From Thermoplasmata archaeon (lineage in GTDB: Archaea; Thermoplasmatota; Thermoplasmata; Lutacidiplasmatales; UBA184), in assembly GCA_049802875.1 (NCBI GenBank), contig JBARNH010000036.1, forward strand, positions 6,081-70,080: a stretch of DNA of 64,000 bases. The letters run 5' to 3'. This document shows, one piece after another, positions 1 through 64,000 of the stretch (position 1 is its first letter; each line of letters begins with the position of its first letter). The notes below the pieces were generated by a model, which saw nothing but the letters and a program-made list of their open reading frames with translations, searched no databases and was not told the origin of the DNA. A program made the translations under genes and the position numbers.

Positions 1-76
1 GTCCAGAACGTGCGCCAGAACGAAACGCGATTCACGGTAGGGGTCGCCGAAACGAGCATCGGAGTGCCTTCGAGCG

Positions 77-883
77 CTAGTACCAGCTCGCGTTCCCTTC
101 GGTCAGGAGGTGCCGTTCGACGCGGTGGAAGATGCTACCGGCGATCGCCACGTAGACGAGGGTGGTCCCGATCGCACCCGCGATGTCGACCCAGAATCCC
201 CACCCGAACCCCACGTAGCCGGGAATGGAAAGGTAGCGGAGTGCGTCGAGCGCCCAGGTGGGTGGGAATCCTAGCGCCACCGGGTTCGTCCAGAAAGGCA
301 GAAGAACAACGGGGAACATACAGCCCGTGCCGACATAGAACGCGAACTCACCGACATTCTGAATGAACCCGGCGTACCGAGTGTACACCCACGCCGCGGA
401 GAATAGGATCCCCACGCTCGCGAGCGTGAGCATGACGAACACGAACAGCACGATGAAGCCCACCGGATCCGGGAGAGCGGGCGGGCTTCCCGCCGCTGCG
501 ACCACGACTAGGTAGACGATCGCCCCTCCGATCAGCCCCGAGACCACGTTCCACAGTACTCGGCCCAGGACCACGAACAGGTAGGGGGTCGGCGATTGGA
601 TCGTCGGTTCGAGCGTACCGAACTCTCGATCCTGCCCGATCGCCCAGCCACTGCCGTAGAGGGTTTGACCCCACATGCTCATCATCCCCGCGCCGAGGAT
701 CGCGTACGTGAGGAAGTACGGGCCGGCGCCCCGGAACAACTCGAAGGCTACCAAACCGAAGACGACCGGGGCGAACATCGACGGAATGAGCCACTGCGGA
801 TCCGCCATGAACATCAGGAGCGAGAGGCGGAGGGAGGCGCTGGTTGCACGAGAACGAGAGGCGTGCGCCGGTTCGCTCTCCAT
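77..883 (-). CDS. ABC-2 type transporter permease
   Basis: 268 aa, about 6 TM helices, very hydrophobic. It abuts the upstream ATPase gene (883/884), suggesting translational coupling. Confidence 0.8.
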   Translation of the reverse strand: MESEPAHASRSRATSASLRLSLLMFMADPQWLIPSMFAPVVFGLVAFELFRGAGPYFLTYAILGAGMMSMWGQTLYGSGWAIGQDREFGTLEPTIQSPTPYLFVVLGRVLWNVVSGLIGGAIVYLVVVAAAGSPPALPDPVGFIVLFVFVMLTLASVGILFSAAWVYTRYAGFIQNVGEFAFYVGTGCMFPVVLLPFWTNPVALGFPPTWALDALRYLSIPGYVGFGWGFWVDIAGAIGTTLVYVAIAGSIFHRVERHLLTEGNASWY

Positions 884-1867
884 TTACTGCGCCTCCTCTT
901 CCACCAAGTCCAGGTAGATGTCCTCGAGGGACGTCTGGCGTTCCCGTACCGCAAGCTCCGCGTGCCCCGGCAGGGCCGCCTGGACATCGTCCGGGGTGGT
1001 CTCGAGCGTCCGGAGACGCATCGTCAAGCGAGTCCGGGGGCCGTACTCCTCGCTCGCGACCTTCGAGACCCCGGGCATCCGACGGAGGGTCTCCACCTCC
1101 CGATCTTCAAATCCGTAGGCTTCCGCCTCCAGCGTGCGGTCGCCCCCGACCAGGGTCCGCAGTCCCGCCACGGTGTCGCGGGCGACGATCCGTCCCTTGG
1201 ACATGACCGCGAGCTCCGGGCAGAGTTCCTCGGCTTCGAACATGTAGTGCGTGGTGAGAAAGATCGTCACCCCCTCACCCACGAGGGATCGAATGAGCTT
1301 TCGAGTCTCCCGGGCGCTCTTCGGGTCGAGGCCGATCGTAGGCTCGTCCAAGAACAGCACCTGAGGGCGGTGGAGGATCCCGCGCGCGATGTGCAGCTTC
1401 TGCTTCATCCCTCGCGAAAACTCCTCGACCCGACGGTCGGCGGCGGACGTGAGGTCGACCCGCTCGAGGACCGCGCGGATACGCTCCTCGCGCTCGTGTA
1501 CCGGAATCCCATACAGGTCCGCGAAGTACCGCAAGTTATCGCGGGCGTTGATGCGGTTGTAGAGTCCCCGTTCTCCGCCCAGGACGAGGCCGATCCTCGG
1601 GCGCAACCACGCGGTCTCCTTGGCCACATCGTGCCCCAAGACGAGAGCCGTGCCGGCCGTGGGCAGGAGCAGGGTCGAGAGGATCTTCACGAGGGTCGTC
1701 TTTCCGGCGCCGTTCGGCCCGAGTAACCCGAAGATCGACCCTTGCTCTACCGCGAGGTCGACGCCCTTCAGCGCCTCCGTGCGCGAGACCTCCCGAAACA
1801 GGAACCCCTTGCGGCTCTGGAAGACCCGGGTGACTCCTCGGGTCTCTATGGCTGGTATGTCCGTCAT
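884..1867 (-). CDS. ABC transporter ATP-binding protein (ABC-2/DrrA-like)
   Basis: Walker A GPNGAGKTT, ABC signature LSRGMKQKL, Walker B LLFLDEPT. 327 aa. Confidence 0.9.
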   Translation of the reverse strand: MTDIPAIETRGVTRVFQSRKGFLFREVSRTEALKGVDLAVEQGSIFGLLGPNGAGKTTLVKILSTLLLPTAGTALVLGHDVAKETAWLRPRIGLVLGGERGLYNRINARDNLRYFADLYGIPVHEREERIRAVLERVDLTSAADRRVEEFSRGMKQKLHIARGILHRPQVLFLDEPTIGLDPKSARETRKLIRSLVGEGVTIFLTTHYMFEAEELCPELAVMSKGRIVARDTVAGLRTLVGGDRTLEAEAYGFEDREVETLRRMPGVSKVASEEYGPRTRLTMRLRTLETTPDDVQAALPGHAELAVRERQTSLEDIYLDLVEEEAQ

Positions 1868-1956
1868 GGAGGCAAGAGCGGCCGTCAGCCGACCACGGGT
1901 ACTAATAGACTATCAATCGGAGGGAGGGGTCACGAAACGCCGCGCGGGTTCGGAGC

Positions 1957-3132
1957 GTGAGGCGGCTCGAGTTGGGGGCCGACAAAGTCGCGGCGGGCCG
2001 GTTCGTCCGCAGCGTTATATCGGAACCGCGGGTCGGAGCTGTGGTGACCCTCATGGTCTCGGCCGCCGCCGAACGCGTCGCCGCACCGGTCGGACCACCG
2101 CTCGACTTTCCTGCGGAACAATCCCTCCCAGCCTACCGATTGATGGCGCTCTCGCGCGCAACCGACGAGCGCTGTCTCATTCTCCAACGGCAGGGTCGAA
2201 TCGGGTTCTACGCTCCGCTGCTCGGCCAGGAGGCCGCTCAGGTGGGATGCGCCCTTGCGCTGACTCCGAACGATTGGATTTTCCCCGCGTACCGAGAGCT
2301 CGCAGTGGCCCTGACGCGAGGTGCGGCGCTCAAGGAGATCATGGACCAACTGATGGGCAATGCGGCCGACTTGACCAAGGGCCGGCAGATGCCCAATCAT
2401 TTCGCTTTCTCGGACCAGCACTTCGTCACGGCGTCGAGCCCGATCGGAACCCAAATCACCCAGGCGGTGGGTGCGGCGATGGCCGCACAGCGCCGGAAGC
2501 ATCCGATCGTCACCGTCCCCTTCTTCGGTGACGGAGCGACGAGCTCGAACGATTTCCACGCCGGAATGAATTTCGCCGGAGTTTTTCGGACCCCCACGAT
2601 CTTCTTCTGTCAGAACAATCAATGGGCCATCTCTCTCCCGAGGGAGAAACAAACCCATAGCAAGACCCTCGCCGAAAAAGCGGAGGCGTACGGGTTCCGC
2701 GGTGTGGTCGTGGACGGGACGGATGTGAAGGCGGTCTACCGGGCCGTCGCGGAGGCTCGTCATCGGGCGATTCGTGGGGAAGGGCCGACGATGATCGAAG
2801 CGCAGGTCTACCGGCTCGGCCCCCATTCCACCTCCGACGACCCCAAGAGGTACCGACCCGATTCCGAGGTCGCCGAGTGGAAGGCGAAGGATCCGCTGAC
2901 GAGGTTTCGAGCGGAGCTCATCGGCGCCGGTGTCCTCGATGAGGCGACGGACCGGAAGATCGTCGAAGAGGCGCGAGCCCAGGTGGCTGCGGTCATCGAG
3001 GCGTCCGAGCGAATCCCTCCGATCGCCCCCCTCTCCTTGTTCGACGATGTCTTCGCCTCGCGCACGCCTCGTCTCGAGGAGGAACGCCGCGAGGTCGAGA
3101 CCGCCGGTCCGGGGGCGGCCTCGAAGCAATGA
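1957..3132 (+). CDS. 2-oxoacid dehydrogenase E1 component alpha subunit (TPP-dependent)
   Basis: Conserved E1alpha motifs: YRxMxxxRxxDE, GFYAPxxGQEA, TPNDWIFPAYRE, FGDGATSSNDFHAGMNFA, CQNNQWAIS. The start is uncertain (non-ATG at 1957 or ATG at 2053). Confidence 0.88.
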   Translation: MRRLELGADKVAAGRFVRSVISEPRVGAVVTLMVSAAAERVAAPVGPPLDFPAEQSLPAYRLMALSRATDERCLILQRQGRIGFYAPLLGQEAAQVGCALALTPNDWIFPAYRELAVALTRGAALKEIMDQLMGNAADLTKGRQMPNHFAFSDQHFVTASSPIGTQITQAVGAAMAAQRRKHPIVTVPFFGDGATSSNDFHAGMNFAGVFRTPTIFFCQNNQWAISLPREKQTHSKTLAEKAEAYGFRGVVVDGTDVKAVYRAVAEARHRAIRGEGPTMIEAQVYRLGPHSTSDDPKRYRPDSEVAEWKAKDPLTRFRAELIGAGVLDEATDRKIVEEARAQVAAVIEASERIPPIAPLSLFDDVFASRTPRLEEERREVETAGPGAASKQ

Positions 3133-4106
3133 CCGAACTGACGCTGGTCCAAGCCGTCAATCGCGGCCTGGCCGAAGCGATGCGCGCCGACCCGGATGTC
3201 CTGATTCTCGGCGAGGACGTCGGAGTTAACGGCGGGGTCTTTCGGGCGACGGAGGGTCTGTTCAAGGAGTTCGGGGAGAGCCGGGTCGTTGACACGCCCC
3301 TCTCGGAAACCGGTATCGTCGGCACCGCGATCGGGATGGCGCTCTACGGATTGAAACCCGTCGCGGAGATCCAGTTTCTCGACTTCATCTATCCCGCGTT
3401 CGACCAGATCGTCAGTGAGCTCGCCAAGTTTCGGTACCGATCCGGGGGTCAGTTCCCGTGCCATGTGGTCATCCGGGCGCCCTATGGCGGCGGGATCAAG
3501 GGGGGTCTCTACCACTCGCAGAGTACGGAAGCGTACTTCTGCCACACCGCCGGGCTCAAGGTCGTGATCCCGTCGACCCCGGCGGATGCGAAGGGGCTCC
3601 TCCTCACCGCGATCCACGATGAGGACCCCGTGATGTTCCTCGAGCCGAAGAGGATCTATCGCGCGGTCTCTGGGGAGGTTCCCGAGGGCGACCACCGCGT
3701 CCCGTTCGGGAAGGCGCGTCTCGTCCGCGAAGGAAGCGATGTGTCGTTGTTCGCCTACGGGGCGATGGTTCCTCCGACGGTGGAGGCCGCCGAGACTCTT
3801 GCGACGGAGGGGATCCATGCCGAGATCATCGACCCGAGGAGCCTCGTCCCCCTCGATGAACCGGCGATCATCTCTTCGGTCGAAAAGACCGGCCGTGCGG
3901 TCATCATCCACGAGGCGGCCCGATTTTGCGGGTTCGGTGGAGAGATCGCGGCGATCCTCGCGGAGAAGGCGTTCTATTCCCTCAAGGCACCGATCGCCCG
4001 AGTCACGGGTTACGACACCCCCTTCCCGTACGCTTTGGAGAACCTCTACCTGCCGAACGCCGAGAAGATCGCGCACGCCGCCCGCGCTGCGGTCCGCGCG
4101 TCGTAG
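3129..4106 (+). CDS. 2-oxoacid dehydrogenase E1 component beta subunit
   Basis: N-terminus MTELTLVQAVNRGLAEAMRADPDVLILGEDVG and a transketolase-like C-terminus. It overlaps the E1alpha stop by 4 bp. Confidence 0.92.
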   Translation: MTELTLVQAVNRGLAEAMRADPDVLILGEDVGVNGGVFRATEGLFKEFGESRVVDTPLSETGIVGTAIGMALYGLKPVAEIQFLDFIYPAFDQIVSELAKFRYRSGGQFPCHVVIRAPYGGGIKGGLYHSQSTEAYFCHTAGLKVVIPSTPADAKGLLLTAIHDEDPVMFLEPKRIYRAVSGEVPEGDHRVPFGKARLVREGSDVSLFAYGAMVPPTVEAAETLATEGIHAEIIDPRSLVPLDEPAIISSVEKTGRAVIIHEAARFCGFGGEIAAILAEKAFYSLKAPIARVTGYDTPFPYALENLYLPNAEKIAHAARAAVRAS

Positions 4107-4109
4107 GGA

Positions 4110-5444
4110 GTGGAAATGGCGTTCGAGTTCCGCCTCCCCGACATCGGTGAGGGGGTGGCCGAGGGGGAGGTCGTCCAGTGGTACGTTCGCGAGGGAGATA
4201 CCGTCCGGGAGGACGCCCCGCTCGTCAGCGTGTTGACGGATAAGGCGAACGTCGAGATCCCGTCCCCAAAAGCCGGTCGGGTCACGAAGATCCACGCTGC
4301 GGTGGGAGAGAAGGTCAAGGTCGGTGGACTCTTGGTAACGATCGAGCCGGGCGGGGAAGCGACCCCGACGGCGACGCCCGATTCCGCGGCCAGGATGGCA
4401 GGGCGCTCGGGGACGGGAGCAACGTCCACGCCGCCCGACACCCCGAAAGCCCCTCCCTCGACGCCACCTCCCGGCCCGAAAACCGTGCCCTCCGCGACAG
4501 CCGGCAGTTCGACCGGGAGTCGAGTCGCGGCCTCACCGTATCTCCGACGCCTCGCGACCGAGCGGGGCATCGACCTCTCGAAGGTCAAGGGATCCGGCCC
4601 GGACGGACGGATCACCGAGGGGGACCTTGGGTCGGCTCCCGTACCGGGGGGCGATTCCCGACCGCCCGACTCTGAGGCTTCGACTCCGGCGACTCAGCCC
4701 CCAATGCTCCCACCGCCGGACTCCGATGCGATCTCGGATGTCGCGGAGCGGATTCCGATCCGGGGGCTCCGGCGTGTGATCGCCGAGCATATGGTGGAGG
4801 CGACCCACCGGCCCGCGCCGTTCACTTACGTAGAGGAGGTCGACGTCACCGAGCTCGTGATCCTTCGCGACAAGATGGCGAAGCACGTCGAGAAGCAGGG
4901 CACTCGTTTGAGCTACCTGCCGTTCATCGTGAAGGGGGTGGTCGCGGGCCTGAAGGCTCACCCGCGAATGAACGCCACGATGGACGACGCTCGCAATGAG
5001 CTCGTGATCCGATCGGCGTATCACATCGGAATCGCGACCGCCGCGCCAGACGGACTCATCGTCCCGGTCGTCCGCCACGCAGAGCAGAAGAGTCTGACCG
5101 AAATCGCGCGGGAGATCCAGGATCTCGCCGAACGCGGGCGCCAGGGGAAGCTGACCCGCACAGAGCTGAGCGGCAGCACCTTCACGATCACCAGCCTCGG
5201 CGCGCTCGGTGGGGTTCTCGCGACCCCGATCCTCAACTATCCCGAGGTCGGGATCGTGGGGGTCCACAAGATCAGTCGGCGGCCGGTGTACCGCTCCGAT
5301 GGCTCGATCGGGCCGGCGGACCTCATGAATCTCTCCGTCACACTCGACCACCGGGTGCTCGATGGAATCGAGGGCGCCCAGTTCTTGGCCACGGTGAAGA
5401 CGTACCTCGAGGATCCGCACCAACTGTTCGCCGAAATGCGATGA
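4110..5444 (+). CDS. dihydrolipoamide acyltransferase E2 (lipoyl domain + PSBD + catalytic domain)
   Basis: Lipoyl-lysine context LTDKANVEIPSP, E3-binding domain SPYLRRLATERGIDLSKVKGSGPDGRI, Pro/Thr-rich linkers, catalytic DHRVLDG. Confidence 0.9.
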   Translation: MEMAFEFRLPDIGEGVAEGEVVQWYVREGDTVREDAPLVSVLTDKANVEIPSPKAGRVTKIHAAVGEKVKVGGLLVTIEPGGEATPTATPDSAARMAGRSGTGATSTPPDTPKAPPSTPPPGPKTVPSATAGSSTGSRVAASPYLRRLATERGIDLSKVKGSGPDGRITEGDLGSAPVPGGDSRPPDSEASTPATQPPMLPPPDSDAISDVAERIPIRGLRRVIAEHMVEATHRPAPFTYVEEVDVTELVILRDKMAKHVEKQGTRLSYLPFIVKGVVAGLKAHPRMNATMDDARNELVIRSAYHIGIATAAPDGLIVPVVRHAEQKSLTEIAREIQDLAERGRQGKLTRTELSGSTFTITSLGALGGVLATPILNYPEVGIVGVHKISRRPVYRSDGSIGPADLMNLSVTLDHRVLDGIEGAQFLATVKTYLEDPHQLFAEMR

Positions 5445-6505
5445 GCGAGCCGGCGTCGCTCGTGCCCCTTCCGTACGAGGAGGAGTCCCTCCGCCGAATG
5501 TTGGGTCAGGACTGGGCGCCCACGCTCCGCTCCGCCTACCGTTGGATGCGACTCGGCCGGGCGCTCGATGCACGGATGCAAGGGCTTCAACGTCAGGGCC
5601 GAGTCGGATTCTACGGGGCCGCGACCGGTCAAGAGGCCGTGAACGTCGCCGCCGGACTCGTCTCGACGCCCGACGATTGGATCTTTCCCGGCCTCCGGGA
5701 GCAGCTGGTCGCGTTGGTACGGGGTCACTCCCTGGTGGAGTACGTCCACCACCTCTTTGCGGACGACGCGGACCCGGGCCGCGGGCGAAGCATGCCCTGC
5801 CACCCGACGGCCCGCGAGGTCCATCATGTCTCGATGTCTTCGGTGATCGGTACCCAGATCAGTCAGGCCGTGGGGCTCGCCTACGCGCTTCGGGCCAAGC
5901 GCGCGCCGGGCGTCTCGCTCGCCTTCTTCGGCGACGGCGCCACGAGCTCCAACGATTTTCATGCCGGCCTCAATTTCGGAAGCATTCACTCGCTTCCGGT
6001 CGTCTTCTGCTGCACGAACAATCAGTGGGCGATCTCCTCCCCCGTCTCGCGACAGACCGCCGCGCCGACCTTCGCGGGCAAGTCGGTCGCCTACGGTCTC
6101 CCCGGGCGTCGGGTCGATGGGACCGACTTCGTCGCTTCCTTCTCCGAGCTGGCTCAAGCCGTGCGGGGCGCCCGCGAGGGCCAGGGCCCCTGCCTGTTGG
6201 AATTCGTAACCTATCGAATGACCGCGCATTCCAGTTCGGACGACCCAAGCCGCTACCAACCGGCGGATTGGGCCGCTCAGGCGGCGGCCCACGACCCGGT
6301 TGAGCGTTTGGAACGGTGGATGCGGGAGCACGGCCTCTTGACGGATGACACGATCGCCGGGATCGCCGCCGAAGCAGAACAACAGGTCCGGGCCGCGGTC
6401 GAGATCGCGGAATCGACTCCTCCTCCCTCGCCGTCCTCACTGACCGAAGACGTCTATGCCCCCGCGGCCTCGGGACCGTCATTCCCGATGGGGAACACGG
6501 TGTGA
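5441..6505 (+). CDS. second E1alpha-like TPP-dependent dehydrogenase subunit (paralog)
   Basis: Same motif set as the first E1alpha: GFYGAATGQEA, TPDDWIFPGLRE, FFGDGATSSNDFHAGLNF, CTNNQWAIS. ATGA overlap with the E2 stop. No second E1beta follows. Confidence 0.8.
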   Translation: MSEPASLVPLPYEEESLRRMLGQDWAPTLRSAYRWMRLGRALDARMQGLQRQGRVGFYGAATGQEAVNVAAGLVSTPDDWIFPGLREQLVALVRGHSLVEYVHHLFADDADPGRGRSMPCHPTAREVHHVSMSSVIGTQISQAVGLAYALRAKRAPGVSLAFFGDGATSSNDFHAGLNFGSIHSLPVVFCCTNNQWAISSPVSRQTAAPTFAGKSVAYGLPGRRVDGTDFVASFSELAQAVRGAREGQGPCLLEFVTYRMTAHSSSDDPSRYQPADWAAQAAAHDPVERLERWMREHGLLTDDTIAGIAAEAEQQVRAAVEIAESTPPPSPSSLTEDVYAPAASGPSFPMGNTV

Positions 6506-6508
6506 ACC

Positions 6509-7951
6509 ATGGCCGGCACCTACACGCGGAAGACGGAGGTACTGGTCCTGGGAGGGGGCCCGGGCGGATACATGTCGGCGATCCGCGCGGGGCAGCTCGG
6601 GAAGAAGGTGCTGTTGGTCGAAAAGCGCGACTTGGGCGGGGAGTGTCTGAACCGCGGTTGCATTCCGTCGAAGGCGCTGATCCACGCATCGCTCCTCTAT
6701 CGTGCCGTCCGCACCGAAGGCCCGGAGGTGGGCGTTCGGGCGACCGATGTGAAGTTCGACCTTCCGTCAGCCATGAAGTGGAAGCAGGAGGTCGTCGCGA
6801 AGGAACGGCAGGGAGTCGCGACGTTGCTCAAGGCGGCGGGGGTCGCTGTGCTCCAGGGAGAGGGCCGCTTTACGGGGCCGCACACCGCCGACCTGGCGGC
6901 GCCGGACGGAGGCCACGAACGGGTCGACTTCGAGCACGCGGTGATCGCGACCGGGGCGGTCCATTCCACGATCCCGGGGTTCGAGACCGACGGGAAGCAG
7001 GTCGTCAACGCGTGGGAGCTGCTCGACCTGCCCTCACTTCCGGAATCGATGTTAATTCTTGGCGGCGGGGTGAGCGGCTGCGAGCTCGGAGAATTCCTGG
7101 CGCACGTCGGGGTTACGGTCACGATCGTCGAGTTGCTGCCCCAGATCCTTCCCGGGATGGACCCCGACCTCTCTCGGGAACTGAGTTCCACCTTCGAGCG
7201 GATCGGCGTCCGGGTGCTCGCGGGGACCCGAGCCGTAGAGCTCAAGCGAGAGGCGAAACAGGTGACCATGACGATCGAAGGCTCGAACGGGAAGCAAGAT
7301 CTCTCCGCGGAGCGGCTCTTCGTAACTGTGGGAAAGTGGCCGGCGAGCCGGGACTTGGGTCTCGAGGAGGCCGGCGTGGCGGTCGACGCGAAGTCCGGTT
7401 TTATTCCGGTCGATGACCGGCTCCGAACGAACCAGGCGCACATCTACGCGGTCGGGGACGTCGCCCGCCCCCCGATGTTGGCCCACAAATCGTACCGGGA
7501 GGGGGTCGTGGCGGCCGAAGCGATCGCCGGTTTGCCGACGCGGTTTCAATTCCAGGCGATGCCGGGGGTGGTCTTCACGACCCCCGAGCTCGCCACCGTC
7601 GGACTTTCGAAGGCGGACGCCGAGGGGCAGGGCCACGCCGCCCGCGAGGCAAAGTTCCCCTACGCCGCCTTGGGTCGAGCCCATGCGAGTCACTCGACCC
7701 AGGGGTGGGTCAAAGTGGTGGGTGACGACAAGAGCGGGGCGTTGCTCGGCGTGCACGCCGCCGGTGAGCGGGCCGGCGAGTTCATCGCGGAGGCGGCGCA
7801 TGCGATCGAGATGGGCGCGACGGTGCGCGACCTCGCGCTAACGATCCACCCCCATCCGACCTTCTCCGAGGGGCTCCAAGAAGCGGCGCTGCTTTGGTTG
7901 GGGGAGCCGATGCACGTCGCCCGACGGAGGACGGATGCCACGAGTCGTTGA
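6509..7951 (+). CDS. lpdA: dihydrolipoyl dehydrogenase (E3)
   Basis: FAD motif GGGPGGY, redox-active disulfide CLNRGCIPSK, NAD-binding GGGVSGCE, C-terminal HAHPTFSE. Confidence 0.92.
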   Translation: MAGTYTRKTEVLVLGGGPGGYMSAIRAGQLGKKVLLVEKRDLGGECLNRGCIPSKALIHASLLYRAVRTEGPEVGVRATDVKFDLPSAMKWKQEVVAKERQGVATLLKAAGVAVLQGEGRFTGPHTADLAAPDGGHERVDFEHAVIATGAVHSTIPGFETDGKQVVNAWELLDLPSLPESMLILGGGVSGCELGEFLAHVGVTVTIVELLPQILPGMDPDLSRELSSTFERIGVRVLAGTRAVELKREAKQVTMTIEGSNGKQDLSAERLFVTVGKWPASRDLGLEEAGVAVDAKSGFIPVDDRLRTNQAHIYAVGDVARPPMLAHKSYREGVVAAEAIAGLPTRFQFQAMPGVVFTTPELATVGLSKADAEGQGHAAREAKFPYAALGRAHASHSTQGWVKVVGDDKSGALLGVHAAGERAGEFIAEAAHAIEMGATVRDLALTIHPHPTFSEGLQEAALLWLGEPMHVARRRTDATSR

Positions 7952-8609
7952 TTGGGGGCAGCGCGAGTACGCCGACGCCTTGGCCGAGATGCGCTCGATG
8001 GTTCGAGCGCGCCGGTCGGGGGCCAATGAGGACACGCTGATCCTGGTCGAGCACCCGCCGGTTGTGACCGTCGGGGTCGAAGGGGACGATGGCGAGGCGG
8101 CTCGCAGCGGCTTTCCGGTGATCCCGGTCGAACGGGGCGGTCGCGGAACGTACCATGGACCCGGCCAGTTGGTAGGGTATCCGATCGTCCACCTCGACTA
8201 CCGGAGCCGGGACGTGCGTCGGTTCGTGCATGAGGTGGAAGAGGTCGTGGTCGACGCGCTCGCCGCGTACGGGGTCCGAGCGGGCCACGTATCGGGGCGC
8301 CACGGGGTGTGGGTCGACGGGGAGAGGAAGATCGCGTCGATCGGCATCGCGGTGGACCATTGGGTGACGTTCCACGGTTTCGCGCTGAACGTCGACCTCG
8401 ACCTGGCTCCGTTCGAACAGTTTCATCCGTGCGGGCTCAGCGGATCCGTCATGACGTCCCTCGCTCGCGAGCTCGGGCACCCGGTGTCGACCGCCTCCGT
8501 CAAGCCCGCGGTGATCCGCGCGTGGAACGAGCGGTTCGCTCGAGGGACCGGTTCGACCGCCGAGCGGACCGTCGAGACAAGGGCGGCGACAGTGTCGTCC
8601 TCGGCATGA
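7935..8609 (+). CDS. lipB: octanoyltransferase / lipoyl(octanoyl)-protein ligase B
   Basis: LipB signature: LVEHPPVVTVG, RGGRGTYHGPGQLVGYPI, KIASIGIAV, HGFALNV, FHPCG. It overlaps the E3 end. Confidence 0.85.
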   Translation: MPRVVDWGQREYADALAEMRSMVRARRSGANEDTLILVEHPPVVTVGVEGDDGEAARSGFPVIPVERGGRGTYHGPGQLVGYPIVHLDYRSRDVRRFVHEVEEVVVDALAAYGVRAGHVSGRHGVWVDGERKIASIGIAVDHWVTFHGFALNVDLDLAPFEQFHPCGLSGSVMTSLARELGHPVSTASVKPAVIRAWNERFARGTGSTAERTVETRAATVSSSA

Positions 8610-9532
8610 GCCCCGCGTCGGGCCGGCCGCGGCTCCTACTGGTCGGCGGAGGTGGGGGGCTCGCGGGGCGATCGGTCGTTGAGGAGTTTGCGCCGGACTG
8701 GGCGATCCGCTCCGTTCACCGGCATCCCGTGGCGTCCGAAGCCTCAACCCACGTGGAGTGGATCCGGGGGGACGCGCAGAGCATCACGGACTGGCGGACG
8801 CTGCTCGAGGACGTTGACCTCGTGATCAATCTCGCGTGGTACCGAGCCGGGAGCGCGCGGCGTTTCCGGTGGCTCGCGGACGGGCTGATCCGTCTCCTCC
8901 GCGCATCGGAGGCGGCGCAGACCCCCCGATGGCTTCAGGTCAGCGTGCCGGACGCCCCGGAGCGGCTCGAGATCGGACTCCCCTATCTGACCCAGAAGCG
9001 CCGAGTCGACCGTGCTCTTGCGGAGAGTTCACTGTCGTACGCGATCGTTCGACCGACGATGTTGTTCGGCGCGAACGACAAGTTGATGACCGTGATGCTC
9101 CGGACGGTGGCTCGCTACCACCGCTTCCCGATGTTCGCGGACGGCGAGTACCACGTAAGCCCGATCGCTGCTCGGGACCTCGCTCGGATCCTCCGGCGCG
9201 AGGCGAGCCTCACCGCCCGCCACACCGTGAGTGCGGGCGGGCCCACTCGATGGCGGTACCGCGACCTCACGGACCGACTGTTCACGGTCCTCGGTCGAAC
9301 CCCTCGATATCTCCGCTTCTCCGCTCGGGGTGGCGTGCGACTCGCGCGGCTGCTCGAAACGTTCGGTTCGACGCTGCTCTACGCCTACGAGGTCGAATGG
9401 CTGGTGTCGGATCTTCTGGGGCTTCCCCCGTACGAGGGTCTCGACCGCCCGCTCGCCCCAGTCGAAACGTTCCTCTCCGTGGAGGCGGTCCGATACCCTC
9501 CCGGGAGCTCGGCGCGCGCTCGGCAGTATTAA
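8606..9532 (+). CDS. NAD(P)-binding SDR / NmrA-like epimerase family protein
   Basis: The true start is the ATG at 8606 (ATGA overlap with the lipB stop). The upstream extension from 8309 overlaps lipB out of frame. Rossmann-like N-terminus LLLVGGGGGLAGRSVVEE. Confidence 0.65.
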   Translation: MSPASGRPRLLLVGGGGGLAGRSVVEEFAPDWAIRSVHRHPVASEASTHVEWIRGDAQSITDWRTLLEDVDLVINLAWYRAGSARRFRWLADGLIRLLRASEAAQTPRWLQVSVPDAPERLEIGLPYLTQKRRVDRALAESSLSYAIVRPTMLFGANDKLMTVMLRTVARYHRFPMFADGEYHVSPIAARDLARILRREASLTARHTVSAGGPTRWRYRDLTDRLFTVLGRTPRYLRFSARGGVRLARLLETFGSTLLYAYEVEWLVSDLLGLPPYEGLDRPLAPVETFLSVEAVRYPPGSSARARQY

Positions 9533-9560
9533 GGTCGGTCGCCGCCTTCGTAAATCACCC

Positions 9561-10484
9561 ATGGAAGCAGTCGATCTCAGCCGGCGCCTCGGAGACTTCG
9601 GTCAGGTAGCAGGGGAGGTTCTCCGGGACGTAGAGGATGTCACCGAGCAGCAGATCCGGCACTGGATCGTGAACCCGTTCCTGGTCGCGCTCGGCTGGAA
9701 CCCCGACGACAAGAAGCAGGTCTACCTCGACTTTCCCGTGCCGTCCGGTGAGGGCCACATCGACTACGCCCTCTACAATTCCGAGGGCCAACCTCGGCTC
9801 TTCCTCGACGTCCGCGAGCGCACGGCGAACGTCACCGACCCGGGCAAGGTCGCAGAACAGGCGAAGCAGGCGAAGGTCCCTCTCGTACTTCTGACGAATG
9901 GGAGGGAATTCTCCCTCTGGTTCGTGGGCAACGAGGAGGTGCCGGGGCCGCTCTTCGTCCTTCCGATCGCCGACCTCGCCGACAACGCCGAGGCGCTTCT
10001 CGGGCTGACCGCGGATTACCGCCTCTCCGATACGGGCATTCAGCAGCTGCGCCGGAGCGCGATCCGCCTCGCCGTCCTCGTCATGCTCGAGGAGAACTCG
10101 GAGAAGACGTTCGACGCCATGGTCGAATGGGTCCAAGGGCAGGTCTCGCCCGGGGCGCTCGACGACACGACCGAGCAGGCGATCCGAGACGCGACGATGA
10201 TCTGGCTCACGGAGGAGCACCTTGTCCTCCCGGCGTTCCAGCCGAAGGAGGGTAAGCGCCTCCACGAATTGCGCACCACCACTCCGCGGGACTGGGAATC
10301 GTTCCCCCGGGGCCCGCCGGGAACTTTCCAGTACAAGTACGACACCGCCAAGATCCTCGACCTGCGCCAGGGCGCCAAGGAGGTCCGCGAACAGCTCCGT
10401 TTGCAGGGGCTCCGGACTCCCACGGCGACGAGCTTCGGCGGTTTCTACCACGCCCTCCGGCACCGCGCGGGATTGGGCAAGTAG
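9561..10484 (+). CDS. HsdR-N-like (type I restriction R-subunit N-terminal domain, PD-(D/E)XK fold) protein, standalone
   Basis: The ATG at 9561 follows the upstream stop. The 9231 start is an out-of-frame extension. Motifs HIDYALY...PRLFLDVRER and VPLVLLTNGREFSLW match the HSDR_N TNG-motif family. About 150 aa of C-terminal sequence is unknown. Confidence 0.55.
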   Translation: MEAVDLSRRLGDFGQVAGEVLRDVEDVTEQQIRHWIVNPFLVALGWNPDDKKQVYLDFPVPSGEGHIDYALYNSEGQPRLFLDVRERTANVTDPGKVAEQAKQAKVPLVLLTNGREFSLWFVGNEEVPGPLFVLPIADLADNAEALLGLTADYRLSDTGIQQLRRSAIRLAVLVMLEENSEKTFDAMVEWVQGQVSPGALDDTTEQAIRDATMIWLTEEHLVLPAFQPKEGKRLHELRTTTPRDWESFPRGPPGTFQYKYDTAKILDLRQGAKEVREQLRLQGLRTPTATSFGGFYHALRHRAGLGK

Positions 10485-10553
10485 ACCAGCTGGGCGAAGG
10501 GCCGGTCCGGCGTCGGCGATAGTTTCCTATCCCACGAGACCCTTAGGGTCACC

Positions 10554-10796
10554 ATGGCACCACCCCCGCCCCCGGCGACTCCCGAAACCAACCTCTTCCA
10601 GGACTTCGTTCAAGCGATCGCGGACCGTCACGGACAGATGGACATCCGGCTCGAACATCTCTCGCTCCGCCTGCCGCTCCTCAAGGAGAGCGTGGAACTC
10701 AACGGCACGATCTCGGTCTCGGTGCACATGCGCGAGCTGACGGACAAGGAAAAGCAGGCCCGCGTTGCCAAGGAACTCAGGACGCTCGCTCGCTGA
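10554..10796 (+). CDS. hypothetical small protein (80 aa)
   Basis: An ORF with reasonable composition, followed by a GC hairpin (GGCGGGG-tctcg-CCCCGCC) and a T-rich tract. No recognisable domain. Confidence 0.3.
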   Translation: MAPPPPPATPETNLFQDFVQAIADRHGQMDIRLEHLSLRLPLLKESVELNGTISVSVHMRELTDKEKQARVAKELRTLAR

Positions 10797-11243
10797 CCCC
10801 GCGACCACCGGCGGGGTCTCGCCCCCGCCCCGCCGTTTCGTTACGTTTAATACGCATGAGTGCGCGTTTATTTTCGATGGCGCTGAGCGCGAACTCCGCA
10901 TCGGGTCACCCCTGCGTGACCTCCCGTTGCGGACATCCGGACGCCGACCACGTCGCTACCCCCGAGCTCGCGTCGCCCAGTGAGGTCGTCGTGTGGTGTG
11001 TCTCTTGTCGTCGCCACGAGGTCTTACGCCCGCGCCGCTTCCGGTTGCCGTGGGCGCGGACCGTTGCGCCCCCGACCCGCCAACGACATTCTCGCGCGAG
11101 CTAGTGCTTCGCTGAGGAGCGCCGTACGGCGTCGGGGATGTTGGTCACGCGCTTCCTATCGCGAAAACCATTCGCCGCGTCAGGGAGCCCGGCCCCCGTC
11201 GTCCGGTGGATCCGATGCGAAGGGAGGCTCCCTCACCTCAGAT

Positions 11244-11714
11244 TCATCCGACCTTGCGATCGTTCCTATGCGCTCGCGAGAGCCAGGGAGGTTCGGGTAA
11301 AGGGGCACCGTCCAAGTGGGCGCACAACCGGTCGAGGAAGTCGTTGAAGCCGCGGACGAAGGTCTCGGCCGAGCGTCGACTCAACTTGCGGTGGGTCATC
11401 ACCAGCAGGGTCCCGTCCTCGACCGCACTCAACTCCCAGCGGACCACCGAGTTCTCCCCTTGAGGGATCCCGGACCCCGGCGCGACATTCCACTCGTATT
11501 CGTAGATCCGGGGAGGGGTCCACTCCAAGACCCGGCCCCGCGCTCGGAGCTCATTGGGATGTTGGAACTCCACGATGCCATGAGCGGAGTCGCGCGACAC
11601 CTTCGCCATGTACCAGAGCTCGAGCTGCTCCGGGTCCGTGATGGCCTCCCAGACGTCTTCGATCGGATGACGGAGGAGGCGCCGGAAGACGAGCGTTGCG
11701 CCTTCCGGGTCCAC
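11244..11714 (-). CDS. SRPBCC / AHSA1-like (Aha1 domain) protein
   Basis: The C-terminal 150 aa of the 11244..12122 ORF match the AHSA1 family (GATLVFRRLLRHPIEDVWEAITDPEQLELWY). The upstream part of that ORF is a low-complexity out-of-frame overlap of the ArsR gene. The likely start is the GTG near 11714. Confidence 0.55.
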   Translation of the reverse strand: MDPEGATLVFRRLLRHPIEDVWEAITDPEQLELWYMAKVSRDSAHGIVEFQHPNELRARGRVLEWTPPRIYEYEWNVAPGSGIPQGENSVVRWELSAVEDGTLLVMTHRKLSRRSAETFVRGFNDFLDRLCAHLDGAPLPEPPWLSRAHRNDRKVG

Positions 11715-11773
11715 GTGGAGCAGTCCCGGCCCCCCCACCGCCCCCGGGACGGCGTCGTTCGAGGAGGTCGCAC

Positions 11774-12103
11774 TCAAGGCCGCCGCTCCTGCCGGGCTCG
11801 CTTCCGAGCATCCAGGTGGGCTTCCAGCGAATCCAGTTCCGTCTCCCAGAACCCCCGATATTTCGAGATCCATGCGTCGATCGGAGCAAGGCCCTCCGAA
11901 CGGAGCGAGTACACCCGGTGTCGGCTCACCTGACGAACGCGTACCATGCCGACCTCGCGAAGGACCCGAAGGTGCCGAGACATCCCGGGTTGACTGACCC
12001 GGGGGAATGCACTCCCCAGCTCCCCCGCGGTCCGCTCCCTTCGAGAGAGAAGGTCGAGGACCTCCCGCCGCGTTTGGTCCGATAAGGCTCCGAAAGCGTC
12101 CAT
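11774..12103 (-). CDS. ArsR-family transcriptional regulator
   Basis: Classic ArsR HTH: LSDQTRREVLDLLSRRERTAGEL...VSQPGMSRHLRVLREVGMVRVRQVSRHRVYSL. Confidence 0.85.
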   Translation of the reverse strand: MDAFGALSDQTRREVLDLLSRRERTAGELGSAFPRVSQPGMSRHLRVLREVGMVRVRQVSRHRVYSLRSEGLAPIDAWISKYRGFWETELDSLEAHLDARKRARQERRP

Positions 12104-12130
12104 GGGTCCGATGGTAGCTCATACCGTGGT

Positions 12131-12168
12131 ACGTATTTATGGCCCGCCCGCCAATTCGAGCGTCTCGA
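12131..12168. promoter_or_regulatory. divergent promoter region: TATA (minus-strand ATAAATA, 12134-12140) for arsR plus a perfect 5-3-5 palindrome TCGAGcgtCTCGA (12156-12168) as candidate ArsR operator
   Basis: The palindrome is seen directly. The TATA centre is about 34 nt upstream of the arsR ATG, which fits an archaeal leaderless or short-leader promoter. Confidence 0.45.
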
Positions 12169-12222
12169 CTGAACTACCGGCGCCGTTGAGTCCACTGCCG
12201 GCCCTTTCCACATAATGACACG

Positions 12223-12230
12223 GTTATATA
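12223..12230 (+). promoter_or_regulatory. TATA box (TTATATAT) for VOC gene
   Basis: An AT-rich octamer about 57 nt upstream of the ATG at 12287, with a purine-rich GGGGAGAAGAGG ribosome-binding stretch before the ATG. Confidence 0.4.
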
Positions 12231-12286
12231 TCTGACCCGATTTCGGACCTTCGCGCGGGCGCGGACGACCAAAGGGGAGAAGAGGT

Positions 12287-12703
12287 ATGGACGGGAAGAT
12301 CTCAGCGGTTTCCCTCGTAGTGACGAACCAGGCGAAATCCCTCGCCTTCTTCACGGAGAAGGTCGGGTTCGAGAAGAAGACCGATGTCACCGGCCCCGGT
12401 GGATATCGGTACGTGACGGTCGGAGTCAAGGGGCAAGAGCTCGAGATGGCGCTCTTTGAGGCTGGCTCGGCCGTTGATCCTGTCACGAAGGATTGGTCGA
12501 AGCGTTGGGCGCCCGGAAGCATGCCCCCGATTACGAACTTCGTCGGCGACTGCCGCAAGACCCATCAGGAACTGAGCGCCCGGGGAGTGGAGTTCCTGAT
12601 GCCGCCGACGGATCACCCCTGGGGGACCGCAGCGACGTTCAAGGACCTCGACGGGAATCTCTTCTCGATCAGCCAACTCGGTGGTAGGTCGCCCAAGACC
12701 TAG
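12287..12703 (+). CDS. VOC family protein (glyoxalase/bleomycin-resistance fold)
   Basis: 138 aa with a typical VOC beta-alpha-beta-beta-beta pattern. The C-terminal FKDLDGNLFSI is characteristic. Confidence 0.75.
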   Translation: MDGKISAVSLVVTNQAKSLAFFTEKVGFEKKTDVTGPGGYRYVTVGVKGQELEMALFEAGSAVDPVTKDWSKRWAPGSMPPITNFVGDCRKTHQELSARGVEFLMPPTDHPWGTAATFKDLDGNLFSISQLGGRSPKT

Positions 12704-12740
12704 AAGTGGCGCCGCGACTTTTCGAGCCCCACGGGGGCGT

Positions 12741-13442
12741 CTAGTAGACGTGCGCAACGTAGCCGATCAGATAGCCCGCGAACCCCGCTCCGAGGCCGAT
12801 GAGCAGCATGCGGAGTCCGCTTTTCCATAGGGACCCCACGGTGATGCGGGCCTCGTACCACCCGATGCCGAAAAGCGCGATCGCGCTCACGATCACCGCA
12901 CCGATGGCGGAGGTCTCGATGGAGAATTGCGGTACGAGGAACGGAACGATGGGGATGGCCGACCCGACGAGGGTCGCGGCGAGCACGACCAGAGCGCTGT
13001 TCAGCGGCTGGGTTTCGGAGACCGTTGCGAGATTGAGCTCGAAAGCCATCATCAGGTCGAGCATCGCCTTGGGTTTGGCCTCGATTTTCTGGACCATCTC
13101 CTCGAGCTCGTCGCCCTCGAACCCCCAGTTTCGGAAGATCGTCCGGACCTCTTCCCGTTCCATCTCGGGGATCGCCTTCATTTCGTCGAGCTCCTTCCGG
13201 CGTTCGGATTCGTAGACCCGCCGACGGGCGAGGGTCGAGGTATACGCGACCGCGCCCATCGACACCGACTCTGCGCCCAGCGCGGCGAGCGCGCCGATGA
13301 TGATGATCGTCGTATCGTGGGTCGCGGCCGAGAGGCCGAGAAGGATTCCGAGGACGTTGACCATACCGTCCTGGCTACCGAGAATGAAGTCCGAGAGCAG
13401 TCCGGGGCGGACGTGCATCTCGTGGCGAGGCGACATTGACAT
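12741..13442 (-). CDS. VIT1/CCC1-family iron/manganese transporter
   Basis: N-terminal cytosolic domain (GSQDGMVNVLGILLGLSAA) and hydrophobic C-terminal TM bundle. The start is probably the Met at 13442 rather than 13547. Confidence 0.75.
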   Translation of the reverse strand: MSMSPRHEMHVRPGLLSDFILGSQDGMVNVLGILLGLSAATHDTTIIIIGALAALGAESVSMGAVAYTSTLARRRVYESERRKELDEMKAIPEMEREEVRTIFRNWGFEGDELEEMVQKIEAKPKAMLDLMMAFELNLATVSETQPLNSALVVLAATLVGSAIPIVPFLVPQFSIETSAIGAVIVSAIALFGIGWYEARITVGSLWKSGLRMLLIGLGAGFAGYLIGYVAHVY

Positions 13443-13590
13443 CGCCCCACCAACGTTCCCGATATGAGGGTGGCGGAGTTCTATTTCTACCGGTCCCCGC
13501 GGGCCGCGAGTTCCTCGCTTACCCGAGGGTAGGCTCCTCGCAAACACCTAAATCCTGCGACGGGTCGAATACGCCGGAAGGCTCTATTGG

Positions 13591-15096
13591 ATGACGTCTT
13601 CTTCCCCCTCCTCTCCCGCCGGAACCGCCCCGCCGTCGGCCCAACGAAATGAATCGGCCGTAATCCTCCTCACGACGATCGGGACGCTGATGGTCGCGGT
13701 CGACAGCACGATCGTGATCCTGGCGCTGCCCACGATGGCGCGGGACCTCGCCGCCCCACTCTCCTCGATCATCTGGACGATCCTGATCTATCTGCTCATC
13801 ACCGCGGCGCTCACGACCCAGGCCGGGCGCCTCGGCGACATGCTCGGCCGGGGTGGCGTCTACAACGCCGGTTTCGCGGTCTTCACGATTGGCTCCGGGC
13901 TCTCGGGATTCGCTCCGTCCGCGGAGACCCTGATCGGGGCGCGGGCCGTTCAGGCGATCGGCGGCGCTCTCGTGTTCGCGAACTCCGGTGCGCTGATCGC
14001 GACGGTGTTCCCTCCCGAGCGCCGGGGACGCGCGTTCGGGTTCTTGGTCTTCGGGTGGAGTGTCGGGGCGATCCTCGGCATTCTCCTCGGAGGGGTCATC
14101 ACGACGGAACTCGGCTGGCGGTACATCTTCTTCATCAACCTCCCGATCGGCGTTGCCGCAGTCGCTCTCGGGCTCCGAACCCTCCCGAAGACCGTGCGAG
14201 TACGGACCGGGTTCGATGTGGTGGGCTTTGCACTCTTTTCCGCGATGTTGGGTCTCCTCTGCTACGGGATGATCGAGCTCGCCATCTTCGGAACCTCGCT
14301 GCTCAACTTTTCCTATCTTGCCGCCGGGATCGTACTGGTTCCGGTGTTCGCGGTCGCCGAAATGCGGACCTCCCGACCCATGCTCGAATTACGCGCGCTC
14401 AAGAATCGACTGCTCGGGTTCTCCCTGCTCGCGGGCCTCCTTCAGGCCCTCGGATATCTCTCGGTGGTCTTTTTGCTCACGCTCTACCTTCAGGGATTGA
14501 GGGGCCTCTCCCCACTGAACGCCTCGCTGCTCTTGGTCCCGGGGTACCTGGTGGGTGCCGTGCTAGGGCCGACGATGGGTCGCAACGTCGACCGCCGCGG
14601 GGCACGACTCCTCGCGACACTGGGTATCTTGTTCATGGCCGCGGCGGTACTCGCCTATTCTTTGCTCGACGCCTCCGCCTGGCTGGGATGGATCCCAATC
14701 ATCTCCCTTCTTTCAGGGATCGGAAGCGGAATGTTCTATCCGGCGAACACGACGGCAATCATGAGCCAAGCCACCCCCAGCACCTTCGGGTCGATCAGCG
14801 GCCTCCGCGTGACGCTCAGCAATATCGGCACGCTGCTGAGCTTCGTCTTTGCGCTGACGATCGCGTCGGCGAGCATTCCCCGAGCCCTCGCATACCAGGT
14901 CTTTCTGGGGACCACGAATCTGGTCGGCGGGATCGGGGCGGATTTCCTGACCGGGATTCACGCGGCCCTCTACGGCTCGGCTGCCATTCTCGGAGTTGCC
15001 GCCATCCTTTCTTGGTCGAGAGGGAGGGTCGTCCCGGTCTCGCATCGGACCGCGACGCCGTCGGGCGCACCCCCCCTCGCGCCGGGGAGCCCCTAA
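13591..15096 (+). CDS. MFS transporter (DHA2/EmrB-like, 14 TM)
   Basis: 501 aa with 14 predicted TM helices. MFS motif GRLGDMLGRG after TM2. Confidence 0.85.
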   Translation: MTSSSPSSPAGTAPPSAQRNESAVILLTTIGTLMVAVDSTIVILALPTMARDLAAPLSSIIWTILIYLLITAALTTQAGRLGDMLGRGGVYNAGFAVFTIGSGLSGFAPSAETLIGARAVQAIGGALVFANSGALIATVFPPERRGRAFGFLVFGWSVGAILGILLGGVITTELGWRYIFFINLPIGVAAVALGLRTLPKTVRVRTGFDVVGFALFSAMLGLLCYGMIELAIFGTSLLNFSYLAAGIVLVPVFAVAEMRTSRPMLELRALKNRLLGFSLLAGLLQALGYLSVVFLLTLYLQGLRGLSPLNASLLLVPGYLVGAVLGPTMGRNVDRRGARLLATLGILFMAAAVLAYSLLDASAWLGWIPIISLLSGIGSGMFYPANTTAIMSQATPSTFGSISGLRVTLSNIGTLLSFVFALTIASASIPRALAYQVFLGTTNLVGGIGADFLTGIHAALYGSAAILGVAAILSWSRGRVVPVSHRTATPSGAPPLAPGSP

Positions 15097-15148
15097 TCGG
15101 AGCTGGCGTTCGCCGCCTTCGCGGGAATCGTGCCGAAGCGCCATGGAC

Positions 15149-15604
15149 TCAGTTCGAATTTCGAGAAGCCGCTCGACGCGGCCGATGCCGCAATTGGCGG
15201 AGAGCGTCGTCGAGGATTCGATTGTGATCGAACGCAAGCCGCCCCACGTGCCGGAGCAGGATCCACCGGGCTTCCTTGGCGTCGTCTCCACCCGAGGGAG
15301 TCTCGACGCGCCCCTGCATGTGAAACACGACGGACGTGGTCGGCTTTCGCGGATCACGCCTCGGTCCCGAGTACACCCCTACGAGGCCGAGCGGCCGAGC
15401 TCGCAGTCCGGTTTCCTCCAGGAGTTCCCGGACCACGGCCTCCTCTACGGTCTCTCGCAGCTCCACGAACCCGCCCGGCAGAGCCCAGTGCCCTCGGAAC
15501 GGAGGGTTGCGTCGGCGCACTAGCAGTACTCGGCCCCCATGGATCCAGACGGCGTCCACGGTGAGTGCCGGGCTCTGATATCGCGGGGACACGGCTCGTG
15601 CCAC
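15149..15604 (-). CDS. NUDIX hydrolase
   Basis: Nudix box GGFVELRETVEEAVVRELLEETGL. Confidence 0.8.
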   Translation of the reverse strand: MARAVSPRYQSPALTVDAVWIHGGRVLLVRRRNPPFRGHWALPGGFVELRETVEEAVVRELLEETGLRARPLGLVGVYSGPRRDPRKPTTSVVFHMQGRVETPSGGDDAKEARWILLRHVGRLAFDHNRILDDALRQLRHRPRRAASRNSN

Positions 15605-15712
15605 GCGCCGCCTCCATATGAACGGGAACGACCCGGGCGCCCTTCCGGCAGACTCCGGTCGACGGTCGGAGGGAAGCGTTAAGCCGTCGGCCCGGGTCGC
15701 GCTGGAGGCGCC

Positions 15713-16759
15713 ATGCAGATCCTGCGGAGCAAGGCTCCCCTTCGGATCAGTTTCGCGGGCGGAGGGACCGACGTTTCCCCCTACCCCGAGGAGCGCGGAG
15801 GTGCGGTCCTCAACTGCACCATCGACAAGTATGCCTACGTAACGCTCGAGGCCGAGGCGGGCCGACCGGGCGGAACCGCGGTGGAGTCCCTAGATTTCAA
15901 TCTGAAGGCCAACTACGAACGACCGTCCGACCTCTTCTATAACGGAGAGCTCGACCTGATCAAGGCGGCGTTGAAGGTCCTTCGACCCCCGGGTACCGAC
16001 CCGGCGACTCCCGAGTGGCTTCGCCTGTTCCTTCATTCCGACGCCCCACCGGGGACCGGCCTCGGGACCTCGTCGGCGATGACGGTTGCCCTGGTGGGAG
16101 CGTTCCAGCACTACCTGAAGGAGGCCTGGACCTCGTATGATATCGCGGAACTGGCCTATCGGATCGAGCGATCGGAACTCGGGATCAAAGGCGGGCGACA
16201 GGACCAATACTCGGCGGCCTTTGGCGGATTCAACTTCATCGAATTTTCGGGGACCCGCACCGTGGTCAACCCGCTCAAGATCCGGCCCGAGGTCGCGAAC
16301 GAGCTCGCCTATCGGTTGCTCCTCGTATACACCGGGGGCGGGCACTACTCTAACGAACTGATCGAGAGCCAGCAGCGGGGGTACACGGACAAGCGGGAAG
16401 TGACCGTCGAGGCGCTCGATGCGACCAAGCGCTTGGCCATCGAGATGAAGAACGAACTTCTCCGGGGCAACATCGACGAAATGGGCGACCTCCTCGACGC
16501 CGGCTGGCAACTCAAGAAGAAGTTCACGGACGGAATCTCGAATCCGCGCGTGGACGACATTTACGCGAAGGCTCGGGGCGCGGGGGCGCTGGGAGGAAAG
16601 CTAGTCGGCGCGGGCGGCGGGGGGTTCTTGCTTCTATTCTGCGACTTCGCGCGGCGTGCCCAGGTCGCCCGGGCTGTGCAGGACGCCGGCGGCCGCGTGA
16701 CCGACTTCTCGCTCGAGACGATGGGCTTGCAGACCTGGTCGGTCCGCGCCGCGAGATGA
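15713..16759 (+). CDS. GHMP-family sugar kinase (HddA/sugar-1-kinase-like)
   Basis: N-terminal RISFAGGGTD motif and GHMP ATP-binding motif PPGTGLGTSSAMTVALVGA. Confidence 0.8.
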   Translation: MQILRSKAPLRISFAGGGTDVSPYPEERGGAVLNCTIDKYAYVTLEAEAGRPGGTAVESLDFNLKANYERPSDLFYNGELDLIKAALKVLRPPGTDPATPEWLRLFLHSDAPPGTGLGTSSAMTVALVGAFQHYLKEAWTSYDIAELAYRIERSELGIKGGRQDQYSAAFGGFNFIEFSGTRTVVNPLKIRPEVANELAYRLLLVYTGGGHYSNELIESQQRGYTDKREVTVEALDATKRLAIEMKNELLRGNIDEMGDLLDAGWQLKKKFTDGISNPRVDDIYAKARGAGALGGKLVGAGGGGFLLLFCDFARRAQVARAVQDAGGRVTDFSLETMGLQTWSVRAAR

Positions 16760-16847
16760 GCTCGGCTCTGAACTCTCCGAAACGAACCGATAGCCGGGGC
16801 AAACTCCTTTAGTTCCGGTCCGTAGGTTCCTCTGAAGGGGCGTACGG

Positions 16848-17813
16848 TTGGGGACGGCGCGTCGGGCCAGGGCGAACGCCACACCTCGGTCGAGTGACGG
16901 AGGCACCCCCGGAACTCGACGGCCGATCCGGGGGGTCCTCACGCTCGCCGGGGAGGGCACCGGGATGCTTCCCTGGTCCCGCGGGCTTCGGAAGGAGTTC
17001 CTTCCCCTCTACGACCGGGGGATCAACGGCGTTCCGGTGTTGAAGCCGATCGCCCACCTTGTGCTCGAGTCGCTCATGGGAGCGGGGGTGTCCGACGTCA
17101 CTCTCGTAGTGCAGCCTCGGGACCTCTCGTTCGTCCAGGAATATTTCACCGTCGACCAGTCGTTCCTGGAGCGTCACGGCCACCATCCCGAACGGGTCGC
17201 CGAAACTCGGGACTTCTATGCCAAATTGCGCGCGCTGAGGGTCCGTTATGCCCTTCAGCCGCGTCCCATGGGATTCGGTGACGCCGTCCTCCGGGCAGAG
17301 CCGTACCTCGGGGGCGAGCCGTTCCTTCTCCAGGCGAGCGACGGGGTCGTCCTCGAGCAGCGCCGAGGGAGCCTCCCGCGAGCGATGGGAGAGGTCCTGC
17401 AGGGCGAGGGCCTCGATGCGGTGTTGCTCGTGCGCCGCGTGACCGATCCCCGGCGCTACGGAGTGGTCGAGGGCCGCTCGGACGGTCGCTACGGTTCGGT
17501 ACGGCGCCTAAAGGTGACTCGGATGGAGGAGAAGCCCAAGCGCCCGCAGTCTCACTGGGCAGCGACGGCGGTCTATGCGTTCTCACCTCGACTATTCGAA
17601 GCACTCCGCGCCGCCCGAAATCGTTCTCGGCTCAGGGCAGAGCTCGAGCTCACGTGGGGGGTCCAAGAACTCCTATCCTGCGGGGGCGCGGTTGTGGCAC
17701 TTGTCCTCGAACCCGGGACTCGCTGGCGGTCGGTCGGTTCGCCGGAGGGGTACCTCCGCGCGTTGAGAGCCACCCATGCTCGTGCTTTCGCGCGGTCATC
17801 CAAACTCGGCTGA
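16848..17813 (+). CDS. sugar-1-phosphate nucleotidyltransferase (NTP_transferase family)
   Basis: Glycine-rich LAGEGTGMLP...KEFLPL motif and GFGDAVL in the pyrophosphorylase core. The start is uncertain. Confidence 0.65.
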   Translation: MGTARRARANATPRSSDGGTPGTRRPIRGVLTLAGEGTGMLPWSRGLRKEFLPLYDRGINGVPVLKPIAHLVLESLMGAGVSDVTLVVQPRDLSFVQEYFTVDQSFLERHGHHPERVAETRDFYAKLRALRVRYALQPRPMGFGDAVLRAEPYLGGEPFLLQASDGVVLEQRRGSLPRAMGEVLQGEGLDAVLLVRRVTDPRRYGVVEGRSDGRYGSVRRLKVTRMEEKPKRPQSHWAATAVYAFSPRLFEALRAARNRSRLRAELELTWGVQELLSCGGAVVALVLEPGTRWRSVGSPEGYLRALRATHARAFARSSKLG

Positions 17814-18145
17814 CCCCGCCCGACCTGACCGACCCGATGCGCCCTCCTCGGGACGCCGGCGTAGGTTAACCACTTCCCGGAGGTTTTATCTCGCGGCTCT
17901 CGCCATTCATTTACCGTGACGGATGGGCCGTCCGTTTCCGGGAAGGAGTCCGCTCATATTCGATGGACCAGGCAATGCCGGCCGGGCACGTTTTGACTCC
18001 CCCCGCCGGGGGCACGTCGGCCGGGTATCCCGCTGGCCCATGACGCCAACCGGAGCGAGATGAAGTGGCCGGGTGGCGGCCGTTTCCGGTCGCATATCGA
18101 TCTTGACCGCCCGGTCGCCGTACCGGCGGCTACGGTGAGTCAGGC

Positions 18146-21100
18146 ATGAGGCGGCAGTTCGTCAGCGGAATCGTCGCACTGATCCTCGTCGCGTCCGTCG
18201 CATTTCTCATTGCGGTGCCCGCCCCGAGCACCCCTCCCTCGGCAATCCCCACTCTCTCGCACCTGCAGCCGGACTCGGGCGGTGCTCCCACGATCGCCGT
18301 GACCCCGACGCTTGGACCTGAAGGCAGTACTTTCAACGTGACCGGCGCCGGATTTACCGCGAGTTCCGGGGCGAATGTCTCCTTCGACTCCAGCGTGCTG
18401 GCCCCGTTCGGGGGTTCGGACTGTACTCACTCGGGGACGAACATCACGACCAACTCTACCGGAGGATTTGCCTGTCTGTTCACGGTGCCCACCATCTCTC
18501 CCGGCTCGTACGGGGTCAACGCGACCGATCAGTCCACAACCAACGAATCGAACACGGTCTCGTTTCAAGTGACGGCCCTGACGATCGTGGTCTCCCCGTT
18601 GCAGGGGCCGGTAGGGAGCAGCGTCACCGTGACCGGCTCCGGATTCACGGTGTCATCCCCGGCAAAGGTCAGTTTCTCTTCGGTCGTTCTTACACCGAAG
18701 TCGAGCGGGGATTGTGTGGTCAGCGGCACGACCATCACGACCGACCCGAGCGGCGGTTTCGCCTGCACGTTCACTGTGCCGACTTCGACCCCAGGGGCAC
18801 ACGACATCAATGCCACCGACCTCGCCACGTCCAACTCGACTACCCCATCGACGTTCACCGTGACCACGCTATTGATCGGGACGACCCCAAGCCAAGGACC
18901 GGTGGGCAGTACATTCACCGTGACGGGCTCGGGGTTCACCGTCAGCTCGGGCGCCGAGGTGAGCTTCGACGCGACCGCGCTCGCCCCGACCGGGGGTGCA
19001 GATTGCCCGGCGACCGCGACCACCATCACGACCGACCCGAGCGGCGCCTTCTCCTGCCGCTTCACCGTCCCTTCCGAGAGCACCGGGTCGCACAACATCG
19101 TCGGAACGGACCTCGCCACCTCCAATTCTGCCAGCCCCGTTTCGTTCACCGTGACCGCTGTCGGTATCACGGTCTCGCCCCAGCAGGGCCCCCAAGGGGC
19201 GACGGTCACCGTCTCCGGGAGCGGATTTTCCGTTGACACGACGCTCGCCTCCCTCGTTGTGGCCGCGGTGACGATCACCAGCTGCCCGACGGCCGGCTCG
19301 CTGATGAGCAACGGGACGGGGGCGTTTTCCTGCGCTTTCTCCGCCCCGAGCGGGACCTCGGGAACCACGGTGACCGCCACGGACGTTGGCGGCTCGGTGG
19401 CCACGGGCACGTTCGCGGTGACCTCACTGGCCATCTCGGTGCTCCCCGCCCAGGGCCCCGAAGGGGAGGCGGTGAGCGTTTCCGGGACCGGGTTTTCGGT
19501 CTCCTCGACCCTTCGATCGGTCGTCTTTGACGGAGTCACGGAGACGATCTGCGCCGGCGGCGGGTCGATGACGACGGATTCGGCCGGGGCGATCCTGTGC
19601 GCCTTCACGGTTCCGGGCGGTACATCAGGAACGACCGTTGCCGTGACCGACTCGGGCGGCGAGTTCGCGACGGCGACCTTCGCCGTCACCGTACCCGCCA
19701 TCACGGTCCAGCCCGGAGAGGGCGGGATCGGATCGACGGTGTCGGTCAACGGACAGGGATTCTCTGTCTCCACCGGCCTCGAGTCGCTCGTGTTCGACGG
19801 GATCACGATCTCGACCTGCACCGGGGGAGGGTCGCTCACTACGGACAGCTCGGGGGCGTTTTCGTGCACATTTCCGGTGCCGAGCGGCGCCTCCGGAACG
19901 ACGGTGATTGCCACCGACGTCGGTGGGGAGTCCGGGACCGGAACCTTTACCGTGACGACGCCGGCGATAACGGTCGCCCCCGGGCAGGGCGCCGTGGGAA
20001 GCGCGTTCACCGTGACCGGGTCCGAATTCACCGCCAACTCCGGAGCGACGGTCACTTTCGACGGCAGTGCGCTCACCCCGGCCGGAGGTTCTGATTGCAC
20101 CTTCACGGGGACAACAATCCGGACGGATTCGAGCGGCGCGTTCTCGTGCACGTTCTCTGTCCCTTTGGAAGCGGGAGGGAGCGCCACCGTGCTGGTGACC
20201 GAAGGAACCAATCAGGCCAGTCGAGAGTTCGTGGTCACCCCCTCACTGGCGATCTCGATTCCGAGCGGCACGGTGGGGGCGAAGGTCAATGTCTCCGGGA
20301 ACGGCTTCGTCCCGGCGACCGCGTTCACGGTGTTTTGGAACGCCTCGACCACGCTCTGCTCCGGTAATTCGTCGGCCACGGGCGGGTTCTCCTGCCCCTT
20401 CGTGATCCCCGCAACGCCCGCGGGGTCGAACACGCTCTCCGCGGTCCAGGGCACGCTGACGGTGAACTCCGCATTCACCGTAATCCCCAGTGCGGGGATC
20501 GCTCCGAACACCGGCCCGGTGGGGAGCACCGTGGCGATCACCGGAACGGGGTTTGATGCGATGACGCGTTACACGGTCTCGTGGAACGCCTCCGTTGAGC
20601 TCTGCGCCGGTACAACGTCTCCGGTCGGGGGATTTTTCTGTACGGCCGTCGTTCCCGCGTCGAACCCGGGAGCGATCTCTCTCACCGTATCCGAGGGGAC
20701 CCACACTCCCACGTTCAGCTTCACTGTCACTCCGTCCGCTCCTCCGACCCCGGCGAGCGCGGCGGCGCCGTTCCCCTGGTGGGAAGTCGCGGTCGTCGTG
20801 GTCCTGCTCGGTGTGGTGCTCGCCGCCGTTCTGGTGTTCGGGCTCCGGCGACGGCGAAGGCCGCGGGGGCGTCCTGGCCCTCGCTCACACTCGGGAAGCA
20901 GCGTGGCGGCTTGGCAATCGACTCCACCCCCGCCGTCGGGCTCCAGCTCGCCGCCTGCAGCGGCCGGCACGCTTCCGGTGCCACCTCCGCCCGGGGTATC
21001 CGGCGCGGAACACGTCGGCGAGCCGGAGGACATCGACGTGCTGATCTCCCGCCTGGAGAAAATGAGCGTTCAGATGTTCAAGAAAACCCCGAAGGAACTG

Positions 21101-21154
21101 GGGCACCCGGACCCCGCAGGCGAAACCTCCGGGGAACCGTCGAACGAACCGTAG
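18146..21154 (+). CDS. large cell-surface protein: signal/TM, about 10 tandem Ig-like (IPT/TIG-like) repeats, C-terminal TM anchor and Pro-rich cytoplasmic tail
   Basis: The N-terminal hydrophobic segment is followed by repeats of about 95-100 aa (TVTGSGFTVSS...DC...GTTITTD.SGGF.C.FTVP...TFTVT), each with two Cys. The C-terminus reads FPWWEVAVVVVLLGVVLAAVLVFGLRRRRRP followed by a Pro/Ser-rich tail. Many N-x-S/T sequons. Confidence 0.8.
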   Translation: MRRQFVSGIVALILVASVAFLIAVPAPSTPPSAIPTLSHLQPDSGGAPTIAVTPTLGPEGSTFNVTGAGFTASSGANVSFDSSVLAPFGGSDCTHSGTNITTNSTGGFACLFTVPTISPGSYGVNATDQSTTNESNTVSFQVTALTIVVSPLQGPVGSSVTVTGSGFTVSSPAKVSFSSVVLTPKSSGDCVVSGTTITTDPSGGFACTFTVPTSTPGAHDINATDLATSNSTTPSTFTVTTLLIGTTPSQGPVGSTFTVTGSGFTVSSGAEVSFDATALAPTGGADCPATATTITTDPSGAFSCRFTVPSESTGSHNIVGTDLATSNSASPVSFTVTAVGITVSPQQGPQGATVTVSGSGFSVDTTLASLVVAAVTITSCPTAGSLMSNGTGAFSCAFSAPSGTSGTTVTATDVGGSVATGTFAVTSLAISVLPAQGPEGEAVSVSGTGFSVSSTLRSVVFDGVTETICAGGGSMTTDSAGAILCAFTVPGGTSGTTVAVTDSGGEFATATFAVTVPAITVQPGEGGIGSTVSVNGQGFSVSTGLESLVFDGITISTCTGGGSLTTDSSGAFSCTFPVPSGASGTTVIATDVGGESGTGTFTVTTPAITVAPGQGAVGSAFTVTGSEFTANSGATVTFDGSALTPAGGSDCTFTGTTIRTDSSGAFSCTFSVPLEAGGSATVLVTEGTNQASREFVVTPSLAISIPSGTVGAKVNVSGNGFVPATAFTVFWNASTTLCSGNSSATGGFSCPFVIPATPAGSNTLSAVQGTLTVNSAFTVIPSAGIAPNTGPVGSTVAITGTGFDAMTRYTVSWNASVELCAGTTSPVGGFFCTAVVPASNPGAISLTVSEGTHTPTFSFTVTPSAPPTPASAAAPFPWWEVAVVVVLLGVVLAAVLVFGLRRRRRPRGRPGPRSHSGSSVAAWQSTPPPPSGSSSPPAAAGTLPVPPPPGVSGAEHVGEPEDIDVLISRLEKMSVQMFKKTPKELGHPDPAGETSGEPSNEP
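18300..20720 (+). repeat. intragenic tandem repeats (about 290-300 bp period, about 10 copies) encoding Ig-like domains
   Basis: The periodic protein repeat is visible in translation. The antisense 548-aa ORF mirrors it. Confidence 0.7.
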
Positions 21155-21188
21155 GGGTCCAGCGACGGGTCAACTCCGGCGAAGCTGC

Positions 21189-21707
21189 CTAGGCCGGTAC
21201 CGGCAACGTCACGTGGGAGAGGGAGGCCGGGAGCCCTCGGGCAACTCGGTCACCGACGGGTCGGAATCCGAGTTCCTTCGATTCGAAGGCGGCGCGAACC
21301 GCTCGTGCGAGGTACGGAACGGCCGGATACTCCTCGAGTTCCGATGCGCGAACCCAAGCATACTCGGTGTGCTCCCGGACGTCGAGCCGCGGAGACTTCC
21401 GGACGGGAGCGGAGCAGTGGAAGTACACTCCCACTGTCGGTCGGATCTTCCCTCGTTTGGAGATCGTACCGAACACCTCGGCGTGGAATAGGGGTCCGAT
21501 GCGAACGTCAAACCCCGTTTCCTCGCGCACCTCTCGCCGGGCGGCGCGCGCGAGCGTCTCGCCGGGCTCGACGTGACCCCCCGGCAGATCCCAAGCGCCG
21601 GGGTTGGAGGCGGCGGTGGAACGGTGAAGAAGGAGGATCTGGTCACCGCGAAAGATCGCGGCGCCGGCCGATACCCGCGCCCGCAAATTTTCCTGGTTCC
21701 GCTTCAT
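21189..21707 (-). CDS. NUDIX hydrolase
   Basis: Nudix box GGHVEPGETLARAARREVREETGF. Confidence 0.85.
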   Translation of the reverse strand: MKRNQENLRARVSAGAAIFRGDQILLLHRSTAASNPGAWDLPGGHVEPGETLARAARREVREETGFDVRIGPLFHAEVFGTISKRGKIRPTVGVYFHCSAPVRKSPRLDVREHTEYAWVRASELEEYPAVPYLARAVRAAFESKELGFRPVGDRVARGLPASLSHVTLPVPA

Positions 21708-21834
21708 GGGGGGCAGCCTACCATCTTGGGGGTCGTGAAGCTTTCGATGCCTGCAAAAGCCGCGGCGGACCGGTGAGTCTCAGCCGGTCACGCAAGGGGG
21801 TAGGTTATTTGGGAGAAACTCGGCTCAGGGCGGT

Positions 21835-23934
21835 GTGCTCATTCCTCCCGCGTTGGCGTTCGGAGAGCTCGTACTCCTGTTCCTGATCCCTCTCCCGCTC
21901 GGAGCCATCACCCTCCGCCTCGCGGAACGGTTCTTGGGACACGGGTTGGGCTTCTCACCTCTCGAACGCGTTTTGGTCGCTTTCTTCGCGGCGGGCACGA
22001 TCCTCTTCGTTTTCGCGGCCCTCCCGGTCGCGTGGTACGGTTGGGCCCTGATCTCGGCCGTCTTCGGGGCCGGGATGGCCGCCTTCGTGGTGATCACCCT
22101 ACGAGAGCGTGGCGCCGGCCTCCGTCCGATCCTCGCCTTCATGAAAGGCGTGCCGGGTCTCCTCCTCGTCGGGGGGACTCTCGGGCTCGTCGCTCTGGAA
22201 CTCCTCGCGACCTGGACAATCCCGTTCCCGAACACCTACGACGGAGCGTCGACCGCCGTCTGGGTGAACCTCCTTCTGGCGAATCATACGATGCCCTGGA
22301 CCCTGGCTCCCTACGCGAATTGGGGCGTCGCCTACCCTTTCGGAGCCGTCGTCTGGATGTCGATCCCCGTGGCACTGTTCGGGTGGCCGATCACCGGGGC
22401 CCCGGTGCTGCTCCCTCCGCTCTTCCTGGCCCTGACCGTCCCCTCGGCGTATGCCCTCGGGTCGCGAGTGGCCGCGGGCTCCCGACAAGCACCGGAGGGC
22501 GTCGGCCTCCTCTTCGCAGGGTTCTTCGGGCTCGTGACGGCGTGGCCCCGACTCTTCGTGGGCGGTTCGTATGACTTCATCTTCGTAACCCCCCTGTTTC
22601 TGATCTCCTTGGGCTGCCTCCCAGGTTTGCTCCGGGCGACCGGGCGGAACTGGAAAGACCTCGTCGGGGTCGGCGCGTTCGTGGGGGCGATGGTCTGCTT
22701 GGGGACCGCGGCTGCCGAGTTCCTCATCCTCGTCCTCGTGGCCTATCTTCTGATGTTCCGTCGGGAGGTGGCGACGACCCTCCGCTCGGGCTTCGCGCGA
22801 ATCGTCGGGGTCGCGCTGATCGGCTCGGCCTTCATGGTCCGGACTCTCGTCGCCCTCGCCCTATGGTACCCCTATCCCGGGCATGTGCTCACCGAGGCGG
22901 GCCAACCTCCGTATGCGACCCCGGTCTCCCCCTACCAGTTCGGGACTCGGTTAGTGACCGGTGAACTGGACCCGTTCGTCCTGTGGAAGGCGAAGCTGTC
23001 CCCGTTCCCGGCGGTCTCCATCGAGCTGCAACTGCTGTTGGCGGTCGGTATCGTACTTCTCCTGGTTCGCGCGTGGTCACCCCAGAGTCCGCTCCGAGGA
23101 TTAGTGAGCTCGCGCCTGACTCACCTCGTCGCCGCGGGGACGGCGACCGGGTTGCTACTGGTCGCCTTCCTCCTTGCCACTACCGTTCCGGGGTCTTCGA
23201 TTCAGGAGGAGGGGCTGCTCGCGTCCCTGGAAGAATCGTCGGAAATTCTGTTCCTATTTTTCTGCCTCATCGCGTTGGTCCCGCTGATCGCGGCGGTCGA
23301 GCTGCTGCGCACGGGCCGACGCGTCACGACGGGAGGAGTCGACCTCGAGGACCTTCCGTCGAAAGGTCCAACGGCGCCCACTCGGACCTCTTGGCATTAC
23401 TCTGCCCGGCGACCGTCGAGCGGGGTCACGACCGTGTTGGTGTTGGTGTTGCTCATCCCGCTGGGATCGGGCGCGTACACCTCCGTGGTCGACGGACCGG
23501 GGTACCTCCACGGTGCGGTGACGTTGACGGCCAGTGTGACCCCGAGCGATGCGGATGCGCTTCGCTGGGCCGGGGCGAACCTTCCCGGCTGCTCCCGGGT
23601 GTTGGTGGCGCCGGGCTCCGCAGCCGAGTTTCTCCCCGAATTCGCGCGAGTTTCTGTGGTCTATCCGATGCTGCCGGCCCCGGTGAACCTCTCCTATGCA
23701 CTCATTGTGGCCGGCCTCATCCTCGGCCAGTACAACTCGACCTTCCGGGCCGAACTCGTACAGCTCGAGGTCACCGAGGTGTTCGGGACCGGTATGAACT
23801 CGGCCTCGTACCTCCCCTTCGACCTTCAGCCGCTCGCCACATCGAGCGACTTCCATCTTCTGTTTCAGGAGGGCGACGCATCGATCTACGAGTTCCTCCC
23901 CGGTGCGACGGCGTCGGGCTGCGCCGTGGCCTGA
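21835..23934 (+). CDS. polytopic membrane protein (at least 12 TM) with about 200-aa extracytoplasmic C-terminal domain; possible GT-C-like glycosyltransferase
   Basis: 699 aa. Multiple TM helices span the first ~470 aa, followed by a soluble C-terminal domain. There is no WWDYG motif, so this is not a canonical AglB. Confidence 0.6.
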   Translation: MLIPPALAFGELVLLFLIPLPLGAITLRLAERFLGHGLGFSPLERVLVAFFAAGTILFVFAALPVAWYGWALISAVFGAGMAAFVVITLRERGAGLRPILAFMKGVPGLLLVGGTLGLVALELLATWTIPFPNTYDGASTAVWVNLLLANHTMPWTLAPYANWGVAYPFGAVVWMSIPVALFGWPITGAPVLLPPLFLALTVPSAYALGSRVAAGSRQAPEGVGLLFAGFFGLVTAWPRLFVGGSYDFIFVTPLFLISLGCLPGLLRATGRNWKDLVGVGAFVGAMVCLGTAAAEFLILVLVAYLLMFRREVATTLRSGFARIVGVALIGSAFMVRTLVALALWYPYPGHVLTEAGQPPYATPVSPYQFGTRLVTGELDPFVLWKAKLSPFPAVSIELQLLLAVGIVLLLVRAWSPQSPLRGLVSSRLTHLVAAGTATGLLLVAFLLATTVPGSSIQEEGLLASLEESSEILFLFFCLIALVPLIAAVELLRTGRRVTTGGVDLEDLPSKGPTAPTRTSWHYSARRPSSGVTTVLVLVLLIPLGSGAYTSVVDGPGYLHGAVTLTASVTPSDADALRWAGANLPGCSRVLVAPGSAAEFLPEFARVSVVYPMLPAPVNLSYALIVAGLILGQYNSTFRAELVQLEVTEVFGTGMNSASYLPFDLQPLATSSDFHLLFQEGDASIYEFLPGATASGCAVA

Positions 23935-23937
23935 GGG

Positions 23938-25023
23938 TCACTCCATCCCGTACAGCTGACGTCGCAATCGAATGTACACGCGGGTCCCGAGGCTGGGGGC
24001 GAACAGCGAGAGGAAACCGAGGGGCACCGCGGTCCAATATCGGCGGACTTCGAACGACCGGGTCGCCCCCAACGTCCGGAGCAACGACGTCGCCCGTGCA
24101 GACCGCGGAACGCCCGGGTCCCGGAGCGAGAAGATCACCTCCCCGATGTCCCGTTGCGCCACAATCGAGGCGACGACGGCTGCTGGCCCTTCGCGGCGGA
24201 CGAATGCGACCAGGGACTCTCGGCGCCGTTGGGCGTTCGTCTGAAACTCTCGGAGACGCCGCAGCTGCTCCGCGGAGTCCGCCGTCGTTGGGTCCGAGTT
24301 GCTGGCGGCATGGCGTCGCAACGCAGTGATCGGTATCGGATCGAATACGAGGGCGCCCGGAGCGGTGAGGGCGAGGTAGAGCAGCGTGACATCGACCAGC
24401 ATGTCGACCTGATCGAGCAGGTCCGCCCCTCGCTCCAGAAGCTCCCGTCGGACGGCGATAGAGCTGTTGTTGAAGCCGACCGGGATCCCGACCATCCGCG
24501 CGAGGTCCCGGGGAAGCGGACGGCCCGGCACCCGGATCAATCCTCGGTGGCTCCACCGGTGCATCGCCGTTACGGGAGGTCCGGGCTGCGGGTTCGCTTT
24601 GCCTTGGCCATCGATGGAGTGGTAGCCGTTCTGGAAGTAGGTGAGGGTCGGGTCGGCGCGGAACGAGGAGAGCACGCGGCTCAAGTGATTCGGCTCGAAC
24701 AGGTCGTCGTCCTCCAGGAACGCGACGAGCGGGGTGGTCGCTTGGCGGGCCGCCGCCGCGATCTTGTTTCCCAGCCCGACCTCGGAGCACTCCACAAAGG
24801 TGAGTTTGGGGTCGCTCGAACGCTCGACCAGCTCCGGGGGTCGGTGGGGACCGACCACCAGCACCTCGAACCGGGCAGCGGGAAGATCTTGGCGCAGAAC
24901 GGACTCGATCGCAAGGGGTAGGAATTGCAGGCGCGTGTGGAAGACCACGATCACCGTGATATCCGGCGCCGCCGCCGTGGCGGTGGGCGGGCCCGGGGGG
25001 GTTCCGCTCATCGGTTCCCTCAA
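23938..25023 (-). CDS. glycosyltransferase family 2
   Basis: GT-A N-terminus ITVIVVFHTR...SVLRQD and a DxD-like EDDDLFEP. Confidence 0.85.
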   Translation of the reverse strand: MREPMSGTPPGPPTATAAAPDITVIVVFHTRLQFLPLAIESVLRQDLPAARFEVLVVGPHRPPELVERSSDPKLTFVECSEVGLGNKIAAAARQATTPLVAFLEDDDLFEPNHLSRVLSSFRADPTLTYFQNGYHSIDGQGKANPQPGPPVTAMHRWSHRGLIRVPGRPLPRDLARMVGIPVGFNNSSIAVRRELLERGADLLDQVDMLVDVTLLYLALTAPGALVFDPIPITALRRHAASNSDPTTADSAEQLRRLREFQTNAQRRRESLVAFVRREGPAAVVASIVAQRDIGEVIFSLRDPGVPRSARATSLLRTLGATRSFEVRRYWTAVPLGFLSLFAPSLGTRVYIRLRRQLYGME

Positions 25024-25053
25024 CCCCCGGAGCGACGAGCAGCGGTCGCCACG

Positions 25054-25935
25054 CTAGTCCATCGTTTGCAGGCGCAATCGCTCCAGACCGTCTCGGACGG
25101 TGAGCATGGGGATGTTCGTCACCCGCTCGACCTTGGCCGAGGAGAGGTTGACGGAGGGAGGCCGGGGCGCGATCTGGTGGAGCTGTGGGGTGGTCACCGG
25201 GCTGATGAGCGACTCGTCCAGGCCGAAGGTCCGGGCGATTTCGAGCGAGAAATCGAATCGGCTGAGGCAGTCCTTTCCGGCGATGTGGAACATGCCGGTC
25301 GCCCCTTTCTCGTACAGACCGAGCAGCTGCTCGGCGAGATTGTCTGCCCACGTCGGGTTGCTCTTCTGGTCGTTGACAATCGTCACTCGCTCCCCCTTTC
25401 GCAGCTTATCGACCAACCAGAGGGCGAAGCTGACCTTGTTGAGTCCTCCGACGCCGTAGATCACCGCGGGCCGGGCGACCGCGAAGTTCAGGCCGAACGC
25501 GTCCAGCATCTGCTCGACGACCACCTTCGTCATCGCGAAGTAGCTCAGCGGGTGGGGCTTGTCCTTCTCGGTGTAGCGTAGCTTGCGTCCGTCGAAGACG
25601 TACTCGGTCGACAGGAACTCGTACTTGCAACTGAACTTTTTGCACGCCTCCGCCACGTTTCGGGCTCCATCGACGTTGTTCTTCCACGCGTCCTCGTGAT
25701 GCACCTCGCAATGGTCGACGTTGTTGAGCGAGTGCGTGTCGACCACGAGGTCGGGTTTCACGCGTTCGACCAGGCGGACGACCGCCTCCCGGTCGCCGGT
25801 GTCGATCCGATGGAGGTTCTTCCCTTTGAGCTCGTGCGACAGATACGTGCCGTGGACCTCGAAGCGGCCCTCGGCCAGCTTCGCGACGCGACTCCCGACC
25901 AGCCCGCTCTGCCCGATCACGAGGATACGATCCAT
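25054..25935 (-). CDS. rmlD: dTDP-4-dehydrorhamnose reductase
   Basis: 293 aa. The N-terminal MDRILVIGQSGLVGSRV Rossmann fold and overall architecture match RmlD. Confidence 0.82.
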   Translation of the reverse strand: MDRILVIGQSGLVGSRVAKLAEGRFEVHGTYLSHELKGKNLHRIDTGDREAVVRLVERVKPDLVVDTHSLNNVDHCEVHHEDAWKNNVDGARNVAEACKKFSCKYEFLSTEYVFDGRKLRYTEKDKPHPLSYFAMTKVVVEQMLDAFGLNFAVARPAVIYGVGGLNKVSFALWLVDKLRKGERVTIVNDQKSNPTWADNLAEQLLGLYEKGATGMFHIAGKDCLSRFDFSLEIARTFGLDESLISPVTTPQLHQIAPRPPSVNLSSAKVERVTNIPMLTVRDGLERLRLQTMD

Positions 25936-25938
25936 CGT

Positions 25939-26670
25939 CTAGCTCCCTCGGGCCCCTGACTTGCGGGCCGCATACAGGGTGGCTCTCTTGAAGCCATCCT
26001 CCGTCCCGGCGTCGGCCACGAAACGGTCCGTGAAAATGGGGTGGAGTCGGTCGTTTCGGATGTACCAGTTCATGACGTCGGCGATCTCCAGCTCCCGTCG
26101 CGCGCTCGGGGAGACGGAGCGAATTACTTGGAACACATCGGGGGGAAAGACGTACAGACCGACGACCATCTGGTCCGACCTCGGGTGGGCCGGATGGTCT
26201 TCGATCGCCCGTATTCTCCCGGAAGTGTCGAGCTCCGCGATCGCGACGTGCTGAGGGTCGGTCGCGGGAGCCACGAACACGTGCGCGTTGTCGTCTCCCA
26301 GAACCTCCGGAGAGAGCGTGACCGGTTCGAAGAGATCGTCCCCTAGGATCGCGACGACCTTGGACCCCCGGAAGAATGACTCGGTCTGGAGCAACGCATG
26401 GGCGACTCCCTTGGGGCCGTCCTGGCCGATCAGCGTGAGAGTCACGCCGTAGCGGCTCCCGTCGCCGAGCACCTGACGGAACGACTCGAGGTGCTCGGTG
26501 CCCGTCACAACGCCGACCTCTCGGATGCCTATCCCTTGGAGGGTCCCGATCGGGAAGGCGACCATCGGACGGTCGAAGACCGGCAGGAGGTGCTTGTTGA
26601 TTGCAAAGGTATACGGTCGAAGACGGGTGCCTGTGCCCCCCGCGAGGACGGCGCCTTTCTGAATCCCCAT
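25939..26670 (-). CDS. rmlA: glucose-1-phosphate thymidylyltransferase-like (short-form RmlA)
   Basis: GGTGTRLRPYTFAINKHLLPV nucleotidyltransferase motif. 243 aa. Confidence 0.82.
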   Translation of the reverse strand: MGIQKGAVLAGGTGTRLRPYTFAINKHLLPVFDRPMVAFPIGTLQGIGIREVGVVTGTEHLESFRQVLGDGSRYGVTLTLIGQDGPKGVAHALLQTESFFRGSKVVAILGDDLFEPVTLSPEVLGDDNAHVFVAPATDPQHVAIAELDTSGRIRAIEDHPAHPRSDQMVVGLYVFPPDVFQVIRSVSPSARRELEIADVMNWYIRNDRLHPIFTDRFVADAGTEDGFKRATLYAARKSGARGS

Positions 26671-26768
26671 GTGTACCCTGACAACATGGTCCCAAGGTTT
26701 ATACGTGACACTGTTTCAAGGTAAGACGTTCCGACCTCTCCTAGCGAGGAACAGGCGGAGAGAGAGGC

Positions 26769-27782
26769 ATGAAGGTCCTCGTCACCGGAGGCGCAGGGTA
26801 CATCGGTTCGATCCTGACGCCTCTGCTCGCCAAGGAAGGGTTCGATGTGACGGTCTACGATCGGTTCTTCTTCGGAAAGGGTGGTCTCGCTGGCCTGGAG
26901 GACCGCATCAAGCTCATTCGCGGCGACATCCGTTGGATCGACTCGTCGACCCTTCGAGGTATCGATGCGGTCATCGATCTGGCAGCCCTTTCGAACGACC
27001 CGATCGGCGAACTCGACCCGAAGCTCACGCTCCAGATCAATCACCAGGCTCGTGTCCGTATCGCGAGGCTGGCGAAACGGGCCGGGGCTCAGAGATACCT
27101 GTTGGCCTCGTCGTGCAGCGTCTACGGTTTCCAGAAGAAGACCGCGACCGAGGAGACCCCGGTCCACCCCCTCACGACGTATGCCAAAGCCAACGCGTTG
27201 TGGGAGCGGGACGCCCTTCCGTTGGCGAGTCGGAAGTTTACGGTCACCGCGCTACGACAGTCGTCCGTCTATGGCCTATCGAAGCGCATGCGCTTCGACA
27301 TCGCGTTCAACAACATGGTCCTGAGCGTGTTCCGGGGGAAACGCCTCCCGATCATGCGCGACGGGAAGCAGCGACGGCCGATCATCCACATTCGGGACAC
27401 TTCGCGCGCGTTCCTCTCGGTCCTCACCGCCGACCCGGACCTCGTCCGCGGGGAGGTCTTCAATTCCGGCTCGAACGACCAGAACTTCCGGATCTACGAC
27501 CTCGCAAAGACCGCCGCCGAGAGCGTTGGGGTCCCGTTCCGGTTCGAATGGTACGGGTCGCCGGATTTCCGAAGCTACGACGTGAACTTCGACAAGATCC
27601 GGCGGGTCCTGGGATTCAAGCCAAAGTACACCCCCCGCGACGGGGCGCGCGAGGTGTTCCGCGCCCTCAAGAGCGGAGCGCTCCAAGCCGACGACCGAAC
27701 GATCACGATCCGGTGGTACCAGCATCTACAGGAGCTTCTCGAGACCGTGCGGGAAGTCGAACTCCGGGGGAGGATCCTGTAA
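26769..27782 (+). CDS. NAD-dependent epimerase/dehydratase family protein (candidate sugar 4,6-dehydratase/4-epimerase)
   Basis: MKVLVTGGAGYIGS Rossmann motif and catalytic YGLSK. Confidence 0.8.
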   Translation: MKVLVTGGAGYIGSILTPLLAKEGFDVTVYDRFFFGKGGLAGLEDRIKLIRGDIRWIDSSTLRGIDAVIDLAALSNDPIGELDPKLTLQINHQARVRIARLAKRAGAQRYLLASSCSVYGFQKKTATEETPVHPLTTYAKANALWERDALPLASRKFTVTALRQSSVYGLSKRMRFDIAFNNMVLSVFRGKRLPIMRDGKQRRPIIHIRDTSRAFLSVLTADPDLVRGEVFNSGSNDQNFRIYDLAKTAAESVGVPFRFEWYGSPDFRSYDVNFDKIRRVLGFKPKYTPRDGAREVFRALKSGALQADDRTITIRWYQHLQELLETVREVELRGRIL

Positions 27783-27786
27783 CCCC

Positions 27787-28377
27787 ATGCCGTTCGTTTT
27801 CGAACCGCAGGAGATCCCCGCGGTGGTCCTGATCACTCCCCGGGCGTTCGCGGACTCCCGTGGGTACTTCGTCGAGACGTACAAACGCTCCGAGTTCCAG
27901 CGCGCCGGTATCCCTTCGGAATTCTACCAGGACAACTGCTCGGCTTCGAAGAAGGGCGTCGTGCGCGGCCTTCACTACCAGCTCGATCCGGCCGCCCAGG
28001 GGAAACTCCTGAGGGCGCTCTCCGGGTCCGTTTGGGAGGTGGCGGTAGATATCCGCAGGGGCTCCCCGACCTTCGGCCGGTGGACCGGCGCGGTTCTCTC
28101 GGCAGAAAATCGGAAGATGCTATGGATCCCTCCCGGGTTCGCCGCCGGGATGGTCTCGCTCGAGGACGACTCTCAGTTGGCCTACAAAACCACGGAAGAG
28201 TACTCTCAGCCGCACGAGCGAGGGATCCGCTGGAGCGACCCCACGATCAACATCCGCTGGCCGGTCGATGTCTCCTACGCGATCGTTTCCGATAAGGACC
28301 AGGCGCATCCTCTCCTCAAGGACGCCGAGATCAACTTCGTCTGCCGACCGCTGGACGGACCGTCGCATGATCGCTAA
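27787..28377 (+). CDS. rmlC: dTDP-4-dehydrorhamnose 3,5-epimerase
   Basis: The RmlC cupin motifs RGYFVETY, RGLHYQ and KLLRALSGSVWEVAVDIRRGSPTFGRW are present. Confidence 0.85.
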   Translation: MPFVFEPQEIPAVVLITPRAFADSRGYFVETYKRSEFQRAGIPSEFYQDNCSASKKGVVRGLHYQLDPAAQGKLLRALSGSVWEVAVDIRRGSPTFGRWTGAVLSAENRKMLWIPPGFAAGMVSLEDDSQLAYKTTEEYSQPHERGIRWSDPTINIRWPVDVSYAIVSDKDQAHPLLKDAEINFVCRPLDGPSHDR

Positions 28378-28903
28378 GCGGCGCCCGATCTACCGTAGCG
28401 ATCACCTCTCGGTCGAGGAGGCGGATATCCCACTTCCCCACGGCGGGAATATTCCGGGATTCCCGCTCGTCACCCATTCCAACGGAGTGATCGTAGCTCC
28501 GATCTTTGTTCAACGCGGTCGAAAGTACATCATGCTGCTCGAGCAGTGGCGGGCGGCGATGAACGTCACCGTCCTCGAAGTGCCGGGCGGGGGTCTCGCC
28601 CCCGGAGAAACTCCCCGAGACGCGGCTGTCCGAGAGGTTCGGGAGGAGGCCGGGCTCGACGTGGAGAAGCTCGTCGAGGTCGGCGAAGTCCTTCCCGCTC
28701 CGGGTTGGGAAGTGGAGACCCAATTTCACTTCCTCGCGATCTGTCATCCGCGTCTAAACGGTCTGCGGTTGGACCGAACCGAGAACATTCGATGCCGCCC
28801 GACCCCCGTCGGCGAAGTGCGTCGCTTGCTCCGGACACGAAAGATCCAGGACCTGAAAACTAAGGCGCTCCTGTACGACGCGCTCGAGTACCTCGGGGCT
28901 TAG
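28367..28903 (+). CDS. NUDIX hydrolase
   Basis: The ATG at 28367 overlaps the rmlC end by 11 nt. Nudix box GGLAPGETPRDAAVREVREEAGL. Confidence 0.75.
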   Translation: MIAKRRPIYRSDHLSVEEADIPLPHGGNIPGFPLVTHSNGVIVAPIFVQRGRKYIMLLEQWRAAMNVTVLEVPGGGLAPGETPRDAAVREVREEAGLDVEKLVEVGEVLPAPGWEVETQFHFLAICHPRLNGLRLDRTENIRCRPTPVGEVRRLLRTRKIQDLKTKALLYDALEYLGA

Positions 28904-30072
28904 GCCGCATCGCCTCGGTCCGAGAAGGATGCGGCCACTACTCCCGCCCTCGCCCCGTCCCCGACCGCGGGGGCGGAGGGTGCCCCGGGTTGGCTGGGAA
29001 GACAGGTCGAGGTCCCGAAGAGCGCACTGACATCCGTTTGCTCGGTGAAAACGCAGTAGCTCCACGGTCCCCCGGGTGCCTGCGATGGCCCGGTGCCCGT
29101 CGTCGCGGTCCAGCTCGACGTCGTGCCGGCCGCTACGGTATGCGTCGAGACCTGAACCAGGGTCGTACTGGGGAACGCGCCGCCGACCTGAATCATGTTG
29201 ATGACGGCATTACCGATCATCTGTTCGGTGCCTTCGATGAGCGGTAGGGAGAAATCCATCACGGAGCCAGCGCCGAACGGGAGAAGGGCGGCGTTCGTGA
29301 GCCCGCCGGCGACGTTCCCGTAGACCTGGCCTCCCGCGGCCGCCACCCCCGCGGTCGAAAGTCCGAATCCGGTCAGCGCGTACGTCAGGCTCGCGATGTT
29401 GAGGGCCAGAGACCCGTCGGTCGAATTCACGAGGGGCCCGACGGGTCCGTACGAGAGATTTCCGAGGAACCGGTGCACGCCGTCGGTACCGATGACGCTG
29501 CCCGCGCTCGAGAGGGGAGTATTGGCGCTCGCCGAGTAGTAACCGATCGCCGCGCCGATCCACGCGAGCCGCCCTCCATCGAGAAGCCATGGGGCGACGA
29601 GGTCGGAGGAGTTCGAGTAAACGGTCGACGGAAACGCTCCCGAGGCCACGACCAGGAGGCCCCCGGGAGCGGTCAGGGGATTCGAGAGGATCCTCTCCAG
29701 CTGGTCGGCGTCCACCACCACCACCGAGATCGGAAGTCCCCGCGCGGCGATCGCGAGCTGCAGGTAGTACTGCATCCCGGCCCAACTGATGATGTTCGAG
29801 AAGCTGAGGCCGTACGCGGCGTCATAGAAGTAGTAGATCGTACGGATCTCGCTCGAGGAATTGAGCCAGAAGCCGACCTGTTGGAACGTCCCGGAGTACG
29901 AGGTCGTTACTTGGGAGTTCACCTCGATCGAGCTTCCGGTCTCCTCAAGGCTGACCGAGAACGACACCGAATTGCGCAGGGGAGGAGCGTAGACCGCCAC
30001 CTCCGAAACGAGGATCGCGACGACGACCAGGGTGATCGCGTAGGCCATGAGGTCGCCGGCACGTCGATTCAT
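28900..30072 (-). CDS. N-terminally membrane-anchored extracytoplasmic protein (module A partner, unknown function)
   Basis: The start is the Met at 30072, forming an ATGA overlap with the upstream membrane-protein stop. A signal-anchor TM is followed by about 360 aa with at least 10 N-x-S/T sequons. Shared motifs: IYAPP, YFYDA, VVVDADQL, LVAPWLLDGGRLAWIG, IGYYS. The paralog lies at 52325..53410. Confidence 0.6.
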   Translation of the reverse strand: MNRRAGDLMAYAITLVVVAILVSEVAVYAPPLRNSVSFSVSLEETGSSIEVNSQVTTSYSGTFQQVGFWLNSSSEIRTIYYFYDAAYGLSFSNIISWAGMQYYLQLAIAARGLPISVVVVDADQLERILSNPLTAPGGLLVVASGAFPSTVYSNSSDLVAPWLLDGGRLAWIGAAIGYYSASANTPLSSAGSVIGTDGVHRFLGNLSYGPVGPLVNSTDGSLALNIASLTYALTGFGLSTAGVAAAGGQVYGNVAGGLTNAALLPFGAGSVMDFSLPLIEGTEQMIGNAVINMIQVGGAFPSTTLVQVSTHTVAAGTTSSWTATTGTGPSQAPGGPWSYCVFTEQTDVSALFGTSTCLPSQPGAPSAPAVGDGARAGVVAASFSDRGDAA

Positions 30073-31622
30073 CCCGCGGGCCCCCCGTCGGTCGGGGCGG
30101 GATCTGCCGGCGCCCTCAGCTTGAGAACCAAGAGCACGACCAGGCAGACGAAGGCAGTCGACACGGGAACGAACTCGAGCGGGAAGGTCACGTTCTGCAC
30201 CTGAACCCATGCATTGATTGACGAGAGATACAGCTGATAGGGCACGACGTGGAAGTCATACCACAGCGGCAGAAAATTGAGCAACGGCCCACCGAGAGTG
30301 AAGTAATAGAGGGCGGGGCCGACGGAGACCACGAGGAAGATCGCGAGGTACCTCCGGCCCTCGGGGACGAGCAGGATCAGGAACGGTAGGCACCAGATCA
30401 TGTACTGGGGCTGAACGACCTGAGGGATCAGGAACGCGCCGACCGACACGAGCGTCGCCCACGGGAGCCAACGGGCGGGCTGAGTCACCTCGCCGCGGGG
30501 CGCGCGCAAGAGGACTGCGGCAGCGATCACCGCGATGGCGACCGCGAGCCCTGCCCCGACGATCACGGTGGTCGTGCCGCCGAACGCGGAGATCCACTGA
30601 TCCGCCGAGTGGATGCCCGGGACCGAGAAGAATCCCCAAAAACCGAACCCCTGGTAGACCCCGCCGGCCCGGCTCGGACCGACCAGAGCGGACTGAACAA
30701 ATTCTGACAGTAGACCCGGGACCGCGACGACTGCGACCACCGGCACGGCGACCCCGCCGATCACGCCTCCCGCAGCCCACAGACTCTTCCCCGTAGGTGC
30801 CTGCTTCCAGGAGATCGCACCCAACATCGGGACGAAGAGAAAGGGGAACACACCGATCAGCGCGCCCACCGCGATCGCGAGACCGGAGAAGAAAGGGCGG
30901 CGGTCGAACGCGAGAACGAACGCGGCCAGCACGCAGAAGGTCGGGAGGACGTCGTACGACCCGTGGACGGAACTGAGGAGGATAACGAGCGGGTTCAGGA
31001 ACCATGCCGCGAACGCCCAAACGGCCGTGGCCGGCTTACCGGTCGTTCGTAGCGCTAGGTGGTAGATCACGAATCCGGCCGCTACGTCGAACACCACCAG
31101 CGAGAGTTTCTCCACCCAAACGTAGGTCAGGTTCAGCTCGTAGGTCGGGGCGAGCGCGCTCGAGACCATGAATAGCCCTTGGAGTTGCGAGTTGGTGGTG
31201 AACCACGCGGTCGGAGGTGTGAACACCGAGGTGACTCGACCGACGACGTTGAGATAGAAGATCATGAAGGGAGGGTAGACGGTGGGATGGGAGTAGGGGC
31301 CCTGACCGTACACCATCGCCGCCGAAGTTTGCGCGAATGTGACGAGGTCCGTGTTCAACGAGATGGGGATCAGGACCAATCGAATCGCGACGCCGATCAA
31401 AAGGACCGGCAGGACGCTTCGTACCGTGCGAGGAATGCGTAGGTAGAACTGGCTAAACCGGTCTCGGAGGGAGCGCAGGCGAGGTGCGCTGCTCAATTCG
31501 CTACGACCCTCCCCGGGGCGAGGTACCAACCCCCCATAAGGGCGACCGTCGATTCCCCTAGCGGGCGAGGTTTGCGAGCTCCGGGGAGCTTCGCGCCCGG
31601 GTGGCCCAAAGACTCCCGGCAA
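30069..31622 (-). CDS. polytopic membrane protein, GT-C-fold-like (module A; possibly DUF2029/GT87-like)
   Basis: About 12 TM helices. Conserved YGQGPY...YPP loop after TM1. The paralog lies at 53407..54870. The start is uncertain because the ORF overlaps the upstream FkbM gene by 64 nt. Confidence 0.6.
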   Translation of the reverse strand: MPGVFGPPGREAPRSSQTSPARGIDGRPYGGLVPRPGEGRSELSSAPRLRSLRDRFSQFYLRIPRTVRSVLPVLLIGVAIRLVLIPISLNTDLVTFAQTSAAMVYGQGPYSHPTVYPPFMIFYLNVVGRVTSVFTPPTAWFTTNSQLQGLFMVSSALAPTYELNLTYVWVEKLSLVVFDVAAGFVIYHLALRTTGKPATAVWAFAAWFLNPLVILLSSVHGSYDVLPTFCVLAAFVLAFDRRPFFSGLAIAVGALIGVFPFLFVPMLGAISWKQAPTGKSLWAAGGVIGGVAVPVVAVVAVPGLLSEFVQSALVGPSRAGGVYQGFGFWGFFSVPGIHSADQWISAFGGTTTVIVGAGLAVAIAVIAAAVLLRAPRGEVTQPARWLPWATLVSVGAFLIPQVVQPQYMIWCLPFLILLVPEGRRYLAIFLVVSVGPALYYFTLGGPLLNFLPLWYDFHVVPYQLYLSSINAWVQVQNVTFPLEFVPVSTAFVCLVVLLVLKLRAPADPAPTDGGPAG

Positions 31623-32652
31623 GCATCCGGTCGCCGAAGAGGGAGAACGGATTCCGAAAGAGTCGGGGCCGCGTGTAGTCCACGAGGAATCCGTCGGCCC
31701 GAAGCCGGCGGACCAGCACCGAGCAGCCGTAGTGGTATTCGATCGTCATTTGTCCAAATCGCCGACGGGTCGCTTCGCTCGCCCCGAGGAGGAGGGGGTA
31801 CTCGTACCCCTCGCAATTCGATTTCAACACCGCGTCGTGGAGGTCGAAGCGGTCGACGATGGTCGACAACGAAGACACCGGGATCCGTTCGGCTCCCTCC
31901 GAATCGACGAGGTTGTTCCAGAGGGTGCCTCCGCTCTCTGCGCCCAAGGTCACCGAGCCGTCTTCGGCGCTGCACCCCTCGTTCAGCAGGGTGATCCGGT
32001 CGCGGAACCGCGAGCGCTCCACATTCCTCTGCGCCAGACGGAAGGTCGAGGGGAACGGCTCGAAAGCGTACACATGCCGGGCGCCGCGCGCCGCAAAAAA
32101 TAGCGCGGAATCGCCGATGTTAGCCCCCACGTCGACGACGTCTCGCTGCCGCACATCGACCGAGGAATACAAACCGGGACCGGCGCCCCCGGCAGCGATA
32201 AAGTGGACCCAAAGGGAGTCGACGCAGTTGACCCATTGCGAATCCGAATCGTACCAGAGCCTCACATCGGGAGCGTCACCGCCGTCCCTGCCGGAAACGC
32301 CCGGGAATGCGGCCGGGTCGAGGCGCATGCCGACATACCCCTCCCCTTGCACGATCGGAGCGGAGCGACGGTAGTTGTCGAACCGAGCCCGCCACAGGCG
32401 GGGATCATCCATCAGGAAGCGAGCCAAGGCTTGAGAGTCCACTGCCGCGGAGGAGCCATCCGAGAGTTTCAATGTCGCCGAACCCCCGACGCCGAGCCGG
32501 AGGGGCAGCAGGGCAGGCCAGTTTCGGATCGCCCGCCGCAATTCGCGAAGGTACCGCACCCGCTCCGGAGTCGGGATGACCAGTAGTCCGGTGGCGACCA
32601 GTTCCTGCCACCTCGTCGGATGCGGAATCCAGGTCGCGGGATTCTGGGCCAA
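31558..32652 (-). CDS. FkbM-family SAM-dependent methyltransferase
   Basis: VDVGANIGDSALFFAARGARHVYAFEP motif. Confidence 0.8.
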   Translation of the reverse strand: MAQNPATWIPHPTRWQELVATGLLVIPTPERVRYLRELRRAIRNWPALLPLRLGVGGSATLKLSDGSSAAVDSQALARFLMDDPRLWRARFDNYRRSAPIVQGEGYVGMRLDPAAFPGVSGRDGGDAPDVRLWYDSDSQWVNCVDSLWVHFIAAGGAGPGLYSSVDVRQRDVVDVGANIGDSALFFAARGARHVYAFEPFPSTFRLAQRNVERSRFRDRITLLNEGCSAEDGSVTLGAESGGTLWNNLVDSEGAERIPVSSLSTIVDRFDLHDAVLKSNCEGYEYPLLLGASEATRRRFGQMTIEYHYGCSVLVRRLRADGFLVDYTRPRLFRNPFSLFGDRMLAGSLWATRARSSPELANLAR

Positions 32653-33094
32653 GTGCCGGAATTCGCCAGGAGCCTAGCGCCTCAACGAGCTTTCAGCGTT
32701 TCGAGGGGAGCCGCCCAATTCACTGCGCGGAGTCCGCAGTCGGCCGACGCGGTCCGAACGTGGCGGAGGGAGGTACCACGTACCATTCAGCGCCGGGATC
32801 GGTTACCCCCGAGGGGGACCTGCCGTCGGCGGGCCGCGATACGGCGCTGGCGTTGCTTCCGATGCCGCTTCTTGAGCCCGGGAGTGGGGCGTTTACGTGC
32901 CGTTCGCGTCATGCTGACCGACTCACGATGTGTCGGAGCGCGGTAGGAGGAGGACCCCATAAGGTCGCTGAGGGGGCAGGATACGGGTCGAAACGGTTCG
33001 TCCAGTCACAGTTCGGTCGGGCTTCCTTCCCCCGGGGAACCCCTGCCCCGACCCCATGGGATTCGGCAACGTTCTCCCGTTCCCTCGAGGGTCC

Positions 33095-33106
33095 ATGCTC
33101 TAATAT
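33095..33106 (+). promoter_or_regulatory. TATA-like box (TCTAATATCC) upstream of gmd
   Basis: An AT-rich element about 28 nt upstream of the ATG at 33130, inside a 480-bp divergent intergenic region. Confidence 0.35.
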
Positions 33107-33129
33107 CCCGGTCCGGATAGACGGCGATA

Positions 33130-34107
33130 ATGAGCTCCCGGTCCGCGCTGGTCACCGGGGTCACCGGACAGGACGGGTCGTACCTCGCGGAGCTCCTGCT
33201 CCAGAAGGGATACTCGGTCACCGGAATCGTCCGTCGGTTGAGCAGCCCGAATCTCAGCAATCTGACTCCCCTGCTCGACCGACTCGAGCTGGTGGACGGC
33301 GACCTGATTGATCAGACCTCCCTGAGCCAGGCGGTGAAATCCGCGGCGCCGGACGAGGTGTACAATCTCGGCGCTCAATCGTTCGTCGGCGCGTCGTTCT
33401 CCCAACCGGTCCTGACGGGCGAGATCACCGGCCTGGGAACGCTGAGACTTCTCGAGGCGGTGCGCTCGAACGCACCCGACGCGAGAGTGTACCAAGCGTC
33501 GTCCAGTGAGATGTTCGGCCACGTCGAAACCGAACCCCAGGATGAGGGGACCGCGTTCCACCCACGAAGCCCCTACGGCGTCGCGAAGGTCTACTCGTAC
33601 TGGGCCTCCGTGAACTATCGGGAGGCCTACTCGATGTTCATTTCGAACGGGATCCTCTTCAACCACGAATCGCCCCGTCGGGGTCTCGAGTTCGTTACGA
33701 GAAAGATCACCGATACGGTCGCTCGCATCGCCGCCGGAAAGGCGAAGCACCTGACCCTGGGGAACCTCGAGGCTCGGCGGGACTGGGGGTACGCTCCCGA
33801 CTACGTGGACCTCATGTGGCGGACCCTTCAGGCGAAGGAACCGGGTGACTTTGTGGGGGCCACGGGAGAGTCTCACACGGTCCGAGAGTTCGTCCAGACC
33901 GCGTTCGAGGTCGCGGGGATCCGGGATTGGGAGAGTTATCTGCGCACCGACCCCAAATTCAATCGACCGTCCGAAGTCTTCAACTTGAGAGGAAACCCGG
34001 CGAAGGCGAAACGCGTACTCGGCTGGGAGCCGAAGACTCGGTTCGCCGAGCTCGTCCGCACCATGGTCGCCGCCGACCTCGAACGGTACGGTCAGAGCCT
34101 GAAGTGA
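33130..34107 (+). CDS. gmd: GDP-mannose 4,6-dehydratase
   Basis: ALVTGVTGQDGSYLAELLL, SSSEMFG, SPYGVAKVYSYW and NHESPRRG are the hallmark GMD motifs. Confidence 0.9.
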   Translation: MSSRSALVTGVTGQDGSYLAELLLQKGYSVTGIVRRLSSPNLSNLTPLLDRLELVDGDLIDQTSLSQAVKSAAPDEVYNLGAQSFVGASFSQPVLTGEITGLGTLRLLEAVRSNAPDARVYQASSSEMFGHVETEPQDEGTAFHPRSPYGVAKVYSYWASVNYREAYSMFISNGILFNHESPRRGLEFVTRKITDTVARIAAGKAKHLTLGNLEARRDWGYAPDYVDLMWRTLQAKEPGDFVGATGESHTVREFVQTAFEVAGIRDWESYLRTDPKFNRPSEVFNLRGNPAKAKRVLGWEPKTRFAELVRTMVAADLERYGQSLK

Positions 34108-34179
34108 ACCCCGACGCCGCCGTCCCCACCATCGATGGGAAGGGCCGTACGGGCCGATTGCCTCCGCGGGTAGATCCGG

Positions 34180-35205
34180 TTACGATGAACCTTGCTGGCC
34201 CGGTCCGGAGCTGCCCTCCGTCGTGGGCTTCGGAGGGTCGATGTGCCCCTTCGTGGTTCGCAACTGCTCCCAGTTCGGATCGGGGACTCCCCATGCCCGA
34301 GAGGAAATCCCGGCCCACACCCGGGTGAGCACCTCGAGAGCGACAAGGGTCGTCAATGGGAGGAGGTCGCGAGGATGCAACCGGAGGTAGCCCGCGAACG
34401 CAGTGAGAACGACCGCCATGTCCCAAGACGGCGGATACAGACCTTCTTGCGAGCGCACTCGGTAGATCAGCCCGTTGATACGGATTCGCTGCAGCACATA
34501 CTCCCGGAACGTGCTCGGAACTTGGTTGTAGACCACCGCGTTCGGGGCATAAACGCTGCGGACCGATTGGTCTCGTACGAGCCCCCCGAGCCGAACGTCA
34601 TCGTCTTCGGACCCGAGAAGGCGGTCAGCGGAATCGCTCCGCACTGCGTACGCCTCCCCGACCTTCGGGACGGCCAACGAGACGCGATGGTGTACCTCCC
34701 AGAGCATTCGGCCGAGGGTACCGGTAAACGACTCGACTCCCGGAACCGGGATCGGATGAAAACAGACGACGTCGACTGACGGGTCGAGGAACCCTCGGGC
34801 GACCTCCTCGTAGCTGCCCCGCGCCGGGAGAGTGTCCGCCCCCTCCACGAGGATGATGTCCCCCGAGGCGCGGTGGACGCCGACCTGGAGCGCGGCGGCT
34901 TTCCCTTGACGTTTCGGCTGGATGAGCGCGACGACTCGAGGGTCATCCGCGGAGACCTTGAGTACGATGTTGTCGGTACCGTCCGTGCACCCACTCGCCA
35001 CGACCACTACCTCCCGGACTCGAAACGACCCTCCCGTTTCGCTGAGCACCGCTCTCAGCATGTTCTCAACGTTGTGGGCTTCGTTGTAGGCGCAGGTGAC
35101 TACGGAGATCTCGAACGGAGGCCCCCGCCGACGCGAACCGGCCGGTCGTACCGCGGTGCCCGAGAGGTCGGAGCCTCCCGGCGGGGGAGGATCGGGAGTC
35201 GACAT
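34180..35205 (-). CDS. glycosyltransferase family 2
   Basis: The GT-A fold N-terminus ISVVTCAYNEAHNV and the motif VEGADTLP are present. Confidence 0.8.
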   Translation of the reverse strand: MSTPDPPPPGGSDLSGTAVRPAGSRRRGPPFEISVVTCAYNEAHNVENMLRAVLSETGGSFRVREVVVVASGCTDGTDNIVLKVSADDPRVVALIQPKRQGKAAALQVGVHRASGDIILVEGADTLPARGSYEEVARGFLDPSVDVVCFHPIPVPGVESFTGTLGRMLWEVHHRVSLAVPKVGEAYAVRSDSADRLLGSEDDDVRLGGLVRDQSVRSVYAPNAVVYNQVPSTFREYVLQRIRINGLIYRVRSQEGLYPPSWDMAVVLTAFAGYLRLHPRDLLPLTTLVALEVLTRVWAGISSRAWGVPDPNWEQLRTTKGHIDPPKPTTEGSSGPGQQGSS

Positions 35206-35353
35206 TGGAACAGGAGTGAGCCCGGAGCGACCCTAATGTTGTCGCCCGACGAGTCGCAGGACGGGTACGCCGCGAACGGCCAACTGTACCACCGAGAAGT
35301 CGGACAGTCCCCCCACGGGAGGGAATCTCCCGAGTGGATGGCGATCGAGGTCA

Positions 35354-36325
35354 CTATTGCTCGTTTTCTCCGGCGACGCCGGCCGAGGACCCGGCCAGCT
35401 GGTCCGCGCCGGGAAACGCGAATCGGTCCACGTGGAGTGGCTGACGCGGCGCGCGCGCCAGGTGACGATCCAAAAGCAGCTCCCGGAGGAAGACGAAAGC
35501 GGTGGTGACAAACGCAAGCCCCGGCACGATCTTGGAGTCGCCGTGACGGCGCTCCTCGAATCGGTACGGGATTTCACAGGTCCGAAGTTTCCCGTTCGTG
35601 GCGAGCAGGAACGGGACCAGTTCGAAGCCGAGATGTCCTTCACGATTGTGTTTCACTACCTCGAGGTCGATTCCGACGAACCCGGAGAGGGGGTCGCTCA
35701 GGTGTTTAGTCCGCGGAAGGAGAGCGTGGGTGAGCCAAGCGGCCCCCCTCGAGATGATGCTCCGGACGAGCTTTCGGTCGGTGGTCGAACCGCCGGCCGT
35801 GTATCGACTGGCGACGACCATGTCGTACCCCTGGCGCAACTTCGCATAGATCTCCGGGATCGCGCTCGGCGGGTGCTGGAGATCCGAGTCCATGACAATC
35901 GCATACCGAACCCGGGTCCAGCGGAGGCCCTGGAGCCTCGCATTGAGTAGTCCGTTGCTCGCTCGATTGAGGACCGGAAGCACGCCCGGGTGACCGGACT
36001 CCCAGGATTCGATCTGATCGATGGTCCCATCCGTGCTTCCATCGTCCACGATCACGACCTCGTGGGGGAAGTCGCACCCACGTTCGATCTCCTGCAGCAG
36101 GCGAGGCAGGTTGGTCGCCTCGTTCAACGTCGCGAGCACGATACAGGCCTCCGTGCGGCTGACCGGAGCCTGCGGAGCGACCCGGCTAGAAAAGAGACCC
36201 AAATCTCCGTGATACCCGACTCCGTGCGGGAACGACGGCGCGACCATCTCACCCACCGCGCTCATACTAACTCCCACCCCCTCGGAGATCCCCGGCTCGC
36301 CGCCTGCATAATTCGGTGACATCAA
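35354..36325 (-). CDS. dolichyl-phosphate hexosyltransferase (Dpm1-like GT2)
   Basis: The Dpm1-family motifs IVLATLNEATNLP, VIVDDGSTDGT, VMDSDLQHPP and ASRY are present. The N-terminal start is uncertain. Confidence 0.8.
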   Translation of the reverse strand: MMSPNYAGGEPGISEGVGVSMSAVGEMVAPSFPHGVGYHGDLGLFSSRVAPQAPVSRTEACIVLATLNEATNLPRLLQEIERGCDFPHEVVIVDDGSTDGTIDQIESWESGHPGVLPVLNRASNGLLNARLQGLRWTRVRYAIVMDSDLQHPPSAIPEIYAKLRQGYDMVVASRYTAGGSTTDRKLVRSIISRGAAWLTHALLPRTKHLSDPLSGFVGIDLEVVKHNREGHLGFELVPFLLATNGKLRTCEIPYRFEERRHGDSKIVPGLAFVTTAFVFLRELLLDRHLARAPRQPLHVDRFAFPGADQLAGSSAGVAGENEQ

Positions 36326-36687
36326 TCCTTGAATCTGTCGCGCACCGCGCTCGCGGGGCCGTTGACGGGAATACCGTCATTTCAGTCGACACCCTTCCCT
36401 CTAGGTAAAGATGACACCCGCTCTCGCGACGCCTCTCGGGTCGCCCCGGGTGCGGTCGGACGGCGCTTACGTCTCGAATTCACCATGGGGCCCATCAACC
36501 AACCGTCGGCCGGGGGGTATAAATGGACGTGTCTTGATTCGACGATTCCCCGGGCCCGAGGTCTGACGGATAATCCTTCGCTTCCCTGGCAAATTGCGGG
36601 ATTCAGACCGCACCGGTCCTATCCGAGCGGGGTCGGCGGAACATCTCCGGAACTGTGTTGCGTCCACTGCCCGCGAGGGTGGTCGGA

Positions 36688-37089
36688 TCATCGTAGAGCT
36701 CCGCTCGACTCCGCCAGCCGGGCGTGTCGGGCGGAGGTTATCTCAGCGAGTACCGGCCCCGAAGGAGTCTCCCGGTTCAGCTTGAACTCTCGGCCGTCCA
36801 GCTCGATTCCCGGAATCTCGAGTCGATCACCGTACCCGATCGGTATCGAGAATTCGCGGGTGGAGAAGGTACGGATTCGGTCGAGCCGCGCGGTAAACAA
36901 AGCGGGCTTGACTAGCTTTCCTCCGCTAAAGAGCCCGGCCTGGCGGAAGAATAGGCACCGACGAGTGGTAAGGACCAGCAATCCCCGTACCCCTCTCGCG
37001 CCCCGCCGTCCCAGCATCTCCACCGGCCAGCCACCGAGGGTGTGCTCTCCCGTCTCCAGCTCCACCGGGTCGGGGGGATGGTCCGTCAC
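36688..37089 (-). CDS. hypothetical protein, bacterial-PH/GRAM-like domain
   Basis: 133 aa. The pattern of hydrophobic beta-strands resembles YokE/bPH_2. Weak evidence. Confidence 0.4.
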   Translation of the reverse strand: MTDHPPDPVELETGEHTLGGWPVEMLGRRGARGVRGLLVLTTRRCLFFRQAGLFSGGKLVKPALFTARLDRIRTFSTREFSIPIGYGDRLEIPGIELDGREFKLNRETPSGPVLAEITSARHARLAESSGALR

Positions 37090-37301
37090 ACGGGGCTCGA
37101 CATTCTCGGGAGAGTTGAGAAGGTTGCGTCGCTTCGCAGAGCCCTGGCGAGGCCCGCGGGGTCGGTCCTCGGCCTTCTCCGCGCCGGGCTCCCGGCGAAC
37201 TAACTCCGAGGGCGGGCCCTAGACTCACAACGGCGCCTCTCCCTCGCGAAACTGCAGCGTTAATCTTCCGGAGGGGGTGCGCCGAACGTGCGGAGCGTCC
37301 G

Positions 37302-37976
37302 ATGACCACGGTCCGGACGATCGCCACTCACGACGTCGTCGCGACCGCTTACCCCCGGCCCGTGACCGAGCGGGACGAGATCGGTATGGCGGCGGGGAAG
37401 GCCATTGACGAAGCCCTCTCGCGTTTCAGCTACGAGTACAGCCAGTCTCGTCGGGCTACGTTCACCGCGATGGGCCGGTGGGCGACCGAGGTCCTAGACG
37501 CCGAGCTCGCGGACGCCGACGTCCAGTTATCGGTGGGGCAACGCGATCAACAGCTGGCGGAGGTCTTCGGGGTGCTCCGCGCGTTTCGTAACAGCGAGCT
37601 GATGGGCTTGACTCGACCCCGGAGTCGGATGATTTTGATCAACGAACAGATCGGTGTCTACGCACAGCCGGACTATTGGGATGGTAAGGACCGGTTCTAC
37701 GAGATGAAGAGCTACCAGGCGAGCCCAATGCCCCCCGACGTGCGTCTCCAAATCCAGCTCTTCCAGTGCGCTTTCCCCGGGTTTCGGGCGTTTCTCGCTT
37801 CCTTTGACCGTCACGCGACGCCGGTATCCACCAGCATCGAGCCGGTCGAGCCTCCGGCTCCCGCAGCCCGGGATACGGTGCTGAAACTTGCGTTCCAGAC
37901 CGGCGTCGAAAAGGGCACCGCCAAGGTGCTGGAATACATCGACAATCCAGCGGTTCGGTATTCGATCGACCTGTAG
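37302..37976 (+). CDS. hypothetical PD-(D/E)XK nuclease-fold protein
   Basis: A YAQPDYWDG...FYEMKSY segment matches the PD-x(n)-E-x-K catalytic motif. There are no other domains. Confidence 0.45.
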   Translation: MTTVRTIATHDVVATAYPRPVTERDEIGMAAGKAIDEALSRFSYEYSQSRRATFTAMGRWATEVLDAELADADVQLSVGQRDQQLAEVFGVLRAFRNSELMGLTRPRSRMILINEQIGVYAQPDYWDGKDRFYEMKSYQASPMPPDVRLQIQLFQCAFPGFRAFLASFDRHATPVSTSIEPVEPPAPAARDTVLKLAFQTGVEKGTAKVLEYIDNPAVRYSIDL

Positions 37977-38133
37977 GATCTGAACCGGGGCCTCAGATGG
38001 GGAGAAGCCCAACCAGATCCCGGAGCGAGATTCCCCTTCCTCGAAATCGCATTCGACAGATTCAACTAACCCGAATCCTTAGCACACCCGAGCGCCGGTG
38101 AACCAGGGCGGCCTCAGTAGGCGAAGGGAAACA

Positions 38134-38457
38134 ATGCCACTCTACATGTTTCAGTTCAGTTACAGCACGGAAGCTTGGGCGAACCTCATTCGTCAGCCGG
38201 AGGACCGCGCCGCCTCGATCGATGCAATGGCAAAGTCCCTGGGGGGACGGCTCGTTTCCTTGTACTACCATCTCGGGGAGTACGACGGGACGGCACTCCT
38301 GGAGGCTCCGGACGACGCCCGGGCTAACGCACTGATCTTGAGTGTGGTCGCCAGCGGAGCCCTCCGATCCTCAAGGACTACGCGTCTTTACTCGCCGAAG
38401 GAGCTGGTCGAGACACTCACCTTGGCCGGAAAGTCGACCTATCGACCCCCCGGCTAG
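38134..38457 (+). CDS. GYD domain protein
   Basis: The N-terminal MPLYMFQFSYSTEAW region and the GEYDGTALLEAPDD (GYD) motif are present. The start is the Met at 38134. Confidence 0.6.
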   Translation: MPLYMFQFSYSTEAWANLIRQPEDRAASIDAMAKSLGGRLVSLYYHLGEYDGTALLEAPDDARANALILSVVASGALRSSRTTRLYSPKELVETLTLAGKSTYRPPG

Positions 38458-38498
38458 GCACCGGCAGCGGCCGGACCCGATCTCGCCGCTTCGACGTC

Positions 38499-39047
38499 CT
38501 ACCCCGATTTCGGGTAGGAGACAATCGTCTCGAGCATCGCCCGATGCGCTTTTTCCATGCGGTGCGACCGCAAAGTCGTCGAATCGAGCGGGCCGCGGGC
38601 GGACTCGAGTGCCGGATGGTCGAAATCGACGTCCTCCGCCAACCCCGGACGAAGCTCCGGGGCGTCGAGCACTTCTCCGTAACGTTTGATCAGCTCCGAG
38701 AAGCCGTGCAGGAGGGGGAGTGCATCGCGGCCCTTGTCCGAGAGTACGTAAATCGGCCGTCGGGGGTTCGCATCGACTAAGGCTTTCCGCACGTATCCCT
38801 CCTCCCGGAGCTGCTTCAGGCGCAAGGACAGGATTCGACGACTCAGCCGCGGCTGGGAATGGAGAAGTTGACCGAACGTGACTCCGCGGTCGGTGGCTGC
38901 CCGCCCAAGGATCTGGAGAGTCCATTTCTTCCCGAGGACCCCGATTCGCATACCCAGAGGGACGTCGTCGTCACGGACCTTCCGAACCAGCCGACGGACC
39001 GGAGGGAGCCGGACCGGGGGTAGCGGCGCAATCATGAACCCCGCCAA
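38499..39047 (-). CDS. HxlR-family winged-helix transcriptional regulator with C-terminal extension
   Basis: GKKWTLQILGRAATDRGVTFGQLL...LSRRILSLRLKQLREEGYVRK matches HxlR. The start is possibly the Met at 38951. Confidence 0.7.
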   Translation of the reverse strand: MAGFMIAPLPPVRLPPVRRLVRKVRDDDVPLGMRIGVLGKKWTLQILGRAATDRGVTFGQLLHSQPRLSRRILSLRLKQLREEGYVRKALVDANPRRPIYVLSDKGRDALPLLHGFSELIKRYGEVLDAPELRPGLAEDVDFDHPALESARGPLDSTTLRSHRMEKAHRAMLETIVSYPKSG

Positions 39048-39590
39048 AAAGCGGTGGGTAGGATATCTAGCCGGCTAGGGAAGCAATTGTTACCTGGGCC
39101 TCTTGCCGCCGGGTCGATGAGGAACTCCCCTGGTGGCGCGTCGACGTTCCGTCGTGAGGAAGCGTTCGCGACCAGGTAGCACGTAGTCCGACCCCGACAG
39201 GGTCTTGGATTCTTCGACGATGTGGTCGCGGGGCCGCTAATTTGAGGAGTTGCTCCCACTCTGAAAGGGATCGAATCGGTGGACGACAACGCTCAGAGAA
39301 TGTTGGAGGGTGCGTGGTCCCGGCTCGAGCGAGTCAACTACCCGGGGGAGCACGGACAGCGAGTATCGCGCGCTCACCGAACTCCTGCTCAACGAAGACG
39401 TGGGCTGCGAAGTGATCGGGACGGTTCGGAACTCGACCCAAGCGGCGATTCGGATCCGCGAACGATAGCTCGATCGCGCCTCAACGGACGACCGTTCATG
39501 GCTACGGAGACCGACCGAAGCCTCGGACCGGTGTCGAAGTCCCCGAAAACCGGTCGCCCCGTGGCGGGACCTTTGGGACTTGAGCCCCAT

Positions 39591-40028
39591 TCAAACGGGA
39601 AGGAAGGTGAGGATCCAGAACAGCAGTACGAGCGCAACGAGGAACGTCAGAGTGTTCCTCCACTGCGCCCCCCGCAGCACTCGGGACGGACCGTCCTGGA
39701 GGTCGCCGGTGGGCGAACCGAGCACAAACCGAAGCTTGATCCCCGCGCCGGTCGCGACGGCGGCGAGGCCGAGTGTCCAGAGCAGTCGGGTCACCAGGAT
39801 GGCGCCATCGATGGTGTTGATGTTGGGAGCGGTGCTGGGGTTGAGTCCAACCACTCCCACGATCGTTCCTACGAAGACAAGCAGGAGCCCAATCGCCTTC
39901 GAGAGGAACGCAAGGAAGTCCCAGTTGATCGGCCGCCCCATCGGTGCCATCTGTGCCGGAACGGGCGGGGCCCATGGCGCAGGCGGTAGCGGCGGTGGGG
40001 CGCCCGAGCTCGAAGAGGTGCCGGCCAT
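39591..40028 (-). CDS. hypothetical small membrane protein (3 TM)
   Basis: It has coherent TM segments. The competing plus-strand ORF (39279..39989) is Arg/Pro-rich, which is typical of the wrong frame. Weak evidence. Confidence 0.35.
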   Translation of the reverse strand: MAGTSSSSGAPPPLPPAPWAPPVPAQMAPMGRPINWDFLAFLSKAIGLLLVFVGTIVGVVGLNPSTAPNINTIDGAILVTRLLWTLGLAAVATGAGIKLRFVLGSPTGDLQDGPSRVLRGAQWRNTLTFLVALVLLFWILTFLPV

Positions 40029-40320
40029 GCGCGCGCATCACCCCTTCGGCCTTAAATCTTCGGGCACACGGTGAACAGAGGCGCCCGGGACCCCCCGAGG
40101 ACCAAGACCCTCTCCGCGCCGCCTCTCATCAGACCGGCGACCGGGATTGATGGCGGGTCGCGTGGTCGCGTTCGGATCCGAGCTCAAGTCGGGCAGGACG
40201 ACGCGACTACCCCGAGATCGTAGCCATTCGACGCCCGTGCCGGGCGCTCTGGTAGGCAGTGGAACTCACTCCTGAAATAGGTGTCCCGTGAGGAGTTATC
40301 CGTAGGGTCTGAGGAACGGG

Positions 40321-43300
40321 ATGTACGCGCGCTGCCGGTCGCCAACGAACCCGAAAATCGGTTTGGTCCGGCTCGGGTTTCTGATAGCCCTCGGGGTCGG
40401 TCTCCTCGCCTCCACCGGCTTGGTAGTGTCGGCCGCCTCGTCGCCGGCCCCAGGTACCGTGAGGGGCAGCCCTCCGGTGGCGAGCGATCTCATGTTGATC
40501 GCGGGAACCATCCTCCCTGCATCCCCGAGCATCGACAACGGTCAATCGGTGCTGCTCTCTTCCGCGGTTTCGGGCGGTACCCCACCGTACACCTACGCCT
40601 GGTACGAGTCCCCCGACGGGGCCGGCCCGTGCCCGGGAGACGGGGGACAGGTCGGCGGAAATTCTTCGACCGTCGATACGGGAGCGTTGACTTCGGGGGG
40701 CGGCCCCTATTACTATTGTTACACGGTGACCGACAACAGTTCGGACGCCGCGGGGTCGGCCTGGGACCCGCTCACGGTGAATCCCGTGCTCGGCGCGGGC
40801 GCCGCCACGCCGGCGAGCCCGGTCATCGACTACGGGCAGTCGGTCACCCTCACGGCGAACCCGTCCTCCGGATCGCCGCCGTATAGCGACCAATGGTACT
40901 GGTCCTCGACCAACGGAGGAAGTTGCGGTTCGGGGACACCGCTCAAGGTCGGATCGAGTCAGTCGACGGGCTCGGAGATTACGGGACCGGGGACGTACTA
41001 CTACTGCTACCTCGTGACGGACAGTTCCGTGGGGGATCAGGGTGCCGAGAGCGCCAGTTCGGGCTGGGACGGCATCACCGTGAACTCCGCTCTCTCCGCG
41101 CCCGCAATCTCCGTCGCCCCGATGACGATCGACTCGGGGCAAAAGGCAACGCTCTCCACGACCACTTCGTTCACCGGAGGCACCGGTCCGTACAGCTGCG
41201 AGTGGCTGAGTGAAGCGCCCGGGGGTAACTACGCCAACCTCGGCAGTTCGTTCGGCTGCTCCCCTGGTGACCTGCCCACCGTGGGCACGGGCACTCTCTC
41301 CCCGACCGGCACTTGGAGTTTCGAGCTGCAGGTGACCGACAGTTCCGGGACCCCGAATACCGCGACCTCCGGCGCGGTGACCGTAGCGGTGGCGTCCGCG
41401 CTCGGAACGCCCTCGGTCAACCCGCTCAACCCGTCGATCGATGTGGGTCAGTCGGTAGCGTTCACGTCCGACTGGTCGGGCGGACTCCCCGATTACATGG
41501 CGACACTGAACTCCGGCTCGTCGGCGACCTGCAGCGCGGACACGGTCGAGGTGCAGACGCTGTCTTCACTGCCAGGGGGGAGCGCCTCGTTCGCCGCCGT
41601 TTCGCCGGCTTCCGATATCGACTACTGCATCGTGGTGACCGACTCGTCAACGGGTGCCCCGGCGGCGAGCGAGACCTCGTCCGTGAGCCGGGTGGTAGTC
41701 CACTCCGCTCTCACGGCACCCGCCGCACCGATGCCCAGTGCCGCGTCGCTGGATGCGGATCAATCGATGACGGTGGGCGGAACTATCCCGTCGACCGGCA
41801 CACCGAGCTACGCTTGGCAGTGGCTGGTCTCGATCAACGGAGGCTCCTACAAGGACGCCACGCAGTGCGGGACGTCGGCGAGCGGCAGCGGTGCCTCTGC
41901 TGGCGCCTCGGAGACTTGCTCGATTCCGATCAACACGCTGACGGCCAGCAGCTCGTACAATTTCGAGCTGCAGGTCACGGACGGCGCGTCGTCACCCGAA
42001 TCCGCGACCTCCCCGGCCTCTTCGACCGTGACCGTGAACTCCGCGTTCTCCGCGGGGTCGGTCTCCCCCAGTTCGCCCTCGATTGATTCCGGCCAATCGA
42101 TCACCCTATCGACCAACCCCTCCGGCGGCACGACACCGTACAGTTATCAGTGGTATTCCTCCGCCAAGGGATCCGGCGCGTGCGACGCCGGGACCACGCA
42201 CGGAACGGGTGCGACCCAGGTCGTGACTCCCTCCGCGACCACCCACTATTGCTACACTGCTTCGGACAGCTCTCATCCGCCAGTGATGCAGAGTTCGAGC
42301 TGGGACGGGGTTACGGTGAACCCCGCGCTGTCGTCCGGAGCCGCCAGCCCCGGATCGCCGACGATCGACTTCGGGCAGTCGATCACCCTGAGCGGAAACC
42401 CAGCGAGCGGGACGCCCCCGTATTCGTACCAGTGGTACGCGTCCGACAGCAGTTCGGGAAGCTGTGCTTCCGGAACCCCTCTCGGGACGAATCCGACCCA
42501 GGCCACCGGTACGGAGATCACCGGTCCGGGGTCGTTTTACTTCTGCTATGTCGCGGCGGACAGTTCCCTGGCGGATGGCGGCCACGAGTCGGCTCCGTCG
42601 GCGTGGGACCGGGTGACGGTGAATCCCACACTCTCGGCTCCCAGTGCCCCGACCGTCACCGCCCCCGCCTTGGATGTCAACCAGGCGTTGAGCGCGTCGG
42701 GAACCGTCCCTTCGACGGGGACCGCGCCCTACGGTTGGCAGTGGCTCATGGCCGTGAACGGAGGGACCTACGCAGACGCGAGCCTCTGTGCGGTCGCTCA
42801 CGGGTCGGGGGCCCCCGCGGGCGGCACCGAAACATGCGGCATCGCCGGCGGTGCGCTCACGACGGGGGACAACTACGCCTTCGAGCTCAAGATCACGGAC
42901 ACTGCACCGACGCCTGCTACGGCCGTCTCCGCCGCATCGTCAACCGTGACGGTCCACCCCGCGTTAACCGCCGCCGGGGCGCCGACCCCGAGTTCGACCG
43001 CCCTCGATGCCGACCAGGCCATGACGGTCACCGGAAAGCTTGCGTCGACGGGGACGCCGAACTACGCCTGGCAGTGGCTGATCTCGATCAACGCCGGCGC
43101 CGACGTGGACGCGGCGCAGTGCGGAGCATCGGCGAGCGGAACCGGGGCGGTCGGCGGAGCCACGGAGACCTGCACCATCCCCGGCGACACCCTGACGGCC
43201 AGCACGTCGTACACGTTCGAATTGAAGGTGACGGATAGTGCGTCGACACCCGAGGTGACGACGTCGGCGGCTTCGTCGAAAGTGACCACCAGCTCGGCGC

Positions 43301-45315
43301 TCACGGCCGGCCTGGCGACGCCGATCTCCCCGGCCGTCGACGTCGGTCAATCCGTGACCCTGTACTCGAATCCGTCCGGCGGAACCCTGCCCTACAGCCT
43401 CCAATGGTATTCATCGACCTCGGGGACCGGGTCCTGCAACTCGGGCACCCCGCTCGGGACCGCCGCAACGCAACCACTCTCCCCCACGACGAGCGCGTAC
43501 TATTGCTACTCGGTGACGGACAGCGCCCACTCGAAGGTGACGCAACTCTCGGGGTGGAACGGGGTATTGGTAGATCCCACTCTCACCCCGCCCGCGACGC
43601 CGATCTCGAGCACCACGGCGCTCGACGCCAATCAAGCGTGGACGATCACCGGGATCATTCCGTCGACGGGGACGCCCACGTACTCCTGGCAGTGGCTGAT
43701 CTCCGTCGCGGGCGGCGCCTTCGCGAACGCGACCCAGTGCGCGACGAACAACGGCACCGGGGCCCAACGCGAGGCCCCCGAAAGCTGTACCATCGCTCCG
43801 AACACGTTGACGTCGGGGGAAAGCTATGCCCTTGAATTTCTGGTGAGGGACAATGCCACGCTTCCCGAGACCGGGACGTCCCCCGCGTCGCCGACGCTGG
43901 CGGTCTCTCCCGCACTGACAGCGCCCCCCGCGCCGATCCCCAGCGCGACGCTGCTCGATTCGGACCTGCCGTTGACGGTCACCGGAATCATCCCAATGAC
44001 CGGGACGCCCGCCTACTCCTGGCAGTGGCTGATCTCCGTTGGCGGCGGGGCCTACGTGGACGCGACGGAGTGCTCGGTGAACAGTGGCTCGGGCGCAGCG
44101 GCCGGCGCGACGGAGATCTGCAACATCACGGCCGGAACCCTGACCGCGGGCCAGACGTACGCGTTCGAGTTCCTGGTGACCGACAGCGCCTCGACGCCGG
44201 AGTCCCAACCGTCGGCGGCCTCCCCGACCGTCAGCCCGAATCCGGCCTTCTCCGCGGGCTCTGCCTCACCGGGCGCCCCCGCCATCGATTCGGGTCAATC
44301 TGTCACGTTGACCGCCAACCCCTCCGGGGGCTCGGGCGCCTACGCCTATCAGTGGTACTCGGGGAGCACGGCGAGCGGCTGTACCGGATTGGGCTCGCCG
44401 ATCAGCGGGGCGACCGCCTCGACGTTTGCCGCTTCGCCCACGACCTCGACGTACTATTGCTACGTGGTCGAGGACACGACCTCGGCCACCGCGACCTCCC
44501 TCGCAGTGCAAATCATCGTGAATCCGGCGCTCACCCCGTCCAACTCCCCGACCAGCAGTGCCACGAATGTGGCCGCCAACGAGGAGTTGACCTTGACCGC
44601 GGGGATGCCTTCCACGGGGACTCCGGACTACTCGTGGCAGTGGCTCGTCTCGGTGGACGGCGGCCCGTTCGAGGACGCCACCCAATGCGCGCTGAACACC
44701 GGATCGGGCGCGATCGCGGGCGCCACGGAGAGCTGTGCGATCGCCCCTGGGACCCTGACCGCGGGGGATACGTACGCCTTTGAGCTTCGGATCTCCGACA
44801 GTTCCGCGACCCCTGCCACTCAGACCTCGCTCGCGACCGCGACGATCACCGTCGGGGCGGCTTCGGCATCACCCCCCGCTGCCAGCTTTCCCTGGTTCTG
44901 GGTCTATGCCGCTATCACTCTCGCAGCGATCGCCGCGATCGTGGTCCTGACTCTCTTCACGTGGCGGAAGCGCCGCCGCGCTCCGCCGAGCGTCCCCCCC
45001 ACGGTCACGGGAGTCGCGGAAGAATCACCCTCGGCTGCCAGCGCGCCGGCGCGTCCGGGTCCGGTCTACCTCGAGATGCCGCCGGCCTATGCCCCCCCAG
45101 CCCCGCCGGCATCCCGTCCAACGGTGGCCGCCGAAGCCGTGGTCTCCCCACCAGCTCCTCCCCCTACTCCGACTCGAGTGCCCGAGTCCGAAGTCGATCA
45201 GGTGATGGCCGAGATCGAGAGGATCAGCACCGAGATCGCGAAGCGACCCCCCAAAAAGGGGGCCGATGGTACCACCAACGGCGGGGCCTCGTCGCCGAGC
45301 GCGGCGGACGAGTGA
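40321..45315 (+). CDS. giant (1664 aa) cell-surface protein with alternating A/B tandem repeats, C-terminal TM anchor and Pro-rich cytoplasmic tail
   Basis: Signal/TM at the N-terminus. About 7 A repeats (NPSGGTPPYSYQWYSS...GSC.SGTPLG...YYCY.VTDS...W.GVTVNP) alternate with about 7 B repeats (PSTGTP.Y.WQWL.S.NGG.Y.DA.QC...E.C.I..TLT....Y.FEL.VTD). The C-terminus reads FPWFWVYAAITLAAIAAIVVLTLFTWRKRRR followed by a Pro-rich tail. Confidence 0.85.
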   Translation: MYARCRSPTNPKIGLVRLGFLIALGVGLLASTGLVVSAASSPAPGTVRGSPPVASDLMLIAGTILPASPSIDNGQSVLLSSAVSGGTPPYTYAWYESPDGAGPCPGDGGQVGGNSSTVDTGALTSGGGPYYYCYTVTDNSSDAAGSAWDPLTVNPVLGAGAATPASPVIDYGQSVTLTANPSSGSPPYSDQWYWSSTNGGSCGSGTPLKVGSSQSTGSEITGPGTYYYCYLVTDSSVGDQGAESASSGWDGITVNSALSAPAISVAPMTIDSGQKATLSTTTSFTGGTGPYSCEWLSEAPGGNYANLGSSFGCSPGDLPTVGTGTLSPTGTWSFELQVTDSSGTPNTATSGAVTVAVASALGTPSVNPLNPSIDVGQSVAFTSDWSGGLPDYMATLNSGSSATCSADTVEVQTLSSLPGGSASFAAVSPASDIDYCIVVTDSSTGAPAASETSSVSRVVVHSALTAPAAPMPSAASLDADQSMTVGGTIPSTGTPSYAWQWLVSINGGSYKDATQCGTSASGSGASAGASETCSIPINTLTASSSYNFELQVTDGASSPESATSPASSTVTVNSAFSAGSVSPSSPSIDSGQSITLSTNPSGGTTPYSYQWYSSAKGSGACDAGTTHGTGATQVVTPSATTHYCYTASDSSHPPVMQSSSWDGVTVNPALSSGAASPGSPTIDFGQSITLSGNPASGTPPYSYQWYASDSSSGSCASGTPLGTNPTQATGTEITGPGSFYFCYVAADSSLADGGHESAPSAWDRVTVNPTLSAPSAPTVTAPALDVNQALSASGTVPSTGTAPYGWQWLMAVNGGTYADASLCAVAHGSGAPAGGTETCGIAGGALTTGDNYAFELKITDTAPTPATAVSAASSTVTVHPALTAAGAPTPSSTALDADQAMTVTGKLASTGTPNYAWQWLISINAGADVDAAQCGASASGTGAVGGATETCTIPGDTLTASTSYTFELKVTDSASTPEVTTSAASSKVTTSSALTAGLATPISPAVDVGQSVTLYSNPSGGTLPYSLQWYSSTSGTGSCNSGTPLGTAATQPLSPTTSAYYCYSVTDSAHSKVTQLSGWNGVLVDPTLTPPATPISSTTALDANQAWTITGIIPSTGTPTYSWQWLISVAGGAFANATQCATNNGTGAQREAPESCTIAPNTLTSGESYALEFLVRDNATLPETGTSPASPTLAVSPALTAPPAPIPSATLLDSDLPLTVTGIIPMTGTPAYSWQWLISVGGGAYVDATECSVNSGSGAAAGATEICNITAGTLTAGQTYAFEFLVTDSASTPESQPSAASPTVSPNPAFSAGSASPGAPAIDSGQSVTLTANPSGGSGAYAYQWYSGSTASGCTGLGSPISGATASTFAASPTTSTYYCYVVEDTTSATATSLAVQIIVNPALTPSNSPTSSATNVAANEELTLTAGMPSTGTPDYSWQWLVSVDGGPFEDATQCALNTGSGAIAGATESCAIAPGTLTAGDTYAFELRISDSSATPATQTSLATATITVGAASASPPAASFPWFWVYAAITLAAIAAIVVLTLFTWRKRRRAPPSVPPTVTGVAEESPSAASAPARPGPVYLEMPPAYAPPAPPASRPTVAAEAVVSPPAPPPTPTRVPESEVDQVMAEIERISTEIAKRPPKKGADGTTNGGASSPSAADE
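40500..44830 (+). repeat. intragenic tandem repeats (A/B pair of about 630 bp, about 7 copies)
   Basis: The periodic ~105-aa repeat pairs are visible in translation. Confidence 0.7.
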
Positions 45316-45386
45316 GACCGCTCGGGTCCCGCCTCCCCGCATGCGAAGCCCGCGAGGGGAGAAGGGGCGTCGGTTTTTCGGTGCCC

Positions 45387-47462
45387 TCAGACTGCACCGG
45401 GCGGAGGCCCGCCGGCGCTCGGAGGGGGCGGTGACGAATCCCCCGGACCCTCCGACCAAGGGGAGCCGGGATTGCTGGCGGGCGGCGCGGGCGGTGTCAT
45501 CGCCGCGGGGGTCGGAACGGCCTCAACCCCTCCCTTTCGTCGCCGAGACACTAGGATGCCCACCATCAAGCCCACGATCCCCGCCACGATGATAAGGAGC
45601 AGTTCCTCGACCGTGCTCAGCGGCGACGAGCTCCCGGACGTGCTGGTGCCACCCTTCGTCGCGGGAGGGACCGCGAAGAATCCGATCCCTACGTTCTCGC
45701 CTCCCCCATGGACCGCTACCGAACCCTGCGTCGGGGTGTCGTTGTATCCACCCACGGCCGCGACGACGTAGGAGAACGTCCCGTTCGGCTCGGTGAACGT
45801 GATCGTGCCGTTGTTTGGACTGGAATGGGCGACGCCTCCAAGGGTCACCGACCACGCGGAGGTCCCGGGCAGTCCGCTCGAGGTGAACGTCACGGTGTAG
45901 GTGACTTCGGTCATCGTCAAGTTTACGGTGAGGTTTCCGTCATCGACTGACGCGACCCCCGACGCGGGGGTGACGGTGTATCCGGGGATGGCGGGGACGG
46001 TCCAAGAATAACTTCCGTTCTCGCGGTCCACCTCGACGCTCGTTCCGGTGCTCGCGTACGGCGTCGAGCCCACGAGGACCGACCAGGCGGTCGTGCCCGG
46101 GAGACCTTTCGCCTGGAACGAGATCCGATAGGTCGACGGGATGAACTCCAGGACGCGGTTGTTCCCGGTGTCGGCCACCCAGAGCGCGCCGTTCGGCCCC
46201 ACGAAGGCACCGAACGGTCCGGCGATCGCCGTGGCGTTGTCGCCAGATACATCGGCGGTCAGATTCGTCTGTCCGACGACCACCGACGCGTTCTCGAACG
46301 TGGAGAACGGCGGGAGGAATTCGACCACGCGGTTCCCCGCAAAGTCGGAGACCCACAGGTTCCCGCGCGGATCGACGGAGACGCTGACCGCAATGCCGAA
46401 CGCGCCCGCTCCCGTGGCGGTGTTGCCGGTGAACGAGGACTGGCCGAGAAGGTGGGTCGCCCCTTCCCCCGTCGAGAACGGAGCATCAAATCCGAGGACG
46501 CGATCGTTACCGGAGTCCGCGACCCACAGAATACCCCCGGAATAGTCGATGCCTTGGGGGTCGGAGAGGTTCGATGCGGAGAGCCCATATCGGCTCGTCG
46601 TAAAGTTGGATTGGCCTAGCACCAGGGAGGCGTTCATTCCGTTGGAGAACGGAGGGACGAATTCGACCACGCGGTCGTTTTCCGCGTCCACGACCCAGAG
46701 GTCACCGTGCGAGTCGAGGGTCAGGCCCACCGGGCGCGAGAGATTCTGTGCCGAAGTTCCCGACTGGTCACCGTTGAAGGTGCTCTGCCCCAACACTAGC
46801 AACGCCGCCTGGCCGTCAGTAAAGGGGGGTACAAACTCCAGGACGCGGCTGTTGTCGAAATCCGACACCCAAAGATCGCCGTGAGAGTCGAAGGTACAGG
46901 CGGCCGGAAGTCGCGTGCCCGTGGCGGTCGCATTGGGGCCTTTCGCCGTGAAGTTCGGCTGGCCAAGGACGATCGACGCCGCCTCCCCCGTGGAGAATGG
47001 CGGGGTGAACTCGGTGATCCGGTTGTCGCCCAGGCTCGGTACCCAGAGGTTGCCCCGAGAGTCGTTGCACGGGAATTCCACGTCGGGCCCGAAGGAGGTG
47101 GCATTGGCGCTCCCCGTCTGGTCGGTGGCGTTCCAGACCGTCCCATTCCATCGAGTCGTCAGATTGTTTGCACCCAGCGCGATGCTCGCGGCCATGTGGG
47201 TATAGAACGGGTTGGGAGGAGGTGAGGGGAGGGGAGCGATCGGGAGATGGAGTGCGGCAGGAGCCGCCACCGGCGGGTCTGCGGCGGCCAACGAGGGGCC
47301 GAGGGAACTGAGGAGCAGAGCGAGTACGCCGAACACGGTCCCGTACGTCATCAGCCGCGACATGGACGAATAACTTCGAACTTCTCCCTTATAATGCATC
47401 CGACGTGATTTCGGTGCCCTCGGCGCCGGTTCTCTGGGGTCGGGGGGATTTCCGGGACTCAT
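45387..47462 (-). CDS. secreted NHL-repeat beta-propeller protein with two C-terminal 'GLPxGTxWSV' domains, TM anchor and Pro-rich tail
   Basis: Signal peptide MTYGTVFGVLALLLSSLGPSLAAA. Six blades of the form LWV.D..N.RV.EF.PPFS.G..A..VLGQ.NFT. These are followed by two YTVTFTSSGLPGTSAWSV...NG.Y repeats, a TM helix and a Pro-rich C-terminus. Very many N-x-S/T sequons. Confidence 0.82.
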   Translation of the reverse strand: MSPGNPPDPREPAPRAPKSRRMHYKGEVRSYSSMSRLMTYGTVFGVLALLLSSLGPSLAAADPPVAAPAALHLPIAPLPSPPPNPFYTHMAASIALGANNLTTRWNGTVWNATDQTGSANATSFGPDVEFPCNDSRGNLWVPSLGDNRITEFTPPFSTGEAASIVLGQPNFTAKGPNATATGTRLPAACTFDSHGDLWVSDFDNSRVLEFVPPFTDGQAALLVLGQSTFNGDQSGTSAQNLSRPVGLTLDSHGDLWVVDAENDRVVEFVPPFSNGMNASLVLGQSNFTTSRYGLSASNLSDPQGIDYSGGILWVADSGNDRVLGFDAPFSTGEGATHLLGQSSFTGNTATGAGAFGIAVSVSVDPRGNLWVSDFAGNRVVEFLPPFSTFENASVVVGQTNLTADVSGDNATAIAGPFGAFVGPNGALWVADTGNNRVLEFIPSTYRISFQAKGLPGTTAWSVLVGSTPYASTGTSVEVDRENGSYSWTVPAIPGYTVTPASGVASVDDGNLTVNLTMTEVTYTVTFTSSGLPGTSAWSVTLGGVAHSSPNNGTITFTEPNGTFSYVVAAVGGYNDTPTQGSVAVHGGGENVGIGFFAVPPATKGGTSTSGSSSPLSTVEELLLIIVAGIVGLMVGILVSRRRKGGVEAVPTPAAMTPPAPPASNPGSPWSEGPGDSSPPPPSAGGPPPGAV

Positions 47463-47528
47463 GGGGGCGGGCCCGGGGTGGCGGTAAGATTCGGGGCTGC
47501 CCGGAGGTTTCGATTCGACCGTTACGCC

Positions 47529-48647
47529 CTACGGCCCGATCGCTTGGCGGAGATCGTCCACTAGGTCGTCGGGGTGCTCCAGCCCCACCGACGCTCGAAG
47601 GAGATTCTGGGGGGCCGTGGACTCCTTGCCCTCGCTGGAGGCGCGGTGCTCGATCAGACTCTCGACCCCTCCAAGGCTCGTCGCGTTTATGAACAGGTTT
47701 ACCCGGGACGCCACCCGAAGCGCCGCTTCGCGACCTCCGCGCACCGCGAAGGATAGCATCCCGCCGAAGTGAGACATTTGACGCTGAGCTACGTCGTGTC
47801 CGGCATGGGAGGCCAGACCTGGATAGTACACCGTCTCAACCGATGGCAGGTCGACCAGGGCGGACGCGACTGCCATTGCATTCATCGAGTGGCGTTCCAT
47901 CCGACACGGCAGCGTGCGGAGTCCGCGGAGGACCAACCAGGAGTTGAACGGCGATCCCACGGCCCCGAGGACCCGGCGGGTTTCGAACAGCGGTTGGATG
48001 GATTCGCGTGTCCGACCCACGACGCAACCCCCTTGGACGTCACTGTGGCCGCCGCAGTACTTAGTTGTCGAGTGAAGGACCAGGTCGGCGCCGAGCGATA
48101 ACGGCCGCTGCAAGATCGGGGTTGCGAACGTATTGTCGACCAGGAGACGGGCACCCGCCGCGTGCGCCAGCTCGGACACCCGCCGAAGGTCCACGATCTT
48201 TAGAAGGGGGTTTGACGGCGTTTCGACCCAGACGAGTTTCGTGTTCGGCCGAAGGTGCCGTCCTACCTGCGTCGGATCCCCCATGTCGACGAACGTGCCC
48301 TCGATGCCCCAGGTGGGCAGATAATCGCGAGCGACGGCCCGCATCGTGTGGTAGATGTCGTCGCAGAACAGCACGTGGGATCCTCGGGGAAGGTTCTGGA
48401 GCACCGCGGCCGCCGCCGCCATTCCGGACGCGAACACCACGGCCGACTCCCCCCCTTCCAGTTCTCGGAGGGCGAACTCCAGTCGAGACTGAACGGGGTT
48501 CTCGTCTCGGATGTAGTGAAATCCGTGCAGCACCTCCGAGGCGGGTCCGTGTTCGAACGTAGTAGAGAGATTGAGCGGTGGAGTGACGGCTCCCGTAGAG
48601 GGGTCTACGTCGCCCCCGGCCTTCACCGCGATGGTCTCCAGCTTCAT
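47529..48647 (-). CDS. cystathionine gamma-synthase / gamma-lyase family PLP enzyme
   Basis: PLP-lysine motif HSTTKYCGGHSD and a Cys/Met-metabolism PLP fold. Confidence 0.85.
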   Translation of the reverse strand: MKLETIAVKAGGDVDPSTGAVTPPLNLSTTFEHGPASEVLHGFHYIRDENPVQSRLEFALRELEGGESAVVFASGMAAAAAVLQNLPRGSHVLFCDDIYHTMRAVARDYLPTWGIEGTFVDMGDPTQVGRHLRPNTKLVWVETPSNPLLKIVDLRRVSELAHAAGARLLVDNTFATPILQRPLSLGADLVLHSTTKYCGGHSDVQGGCVVGRTRESIQPLFETRRVLGAVGSPFNSWLVLRGLRTLPCRMERHSMNAMAVASALVDLPSVETVYYPGLASHAGHDVAQRQMSHFGGMLSFAVRGGREAALRVASRVNLFINATSLGGVESLIEHRASSEGKESTAPQNLLRASVGLEHPDDLVDDLRQAIGP

Positions 48648-48893
48648 TCCTGGCCCTCCGTCGATGAGATGATCGGGTCCCTTTGACTCGGGAGACCTCG
48701 TCGACAGTTTTTCGGTGCATTCCTTTCGGAGGCCGTCATGAACGAGGCGGAAGCTTCCACTTCGTTAAACTCGTTCGGACCGAAGTCGCATTGCCGTCAC
48801 CCCGAATCCGGGGTCCCTACCACTTGCGGGACCTTCCACTTTCAACCGAGGGGAGGTCCCGGGGGTCGGGGTAGGGTGTAGCCCCCCGAACCG

Positions 48894-49571
48894 CTATGCT
48901 TCGAGCGCCGGCGATCCCTCGGCCGGTGGGTTCGGGTCGGGGGTGACCGGACCCTGGGAGGCGACGGGCGCCCGAGGAGGTTTGGCCGAACGACTCGGCG
49001 AAGGCGCGGCCGGAGCGCTCTGGCGGCGCAACAGTCCGGCGGCCTGGAGTTCGGAAGTGATCTTCTGGACGGCCAGCGCGACGTCCGAGGGCCGGCGAGC
49101 TCCCGTGCAGACCAGTTTGCCGCTGCCAAATAGGAGCACGACCACCTTGGGCTCGTCGAGACGGCACACCAATCCCGGGAACTGCTCGGGTTCGTACTCC
49201 ACCCGGTCGAGGCCGAGCGTGATCGCGATCGAGTTGAGGTTGATCTCGCTCTCGAGATTGGAGGTCGCGACGATGTTCTGGATCTCGATCTTCGGGGGCT
49301 TCAGGTTCCGTTGACCGGTCTTACGAATGAGTTCCGATATCGTCCGAATCGATTCGTCCACCTGCTTCCAGCTCTTGCCGCCGGTACAGACGACCTTGCC
49401 CGAGTGAAAGAGCAGGATCGCCGTTTTGGGCTGCTTCAAGCGGTAGATCAGCCCCGGGAACTCCGCGGGCTCGTACTCTGCACCATCGAGCGCGAGAGCG
49501 ATCTTTTGCAGGTCAAGTTCGGCGCCGAGCGAGGTGGACGCGACTACGTTCTCAATCCGAATCCGAGTCAT
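48894..49571 (-). CDS. tbp: TATA-box binding protein
   Basis: Two TBP direct repeats (IENVVASTSLGAELDLQKIA... and IQNIVATSNLESEINLNSIA...), followed by a Pro/Ala-rich basic C-terminal tail. Confidence 0.9.
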   Translation of the reverse strand: MTRIRIENVVASTSLGAELDLQKIALALDGAEYEPAEFPGLIYRLKQPKTAILLFHSGKVVCTGGKSWKQVDESIRTISELIRKTGQRNLKPPKIEIQNIVATSNLESEINLNSIAITLGLDRVEYEPEQFPGLVCRLDEPKVVVLLFGSGKLVCTGARRPSDVALAVQKITSELQAAGLLRRQSAPAAPSPSRSAKPPRAPVASQGPVTPDPNPPAEGSPALEA

Positions 49572-49615
49572 GGGCGGTTATATACTGTTTAAATAGGTAT
49601 ATAAGGGAGCCTGCC
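49572..49615 (-). promoter_or_regulatory. tbp promoter: tandem TATA-like elements (minus strand CCTATTTAAACAGTATATAACC) immediately upstream of ATG
   Basis: A conspicuous AT-rich block in GC-rich DNA. A TATA element only 7-24 nt upstream of the start implies a leaderless or very short leader transcript. Confidence 0.5.
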
Positions 49616-49682
49616 CCGCCCACCCCTCCCCTCCGCGGTTTTGCGGCCCCGAGGGCTTCGCACCGGTCGCGCCCGCTCGCGA

Positions 49683-50516
49683 TCAGATCCTGCGCGCGGT
49701 GTACAGGGGAGTCAGCACGGGGATCTCTACGTTGCCGCCGAATTGTTCGTCCACGACCCGTCCAAGTTCGGAGAGGAACCATCGGCGTTTCTTGGGCGGA
49801 AGGACGAGGACGTCCGAGAACGTTCCCCAGAGCGCGCTGACCCGGGCGGTGTCGAGTTTCACCCTCCAATGAAAGTCCTGTCGAGATACTCGGTCGAATC
49901 GATCGACCGATTTGATCGCTCCGATGCGGCGCTTGCGGTCCCGAGCGGCGAACGCTCGCGGGACTTCCTCCCCCCGCGTCCGTTGGCCGGCGAGCTCGCG
50001 GTAGAGGGGTTGGAGAGCGTGCCGGAAGGAGCCGGAGCGATAGGGATCGCCGTGCAGACTATTCCAAGCCGCCCACCAACCGCCGGGCTTCAGCGCTCGA
50101 GCCACCCTTCGTAGTGCCAGCCTCTCGCTCGTCCAGTGAAAGCTGGACGCCGCGACTCCCAAGTCGAACGCCGCTCGGGGGAGGACGGCTCGCTCGAACC
50201 GCTCGGTGAGGATCTGTACTTGCCGTTTGCGCCACCCGAGCGATTTCTCGAGAAAGTGGGCAAGCCGACGGTCGGGTTCGATCAACGTCACCGGATGGGC
50301 TCCCCAACGCAAGAGCTCCCGAGTGGCGATTCCTGTCCCGGGTCCGATTTCGAAAGCGACGGTGCCCGAGCGCAGGCCGCACCGAGTCGAGAGGATCTCG
50401 TAGACCTGCCTCGGGTAGGGGAGGCGGGCCCGGTCGAATGCCCCCGGGTCCCGACCGAAGACGCCGGCCCGCACCCTTCGAGTGATTCTTGGAGCCACGA
50501 CCTCCCGAGTGTTCAA
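49683..50516 (-). CDS. class I SAM-dependent methyltransferase
   Basis: SAM-binding motif I VAFEIGPGTGIATREL, followed by the rest of the Rossmann-like fold. Confidence 0.78.
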   Translation of the reverse strand: MNTREVVAPRITRRVRAGVFGRDPGAFDRARLPYPRQVYEILSTRCGLRSGTVAFEIGPGTGIATRELLRWGAHPVTLIEPDRRLAHFLEKSLGWRKRQVQILTERFERAVLPRAAFDLGVAASSFHWTSERLALRRVARALKPGGWWAAWNSLHGDPYRSGSFRHALQPLYRELAGQRTRGEEVPRAFAARDRKRRIGAIKSVDRFDRVSRQDFHWRVKLDTARVSALWGTFSDVLVLPPKKRRWFLSELGRVVDEQFGGNVEIPVLTPLYTARRI

Positions 50517-50681
50517 CGCGAATAAGACCCCAAGGACCGGGTTCGCGGAATGCTGGCTCTCGATCGACGGGGGCTGGGTTCGGACCGAGGCATCGAGCGT
50601 TGGGGAGTCACGCAGGATGTGTCGTTCCAGACCCTCCGACTCGGGGGCAGTCTGCGGGCAACGGGCGACCGATCGCTTCGA

Positions 50682-51182
50682 CTAGTCGGACAGAAACTTA
50701 TCCAGCGCTTCCGCCGTGAAGCTCTGGATGCCCTCGAGGCGACGACCGTCCGGCCGAACGAGCACCGGAAATTGATGCAAGTGATGGAGGTGTTCCTCGA
50801 TCACACGCCGCAGGGCGGATTCCTTTCCCACATCGACCACGTGGAGGGTCTTGCCTTTCGCGCGGATCTGGTCCCACGCGCGGCGGATCGCATCCTCTTC
50901 GGCCTCGGGAAGCTCCTTTGCCCGCACCGGCTTGTTCGCGAAGTTCTCTTGGTCAATTGGATAACCCGACAGTCTCCCGGCCGCCGCGGGGTAGCTCGGC
51001 ATAGTACTGTAACCATTCGCTCGATACGCACGAACGAACTCCTCGTGGGAGTCCGGTGGAAGAACTTTTACGATGGTATCCTCCGACTTGATGTACATCA
51101 GCACGTCCCGCGCGTCCAATTCCTTCATCGAGAGCTCCGCCCACCCCACGCCGTGCGGTATGTAAACAATTCCGCGGAGCAA
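50682..51182 (-). CDS. hypothetical protein (166 aa)
   Basis: Its composition is protein-like (K/E/D/I/Y-rich, unlike the antisense ORF). The C-terminal half resembles a thioredoxin-fold module but has no Cys. No confident domain. Confidence 0.4.
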   Translation of the reverse strand: MLRGIVYIPHGVGWAELSMKELDARDVLMYIKSEDTIVKVLPPDSHEEFVRAYRANGYSTMPSYPAAAGRLSGYPIDQENFANKPVRAKELPEAEEDAIRRAWDQIRAKGKTLHVVDVGKESALRRVIEEHLHHLHQFPVLVRPDGRRLEGIQSFTAEALDKFLSD

Positions 51183-51256
51183 GGGGCCGGATCTGCTCCG
51201 GCGCGCAGCGGCAAGAGGTCATCCGTCGGTTGGGACCGTTCAGTCCCGGGTCTCCC

Positions 51257-52141
51257 CTATTTCCACTCGGCCAGGGCGACGATGTCCTCTAGAAGAGCCA
51301 CCGGAGGTTCGGACCCGAACGACCCTGTGTCGAAGAAGCGGTAGAACCCCTGGCGAGGGGTCTCCGGTCGGAACGCGATGTGCCACGCGGCGGCGAGACC
51401 GAGAGGGGTCAGCGAGAGTTCCGGGGGAAACGGCTCGGACCAATCCAGTTTCACTGAACTTCCGAGATTGCCCAGACCGAGCGATCCCACCCGCTTACCC
51501 GTCATCTTCCAACGGGCGATGACCAACCCGTTCCAAGCTTCGGGGTGCAACGTCACCTGCGCGGTCGCCAAGGGGGTGAACGCCAGACCTTGGTCGCTCC
51601 ACTCGGGCGGGGGGGGCACCGACTTGCGTCCGGAGGACCGGGAGGTGGCGCCGATTTCGACCGCCACGGGTCGCTGGCTGTACCAGGAGGATTTCAATCC
51701 CTCACCGGGGCCGGCCACCCAGGTCACGCGACTGCTCGAGTCCGAGAATAGCGGCTGGACCCCCAAGTTCGCGTGGTGGGCCCCGTACATCCAGATCTGT
51801 TCGTGGGGTCGCCCCCGTCCGACGCTTTTGCTCCAGAACGGGATGTCTCCGATCCAGACGATCCGGCCCCCGGCGTCCAGGTATTCCCGAACGGGATTGT
51901 TGGCCGAAGCGTCCGGACAGAGTTCAAACGGGACGAGATCCTGGGAGAAGGCCAGTACGGAACGAGTCGCAGTGGAACCCTTCTTCCGGTCGAGGAGCCA
52001 CCCCGCGAGTCCCGAGGCGTCGACCCTTTCGTATTCGCGATCAGCGAGGTACCGGGTGATCCCCTTCCCCCAGGTCTCCTTGTCGATCCAGGATGAATCG
52101 TGCTCCTCGTCGAAGTATACGGCACGGTATGCCTCCGCCAT
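51257..52141 (-). CDS. hypothetical cytosolic protein sharing a domain with the extracytoplasmic module partners
   Basis: It has no signal peptide. VREYLDAGGRIVWIGDIPFWS and SVLAFSQDLVPFEL align to LVAPWLLDGGRLAWIG / LLAPWIRAGGTLVWFADTIGYYS in the 28900 and 52325 proteins. Confidence 0.5.
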   Translation of the reverse strand: MAEAYRAVYFDEEHDSSWIDKETWGKGITRYLADREYERVDASGLAGWLLDRKKGSTATRSVLAFSQDLVPFELCPDASANNPVREYLDAGGRIVWIGDIPFWSKSVGRGRPHEQIWMYGAHHANLGVQPLFSDSSSRVTWVAGPGEGLKSSWYSQRPVAVEIGATSRSSGRKSVPPPPEWSDQGLAFTPLATAQVTLHPEAWNGLVIARWKMTGKRVGSLGLGNLGSSVKLDWSEPFPPELSLTPLGLAAAWHIAFRPETPRQGFYRFFDTGSFGSEPPVALLEDIVALAEWK

Positions 52142-52324
52142 GGGTCGCCCACGGTGAGTTCTCTCCGGGCCTAATCAACGTTCTTCCTCCGCCTCGTTCC
52201 GGCGTCAGTTCTGGGACACATCGAGCGCCTTCCCCGTTCCCCGAGTTCGGGACTCCCCCTTGTCCTCGGAGAGGGAGGCAAGACACAGCTCAGGACGCCT
52301 CGGTCCGAGCTGCGCCCGGGGGGC

Positions 52325-53410
52325 TCAGGTCAGCGGAAGAGACACGGCGTTCCCATAAATCGCCAGCAGATCGCTCTGGTAGACCACGAAATACAGCTCG
52401 GTCGTGGAGTTCGCCCACGACAGATTGGGAATCACGATGGTCATCGAACCCCGGTAGGAACTCCCGCCCGGAACGAAGAAGCTCTGCAGTGCCACCGGCT
52501 GGAACGGACCCGTCAACGCCCCGGACTGGAGCATGGTCGCAAGGGAGACCGACAACTCGGTGTCGTCATACTCCATCGGGACCGAAAAGTAGTCGATCGT
52601 CCCGTTACCCAGCGGCAGCCGCGCGGCGTTGGTGTAGTTGCCGTACGTTTCGCCGAGCACCTCGCCGCCCTCGGCTTGGACGAGCCGCGTGTACATCCCG
52701 TGCGCAGGGATTCCAAATCCGTAGTTGAAATTATACGCCCGTGAGGACGGGGTCTCGTTGACGTACAACAGGGCCGATGAACCGAACAGCGAGGCGTTGA
52801 CAAACTGGGCGACGCCCGGCCACCCGGGATTCGAGGGATTCGGGTTCGACAACGGTGTGTTTGGCTGACCCGAGTAGTAGCCAATCGTGTCAGCGAACCA
52901 CACGAGGGTCCCGCCCGCGCGGATCCACGGAGCGAGAAGGTCGGTGGTCAGGTTGTACACCGTGTCCGGGATCACCCCCGTGGGCATGAACAGGATTGAA
53001 CGGGCGTCCGCTGGCTCAGTCAGGAAGCCGCGGAGCTGATTCGCGTCCAGGGTCACGATAGCCGGGGAGAGTCCCCTTGCGGTGAGCACCGCGTCGACAT
53101 GGTACGACAGACCGAACGACCACACGGGATAGGACCAGCTGGAGGGGTAGCTCGCATCGTAGTAGAAGTAGAGGTCGGCGGGCGGTGCTCCCCCGGCGGC
53201 GACCGTGGCCGTCGCGTTCACATTGGCGGGGAAGGTGGAGGTCACCCGATACGACGCCTCGTAGGTGCCGTTGGAGTTTTTGCTGAGGTCCACTGAGGCC
53301 GAGATACGTGCCTCCGCGGGCGGAGCGTAGATCAACACCTCGGCCACCACGATCGCGGCGATGAAGACGACGAGCACCACACGAAAGAACTGAACCAACG
53401 GTCGAGTCAT
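52325..53410 (-). CDS. N-terminally membrane-anchored extracytoplasmic protein (module B partner; paralog of 28900..30072)
   Basis: The Met at 53410 forms an ATGA overlap with the upstream gene's stop. TM anchor. Motifs IYAPP, YFYYDASY, VTLDANQL, LLAPWIRAGGTLVWF, IGYYS, NTPLS. At least 12 sequons. Confidence 0.6.
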   Translation of the reverse strand: MTRPLVQFFRVVLVVFIAAIVVAEVLIYAPPAEARISASVDLSKNSNGTYEASYRVTSTFPANVNATATVAAGGAPPADLYFYYDASYPSSWSYPVWSFGLSYHVDAVLTARGLSPAIVTLDANQLRGFLTEPADARSILFMPTGVIPDTVYNLTTDLLAPWIRAGGTLVWFADTIGYYSGQPNTPLSNPNPSNPGWPGVAQFVNASLFGSSALLYVNETPSSRAYNFNYGFGIPAHGMYTRLVQAEGGEVLGETYGNYTNAARLPLGNGTIDYFSVPMEYDDTELSVSLATMLQSGALTGPFQPVALQSFFVPGGSSYRGSMTIVIPNLSWANSTTELYFVVYQSDLLAIYGNAVSLPLT

Positions 53411-54870
53411 ACCGGAACTCCCCTCAGCCGAAGGCCCGAGAGCCGGACCCCGACCCACGCACTGACGACGAGGATGACCGCAACTGGAATCACAAAGAAG
53501 GGTCGCAGGAGGGGGGACCAAACGGCCCAAGTGAAAAGGCTATTCCGCACCACGCCGAGTCCCAACAGATGGGTGTTGAACGCCAAGGGCTCAAAGAAGA
53601 AGAGGGGGCTGGTCACACCGAACAGGTAGTACAGCGTCGCCCCGGCGGTCAAGGTGACGTAGGAAAGTCCGGACCAAAGCGTGTACCGGACATAGACCGC
53701 CAGGGCGAGCACGACCCATGGCAGAACCCAGAGCAGGTACTGTGATTGGACGAACGGCACGAGTAGATACGCCGCACAGAGCGAGAGAAGGAGTGTGCCG
53801 TCCCAGTACGCCAGAAAACCGGGACCCGAGATGCGGGGAGCCCGAGCCGTCCGGATCGCGATGAAGATAAGCGCCAGGGCTGCCACCACGACCATCGCCA
53901 CTACGACGAGCGTCGCATTCGCGCCGAGCGTGACGGCCACTCCGTTCAGACTACCGATCGAGAGCACCGACCACTGATTGAAGCCGCCGAAGGGCTCGTT
54001 TCCACGACTGGTGCCGACGAAGAAGAACGTCAACCAGTTCGTGAGGCTGCCCGGCGGCCAGAACACGAGTGCCATCATTCCCCCGAGACCGAGGGCGAAC
54101 AGTCCCAGCGGTTTGGCGAGGGTTCCGCCGGACGACCGAGAAGTGTCCCAGGTCAGCAGGAGGAAGACCGGTACAAGGACCAGTGTGAACACCCCAATGA
54201 CCGCGCCGAGGCCCAAGGAAATGCCGGAGAAGAGGAAATCCCGCTTGGTCGCGAGGTAGTACGCGAGGAGGGCGAGGAACGCGGTGATCCCGTCGAACGT
54301 CCCGTGGATCGCGGAGACGGTGATGACCAGCGGATTGAGCATCCAGAGCGCGATCCCGGCCGTGGCCGCCCGCGGGTCCGGAATCCGCTCGCGAATCATC
54401 ACGTAGAGCAGGACACCCAGGAGGACATCAAAAACGAAATAGATCGACTTCAGCACGAGGTCGAAGGCGACGGTCGGATAGAACGTTGGTTCGTACGAGG
54501 CAAAGGGGAGAACGACAAGGCTGTTCAAACCGGGCGGGACGGTTAGAATGTTCGCCGGAGCCGAGAACAGGGAGAATGCTCTCCCCAAGAGCCCAAGAAG
54601 GTAGAGCCATCCGGGCGGATAGTTGGTGAGATACGCGTACGGCCCCTGGCCGTACGCCATGCTGAGCGCGGAGGCCGCGAACCCGGCAGTATCCCCCTCG
54701 GCGGAATAAACCGCGACGGCGTATCGGATGAAAAGTCCAATCACAATAATCCAAACCGCCGTTTGGTGATCCCGAACCACGGACGCCGCGCGGGCGATTC
54801 CAGCGCCAACCCTCGCCCTTATGGCCGACCCGAGCGCAATTCTCGGGGGGCTCGGAACTCCGGAGCTCAT
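53407..54870 (-). CDS. polytopic GT-C-like membrane protein (module B; paralog of 30069..31622)
   Basis: About 12 TM helices. Shares YGQGPY..YPP, NPLVI..S..HG and GAVIGVF motifs with the module-A membrane protein. Confidence 0.62.
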   Translation of the reverse strand: MSSGVPSPPRIALGSAIRARVGAGIARAASVVRDHQTAVWIIVIGLFIRYAVAVYSAEGDTAGFAASALSMAYGQGPYAYLTNYPPGWLYLLGLLGRAFSLFSAPANILTVPPGLNSLVVLPFASYEPTFYPTVAFDLVLKSIYFVFDVLLGVLLYVMIRERIPDPRAATAGIALWMLNPLVITVSAIHGTFDGITAFLALLAYYLATKRDFLFSGISLGLGAVIGVFTLVLVPVFLLLTWDTSRSSGGTLAKPLGLFALGLGGMMALVFWPPGSLTNWLTFFFVGTSRGNEPFGGFNQWSVLSIGSLNGVAVTLGANATLVVVAMVVVAALALIFIAIRTARAPRISGPGFLAYWDGTLLLSLCAAYLLVPFVQSQYLLWVLPWVVLALAVYVRYTLWSGLSYVTLTAGATLYYLFGVTSPLFFFEPLAFNTHLLGLGVVRNSLFTWAVWSPLLRPFFVIPVAVILVVSAWVGVRLSGLRLRGVPV

Positions 54871-55328
54871 CCTGGTCCTGCTGGAGAGCGCGGCGAGAAC
54901 CCTCGCAACTCTTCGCTCATCTCCCTCCGTGAAAATGCTCGGCGCGGGACTTGCCGACGAGAGAGCGGGAGCATAAGGTGGCCGGTGGGACTCAGCGCAC
55001 GCGGTCAGCGGAGGGACCCACGAAGCTTCGAGTCTCCGCTATGCGGAGTACATCGGTGGAGGACCTCGCGCCGCGCCCGCACAACGTGCGGCAGCGGAGT
55101 CGTTTTTCACTACACACCAAAGCGATGTGAACTCCATGCAGCAGCGGTCCGCTGCCCGGACTACCGACCAAGATGTGACCGGGGAAGCCTCCGTGCAGAA
55201 CTGAAGGCGTTGATTCTGTCGACCGCAAGGAACGGCTTGTGCGGCCCCGTAGGTACCGGAAAGCGGCCTCGCCGCGAAACACGCATAAACGAGGAGAACT
55301 TACGCCGACCCGACGGAGCAAGTGACCC

Positions 55329-56666
55329 GTGCAGATCGATTTTGAAACACGAAGAGAACTTCGATCTGTGACGGTGGTGCTGACCGCGGCTATTCTGTTG
55401 ACCCTCGTCCTTTCGATGGTGCCGACCACTGCCGCCAGTCCCTCGGTGGTTGCCAGCGAATTGCCCATGTCCTCGGCGCTGGCAGTGGGGCCGGTGTCAG
55501 CGGCGCCTACGACGGGACTCCAGACCGAAATTGATCTCGCCCCTCCCGGGGCGACGGTCGTCATTCCCGCCGGAACGTACGTCGGCCAACTCCGTATCGA
55601 CAAGGATGTTGAACTCGTGGGCGCTGGGGAGGGGAAGACCATTCTGCAGTCTCCGGCCACCATGAACCCGGACTTCCTCGGAAATGTCTTCGTGGTGGAG
55701 GTCGGGGAGCACTCCACCGTCCAAATCTCGGAACTCACCGTGAGGGTGACCGAAGAGTGCATGCTCGCGAACGGTATCGGCGTCGCCACAGGGGGCGGGA
55801 TCGGTGTTCACGGGGATGCCACGATCAAGATATGGGACGTGGGTGTCGTGGCCTTCGGCCCCGCTCCGGACCTCGACCAGACGTGCATGACGGATGGAAC
55901 CGCCGGGATGCTTTCGTTCGGACGCGCCGTCAGCATCGGACTCGACGATCCTGCGGGCATCGGGACTCCGTTCGAGGTCGAGGGTCATGGCTGGGTCGAG
56001 CATGTCACGGTCCAGGGCTTCGACATCTTCTCCATCTCGGTGGGTGGGGTGCGCGGACCCAGTGGGAGCACCGCCACGATCATCGACAACGTGGTGCGAG
56101 TAGGGCCCGGTCCCTATACCGCGGCCTACGGGATCGTCGCCTATGGGGTATCGGTCATCTCGGACAATCTCGTGGTCGGCCAGGCAGGGTCCGATGGGGG
56201 AATCGCCGTCGTCTTCACGTCGGCGATTGTGACGAACAACGTCATCAAGAACTTCATCTGCACCAGCGCACCCTTCCCGATCACCCCCCCGTGTGGGGTC
56301 GACCCATTCTTTGACGACCAGGACCTGGGGATCTTCCTCGCGAGCATCACTCCGGGGACCGCGGTGACGCACAACACGATCCGCGACGTCGACGCGGGGA
56401 TCCTCGTCGACGGGCCGGGAGCTCCCGCGCTCATCCAGCACAACACCATCACGAACAGTACGTACTACGGGCTCGACCTGATCAACGCGAACCAGACCTT
56501 CCGCGACAACGACGTAGGGGGCGGGCTGTACGCGATCGCGGTCGGCGCCGAGAACGACAACACCACGGCCATTCTCGCGCACGACTCCCTGCACGGTTAT
56601 TCGGAGGCGCTGGCCCTCCTGGAAGCGAACTCCCCGTGGGTCGCCAAAGCCCTCGTAAGACCCTAG
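55329..56666 (+). CDS. secreted right-handed parallel beta-helix (PbH1/NosD-like) protein
   Basis: Signal peptide. N-terminal IDLAPPGATVVIPAGTYVGQLRIDKDVELVGAGEGKTIL is typical of NosD-like beta-helix proteins. Repeated Gly/Val/Ile-rich about 22-aa turns with NN.I..N.. motifs. Confidence 0.65.
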   Translation: MQIDFETRRELRSVTVVLTAAILLTLVLSMVPTTAASPSVVASELPMSSALAVGPVSAAPTTGLQTEIDLAPPGATVVIPAGTYVGQLRIDKDVELVGAGEGKTILQSPATMNPDFLGNVFVVEVGEHSTVQISELTVRVTEECMLANGIGVATGGGIGVHGDATIKIWDVGVVAFGPAPDLDQTCMTDGTAGMLSFGRAVSIGLDDPAGIGTPFEVEGHGWVEHVTVQGFDIFSISVGGVRGPSGSTATIIDNVVRVGPGPYTAAYGIVAYGVSVISDNLVVGQAGSDGGIAVVFTSAIVTNNVIKNFICTSAPFPITPPCGVDPFFDDQDLGIFLASITPGTAVTHNTIRDVDAGILVDGPGAPALIQHNTITNSTYYGLDLINANQTFRDNDVGGGLYAIAVGAENDNTTAILAHDSLHGYSEALALLEANSPWVAKALVRP

Positions 56667-57266
56667 TCGCTCGGTAGTGGGCCGCGGAGCCGCGGGGACC
56701 GCCGTCGATCGAGACCGGTCAGCGCTGAGAGGGTTTGGTAACACAACTGTAGCCTGTTGGAGGCCGCTGCCGCGGAGCGCTGGGCGTCTCTCCGTGGCCG
56801 GCCTTCGCTCGAATTCGCCGTCGCTCTATCGGGGGTCGAACGAATCGGGTGAATCGCCGCGCACTCTCGGCGAAATGCTACGTACAATTGTTGCAATCTG
56901 TACTAGGGAAGGGATCGCTCTTCGCGATGACATGCCCTTTCCGGAAGGACTGCCTCGGGGGGGGGTGGCGTGCCGATGTGAGCATTGCCCGTCAGTGAAG
57001 CAGCGCTCGCTCAGTTCCACGTCGAGGGGGTGGTGTCTGTAAGTTTAAAATGATACGGAAATAGTAACATTGCTGTATGTGTGACATGTTGGACGGGCGT
57101 GGACGCCCGGTCTCTCTCCCGAACGGAAGTGAAGGTCATCCTATCGCTCGAGGCCGATCATCGGGAAGTCATCTCGCTCGCAGGGTCGAGTCCGGCTCAA
57201 GAGTGCACGAATCGCCACCCCGCGGGTTAAGTACATCCTCTTCGTTCCCCCCAATCGGCGGTCCCA

Positions 57267-59864
57267 TTGGCAACTCCGACCAATCCATCCGCGGCCTCGT
57301 ACCCTGCGCCGATGAATCCGCCTCCACCGTCCGTTCCTCCGCCGACGCCTCCCCCGCCCCGAAAGGGAATGTCCAGCGGCTTGAAAGTGGCCATCATCGC
57401 GGTCGTGGTGGTCATCATCGTGGTCATCGGGCTGGGCTTCTCGGGGCTGATCCCTGGGTTCAAGCTGGGCGGGTCGAGCTCGACCAGCCCGAGCGCCGCG
57501 CAGTACGTGGTCACCTTCTCCGAGACCGGACTGCCGTCGGGCACCTCTTGGTCCATCACGTTCGCGGGCTCTACGGAGTCTGCGGCGACGTCCACGATCA
57601 CGTTCTCGGAGAAGAACGGTACGTATTCTTTCACGGTCGGAGCCGTGACCGGGTTCGCGGCCACCCCAACCTCCGGTAGCCTCACCGTCAATGGGGCGGC
57701 GTTGAACCAAGGAATCACGTTCGCCAGCGGCTACAGCGTCACCTTCACCGAGTCGGGGCTGCCGTCCGGAACCATGTGGTCGGTCACCCTCAGCGGCTCG
57801 ACTCTCTCATCGACCTCGGAGTCCATCGCCTTCACCGAAGCGAACGGCATGTATTCCTACACGATCCCGTCTGCCACGGGGTACACGGCCAGTCCCGCGT
57901 CGGGAACCGTGACGGTGAGCAGCGCACCCCAGTCCGTGACCGTCACGTTTACGTCCATTCCTCCGGGCGAGTACGTGGTCACCTTCACGGAGAGCGGACT
58001 CCCGACCAGCACCAGCTGGTCGGTCACCCTGCAAGGGAGCTTGCAATCCTCGACGACCAGCGCCATCACGTTCGACGAGATGAATGGGTCCTATCCCTAC
58101 ACGGTGGGCACGGTGAGCGGGTACACCGCGACCCCATCGAGCGGTAACGTGCCCGTCTCCGGAGGGCCAGCGTTCGTCACGATCACATTCACCACCTCCA
58201 CTTCTGGGCTGGGCGGGCCCCAGTACGCGGTGACCTTCGATCAGACCGGGTTGCCGGCGGACGAGCTGTGGAGCGCCGGTGCCGCTCCGGTGTCGAACTT
58301 CCTGCTGGAGTACGGAGCGGCGAGCGTAGGGCCGAGTATCGAGTTCTCGGCACCGGACGGCGCCTACTACTGGTCCACGGGTACGAATGCGTACGGCCCG
58401 AACGGAAACCCCTACGTTACGGAACCCTCGGGCGGAGAGTTTAACGTGACCGGGTCCCCCGTGACAATCCCGTTCGCATTCCTTCCCACGTACTCGGTCA
58501 ACTTCACTGAGACCGGCCTCCCCATGGACGCCAGTTGGAACGTGACGCTGAACGGGACGACCACTTGCTATGCTACTGGTCCCGAAAACTGCACATCGGA
58601 CGCCACGTGGACGAACGGTACCCTCCCGTTCGTGGTCGCCGCGTTCGGCTACACCCCATCCCCGGAGTCGGGGTCGGTCACCGTCTCCGGTGCCAATGTC
58701 TCCACGCCAATCTCGTTCACCTCCCTCACATTGTACTCGGTGGAGTTTACCGAGTCCGGTCTGGCTTCCGGAACGGACTGGTCCGTCTATCTCAATGGAA
58801 CGCTTGGGTTCGGCACCGCGCCGGGGAACATCGTGCTCACCGGTTTCCCGAATGGCATCTACCCGTTCGATGACGTGACCACGAACGGCTACTATTCGGC
58901 GAGTCCGAGTTCCGGCAGCGTCACTGTCGCTTCGGCGCCCGGCAGCCAGGCCATTGTGTTCACGGCGCTTTCCACCTACACCGTGACGTTCAGCGAAAGC
59001 GGCCTTGCATCAAGCACCGGTTGGGAGGTCTACCTCAACTTGAGCTACGGATCCGCTTCCGCCCCGACGACGATACCGCTGTCGGCTCCGGTCGGTAACA
59101 ACACGTGGACCGCATACGCCTCGGGGTACTACGACCAGTACGGGTACGTGATCGTAACGACCGGGGCGAACCCGGTGACCGTCACGTTCACGGCCCTGCC
59201 TACCCCCCCGCTCACGTACATCGTGACGTTCAACGAAACCGGCCTTCCGTCGTCATACGACTACTGGTCGGTGTACATGGTCAACAATGGGCTCGATACC
59301 ACGTGCAGCGATTCCAATGCGGCGGGCGCTAACATCAGTTGCTTTGTGCCCGACGGATACTATTCCTGGGTGGCCACCGCCGACTTTTCACCGAACTACA
59401 CTGCAAGTCCCACGTCCGGCTATGTGACCGTGACCGGGGCCACGATCATCGTGAACGTCACGTACGTGAACACGACCGCCCTGGACGAGTACCTGGCGGC
59501 ATTCGTCGAGTGGTCGTACTGGTACTTTGGTGAGGGTGGGATCCCCAACGGATCGAGCTGGAGCGTTACGCTCGGGGGAGTCACCCAGAGTTCGCAAGGG
59601 ATGTTCATTTACTTCCTTGAACCGAACGGTACCACACAAGCCTACACCATCACACCGCCCGCAGGGTATGTGGTAGTGCCGAGCTCCGGGAACATTACTG
59701 GCTACACGCAGACTTACCAGGGCTCCTACGAGATCTGGTACTACCCGACCGTAGTCGTGGTGTTCGCCGCGGACCCCCCGTTGGAGCTTTCGGGGAACTC
59801 TATTGCGACTTCCCTATCCAACGCCCCCCATGTCTTCGCGATAGCGGCGACACGCGACTCCTGA
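57267..59864 (+). CDS. type-II-anchored surface protein: Pro-rich cytoplasmic N-tail, TM, about 12 tandem ~70-aa 'GLPxGTxWSV' repeats
   Basis: The N-terminus is Pro-rich (MATPTNPSAASYPAPMNPPPPSVPPPTPPPP) followed by a TM helix (VAIIAVVVVIIVVIGLGF). The repeats read Y.VTFTE.GLP.GT.WSVTL.G...S....I.F.E.NG.Y.Y.V....GY.A.P.SG.V.V. There are about 20 N-x-S/T sequons. The track's first codon is non-ATG. The ATG at codon 16 is an alternative start. Confidence 0.8.
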   Translation: MATPTNPSAASYPAPMNPPPPSVPPPTPPPPRKGMSSGLKVAIIAVVVVIIVVIGLGFSGLIPGFKLGGSSSTSPSAAQYVVTFSETGLPSGTSWSITFAGSTESAATSTITFSEKNGTYSFTVGAVTGFAATPTSGSLTVNGAALNQGITFASGYSVTFTESGLPSGTMWSVTLSGSTLSSTSESIAFTEANGMYSYTIPSATGYTASPASGTVTVSSAPQSVTVTFTSIPPGEYVVTFTESGLPTSTSWSVTLQGSLQSSTTSAITFDEMNGSYPYTVGTVSGYTATPSSGNVPVSGGPAFVTITFTTSTSGLGGPQYAVTFDQTGLPADELWSAGAAPVSNFLLEYGAASVGPSIEFSAPDGAYYWSTGTNAYGPNGNPYVTEPSGGEFNVTGSPVTIPFAFLPTYSVNFTETGLPMDASWNVTLNGTTTCYATGPENCTSDATWTNGTLPFVVAAFGYTPSPESGSVTVSGANVSTPISFTSLTLYSVEFTESGLASGTDWSVYLNGTLGFGTAPGNIVLTGFPNGIYPFDDVTTNGYYSASPSSGSVTVASAPGSQAIVFTALSTYTVTFSESGLASSTGWEVYLNLSYGSASAPTTIPLSAPVGNNTWTAYASGYYDQYGYVIVTTGANPVTVTFTALPTPPLTYIVTFNETGLPSSYDYWSVYMVNNGLDTTCSDSNAAGANISCFVPDGYYSWVATADFSPNYTASPTSGYVTVTGATIIVNVTYVNTTALDEYLAAFVEWSYWYFGEGGIPNGSSWSVTLGGVTQSSQGMFIYFLEPNGTTQAYTITPPAGYVVVPSSGNITGYTQTYQGSYEIWYYPTVVVVFAADPPLELSGNSIATSLSNAPHVFAIAATRDS

Positions 59865-60046
59865 GACCAACAACGCCCGGCGGCCGACGATGGTTCCCGT
59901 AACCGGTCCTCCGTCGGCCAACTTTCCGGATTCGGGCAGACGGTGAAACAGCTTCGTTTCTAGGTCCGGGTGGGGCCCCACGTCGCGCGGCCCGGCACCC
60001 GGCGGGTTAAGTACACCCTCTTCGTTCCCCCGAACCGGCGGTCCCG

Positions 60047-62659
60047 TTGGCAGCTCCGAGCAATCCATCCGCGGCCTCGTACCCTCCGCCGATGAATCAG
60101 CCTCCCCCACCGGCCCCACCGCCGTCCCCTCCCCCGAAGCGAAAGGGACTGTCGAAGGGAGTGCTCGTGGCGATTGCCGCCGTCGTCGTGGTCGTCATCG
60201 TGGTTCTCGGACTGGGTTTCTCTGGGCTGATCCCCGGGTTCAAGTTGGGCGGGTCGAGCTCAGGCGGCGCGAGCGGCCCATCGTACGTGATCACGTTCAC
60301 CGAAACCGGACTACCGTCGGGGACGACCTGGTCGATCACCCTCGCCGGTAGCGTGGCCTCGTCGGCCACGCCCACCATCACGTTCTCGGAGAAGAACGGT
60401 AGCTATTCATACTCCGTCGGGTCCGTACCAGGGTTCGCCGCGAACCCAACGTCGGGGACGGTGGGCGTCAACGGGCTGGCAGTGAACGAGGCCATCACGT
60501 TCCAGGCCGGATACGCCGTCACCTTCACCGAATTCACGCTACCCTCAGGCACAATGTGGTCGGCCACCCTGAACGGGTCGACTCTCTCCTCGACGTCGGG
60601 CTCCATTGCGTTCACCATCCCGAACGGGGTGTATGCCTACTCGATCCCGACGGTGTCCGGGTATACGGCAAGTCCCGCGTCGGGATCGGTCACAGTGAGC
60701 GGCGTCGCCCAATCGGTGCCGATCACCTTCACTCCGGTTCCCGCGGGAGAGTATGCGGTCACGTTCACCGAGAGCGGTCTTCCCGGCGGCACGAGCTGGT
60801 CGGTCACCCTCGGGGGAACCCTCCAGTCCTCGACGACCACCACCATCACTTTCAACGAGAACAACAACACCTATCCTTACACCGTAGGCGCGGTCAGCGG
60901 CTACACCGCGGCCCCATCGAGCGGGAACGTCGTCGTCTCCGGCGGGCCGGCGTCCGTTACGATCACGTTCACCACCTCCTCCAACCCGTTGGCCGGGCCG
61001 CAGTACGCGGTGACATTCGACCAGTCCGGGTTGGCTGCGGACGAGCTCTGGAGCACCTACGCCTCGGTCAAGACAGATTTGTTCTTGTACTACGGGGCGA
61101 CGAGCGCAGGAGCCAGCATGGAGTACTCGGCCCCGGACGGCACGTACTACTGGTCCGTCTCCACGGACGCAATGGGCGCGAACGGCAACCCGTACCAGCC
61201 GGACCCGGCCGGAGGGACGTTTACGGTGTCCGGCGGCCCGGTGACAATCCCGGTCGCCTTCCTGCCGACGTACTCGGTCAACTTCACCGAGACCGGTCTG
61301 ACTCCGGGAGCCCCCTGGAATGTGACATTGAATGGGACAACCATTTGCTATGGCACGGCTCCCACGAATTGCACAACGGATACCACGTGGACGAACGGTA
61401 CCCTTTCGTTCGTGGTCGCCGCCCTTGGCTACACCGCCTCCCCGGCGACGGGGATGATCACCGTATCGGGCGGTAACGTCTCTCAGGCGATCTCGTTCAC
61501 TTCCGTGTCCACGTACATGGTGACGTTCACCGAGACGGGCCTGGCTTCCGGAGTGTATTGGTACGTCACCTTGGACGGTGTGCCTGGTTATGGCAACGCG
61601 CCATCGACCATCGTGTTCCCCGACTTCCCGATCGGAGACTTCCCGTTCTATGACGTGTCCTCGGCCGGCTACTATTCGGCGAGCCCGACATCCGGCAGCG
61701 TGACCGTCACCTCGGGCGGCGGAAGCCAGGCGATCGTATTCACGGCGATCACTCTCTACCCAGTGACCTTCACCGAGCACGGGCTGACGTCGGGCAGCCC
61801 GTGGACCGTCGAGCTCAACGAGAGCGAAGGAAATGCGGCCGCGCCGACGCCGATTTCTGTGTCGGCCCCCGCCGGAAACAACAGTTACGTCGCCTACTCC
61901 ACGGGGTACATCACTCAATCTGGGTACGAGATCGTAACGACAGGGACGAACGCGGTGTCCGTCACTTTCTCCCTTCCGCCGCCCCCACCTACCCTGTATA
62001 ACGTGACGTTCAACGAAACCGGCCTTCCGATGACCGGTGGTTGGGGGATCGAGCTGCAGAATAATGGGGCGTATATCTCGCTGTACACTACATGCTCGAA
62101 TTCCTCGGGGGCCGGCACCAATCTCAGTTGCTACGTGCCGGACGGCAATTATTCATGGTCGGCTTCCACGCTGTACACACCCAATTACACCGCATCCCCG
62201 ACGGCGGGCTATCTGACCGTTGACGGCGCGGGCACGATCGTCATCGTTTCGTTCGTCAACACAACGGCATCGGGCCAGTACTTAGTGGCGTTCGCCGAGG
62301 ATGCCTACTCGGAATTCGGTATCGGCGGGACACCCAACGGATCGACGTGGAGCGTGACGCTCGGGGGAGTGACCCATACTTCGCAGGGGATGTACATCGC
62401 CTTCCTCGCGACGAACGGCTCCACCGAAGCGTATACGATCACCCCGCCCGCGGGATACGTGGTGGTACCGAGTTCGGGAAGCATCACCGGCTACACCTCA
62501 TGGTACCAGGGCGACCTATCCGTGGAAGCGTACGCCTTTGTGAGCGTGGTGTTCGCGGCTACGGACCCCCCGCTCGAGGTCCCGGCGAGCGAAATTGCGA
62601 GCAGCCTCTCGGGCGCTCCCCACGGGTTTGCAATGGCCCCGCCCCGGGACGAGTCCTAG
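60047..62659 (+). CDS. paralogous type-II-anchored repeat surface protein (tandem duplicate of 57267..59864)
   Basis: Same architecture and collinear sequence (about 70% identity by eye). The N-terminus MAAPSNPSAASYPPPMNQPPPP matches the first copy, and the upstream 50 bp is also conserved. Confidence 0.8.
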   Translation: MAAPSNPSAASYPPPMNQPPPPAPPPSPPPKRKGLSKGVLVAIAAVVVVVIVVLGLGFSGLIPGFKLGGSSSGGASGPSYVITFTETGLPSGTTWSITLAGSVASSATPTITFSEKNGSYSYSVGSVPGFAANPTSGTVGVNGLAVNEAITFQAGYAVTFTEFTLPSGTMWSATLNGSTLSSTSGSIAFTIPNGVYAYSIPTVSGYTASPASGSVTVSGVAQSVPITFTPVPAGEYAVTFTESGLPGGTSWSVTLGGTLQSSTTTTITFNENNNTYPYTVGAVSGYTAAPSSGNVVVSGGPASVTITFTTSSNPLAGPQYAVTFDQSGLAADELWSTYASVKTDLFLYYGATSAGASMEYSAPDGTYYWSVSTDAMGANGNPYQPDPAGGTFTVSGGPVTIPVAFLPTYSVNFTETGLTPGAPWNVTLNGTTICYGTAPTNCTTDTTWTNGTLSFVVAALGYTASPATGMITVSGGNVSQAISFTSVSTYMVTFTETGLASGVYWYVTLDGVPGYGNAPSTIVFPDFPIGDFPFYDVSSAGYYSASPTSGSVTVTSGGGSQAIVFTAITLYPVTFTEHGLTSGSPWTVELNESEGNAAAPTPISVSAPAGNNSYVAYSTGYITQSGYEIVTTGTNAVSVTFSLPPPPPTLYNVTFNETGLPMTGGWGIELQNNGAYISLYTTCSNSSGAGTNLSCYVPDGNYSWSASTLYTPNYTASPTAGYLTVDGAGTIVIVSFVNTTASGQYLVAFAEDAYSEFGIGGTPNGSTWSVTLGGVTHTSQGMYIAFLATNGSTEAYTITPPAGYVVVPSSGSITGYTSWYQGDLSVEAYAFVSVVFAATDPPLEVPASEIASSLSGAPHGFAMAPPRDES

Positions 62660-62880
62660 TACGATCCTCGGTCCGTGCCGAGCGGGCACGGGAGGCGGGC
62701 GTCCACTCTCGTACCGGGGCCCGAAGCCCTGACATTCTCTGGATTGGCTCGTAGGACGGCGTTTGCACCAATCGGTTATTCTAACTCCGCAGATTTTGGG
62801 AATCGAGAGGTTGGCGAACTCCTTCCCGGCGGTCGACCGGTGAGGAATTTCGCGATGCCTCAGGAAGCGAATCTTACCGC

Positions 62881-63180
62881 ATGAGCGAAATCGAGCCCGT
62901 CCTCGACGTGGTCGCCCTCGTTCTGGCGATTCTTTTGGCGCTGATCGGGTTCGCCGCCGCCGCTCGGTACCGGGACCGGCGGTTCGCGTTCGTCGGAGTC
63001 GCCCTCACGGTTCTCGGGCTCGTCAGCGGGGTCGGTCTCGCGAATGTGCTCTGGTCCGGCGTGATCCCCGGCGGCCATCTGGGCCCCACGCTCGCTGGCC
63101 TGCTCATCGTATCCGAGGCCCTGTTGTACCTCTCGTTCGTCGCTTCCCGGCCGTGGACGCCGCGCACCTCGGGCCCGTAG
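62881..63180 (+). CDS. hypothetical small membrane protein (3 TM)
   Basis: 99 aa, hydrophobic. Its stop is 1 nt before the downstream regulator's start, suggesting an operon. Confidence 0.4.
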   Translation: MSEIEPVLDVVALVLAILLALIGFAAAARYRDRRFAFVGVALTVLGLVSGVGLANVLWSGVIPGGHLGPTLAGLLIVSEALLYLSFVASRPWTPRTSGP

Positions 63181-63181
63181 C

Positions 63182-63697
63182 GTGCTGGACCTCCCTGCCC
63201 GCCGTCGGATCTTCGATTTCGTCCGCGAGCACCCCGGGTCGAGCGCCCGCACAATCCAACGCGGGCTCGGGTTGGGGTGGGGTGAGACCGCGTACCATCT
63301 GGACCAGATGCTGCGGGGAGGTCTACTCTGCCGAGAGCGCGGGGGCCGTCGGGACTACTACTTCCCGCGCGAGATGCTGCCGCTCGACCGTCAGCTGCTC
63401 GTTGCGATGCAGAGCGTCGCCGAGCGAGCGATCCTGGTCGAGCTCGCCCGGTTCCCGGGGCTGACGTTTCGTGAGCTGGTGGACCGGTTGGCGGTCGGGA
63501 AGTCGACGATGGCCTTCCACCTCAAGTTCCTCGTGGCGCTCGGACTCGTCGAGGTCGACTCTTCGGGACCCACCCGACGGTACCGGGCCCACCGCCCGGA
63601 GCTGATCCTCCGACTCTACGGCACCTACCGAGACTCCTTCGAAGCGCGGTGGATCGACCGGTTCGCCTCGACGTGGGGTGGCCTGACCCGAAAGTAA
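63182..63697 (+). CDS. winged-helix transcriptional regulator (two wHTH modules, ArsR/TrmB-like)
   Basis: The HTH-like segment SSARTIQRGLGLGWGETAYHLDQMLRGGLL and a second wHTH, LTFRELVDRLAVGKSTMAFHLKFLVALGLVEV, are present. GTG start. Confidence 0.6.
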   Translation: MLDLPARRRIFDFVREHPGSSARTIQRGLGLGWGETAYHLDQMLRGGLLCRERGGRRDYYFPREMLPLDRQLLVAMQSVAERAILVELARFPGLTFRELVDRLAVGKSTMAFHLKFLVALGLVEVDSSGPTRRYRAHRPELILRLYGTYRDSFEARWIDRFASTWGGLTRK

Positions 63698-63736
63698 CCG
63701 TTCGAAACCACGCGCAGGGGCTCCGACCGTCGCGGG

Positions 63737-63952
63737 TCAGTGGACCGGCGACAGACCGTCCTCGATCGGTCGGCGTCGGAGGCGGTGGGCCAGCACCCCG
63801 AGGAGGAGGCCCACGGCGACCGCGCCGCCGACCCCGGTCAGCACGAGGAGCAAGGGCAGTCCTCCGGCGACCGCCGGCGCGAGCACGGGCGGAGGGGAGA
63901 CCGCACCGCCCGTGCCCTGCGGTCCGAACTCGACCCAGGGGTCGTAGCTCAC
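63737..63952 (-). CDS. possible small membrane protein or 3' end of a gene continuing beyond the window
   Basis: The frame stays open to the window edge upstream. One TM helix followed by RRRR. Very weak evidence. Confidence 0.2.
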   Translation of the reverse strand: MSYDPWVEFGPQGTGGAVSPPPVLAPAVAGGLPLLLVLTGVGGAVAVGLLLGVLAHRLRRRPIEDGLSPVH

Positions 63953-64000
63953 GCCGGAATACCCTCCGGCTCCGGTGAACGTCAGCAGCGCACCGGCGGT

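Follow-up and report, generated by a model that had tools for sequence, protein, structure and literature searches.

Surface stalks of Gram-positive bacteria are built from tandem beta-sandwich domains of ~80-110 residues of the B-repeat, CnaB and SpaA types, as in SdrD, UafA, CnaB2, BcpA, RrgB and PitA, and domains of the CnaB type contain an intramolecular Lys-Asn/Asp isopeptide bond. In Sulfolobus, the S-layer stalk SlaB has a C-terminal transmembrane (TM) anchor and a coiled coil, and works with the lattice-forming partner SlaA. S-layer-less Thermoplasmatales, such as Cuniculiplasma and Oxyplasma, are covered by a dense, unordered exterior glycoprotein layer (EPL) about 20 nm thick, whose proteins have not been identified (PMC12448462); a review of archaeal cell surfaces (PMC6098224) contains nothing on Thermoplasma coats. 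We describe here two paralogous genes, A and B, located in a 64,000-nt stretch of Thermoplasmata DNA (hereafter the window), whose products we compare with these systems. All coordinates are positions within the window (Table 1).

Table 1. Features of the locus, with positions within the 64,000-nt window
Feature	Position	Strand	Evidence or remarks
NHL beta-propeller surface protein, 691 aa	45387..47462	-	Pfam NHL 2.6e-24
NHL protein, C-terminal TM helix (residues 621-642), then RRRK	45537..45602	-	Sequence
NHL protein, two repeat units (residues 445-600)	45663..46130	-	HMM i-E 2.2e-15 and 3e-22
Upstream block of A	57216..57266	+	TTAAGTA (TATA-like) 57227-57233; SD-like GGCGGT 57257-57262, 4 nt before TTG
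Paralog A	57267..59864	+	ORF; 865 aa from TTG start
A residues 1-36, Pro-rich N-tail ending R32-K33	57267..57374	+	pLDDT 31-42; predicted cytoplasmic, disordered
A residues 37-59, single TM helix, probable signal-anchor (N-in/C-out)	57375..57443	+	AlphaFold helix; KD19 3.18
A residues 80-835, units R1-R9, 76-96 aa each	57504..59771	+	HMM, 9 domains, i-E 7e-30 to 6e-06
A unit starts, R1-R9	57504, 57732, 57972, 58224, 58491, 58734, 58977, 59217, 59484	+	Unit alignment
A residues 836-865, C-terminal tail	59772..59861	+	DPP, ~22 weakly hydrophobic residues, Arg863 + 2 residues; pLDDT 24-27
Upstream block of B	59996..60046	+	TTAAGTA 60007-60013; GGCGGT 60037-60042
Paralog B	60047..62659	+	ORF; 870 aa from TTG start; NCBI MGC2789684.1, 'hypothetical protein'; architecture as A
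B TM, about residues 38-62	60158-60232	+	Same architecture as A
B nine units	60284-62566	+	HMM and unit alignment
B C-terminal tail	62567-62656	+	As in A

Architecture and predicted fold

The two paralogous ORFs noted in a preliminary description of this locus are present on the same strand and encode proteins of 865 and 870 aa. The start of A is called differently by different sources, at the TTG (865 aa), at M16 by NCBI (850 aa) and at M35 in Logan (831 aa), and the Pro-rich N-tail is kept, 5' of the called start, in B and at the related locus L001. The GC3 of A is 0.81. Each protein had been described as a Pro-rich N-tail and one TM helix followed by about 12 copies of a ~70-aa unit. The first part of this description holds, since a single strongly hydrophobic segment follows the N-tail in both A and B (KD19 3.2-3.3) and AlphaFold places a helix at residues 37-59 of A. 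The repeat count and length had to be revised: HMM searches detect nine units per protein, and the period across A and B is 76-98 aa. The units of A are 39-57% identical to one another and follow the consensus YxVTFTExGLPxGTxWSVTLxG...IxFxxPNGTYxYxV...GYxxxPxxGxVTVxG...TF; TRF found no tandem repeat in the DNA, the repeats being visible at the protein level only.

Basic residues are found on the N-terminal side of the TM helix of A, and all sequons and both Cys pairs lie beyond it, in a region almost devoid of basic residues. Hydrophobicity and charge rules thus point to a type II topology with a probable signal-anchor for both proteins. The Pro-rich tail is conserved in orthologs together with an [RK]KG motif. 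At the other end, the C-terminal tail is confined to the orthogroup of A and B, and R863 is invariant in 25 orthologs. Its KD17 of ~1.0 is well below the 3.2 of the N-terminal TM and indicates that it is not a TM helix. Both a TM anchor and an archaeosortase signal were rejected for this tail because of its low hydrophobicity and the lack of a match to any NCBIfam CTERM model; its layout (DPP, ~22 residues and one invariant Arg) differs from archaeosortase/exosortase signals of the PGF-CTERM, PEF-CTERM or VPXXXP-CTERM type, which have three parts, namely a short motif, a TM helix and basic residues clustered at the very C-terminus. Other members of the repeat family do carry a TM segment followed by RRRK.

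The AlphaFold model of a single unit is all-beta (pLDDT 89), in line with the beta-sandwich that the preliminary description had expected. In the full-length model (pLDDT 81, pTM 0.54), the chain runs from a disordered tail through the TM helix and nine beta domains to a C-tail that is again disordered, and every unit of A takes the form of a beta-sandwich with 6-8 strands, in most cases 7-8, at pLDDT values mostly of 80-95. The best Foldseek matches of one unit in the PDB are B domains of UafA and SdrD, CnaB2, ancillary pilins and the transthyretin-like domain of carboxypeptidase D/N (TM scores of 0.6-0.75), whereas the full-length chain matches pilins, TIE, the GhpA neck, SdrD and SlaB. The modelled unit can be superposed on solved prealbumin/transthyretin-like domains (SpaA, PF17802; SdrD_B, PF17210; CarboxypepD_reg, PF13620; CnaB), and we confidently predict that the repeat is a prealbumin/CnaB-like beta-sandwich.

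At the sequence level, the repeat matched no curated model in Pfam or NCBIfam. Among 71 single units searched against Pfam, five hit CarboxypepD_reg (best E 0.0024), two SpaA and two SdrD_B, all below the gathering score, and the best match of the repeat profile to PDB sequences was a SpaA-like domain (E 0.1). The only sub-threshold matches of the repeat are to SpaA, CarboxypepD_reg, SdrD_B and PEGA; those to the first three fall on the C-terminal half motif 'PNGxYxY...GY...P..G.VTV'. The single family exceeding a whole-protein cut-off is DUF1214 (PF06742), with 36.2 bits for A against a cut-off of 25, and 15 bits for B. This assignment was rejected, as no stretch passes alone; the score is a sum of weak matches to YxVTFxExGLP, the best of which covers 28 residues at model positions 21-47 of 112.

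A large repeat family centred on Thermoplasmata

At E<=1e-3, the repeat profile retrieved 8,321 representative proteins (clusters), the most repetitive of which counts 44 units, and almost all of these matches come from Thermoplasmata MAGs. Among GTDB species genomes, at least 558 loci carry the repeat, nearly all of them in genomes named Thermoplasmata. Every family member that we checked is annotated as 'hypothetical'. The repeat family (large, uncurated and Thermoplasmata-centred) is undescribed; the kind of protein that it forms, surface glycoproteins of tandem beta-sandwiches, is already familiar. One homolog comes from a Micrarchaeaceae MAG, which prompted a comparison with the Micrarchaeota S-layer protein (bioRxiv 10.1101/2021.04.28.441871); the latter consists of PF05123-type domains and is unrelated.

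The domain order of 120 homologs places the array between a head domain and a C-terminal TM in 37 of them; another 37 show the order repeat-TM or TM-repeat-TM, and 29 the order TM-repeat, as in A and B. The heads fused to the repeat in relatives include thermopsin, a sedolisin-type pro-domain, YVTN/NHL propellers, phospholipase C and beta-helix domains. Since the array usually lies beside the anchor in the membrane, in many cases with a head on top of it, the repeat acts as a stalk, a use that is very widespread in this lineage.

An example is encoded in the window itself. The NHL protein consists of an N-terminal hydrophobic signal, an NHL propeller, two units, a Ser/Thr linker, a TM helix with RRRK and a Pro-rich cytoplasmic tail, and it follows the head-stalk-TM order, its units lying between propeller and anchor. 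It contains 20 sequons, versus 7.1 expected. The preliminary description had located two copies of the repeat at the C-terminus of this protein; the two copies are confirmed but occupy residues 445-600 of 691 and, being followed by linker, TM helix and tail, are not at its extreme C-terminus. The conserved, predicted cytoplasmic Pro-rich tail of A and B has its counterpart in the tail with which the NHL protein ends.

Sequons, charge and gene context

As first described, A and B carry some 20 N-x-S/T sequons each (exactly 20 in both cases), about twice the 9.5-10.3 +/- 2.6 obtained from composition shuffles. All of them lie within residues 117-809, 17-18 being concentrated in R4-R9, and 16 of the 20 positions are common to the two proteins. 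In most of 25 orthologs, sequons are likewise about twofold enriched over shuffles (z 2.0-8.5), and at 18 alignment columns a sequon is kept in at least 50% of these orthologs. Enriched and positionally conserved extracytoplasmic sequons characterize N-glycosylated archaeal surface proteins, and A and B are probably N-glycosylated. The analysis supports the earlier view that A and B are anchored in the membrane, lie outside the cell, are probably N-glycosylated and consist of a surface module that is reused.

Both proteins are strongly depleted in basic residues, K+R making up 0.7-0.9% of them where cytoplasmic proteins encoded in the window reach 9-13%, and have a pI of 4.05. The ectodomain of A contains a single basic residue, K116, and that of B two Lys, K116 and K342, and the repeat consensus has no conserved Lys; Lys-Asn/Asp isopeptide bonds are therefore impossible. 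Two Cys pairs are conserved in the ectodomain.

A and B had been supposed to be served by adjacent glycosylation genes. The gene order does not bear this out: the sugar-nucleotide/glycosyltransferase (GT) cluster lies at about 15.7-36.3 kb, at least 21 kb away, and AglB/STT3 was not found among the window ORFs scanned. The nearest glycosylation-type gene is one GT87-like GT-C, 2.4 kb upstream. The neighbourhood of A and B is conserved only in close relatives (L001 and Logan contigs, plus one beta-helix gene in L007), and a conserved operon with glycosyltransferases was rejected on these grounds. Neither Rfam nor tRNA scans gave a hit in the window.

The 51-nt blocks upstream of A and B are identical at 46 positions, whereas the next 131 nt show 77 matches, versus 78.7 +/- 2.8 for shuffled sequences, i.e., no better than chance. 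At L001, the single-copy ortholog is preceded by the same GGGTTAAGTAC box and a TTG start. The claim that the duplication includes the promoter region thus stands only for these 51 nt, which may function as promoters. It was an overstatement that both copies are probably expressed; the conserved block with its TATA-like box suggests expression of both. A scan for sigma-70 promoters and intrinsic terminators gave nothing useful, such models not being applicable to archaea.

Possible functions and comparison with known systems

We consider it fairly probable that A and B are head-less, stalk-only, glycosylated type II proteins of a non-crystalline exterior coat. In their host, an uncultured, high-GC soil Thermoplasmata archaeon, these single-pass proteins would keep their Pro-rich N-tail in the cytoplasm and expose everything else outside, the whole ectodomain being a chain of nine prealbumin/CnaB-like domains. 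The lineage uses such arrays as membrane-proximal stalks that hold enzymatic or binding heads off the membrane. A and B, which have no head, would project as elongated, acid-stable rods bearing N-glycans mainly on the six distal domains, and would form, with other proteins of this type, a non-crystalline glycoprotein coat in the role that the S-layer plays elsewhere. The rod shape is proposed from the fold class, given the pTM of the full-length model, and 'coat' is the default reading for a head-less stalk devoid of obvious molecular activity.

At the protein level, the covering of wall-less, S-layer-less Thermoplasmata has yet to be identified (PMC12448462), and the family of A and B provides concrete candidates. 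The repeat itself now has a predicted fold and one recurrent role, that of a stalk next to the membrane, in thermopsins, propellers, phospholipases and putative coat proteins without a head. It offers a starting point for a curated domain model, with which thousands of surface proteins of archaea could be annotated. A more ambitious proposal, which we put forward tentatively and regard as rather doubtful, is that the unordered exterior layer replacing the S-layer in Thermoplasmata has the nine-domain orthogroup (A, B and relatives of ~820-890 aa) as its chief structural protein, with glycan-bearing distal domains as a barrier and the Pro-rich cytoplasmic tail coupling the coat to a cytoplasmic partner. 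If so, the uncurated repeat would be the defining envelope module of the class.

Other readings were considered. A and B are unlikely to be adhesins. In this reading, the CnaB-like chain would project a binding surface (the divergent distal units R8-R9 and/or the Arg-terminated tail) by which the cell attaches to soil particles, polymers or partner cells, and the specificities of the paralogs would have diverged. Their nearest structural analogues are indeed stalks of Gram-positive adhesins and pilins, the halves in which the two copies (67% identical in protein and 72% in DNA) have diverged from the single-copy ortholog are complementary, and the surface protein has evolved more rapidly than the proteins encoded around it, being 72% identical to its L001 counterpart where the neighbours reach 82-88%. 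However, neither A nor B carries a separate head for ligand binding, the distal units belong to the repeat family like the others, none of the units is conspicuous for its conservation, and a dN/dS of 0.32 between A and B shows purifying selection and does not indicate overall positive selection. As to the history of the pair, a simple duplication after speciation was rejected, since A and B are both closer to the protein P0002 (72% and 69% identity, respectively) than to each other, and the similarity is a mosaic, which recombination or asymmetric divergence may explain.

The preliminary description had also called A and B S-layer-like, major envelope proteins. [quoted passage not shown] In their membrane anchor, their many sequons, their acidity and their richness in Ser/Thr, they resemble many S-layer glycoproteins of archaea; their orthogroup is conserved across many Thermoplasmata MAGs, and the full chain has a weak Foldseek match to SlaB (8qox_B, E 2.3e-5, 14% identity). 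Yet SlaB is one of many generic matches to beta-sandwich chains, with an RMSD of about 20 A, and no archaeal S-layer model (S_layer_N/C, TIGR01564/01567, halobacterial S-layer glycoprotein) appeared in the Pfam and NCBIfam scans at E<=1. Moreover, most Thermoplasmatales lack S-layers, genome searches in this group having found no S-layer genes (PMC12448462), and elsewhere in the repeat family beads-on-a-string stalk domains are spacers rather than lattice formers.

Another reading starts from the conserved [RK]KG, which A, B and most orthologs have shortly ahead of the hydrophobic segment. A prepilin peptidase would cut after [RK]-K-G and remove the Pro-rich leader, as in class III (type IV pilin-like) signal peptides, and the helix would then drive assembly of a fibre or bindosome-like surface structure. 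The motif is similar to the [KR]-G context in which archaeal prepilin peptidases cleave, but is equally explained by the positive-inside rule. Five to eight polar or charged residues separate the G from the hydrophobic core (B: LSKGV, K at +3), unlike in known signals, the 33-residue Pro-rich leader is atypically long, and no pilus-assembly genes occur among the window ORFs scanned, making this reading very improbable. Finally, we consider refuted the idea that the pair is an assembly artefact or that one copy is a decaying pseudogene, which only the generic risk of repeats in MAGs would favour: the tandem duplication first described is real, as the same pair was recovered in three independent Logan assemblies from different runs (SRR28041785, SRR28061557 and SRR27973877) and in two NCBI MAGs, the product of A (P0001) has an identical sequence in three independent assemblies, and the two copies, which differ at 28% of nucleotides, are both intact ORFs under the constraint given above.

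Returning to the coat reading, A and B share with the Gram-positive stalks the same general fold and, as proposed here, the use as a stalk on the cell surface. The repeat has no significant sequence relationship with them (best E 0.0024 per unit, below all gathering cut-offs), and its N-terminal half motif YxVTFTExGLPxGTxWSV is specific to the repeat family. A and B are also heavily decorated with sequons and would be anchored by an N-terminal TM in an archaeal membrane, not by an LPXTG/sortase link to peptidoglycan. Other archaeal surface proteins combine propeller or beta-helix heads with tandem small beta-sandwiches (2002, Structure 10:1453; ref. 67 in PMC10354927), and the same head types are fused to the repeat in relatives and in the NHL protein of the window. 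Their spacer is PKD, whereas here it is an uncurated prealbumin-like repeat, and A and B have no head. SlaB is likewise a single-pass, membrane-anchored, glycosylated beta-sandwich chain of an acidophilic archaeon, with which A and B, if glycosylated as predicted, would compare; they lack a SlaA-like partner, a coiled coil and evidence of a lattice. The EPL was imaged in cultured Thermoplasmatales species (PMC12448462), and A and B come from an uncultured soil lineage distinct from these; membrane-anchored, glycosylated multi-domain stalks, as we propose A and B to be, are the type of molecule expected in such a layer.

The tandem pair and its genomic context

The two genes, here called A and B, lie precisely where the preliminary description had placed them (see the table), in a stretch that is archaeal because it carries a TBP gene, with a GC content of 62–69% in 2-kb windows. 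Both are named 'hypothetical protein' at NCBI (WA547_06470 and WA547_06475). The proteins share 67% identity over their full length and the genes 72% identity, with a dS of 0.76 and a dN/dS of 0.32, indicating that both genes are intact and under purifying selection. The tandem pair was recovered in three independent Logan assemblies (three sequencing runs) and is also present in a second NCBI MAG. This excludes assembly collapse or expansion, the main test by which the earlier reading could have failed, and the duplication is real.

Features discussed in the text, with positions in the window unless another contig is named
Feature	Position	Strand	Remarks
2-oxoacid dehydrogenase operon	1957–8609	+	
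Glycan-biosynthesis cluster	about 15713–36325		
RmlA/B-like/C/D	25054–28377		
Multi-TM GT-C	30069–31622	−	weak GT87 and weak PIG-U matches
GDP-mannose 4,6-dehydratase	33130–34107		
Ig-rich/PKD-like protein	40321–45315	+	1664 aa
NHL propeller protein	45387–47462	−	
Pro-rich predicted cytoplasmic tail, NHL protein	45387–45536	−	
TBP gene	48894–49571		
Multi-TM GT-C	53407–54870	−	weak GT87 match; 2.4 kb upstream of gene A
Right-handed beta-helix/NosD-like secreted protein	55329–56666	+	immediately upstream of gene A
Homogenised 5′ ends	57216–57371 (A), 59996–60151 (B)		
Gene A	57267–59864	same as B	865 aa
Pro-rich predicted cytoplasmic tails	57267–57374 (A), 60047–60157 (B)		
Sequon span	57615–59693 (A), 60395–62416 (B)		
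Cys pairs of A	58566–58592, 59304–59342		equivalent positions in B
C-terminal tails	59772–59861 (A), 62567–62656 (B)		
Gene B	60047–62659	same as A	870 aa
99-aa ORF and HVO_0163-type HTH regulator	62881–63697	+	after gene B; also L077 12369–14496
Single-copy ortholog P0002	L001 10001–12481		compared with window 57267–62659

The start of gene A differs among annotations: a TTG at 57267 (865 aa), an ATG at 57312 in NCBI (M16, 850 aa) or an ATG at 57369 in Logan (M35, 831 aa). For the ortholog on L001, a contig from a close relative, the JGI start is a still later ATG. Conservation of both the Pro-rich tail and the TTG codon in A, B and the L001 ortholog favours the longest form.

The promoter region had been described as part of the duplication. 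This holds for a block of 51 nt (46/51 identical, 90%) with GGGTTAAGTAC some 40 nt ahead of the TTG start and an SD-like GGCGGT. The block also precedes the L001 ortholog, but nothing alike was found further upstream, where the sequences preceding A and B are unrelated. The genes as a whole are 72% identical (pS 0.48), but identity rises to 84% (pS 0.22) over their first 35 codons. Such a 5′ end, much more alike than the rest of the pair, suggests that gene conversion has occurred or that the regulatory and N-tail region is strongly constrained.

The gene order GT-C, beta-helix protein, repeat gene, 99-aa gene and HVO_0163-type HTH is found only in close relatives, in every one of which the last two genes follow the repeat gene. 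The GT-C gene next to A is syntenic in close relatives, and the beta-helix gene in L001 and the Logan contigs; on another relative's contig (L007), the beta-helix gene lies close to the repeat-gene ortholog. L001 carries one copy of the repeat gene, with three other genes inserted upstream. Past the end of the window, the Logan contigs encode a 474-aa protein and a thermopsin-like protein of about 1125 aa. The 2-oxoacid dehydrogenase operon (E1, transketolase-like E1 beta, E2, second E1, E3) and the lipoate-protein ligase gene that follows it are unrelated to A and B.

The neighbours are 82–88% identical between L001 and the window and the repeat protein only 72%; the latter thus evolves faster than its surroundings. 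The L001 ortholog, P0002, is a mosaic: B-like in units R1–R3, numbered outward from the membrane (72–89% identity to B versus 59–75% to A), and A-like in R6–R9 (68–82% to A versus 55–67% to B). Together with an identity between A and B (67%) below that of either paralog to P0002, this implies a duplication older than the split from P0002, asymmetric divergence, or recombination between the copies.

Architecture and predicted fold of the repeat proteins

A repeat HMM built from the obvious units and run on the window ORFs identified nine units in each of A and B and two in the NHL protein, with no match in the other window ORFs. The repeat reported earlier therefore exists, but as nine units of 76–98 aa and not about twelve of about 70 aa. 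Within A, the units are 39–57% identical pairwise and TRF detected no DNA-level repeat, so the array is old. The unit consensus reads YxVTFTExGLPxGTxWSVTLxG...IxFxxPNGTYxYxV...GYxxxPxxGxVTVxG...TF, with W16 and G58 invariant.

The full-length AlphaFold model (mean pLDDT 81) comprises a disordered Pro-rich tail (residues 1–36), a transmembrane helix (37–59), a disordered Ser-rich linker, nine confident beta domains (80–835) and a disordered C-terminal tail (839–865). The helix is flanked by basic residues on its N-side, and the region C-terminal to it bears the hallmarks of an exposed ectodomain (sequons, Cys pairs, abundant Ser and Thr, scarce basic residues), so that the predicted type II topology is well supported. 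Ser and Thr make up 27–28% of residues in A and B and K+R 0.7–0.9%, versus 9–13% in the cytoplasmic proteins of the window; the pI is 4.05, and the ectodomain of A contains one Lys and no other basic residue. Two conserved Cys pairs, C434/C442 (R5) and C680/C692 (R8) in A and at matching positions in B, probably form disulfides in these otherwise Cys-free proteins.

The C-terminal tail consists of DPP, about 22 weakly hydrophobic residues and an invariant Arg 2–3 residues from the end, and is confined to the A/B orthogroup. Its hydrophobicity is too low for a transmembrane segment, it is modelled as disordered, and it matched no CTERM sorting model. Other members of the repeat family terminate in a transmembrane helix followed by RRRK; the tail may be a relic of this anchor or an unrecognised signal. 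The NHL protein mirrors A and B in its order of signal, propeller, two repeat units, linker, transmembrane helix with RRRK and Pro-rich cytoplasmic tail. Pro-rich tails thus occur on both anchor types, N-terminally in A and B and C-terminally in the NHL protein, and also in some further family members such as P0005; a common cytoplasmic partner is conceivable.

The repeat matched no family in Pfam or NCBIfam, and a PDB sequence search returned nothing. The only above-threshold Pfam hit, to DUF1214 (36 bits), was discarded: it sums weak matches to 27 model positions, with no domain-level stretch. A single-unit model made from a 71-sequence alignment gave the beta-sandwich that had been expected, with eight strands and a pLDDT of 89. 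Foldseek matched it in the PDB to the B domains of the staphylococcal adhesins UafA and SdrD, CnaB2, streptococcal ancillary pilins, the B. anthracis TIE protein and the transthyretin-like domain of carboxypeptidases D and N, with TM scores of 0.6–0.75 but E>0.01. The only sub-threshold sequence signals were the SpaA-like prealbumin domain, CarboxypepD_reg, SdrD_B and PEGA, which we take to belong to the same Pfam clan. The agreement of these signals with the structural matches, and the lack of a family model, indicate a divergent, uncurated sequence family with a predicted prealbumin/transthyretin-like fold. The full chain resembled pilins, SdrD, the GhpA neck, macroglobulin domains and, weakly, the Sulfolobus S-layer stalk SlaB; given the large RMSDs, this likeness is generic to beads-on-a-string proteins. 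Unlike CnaB pilin domains, which form Lys-dependent isopeptide bonds, the repeat has no lysines and cannot form them.

A large family of membrane-proximal modules

A word-indexed search yielded more than 2,000 matches to the repeat, and a profile search of 1.84 billion representatives retrieved 8,321 proteins at E≤1e-3, of which 6,544 passed E≤1e-10, the unit count reaching 44 in a single protein. At least 558 loci were confirmed in GTDB species genomes, several of which have more than one; almost all are Thermoplasmata/Thermoplasmatota MAGs, many with isolate names suggestive of soil, peat or an acidic habitat. The domain family is undescribed and very large, its fold and use being familiar.

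Heads fused to the array in relatives include YVTN/NHL propellers, thermopsin, a sedolisin pro-domain, phospholipase C, beta-helix and ice-binding-like domains. Among the 120 best homologs, the array nearly always adjoins a membrane anchor: 37 have the order (signal)-head-array-TM, 37 array-TM and 29 TM-array, as in A and B. These orders are evidence for the module acting as a membrane-proximal stalk. The A/B orthogroup is well conserved and head-less (about 820–890 aa, 43–72% identity), usually with nine units; the number varies by one, with an extra unit after R2 in P0012 and P0050, and R7 absent from P0050 and P0099. The tandem pair in the window is genuine and encodes head-less surface stalk proteins.

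Putative glycosylation and surface role

Each paralog contains 20 sequons, versus 9.5–10.3 ± 2.6 in composition shuffles, and the excess extends across the orthogroup, most of whose 25 members have about twice the expected number (z 2.0–8.5). At each of 18 alignment columns, a sequon is retained by half of the members or more. Sixteen of the 20 positions are common to A and B. All 20 fall within residues 117–809, many at two hot spots of the unit, the 'PNG[ST]Y' turn and 'LNG[ST]', with 17–18 in the six distal units versus only 2–3 in the three membrane-proximal ones. The density is 2.3–2.9 per 100 aa in A, B and the NHL protein; the Ig-rich/PKD-like neighbour, of matching composition (pI 4.05, S+T 28%), has six (0.36 per 100 aa). 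The enrichment is thus specific to the repeat-bearing proteins of the window and not a by-product of composition, which supports, without proving, N-glycosylation of A and B.

Glycosylation genes had been reported as adjacent. The window does contain a cluster encoding a GHMP kinase, two nucleotidyltransferases, RmlA/B-like/C/D (dTDP-rhamnose), GDP-mannose 4,6-dehydratase, three GT2 glycosyltransferases, an FkbM methyltransferase and a GT87/PIG-U-like GT-C, but it lies at least 21 kb from gene A, with only a second GT87-like GT-C nearby. Sugar addition at the outer surface of the membrane is a conceivable role for the two GT-C enzymes. No AglB/STT3 was detected among the window ORFs scanned.

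The preliminary description was largely right in its observations, apart from the repeat count, and right in part in its interpretation. Less likely alternatives, for which we found no specific support, are that A and B are true S-layer proteins, adhesins with diverged specificities, or proteins with a class III signal peptide that assemble into fibres. The most likely role of these head-less, acid-adapted, probably N-glycosylated stalks would be to contribute to a non-crystalline surface coat. Cultured Thermoplasmatales without an S-layer are covered by an 'exterior protein layer' that is dense and unordered and measures some 20 nm in thickness, and whose constituent proteins are yet to be named (PMC12448462). 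The finding would be more important if A and B were the main constituent of the layer in Thermoplasmata, of which membrane-anchored chains of nine beta-sandwiches are plausible constituents.
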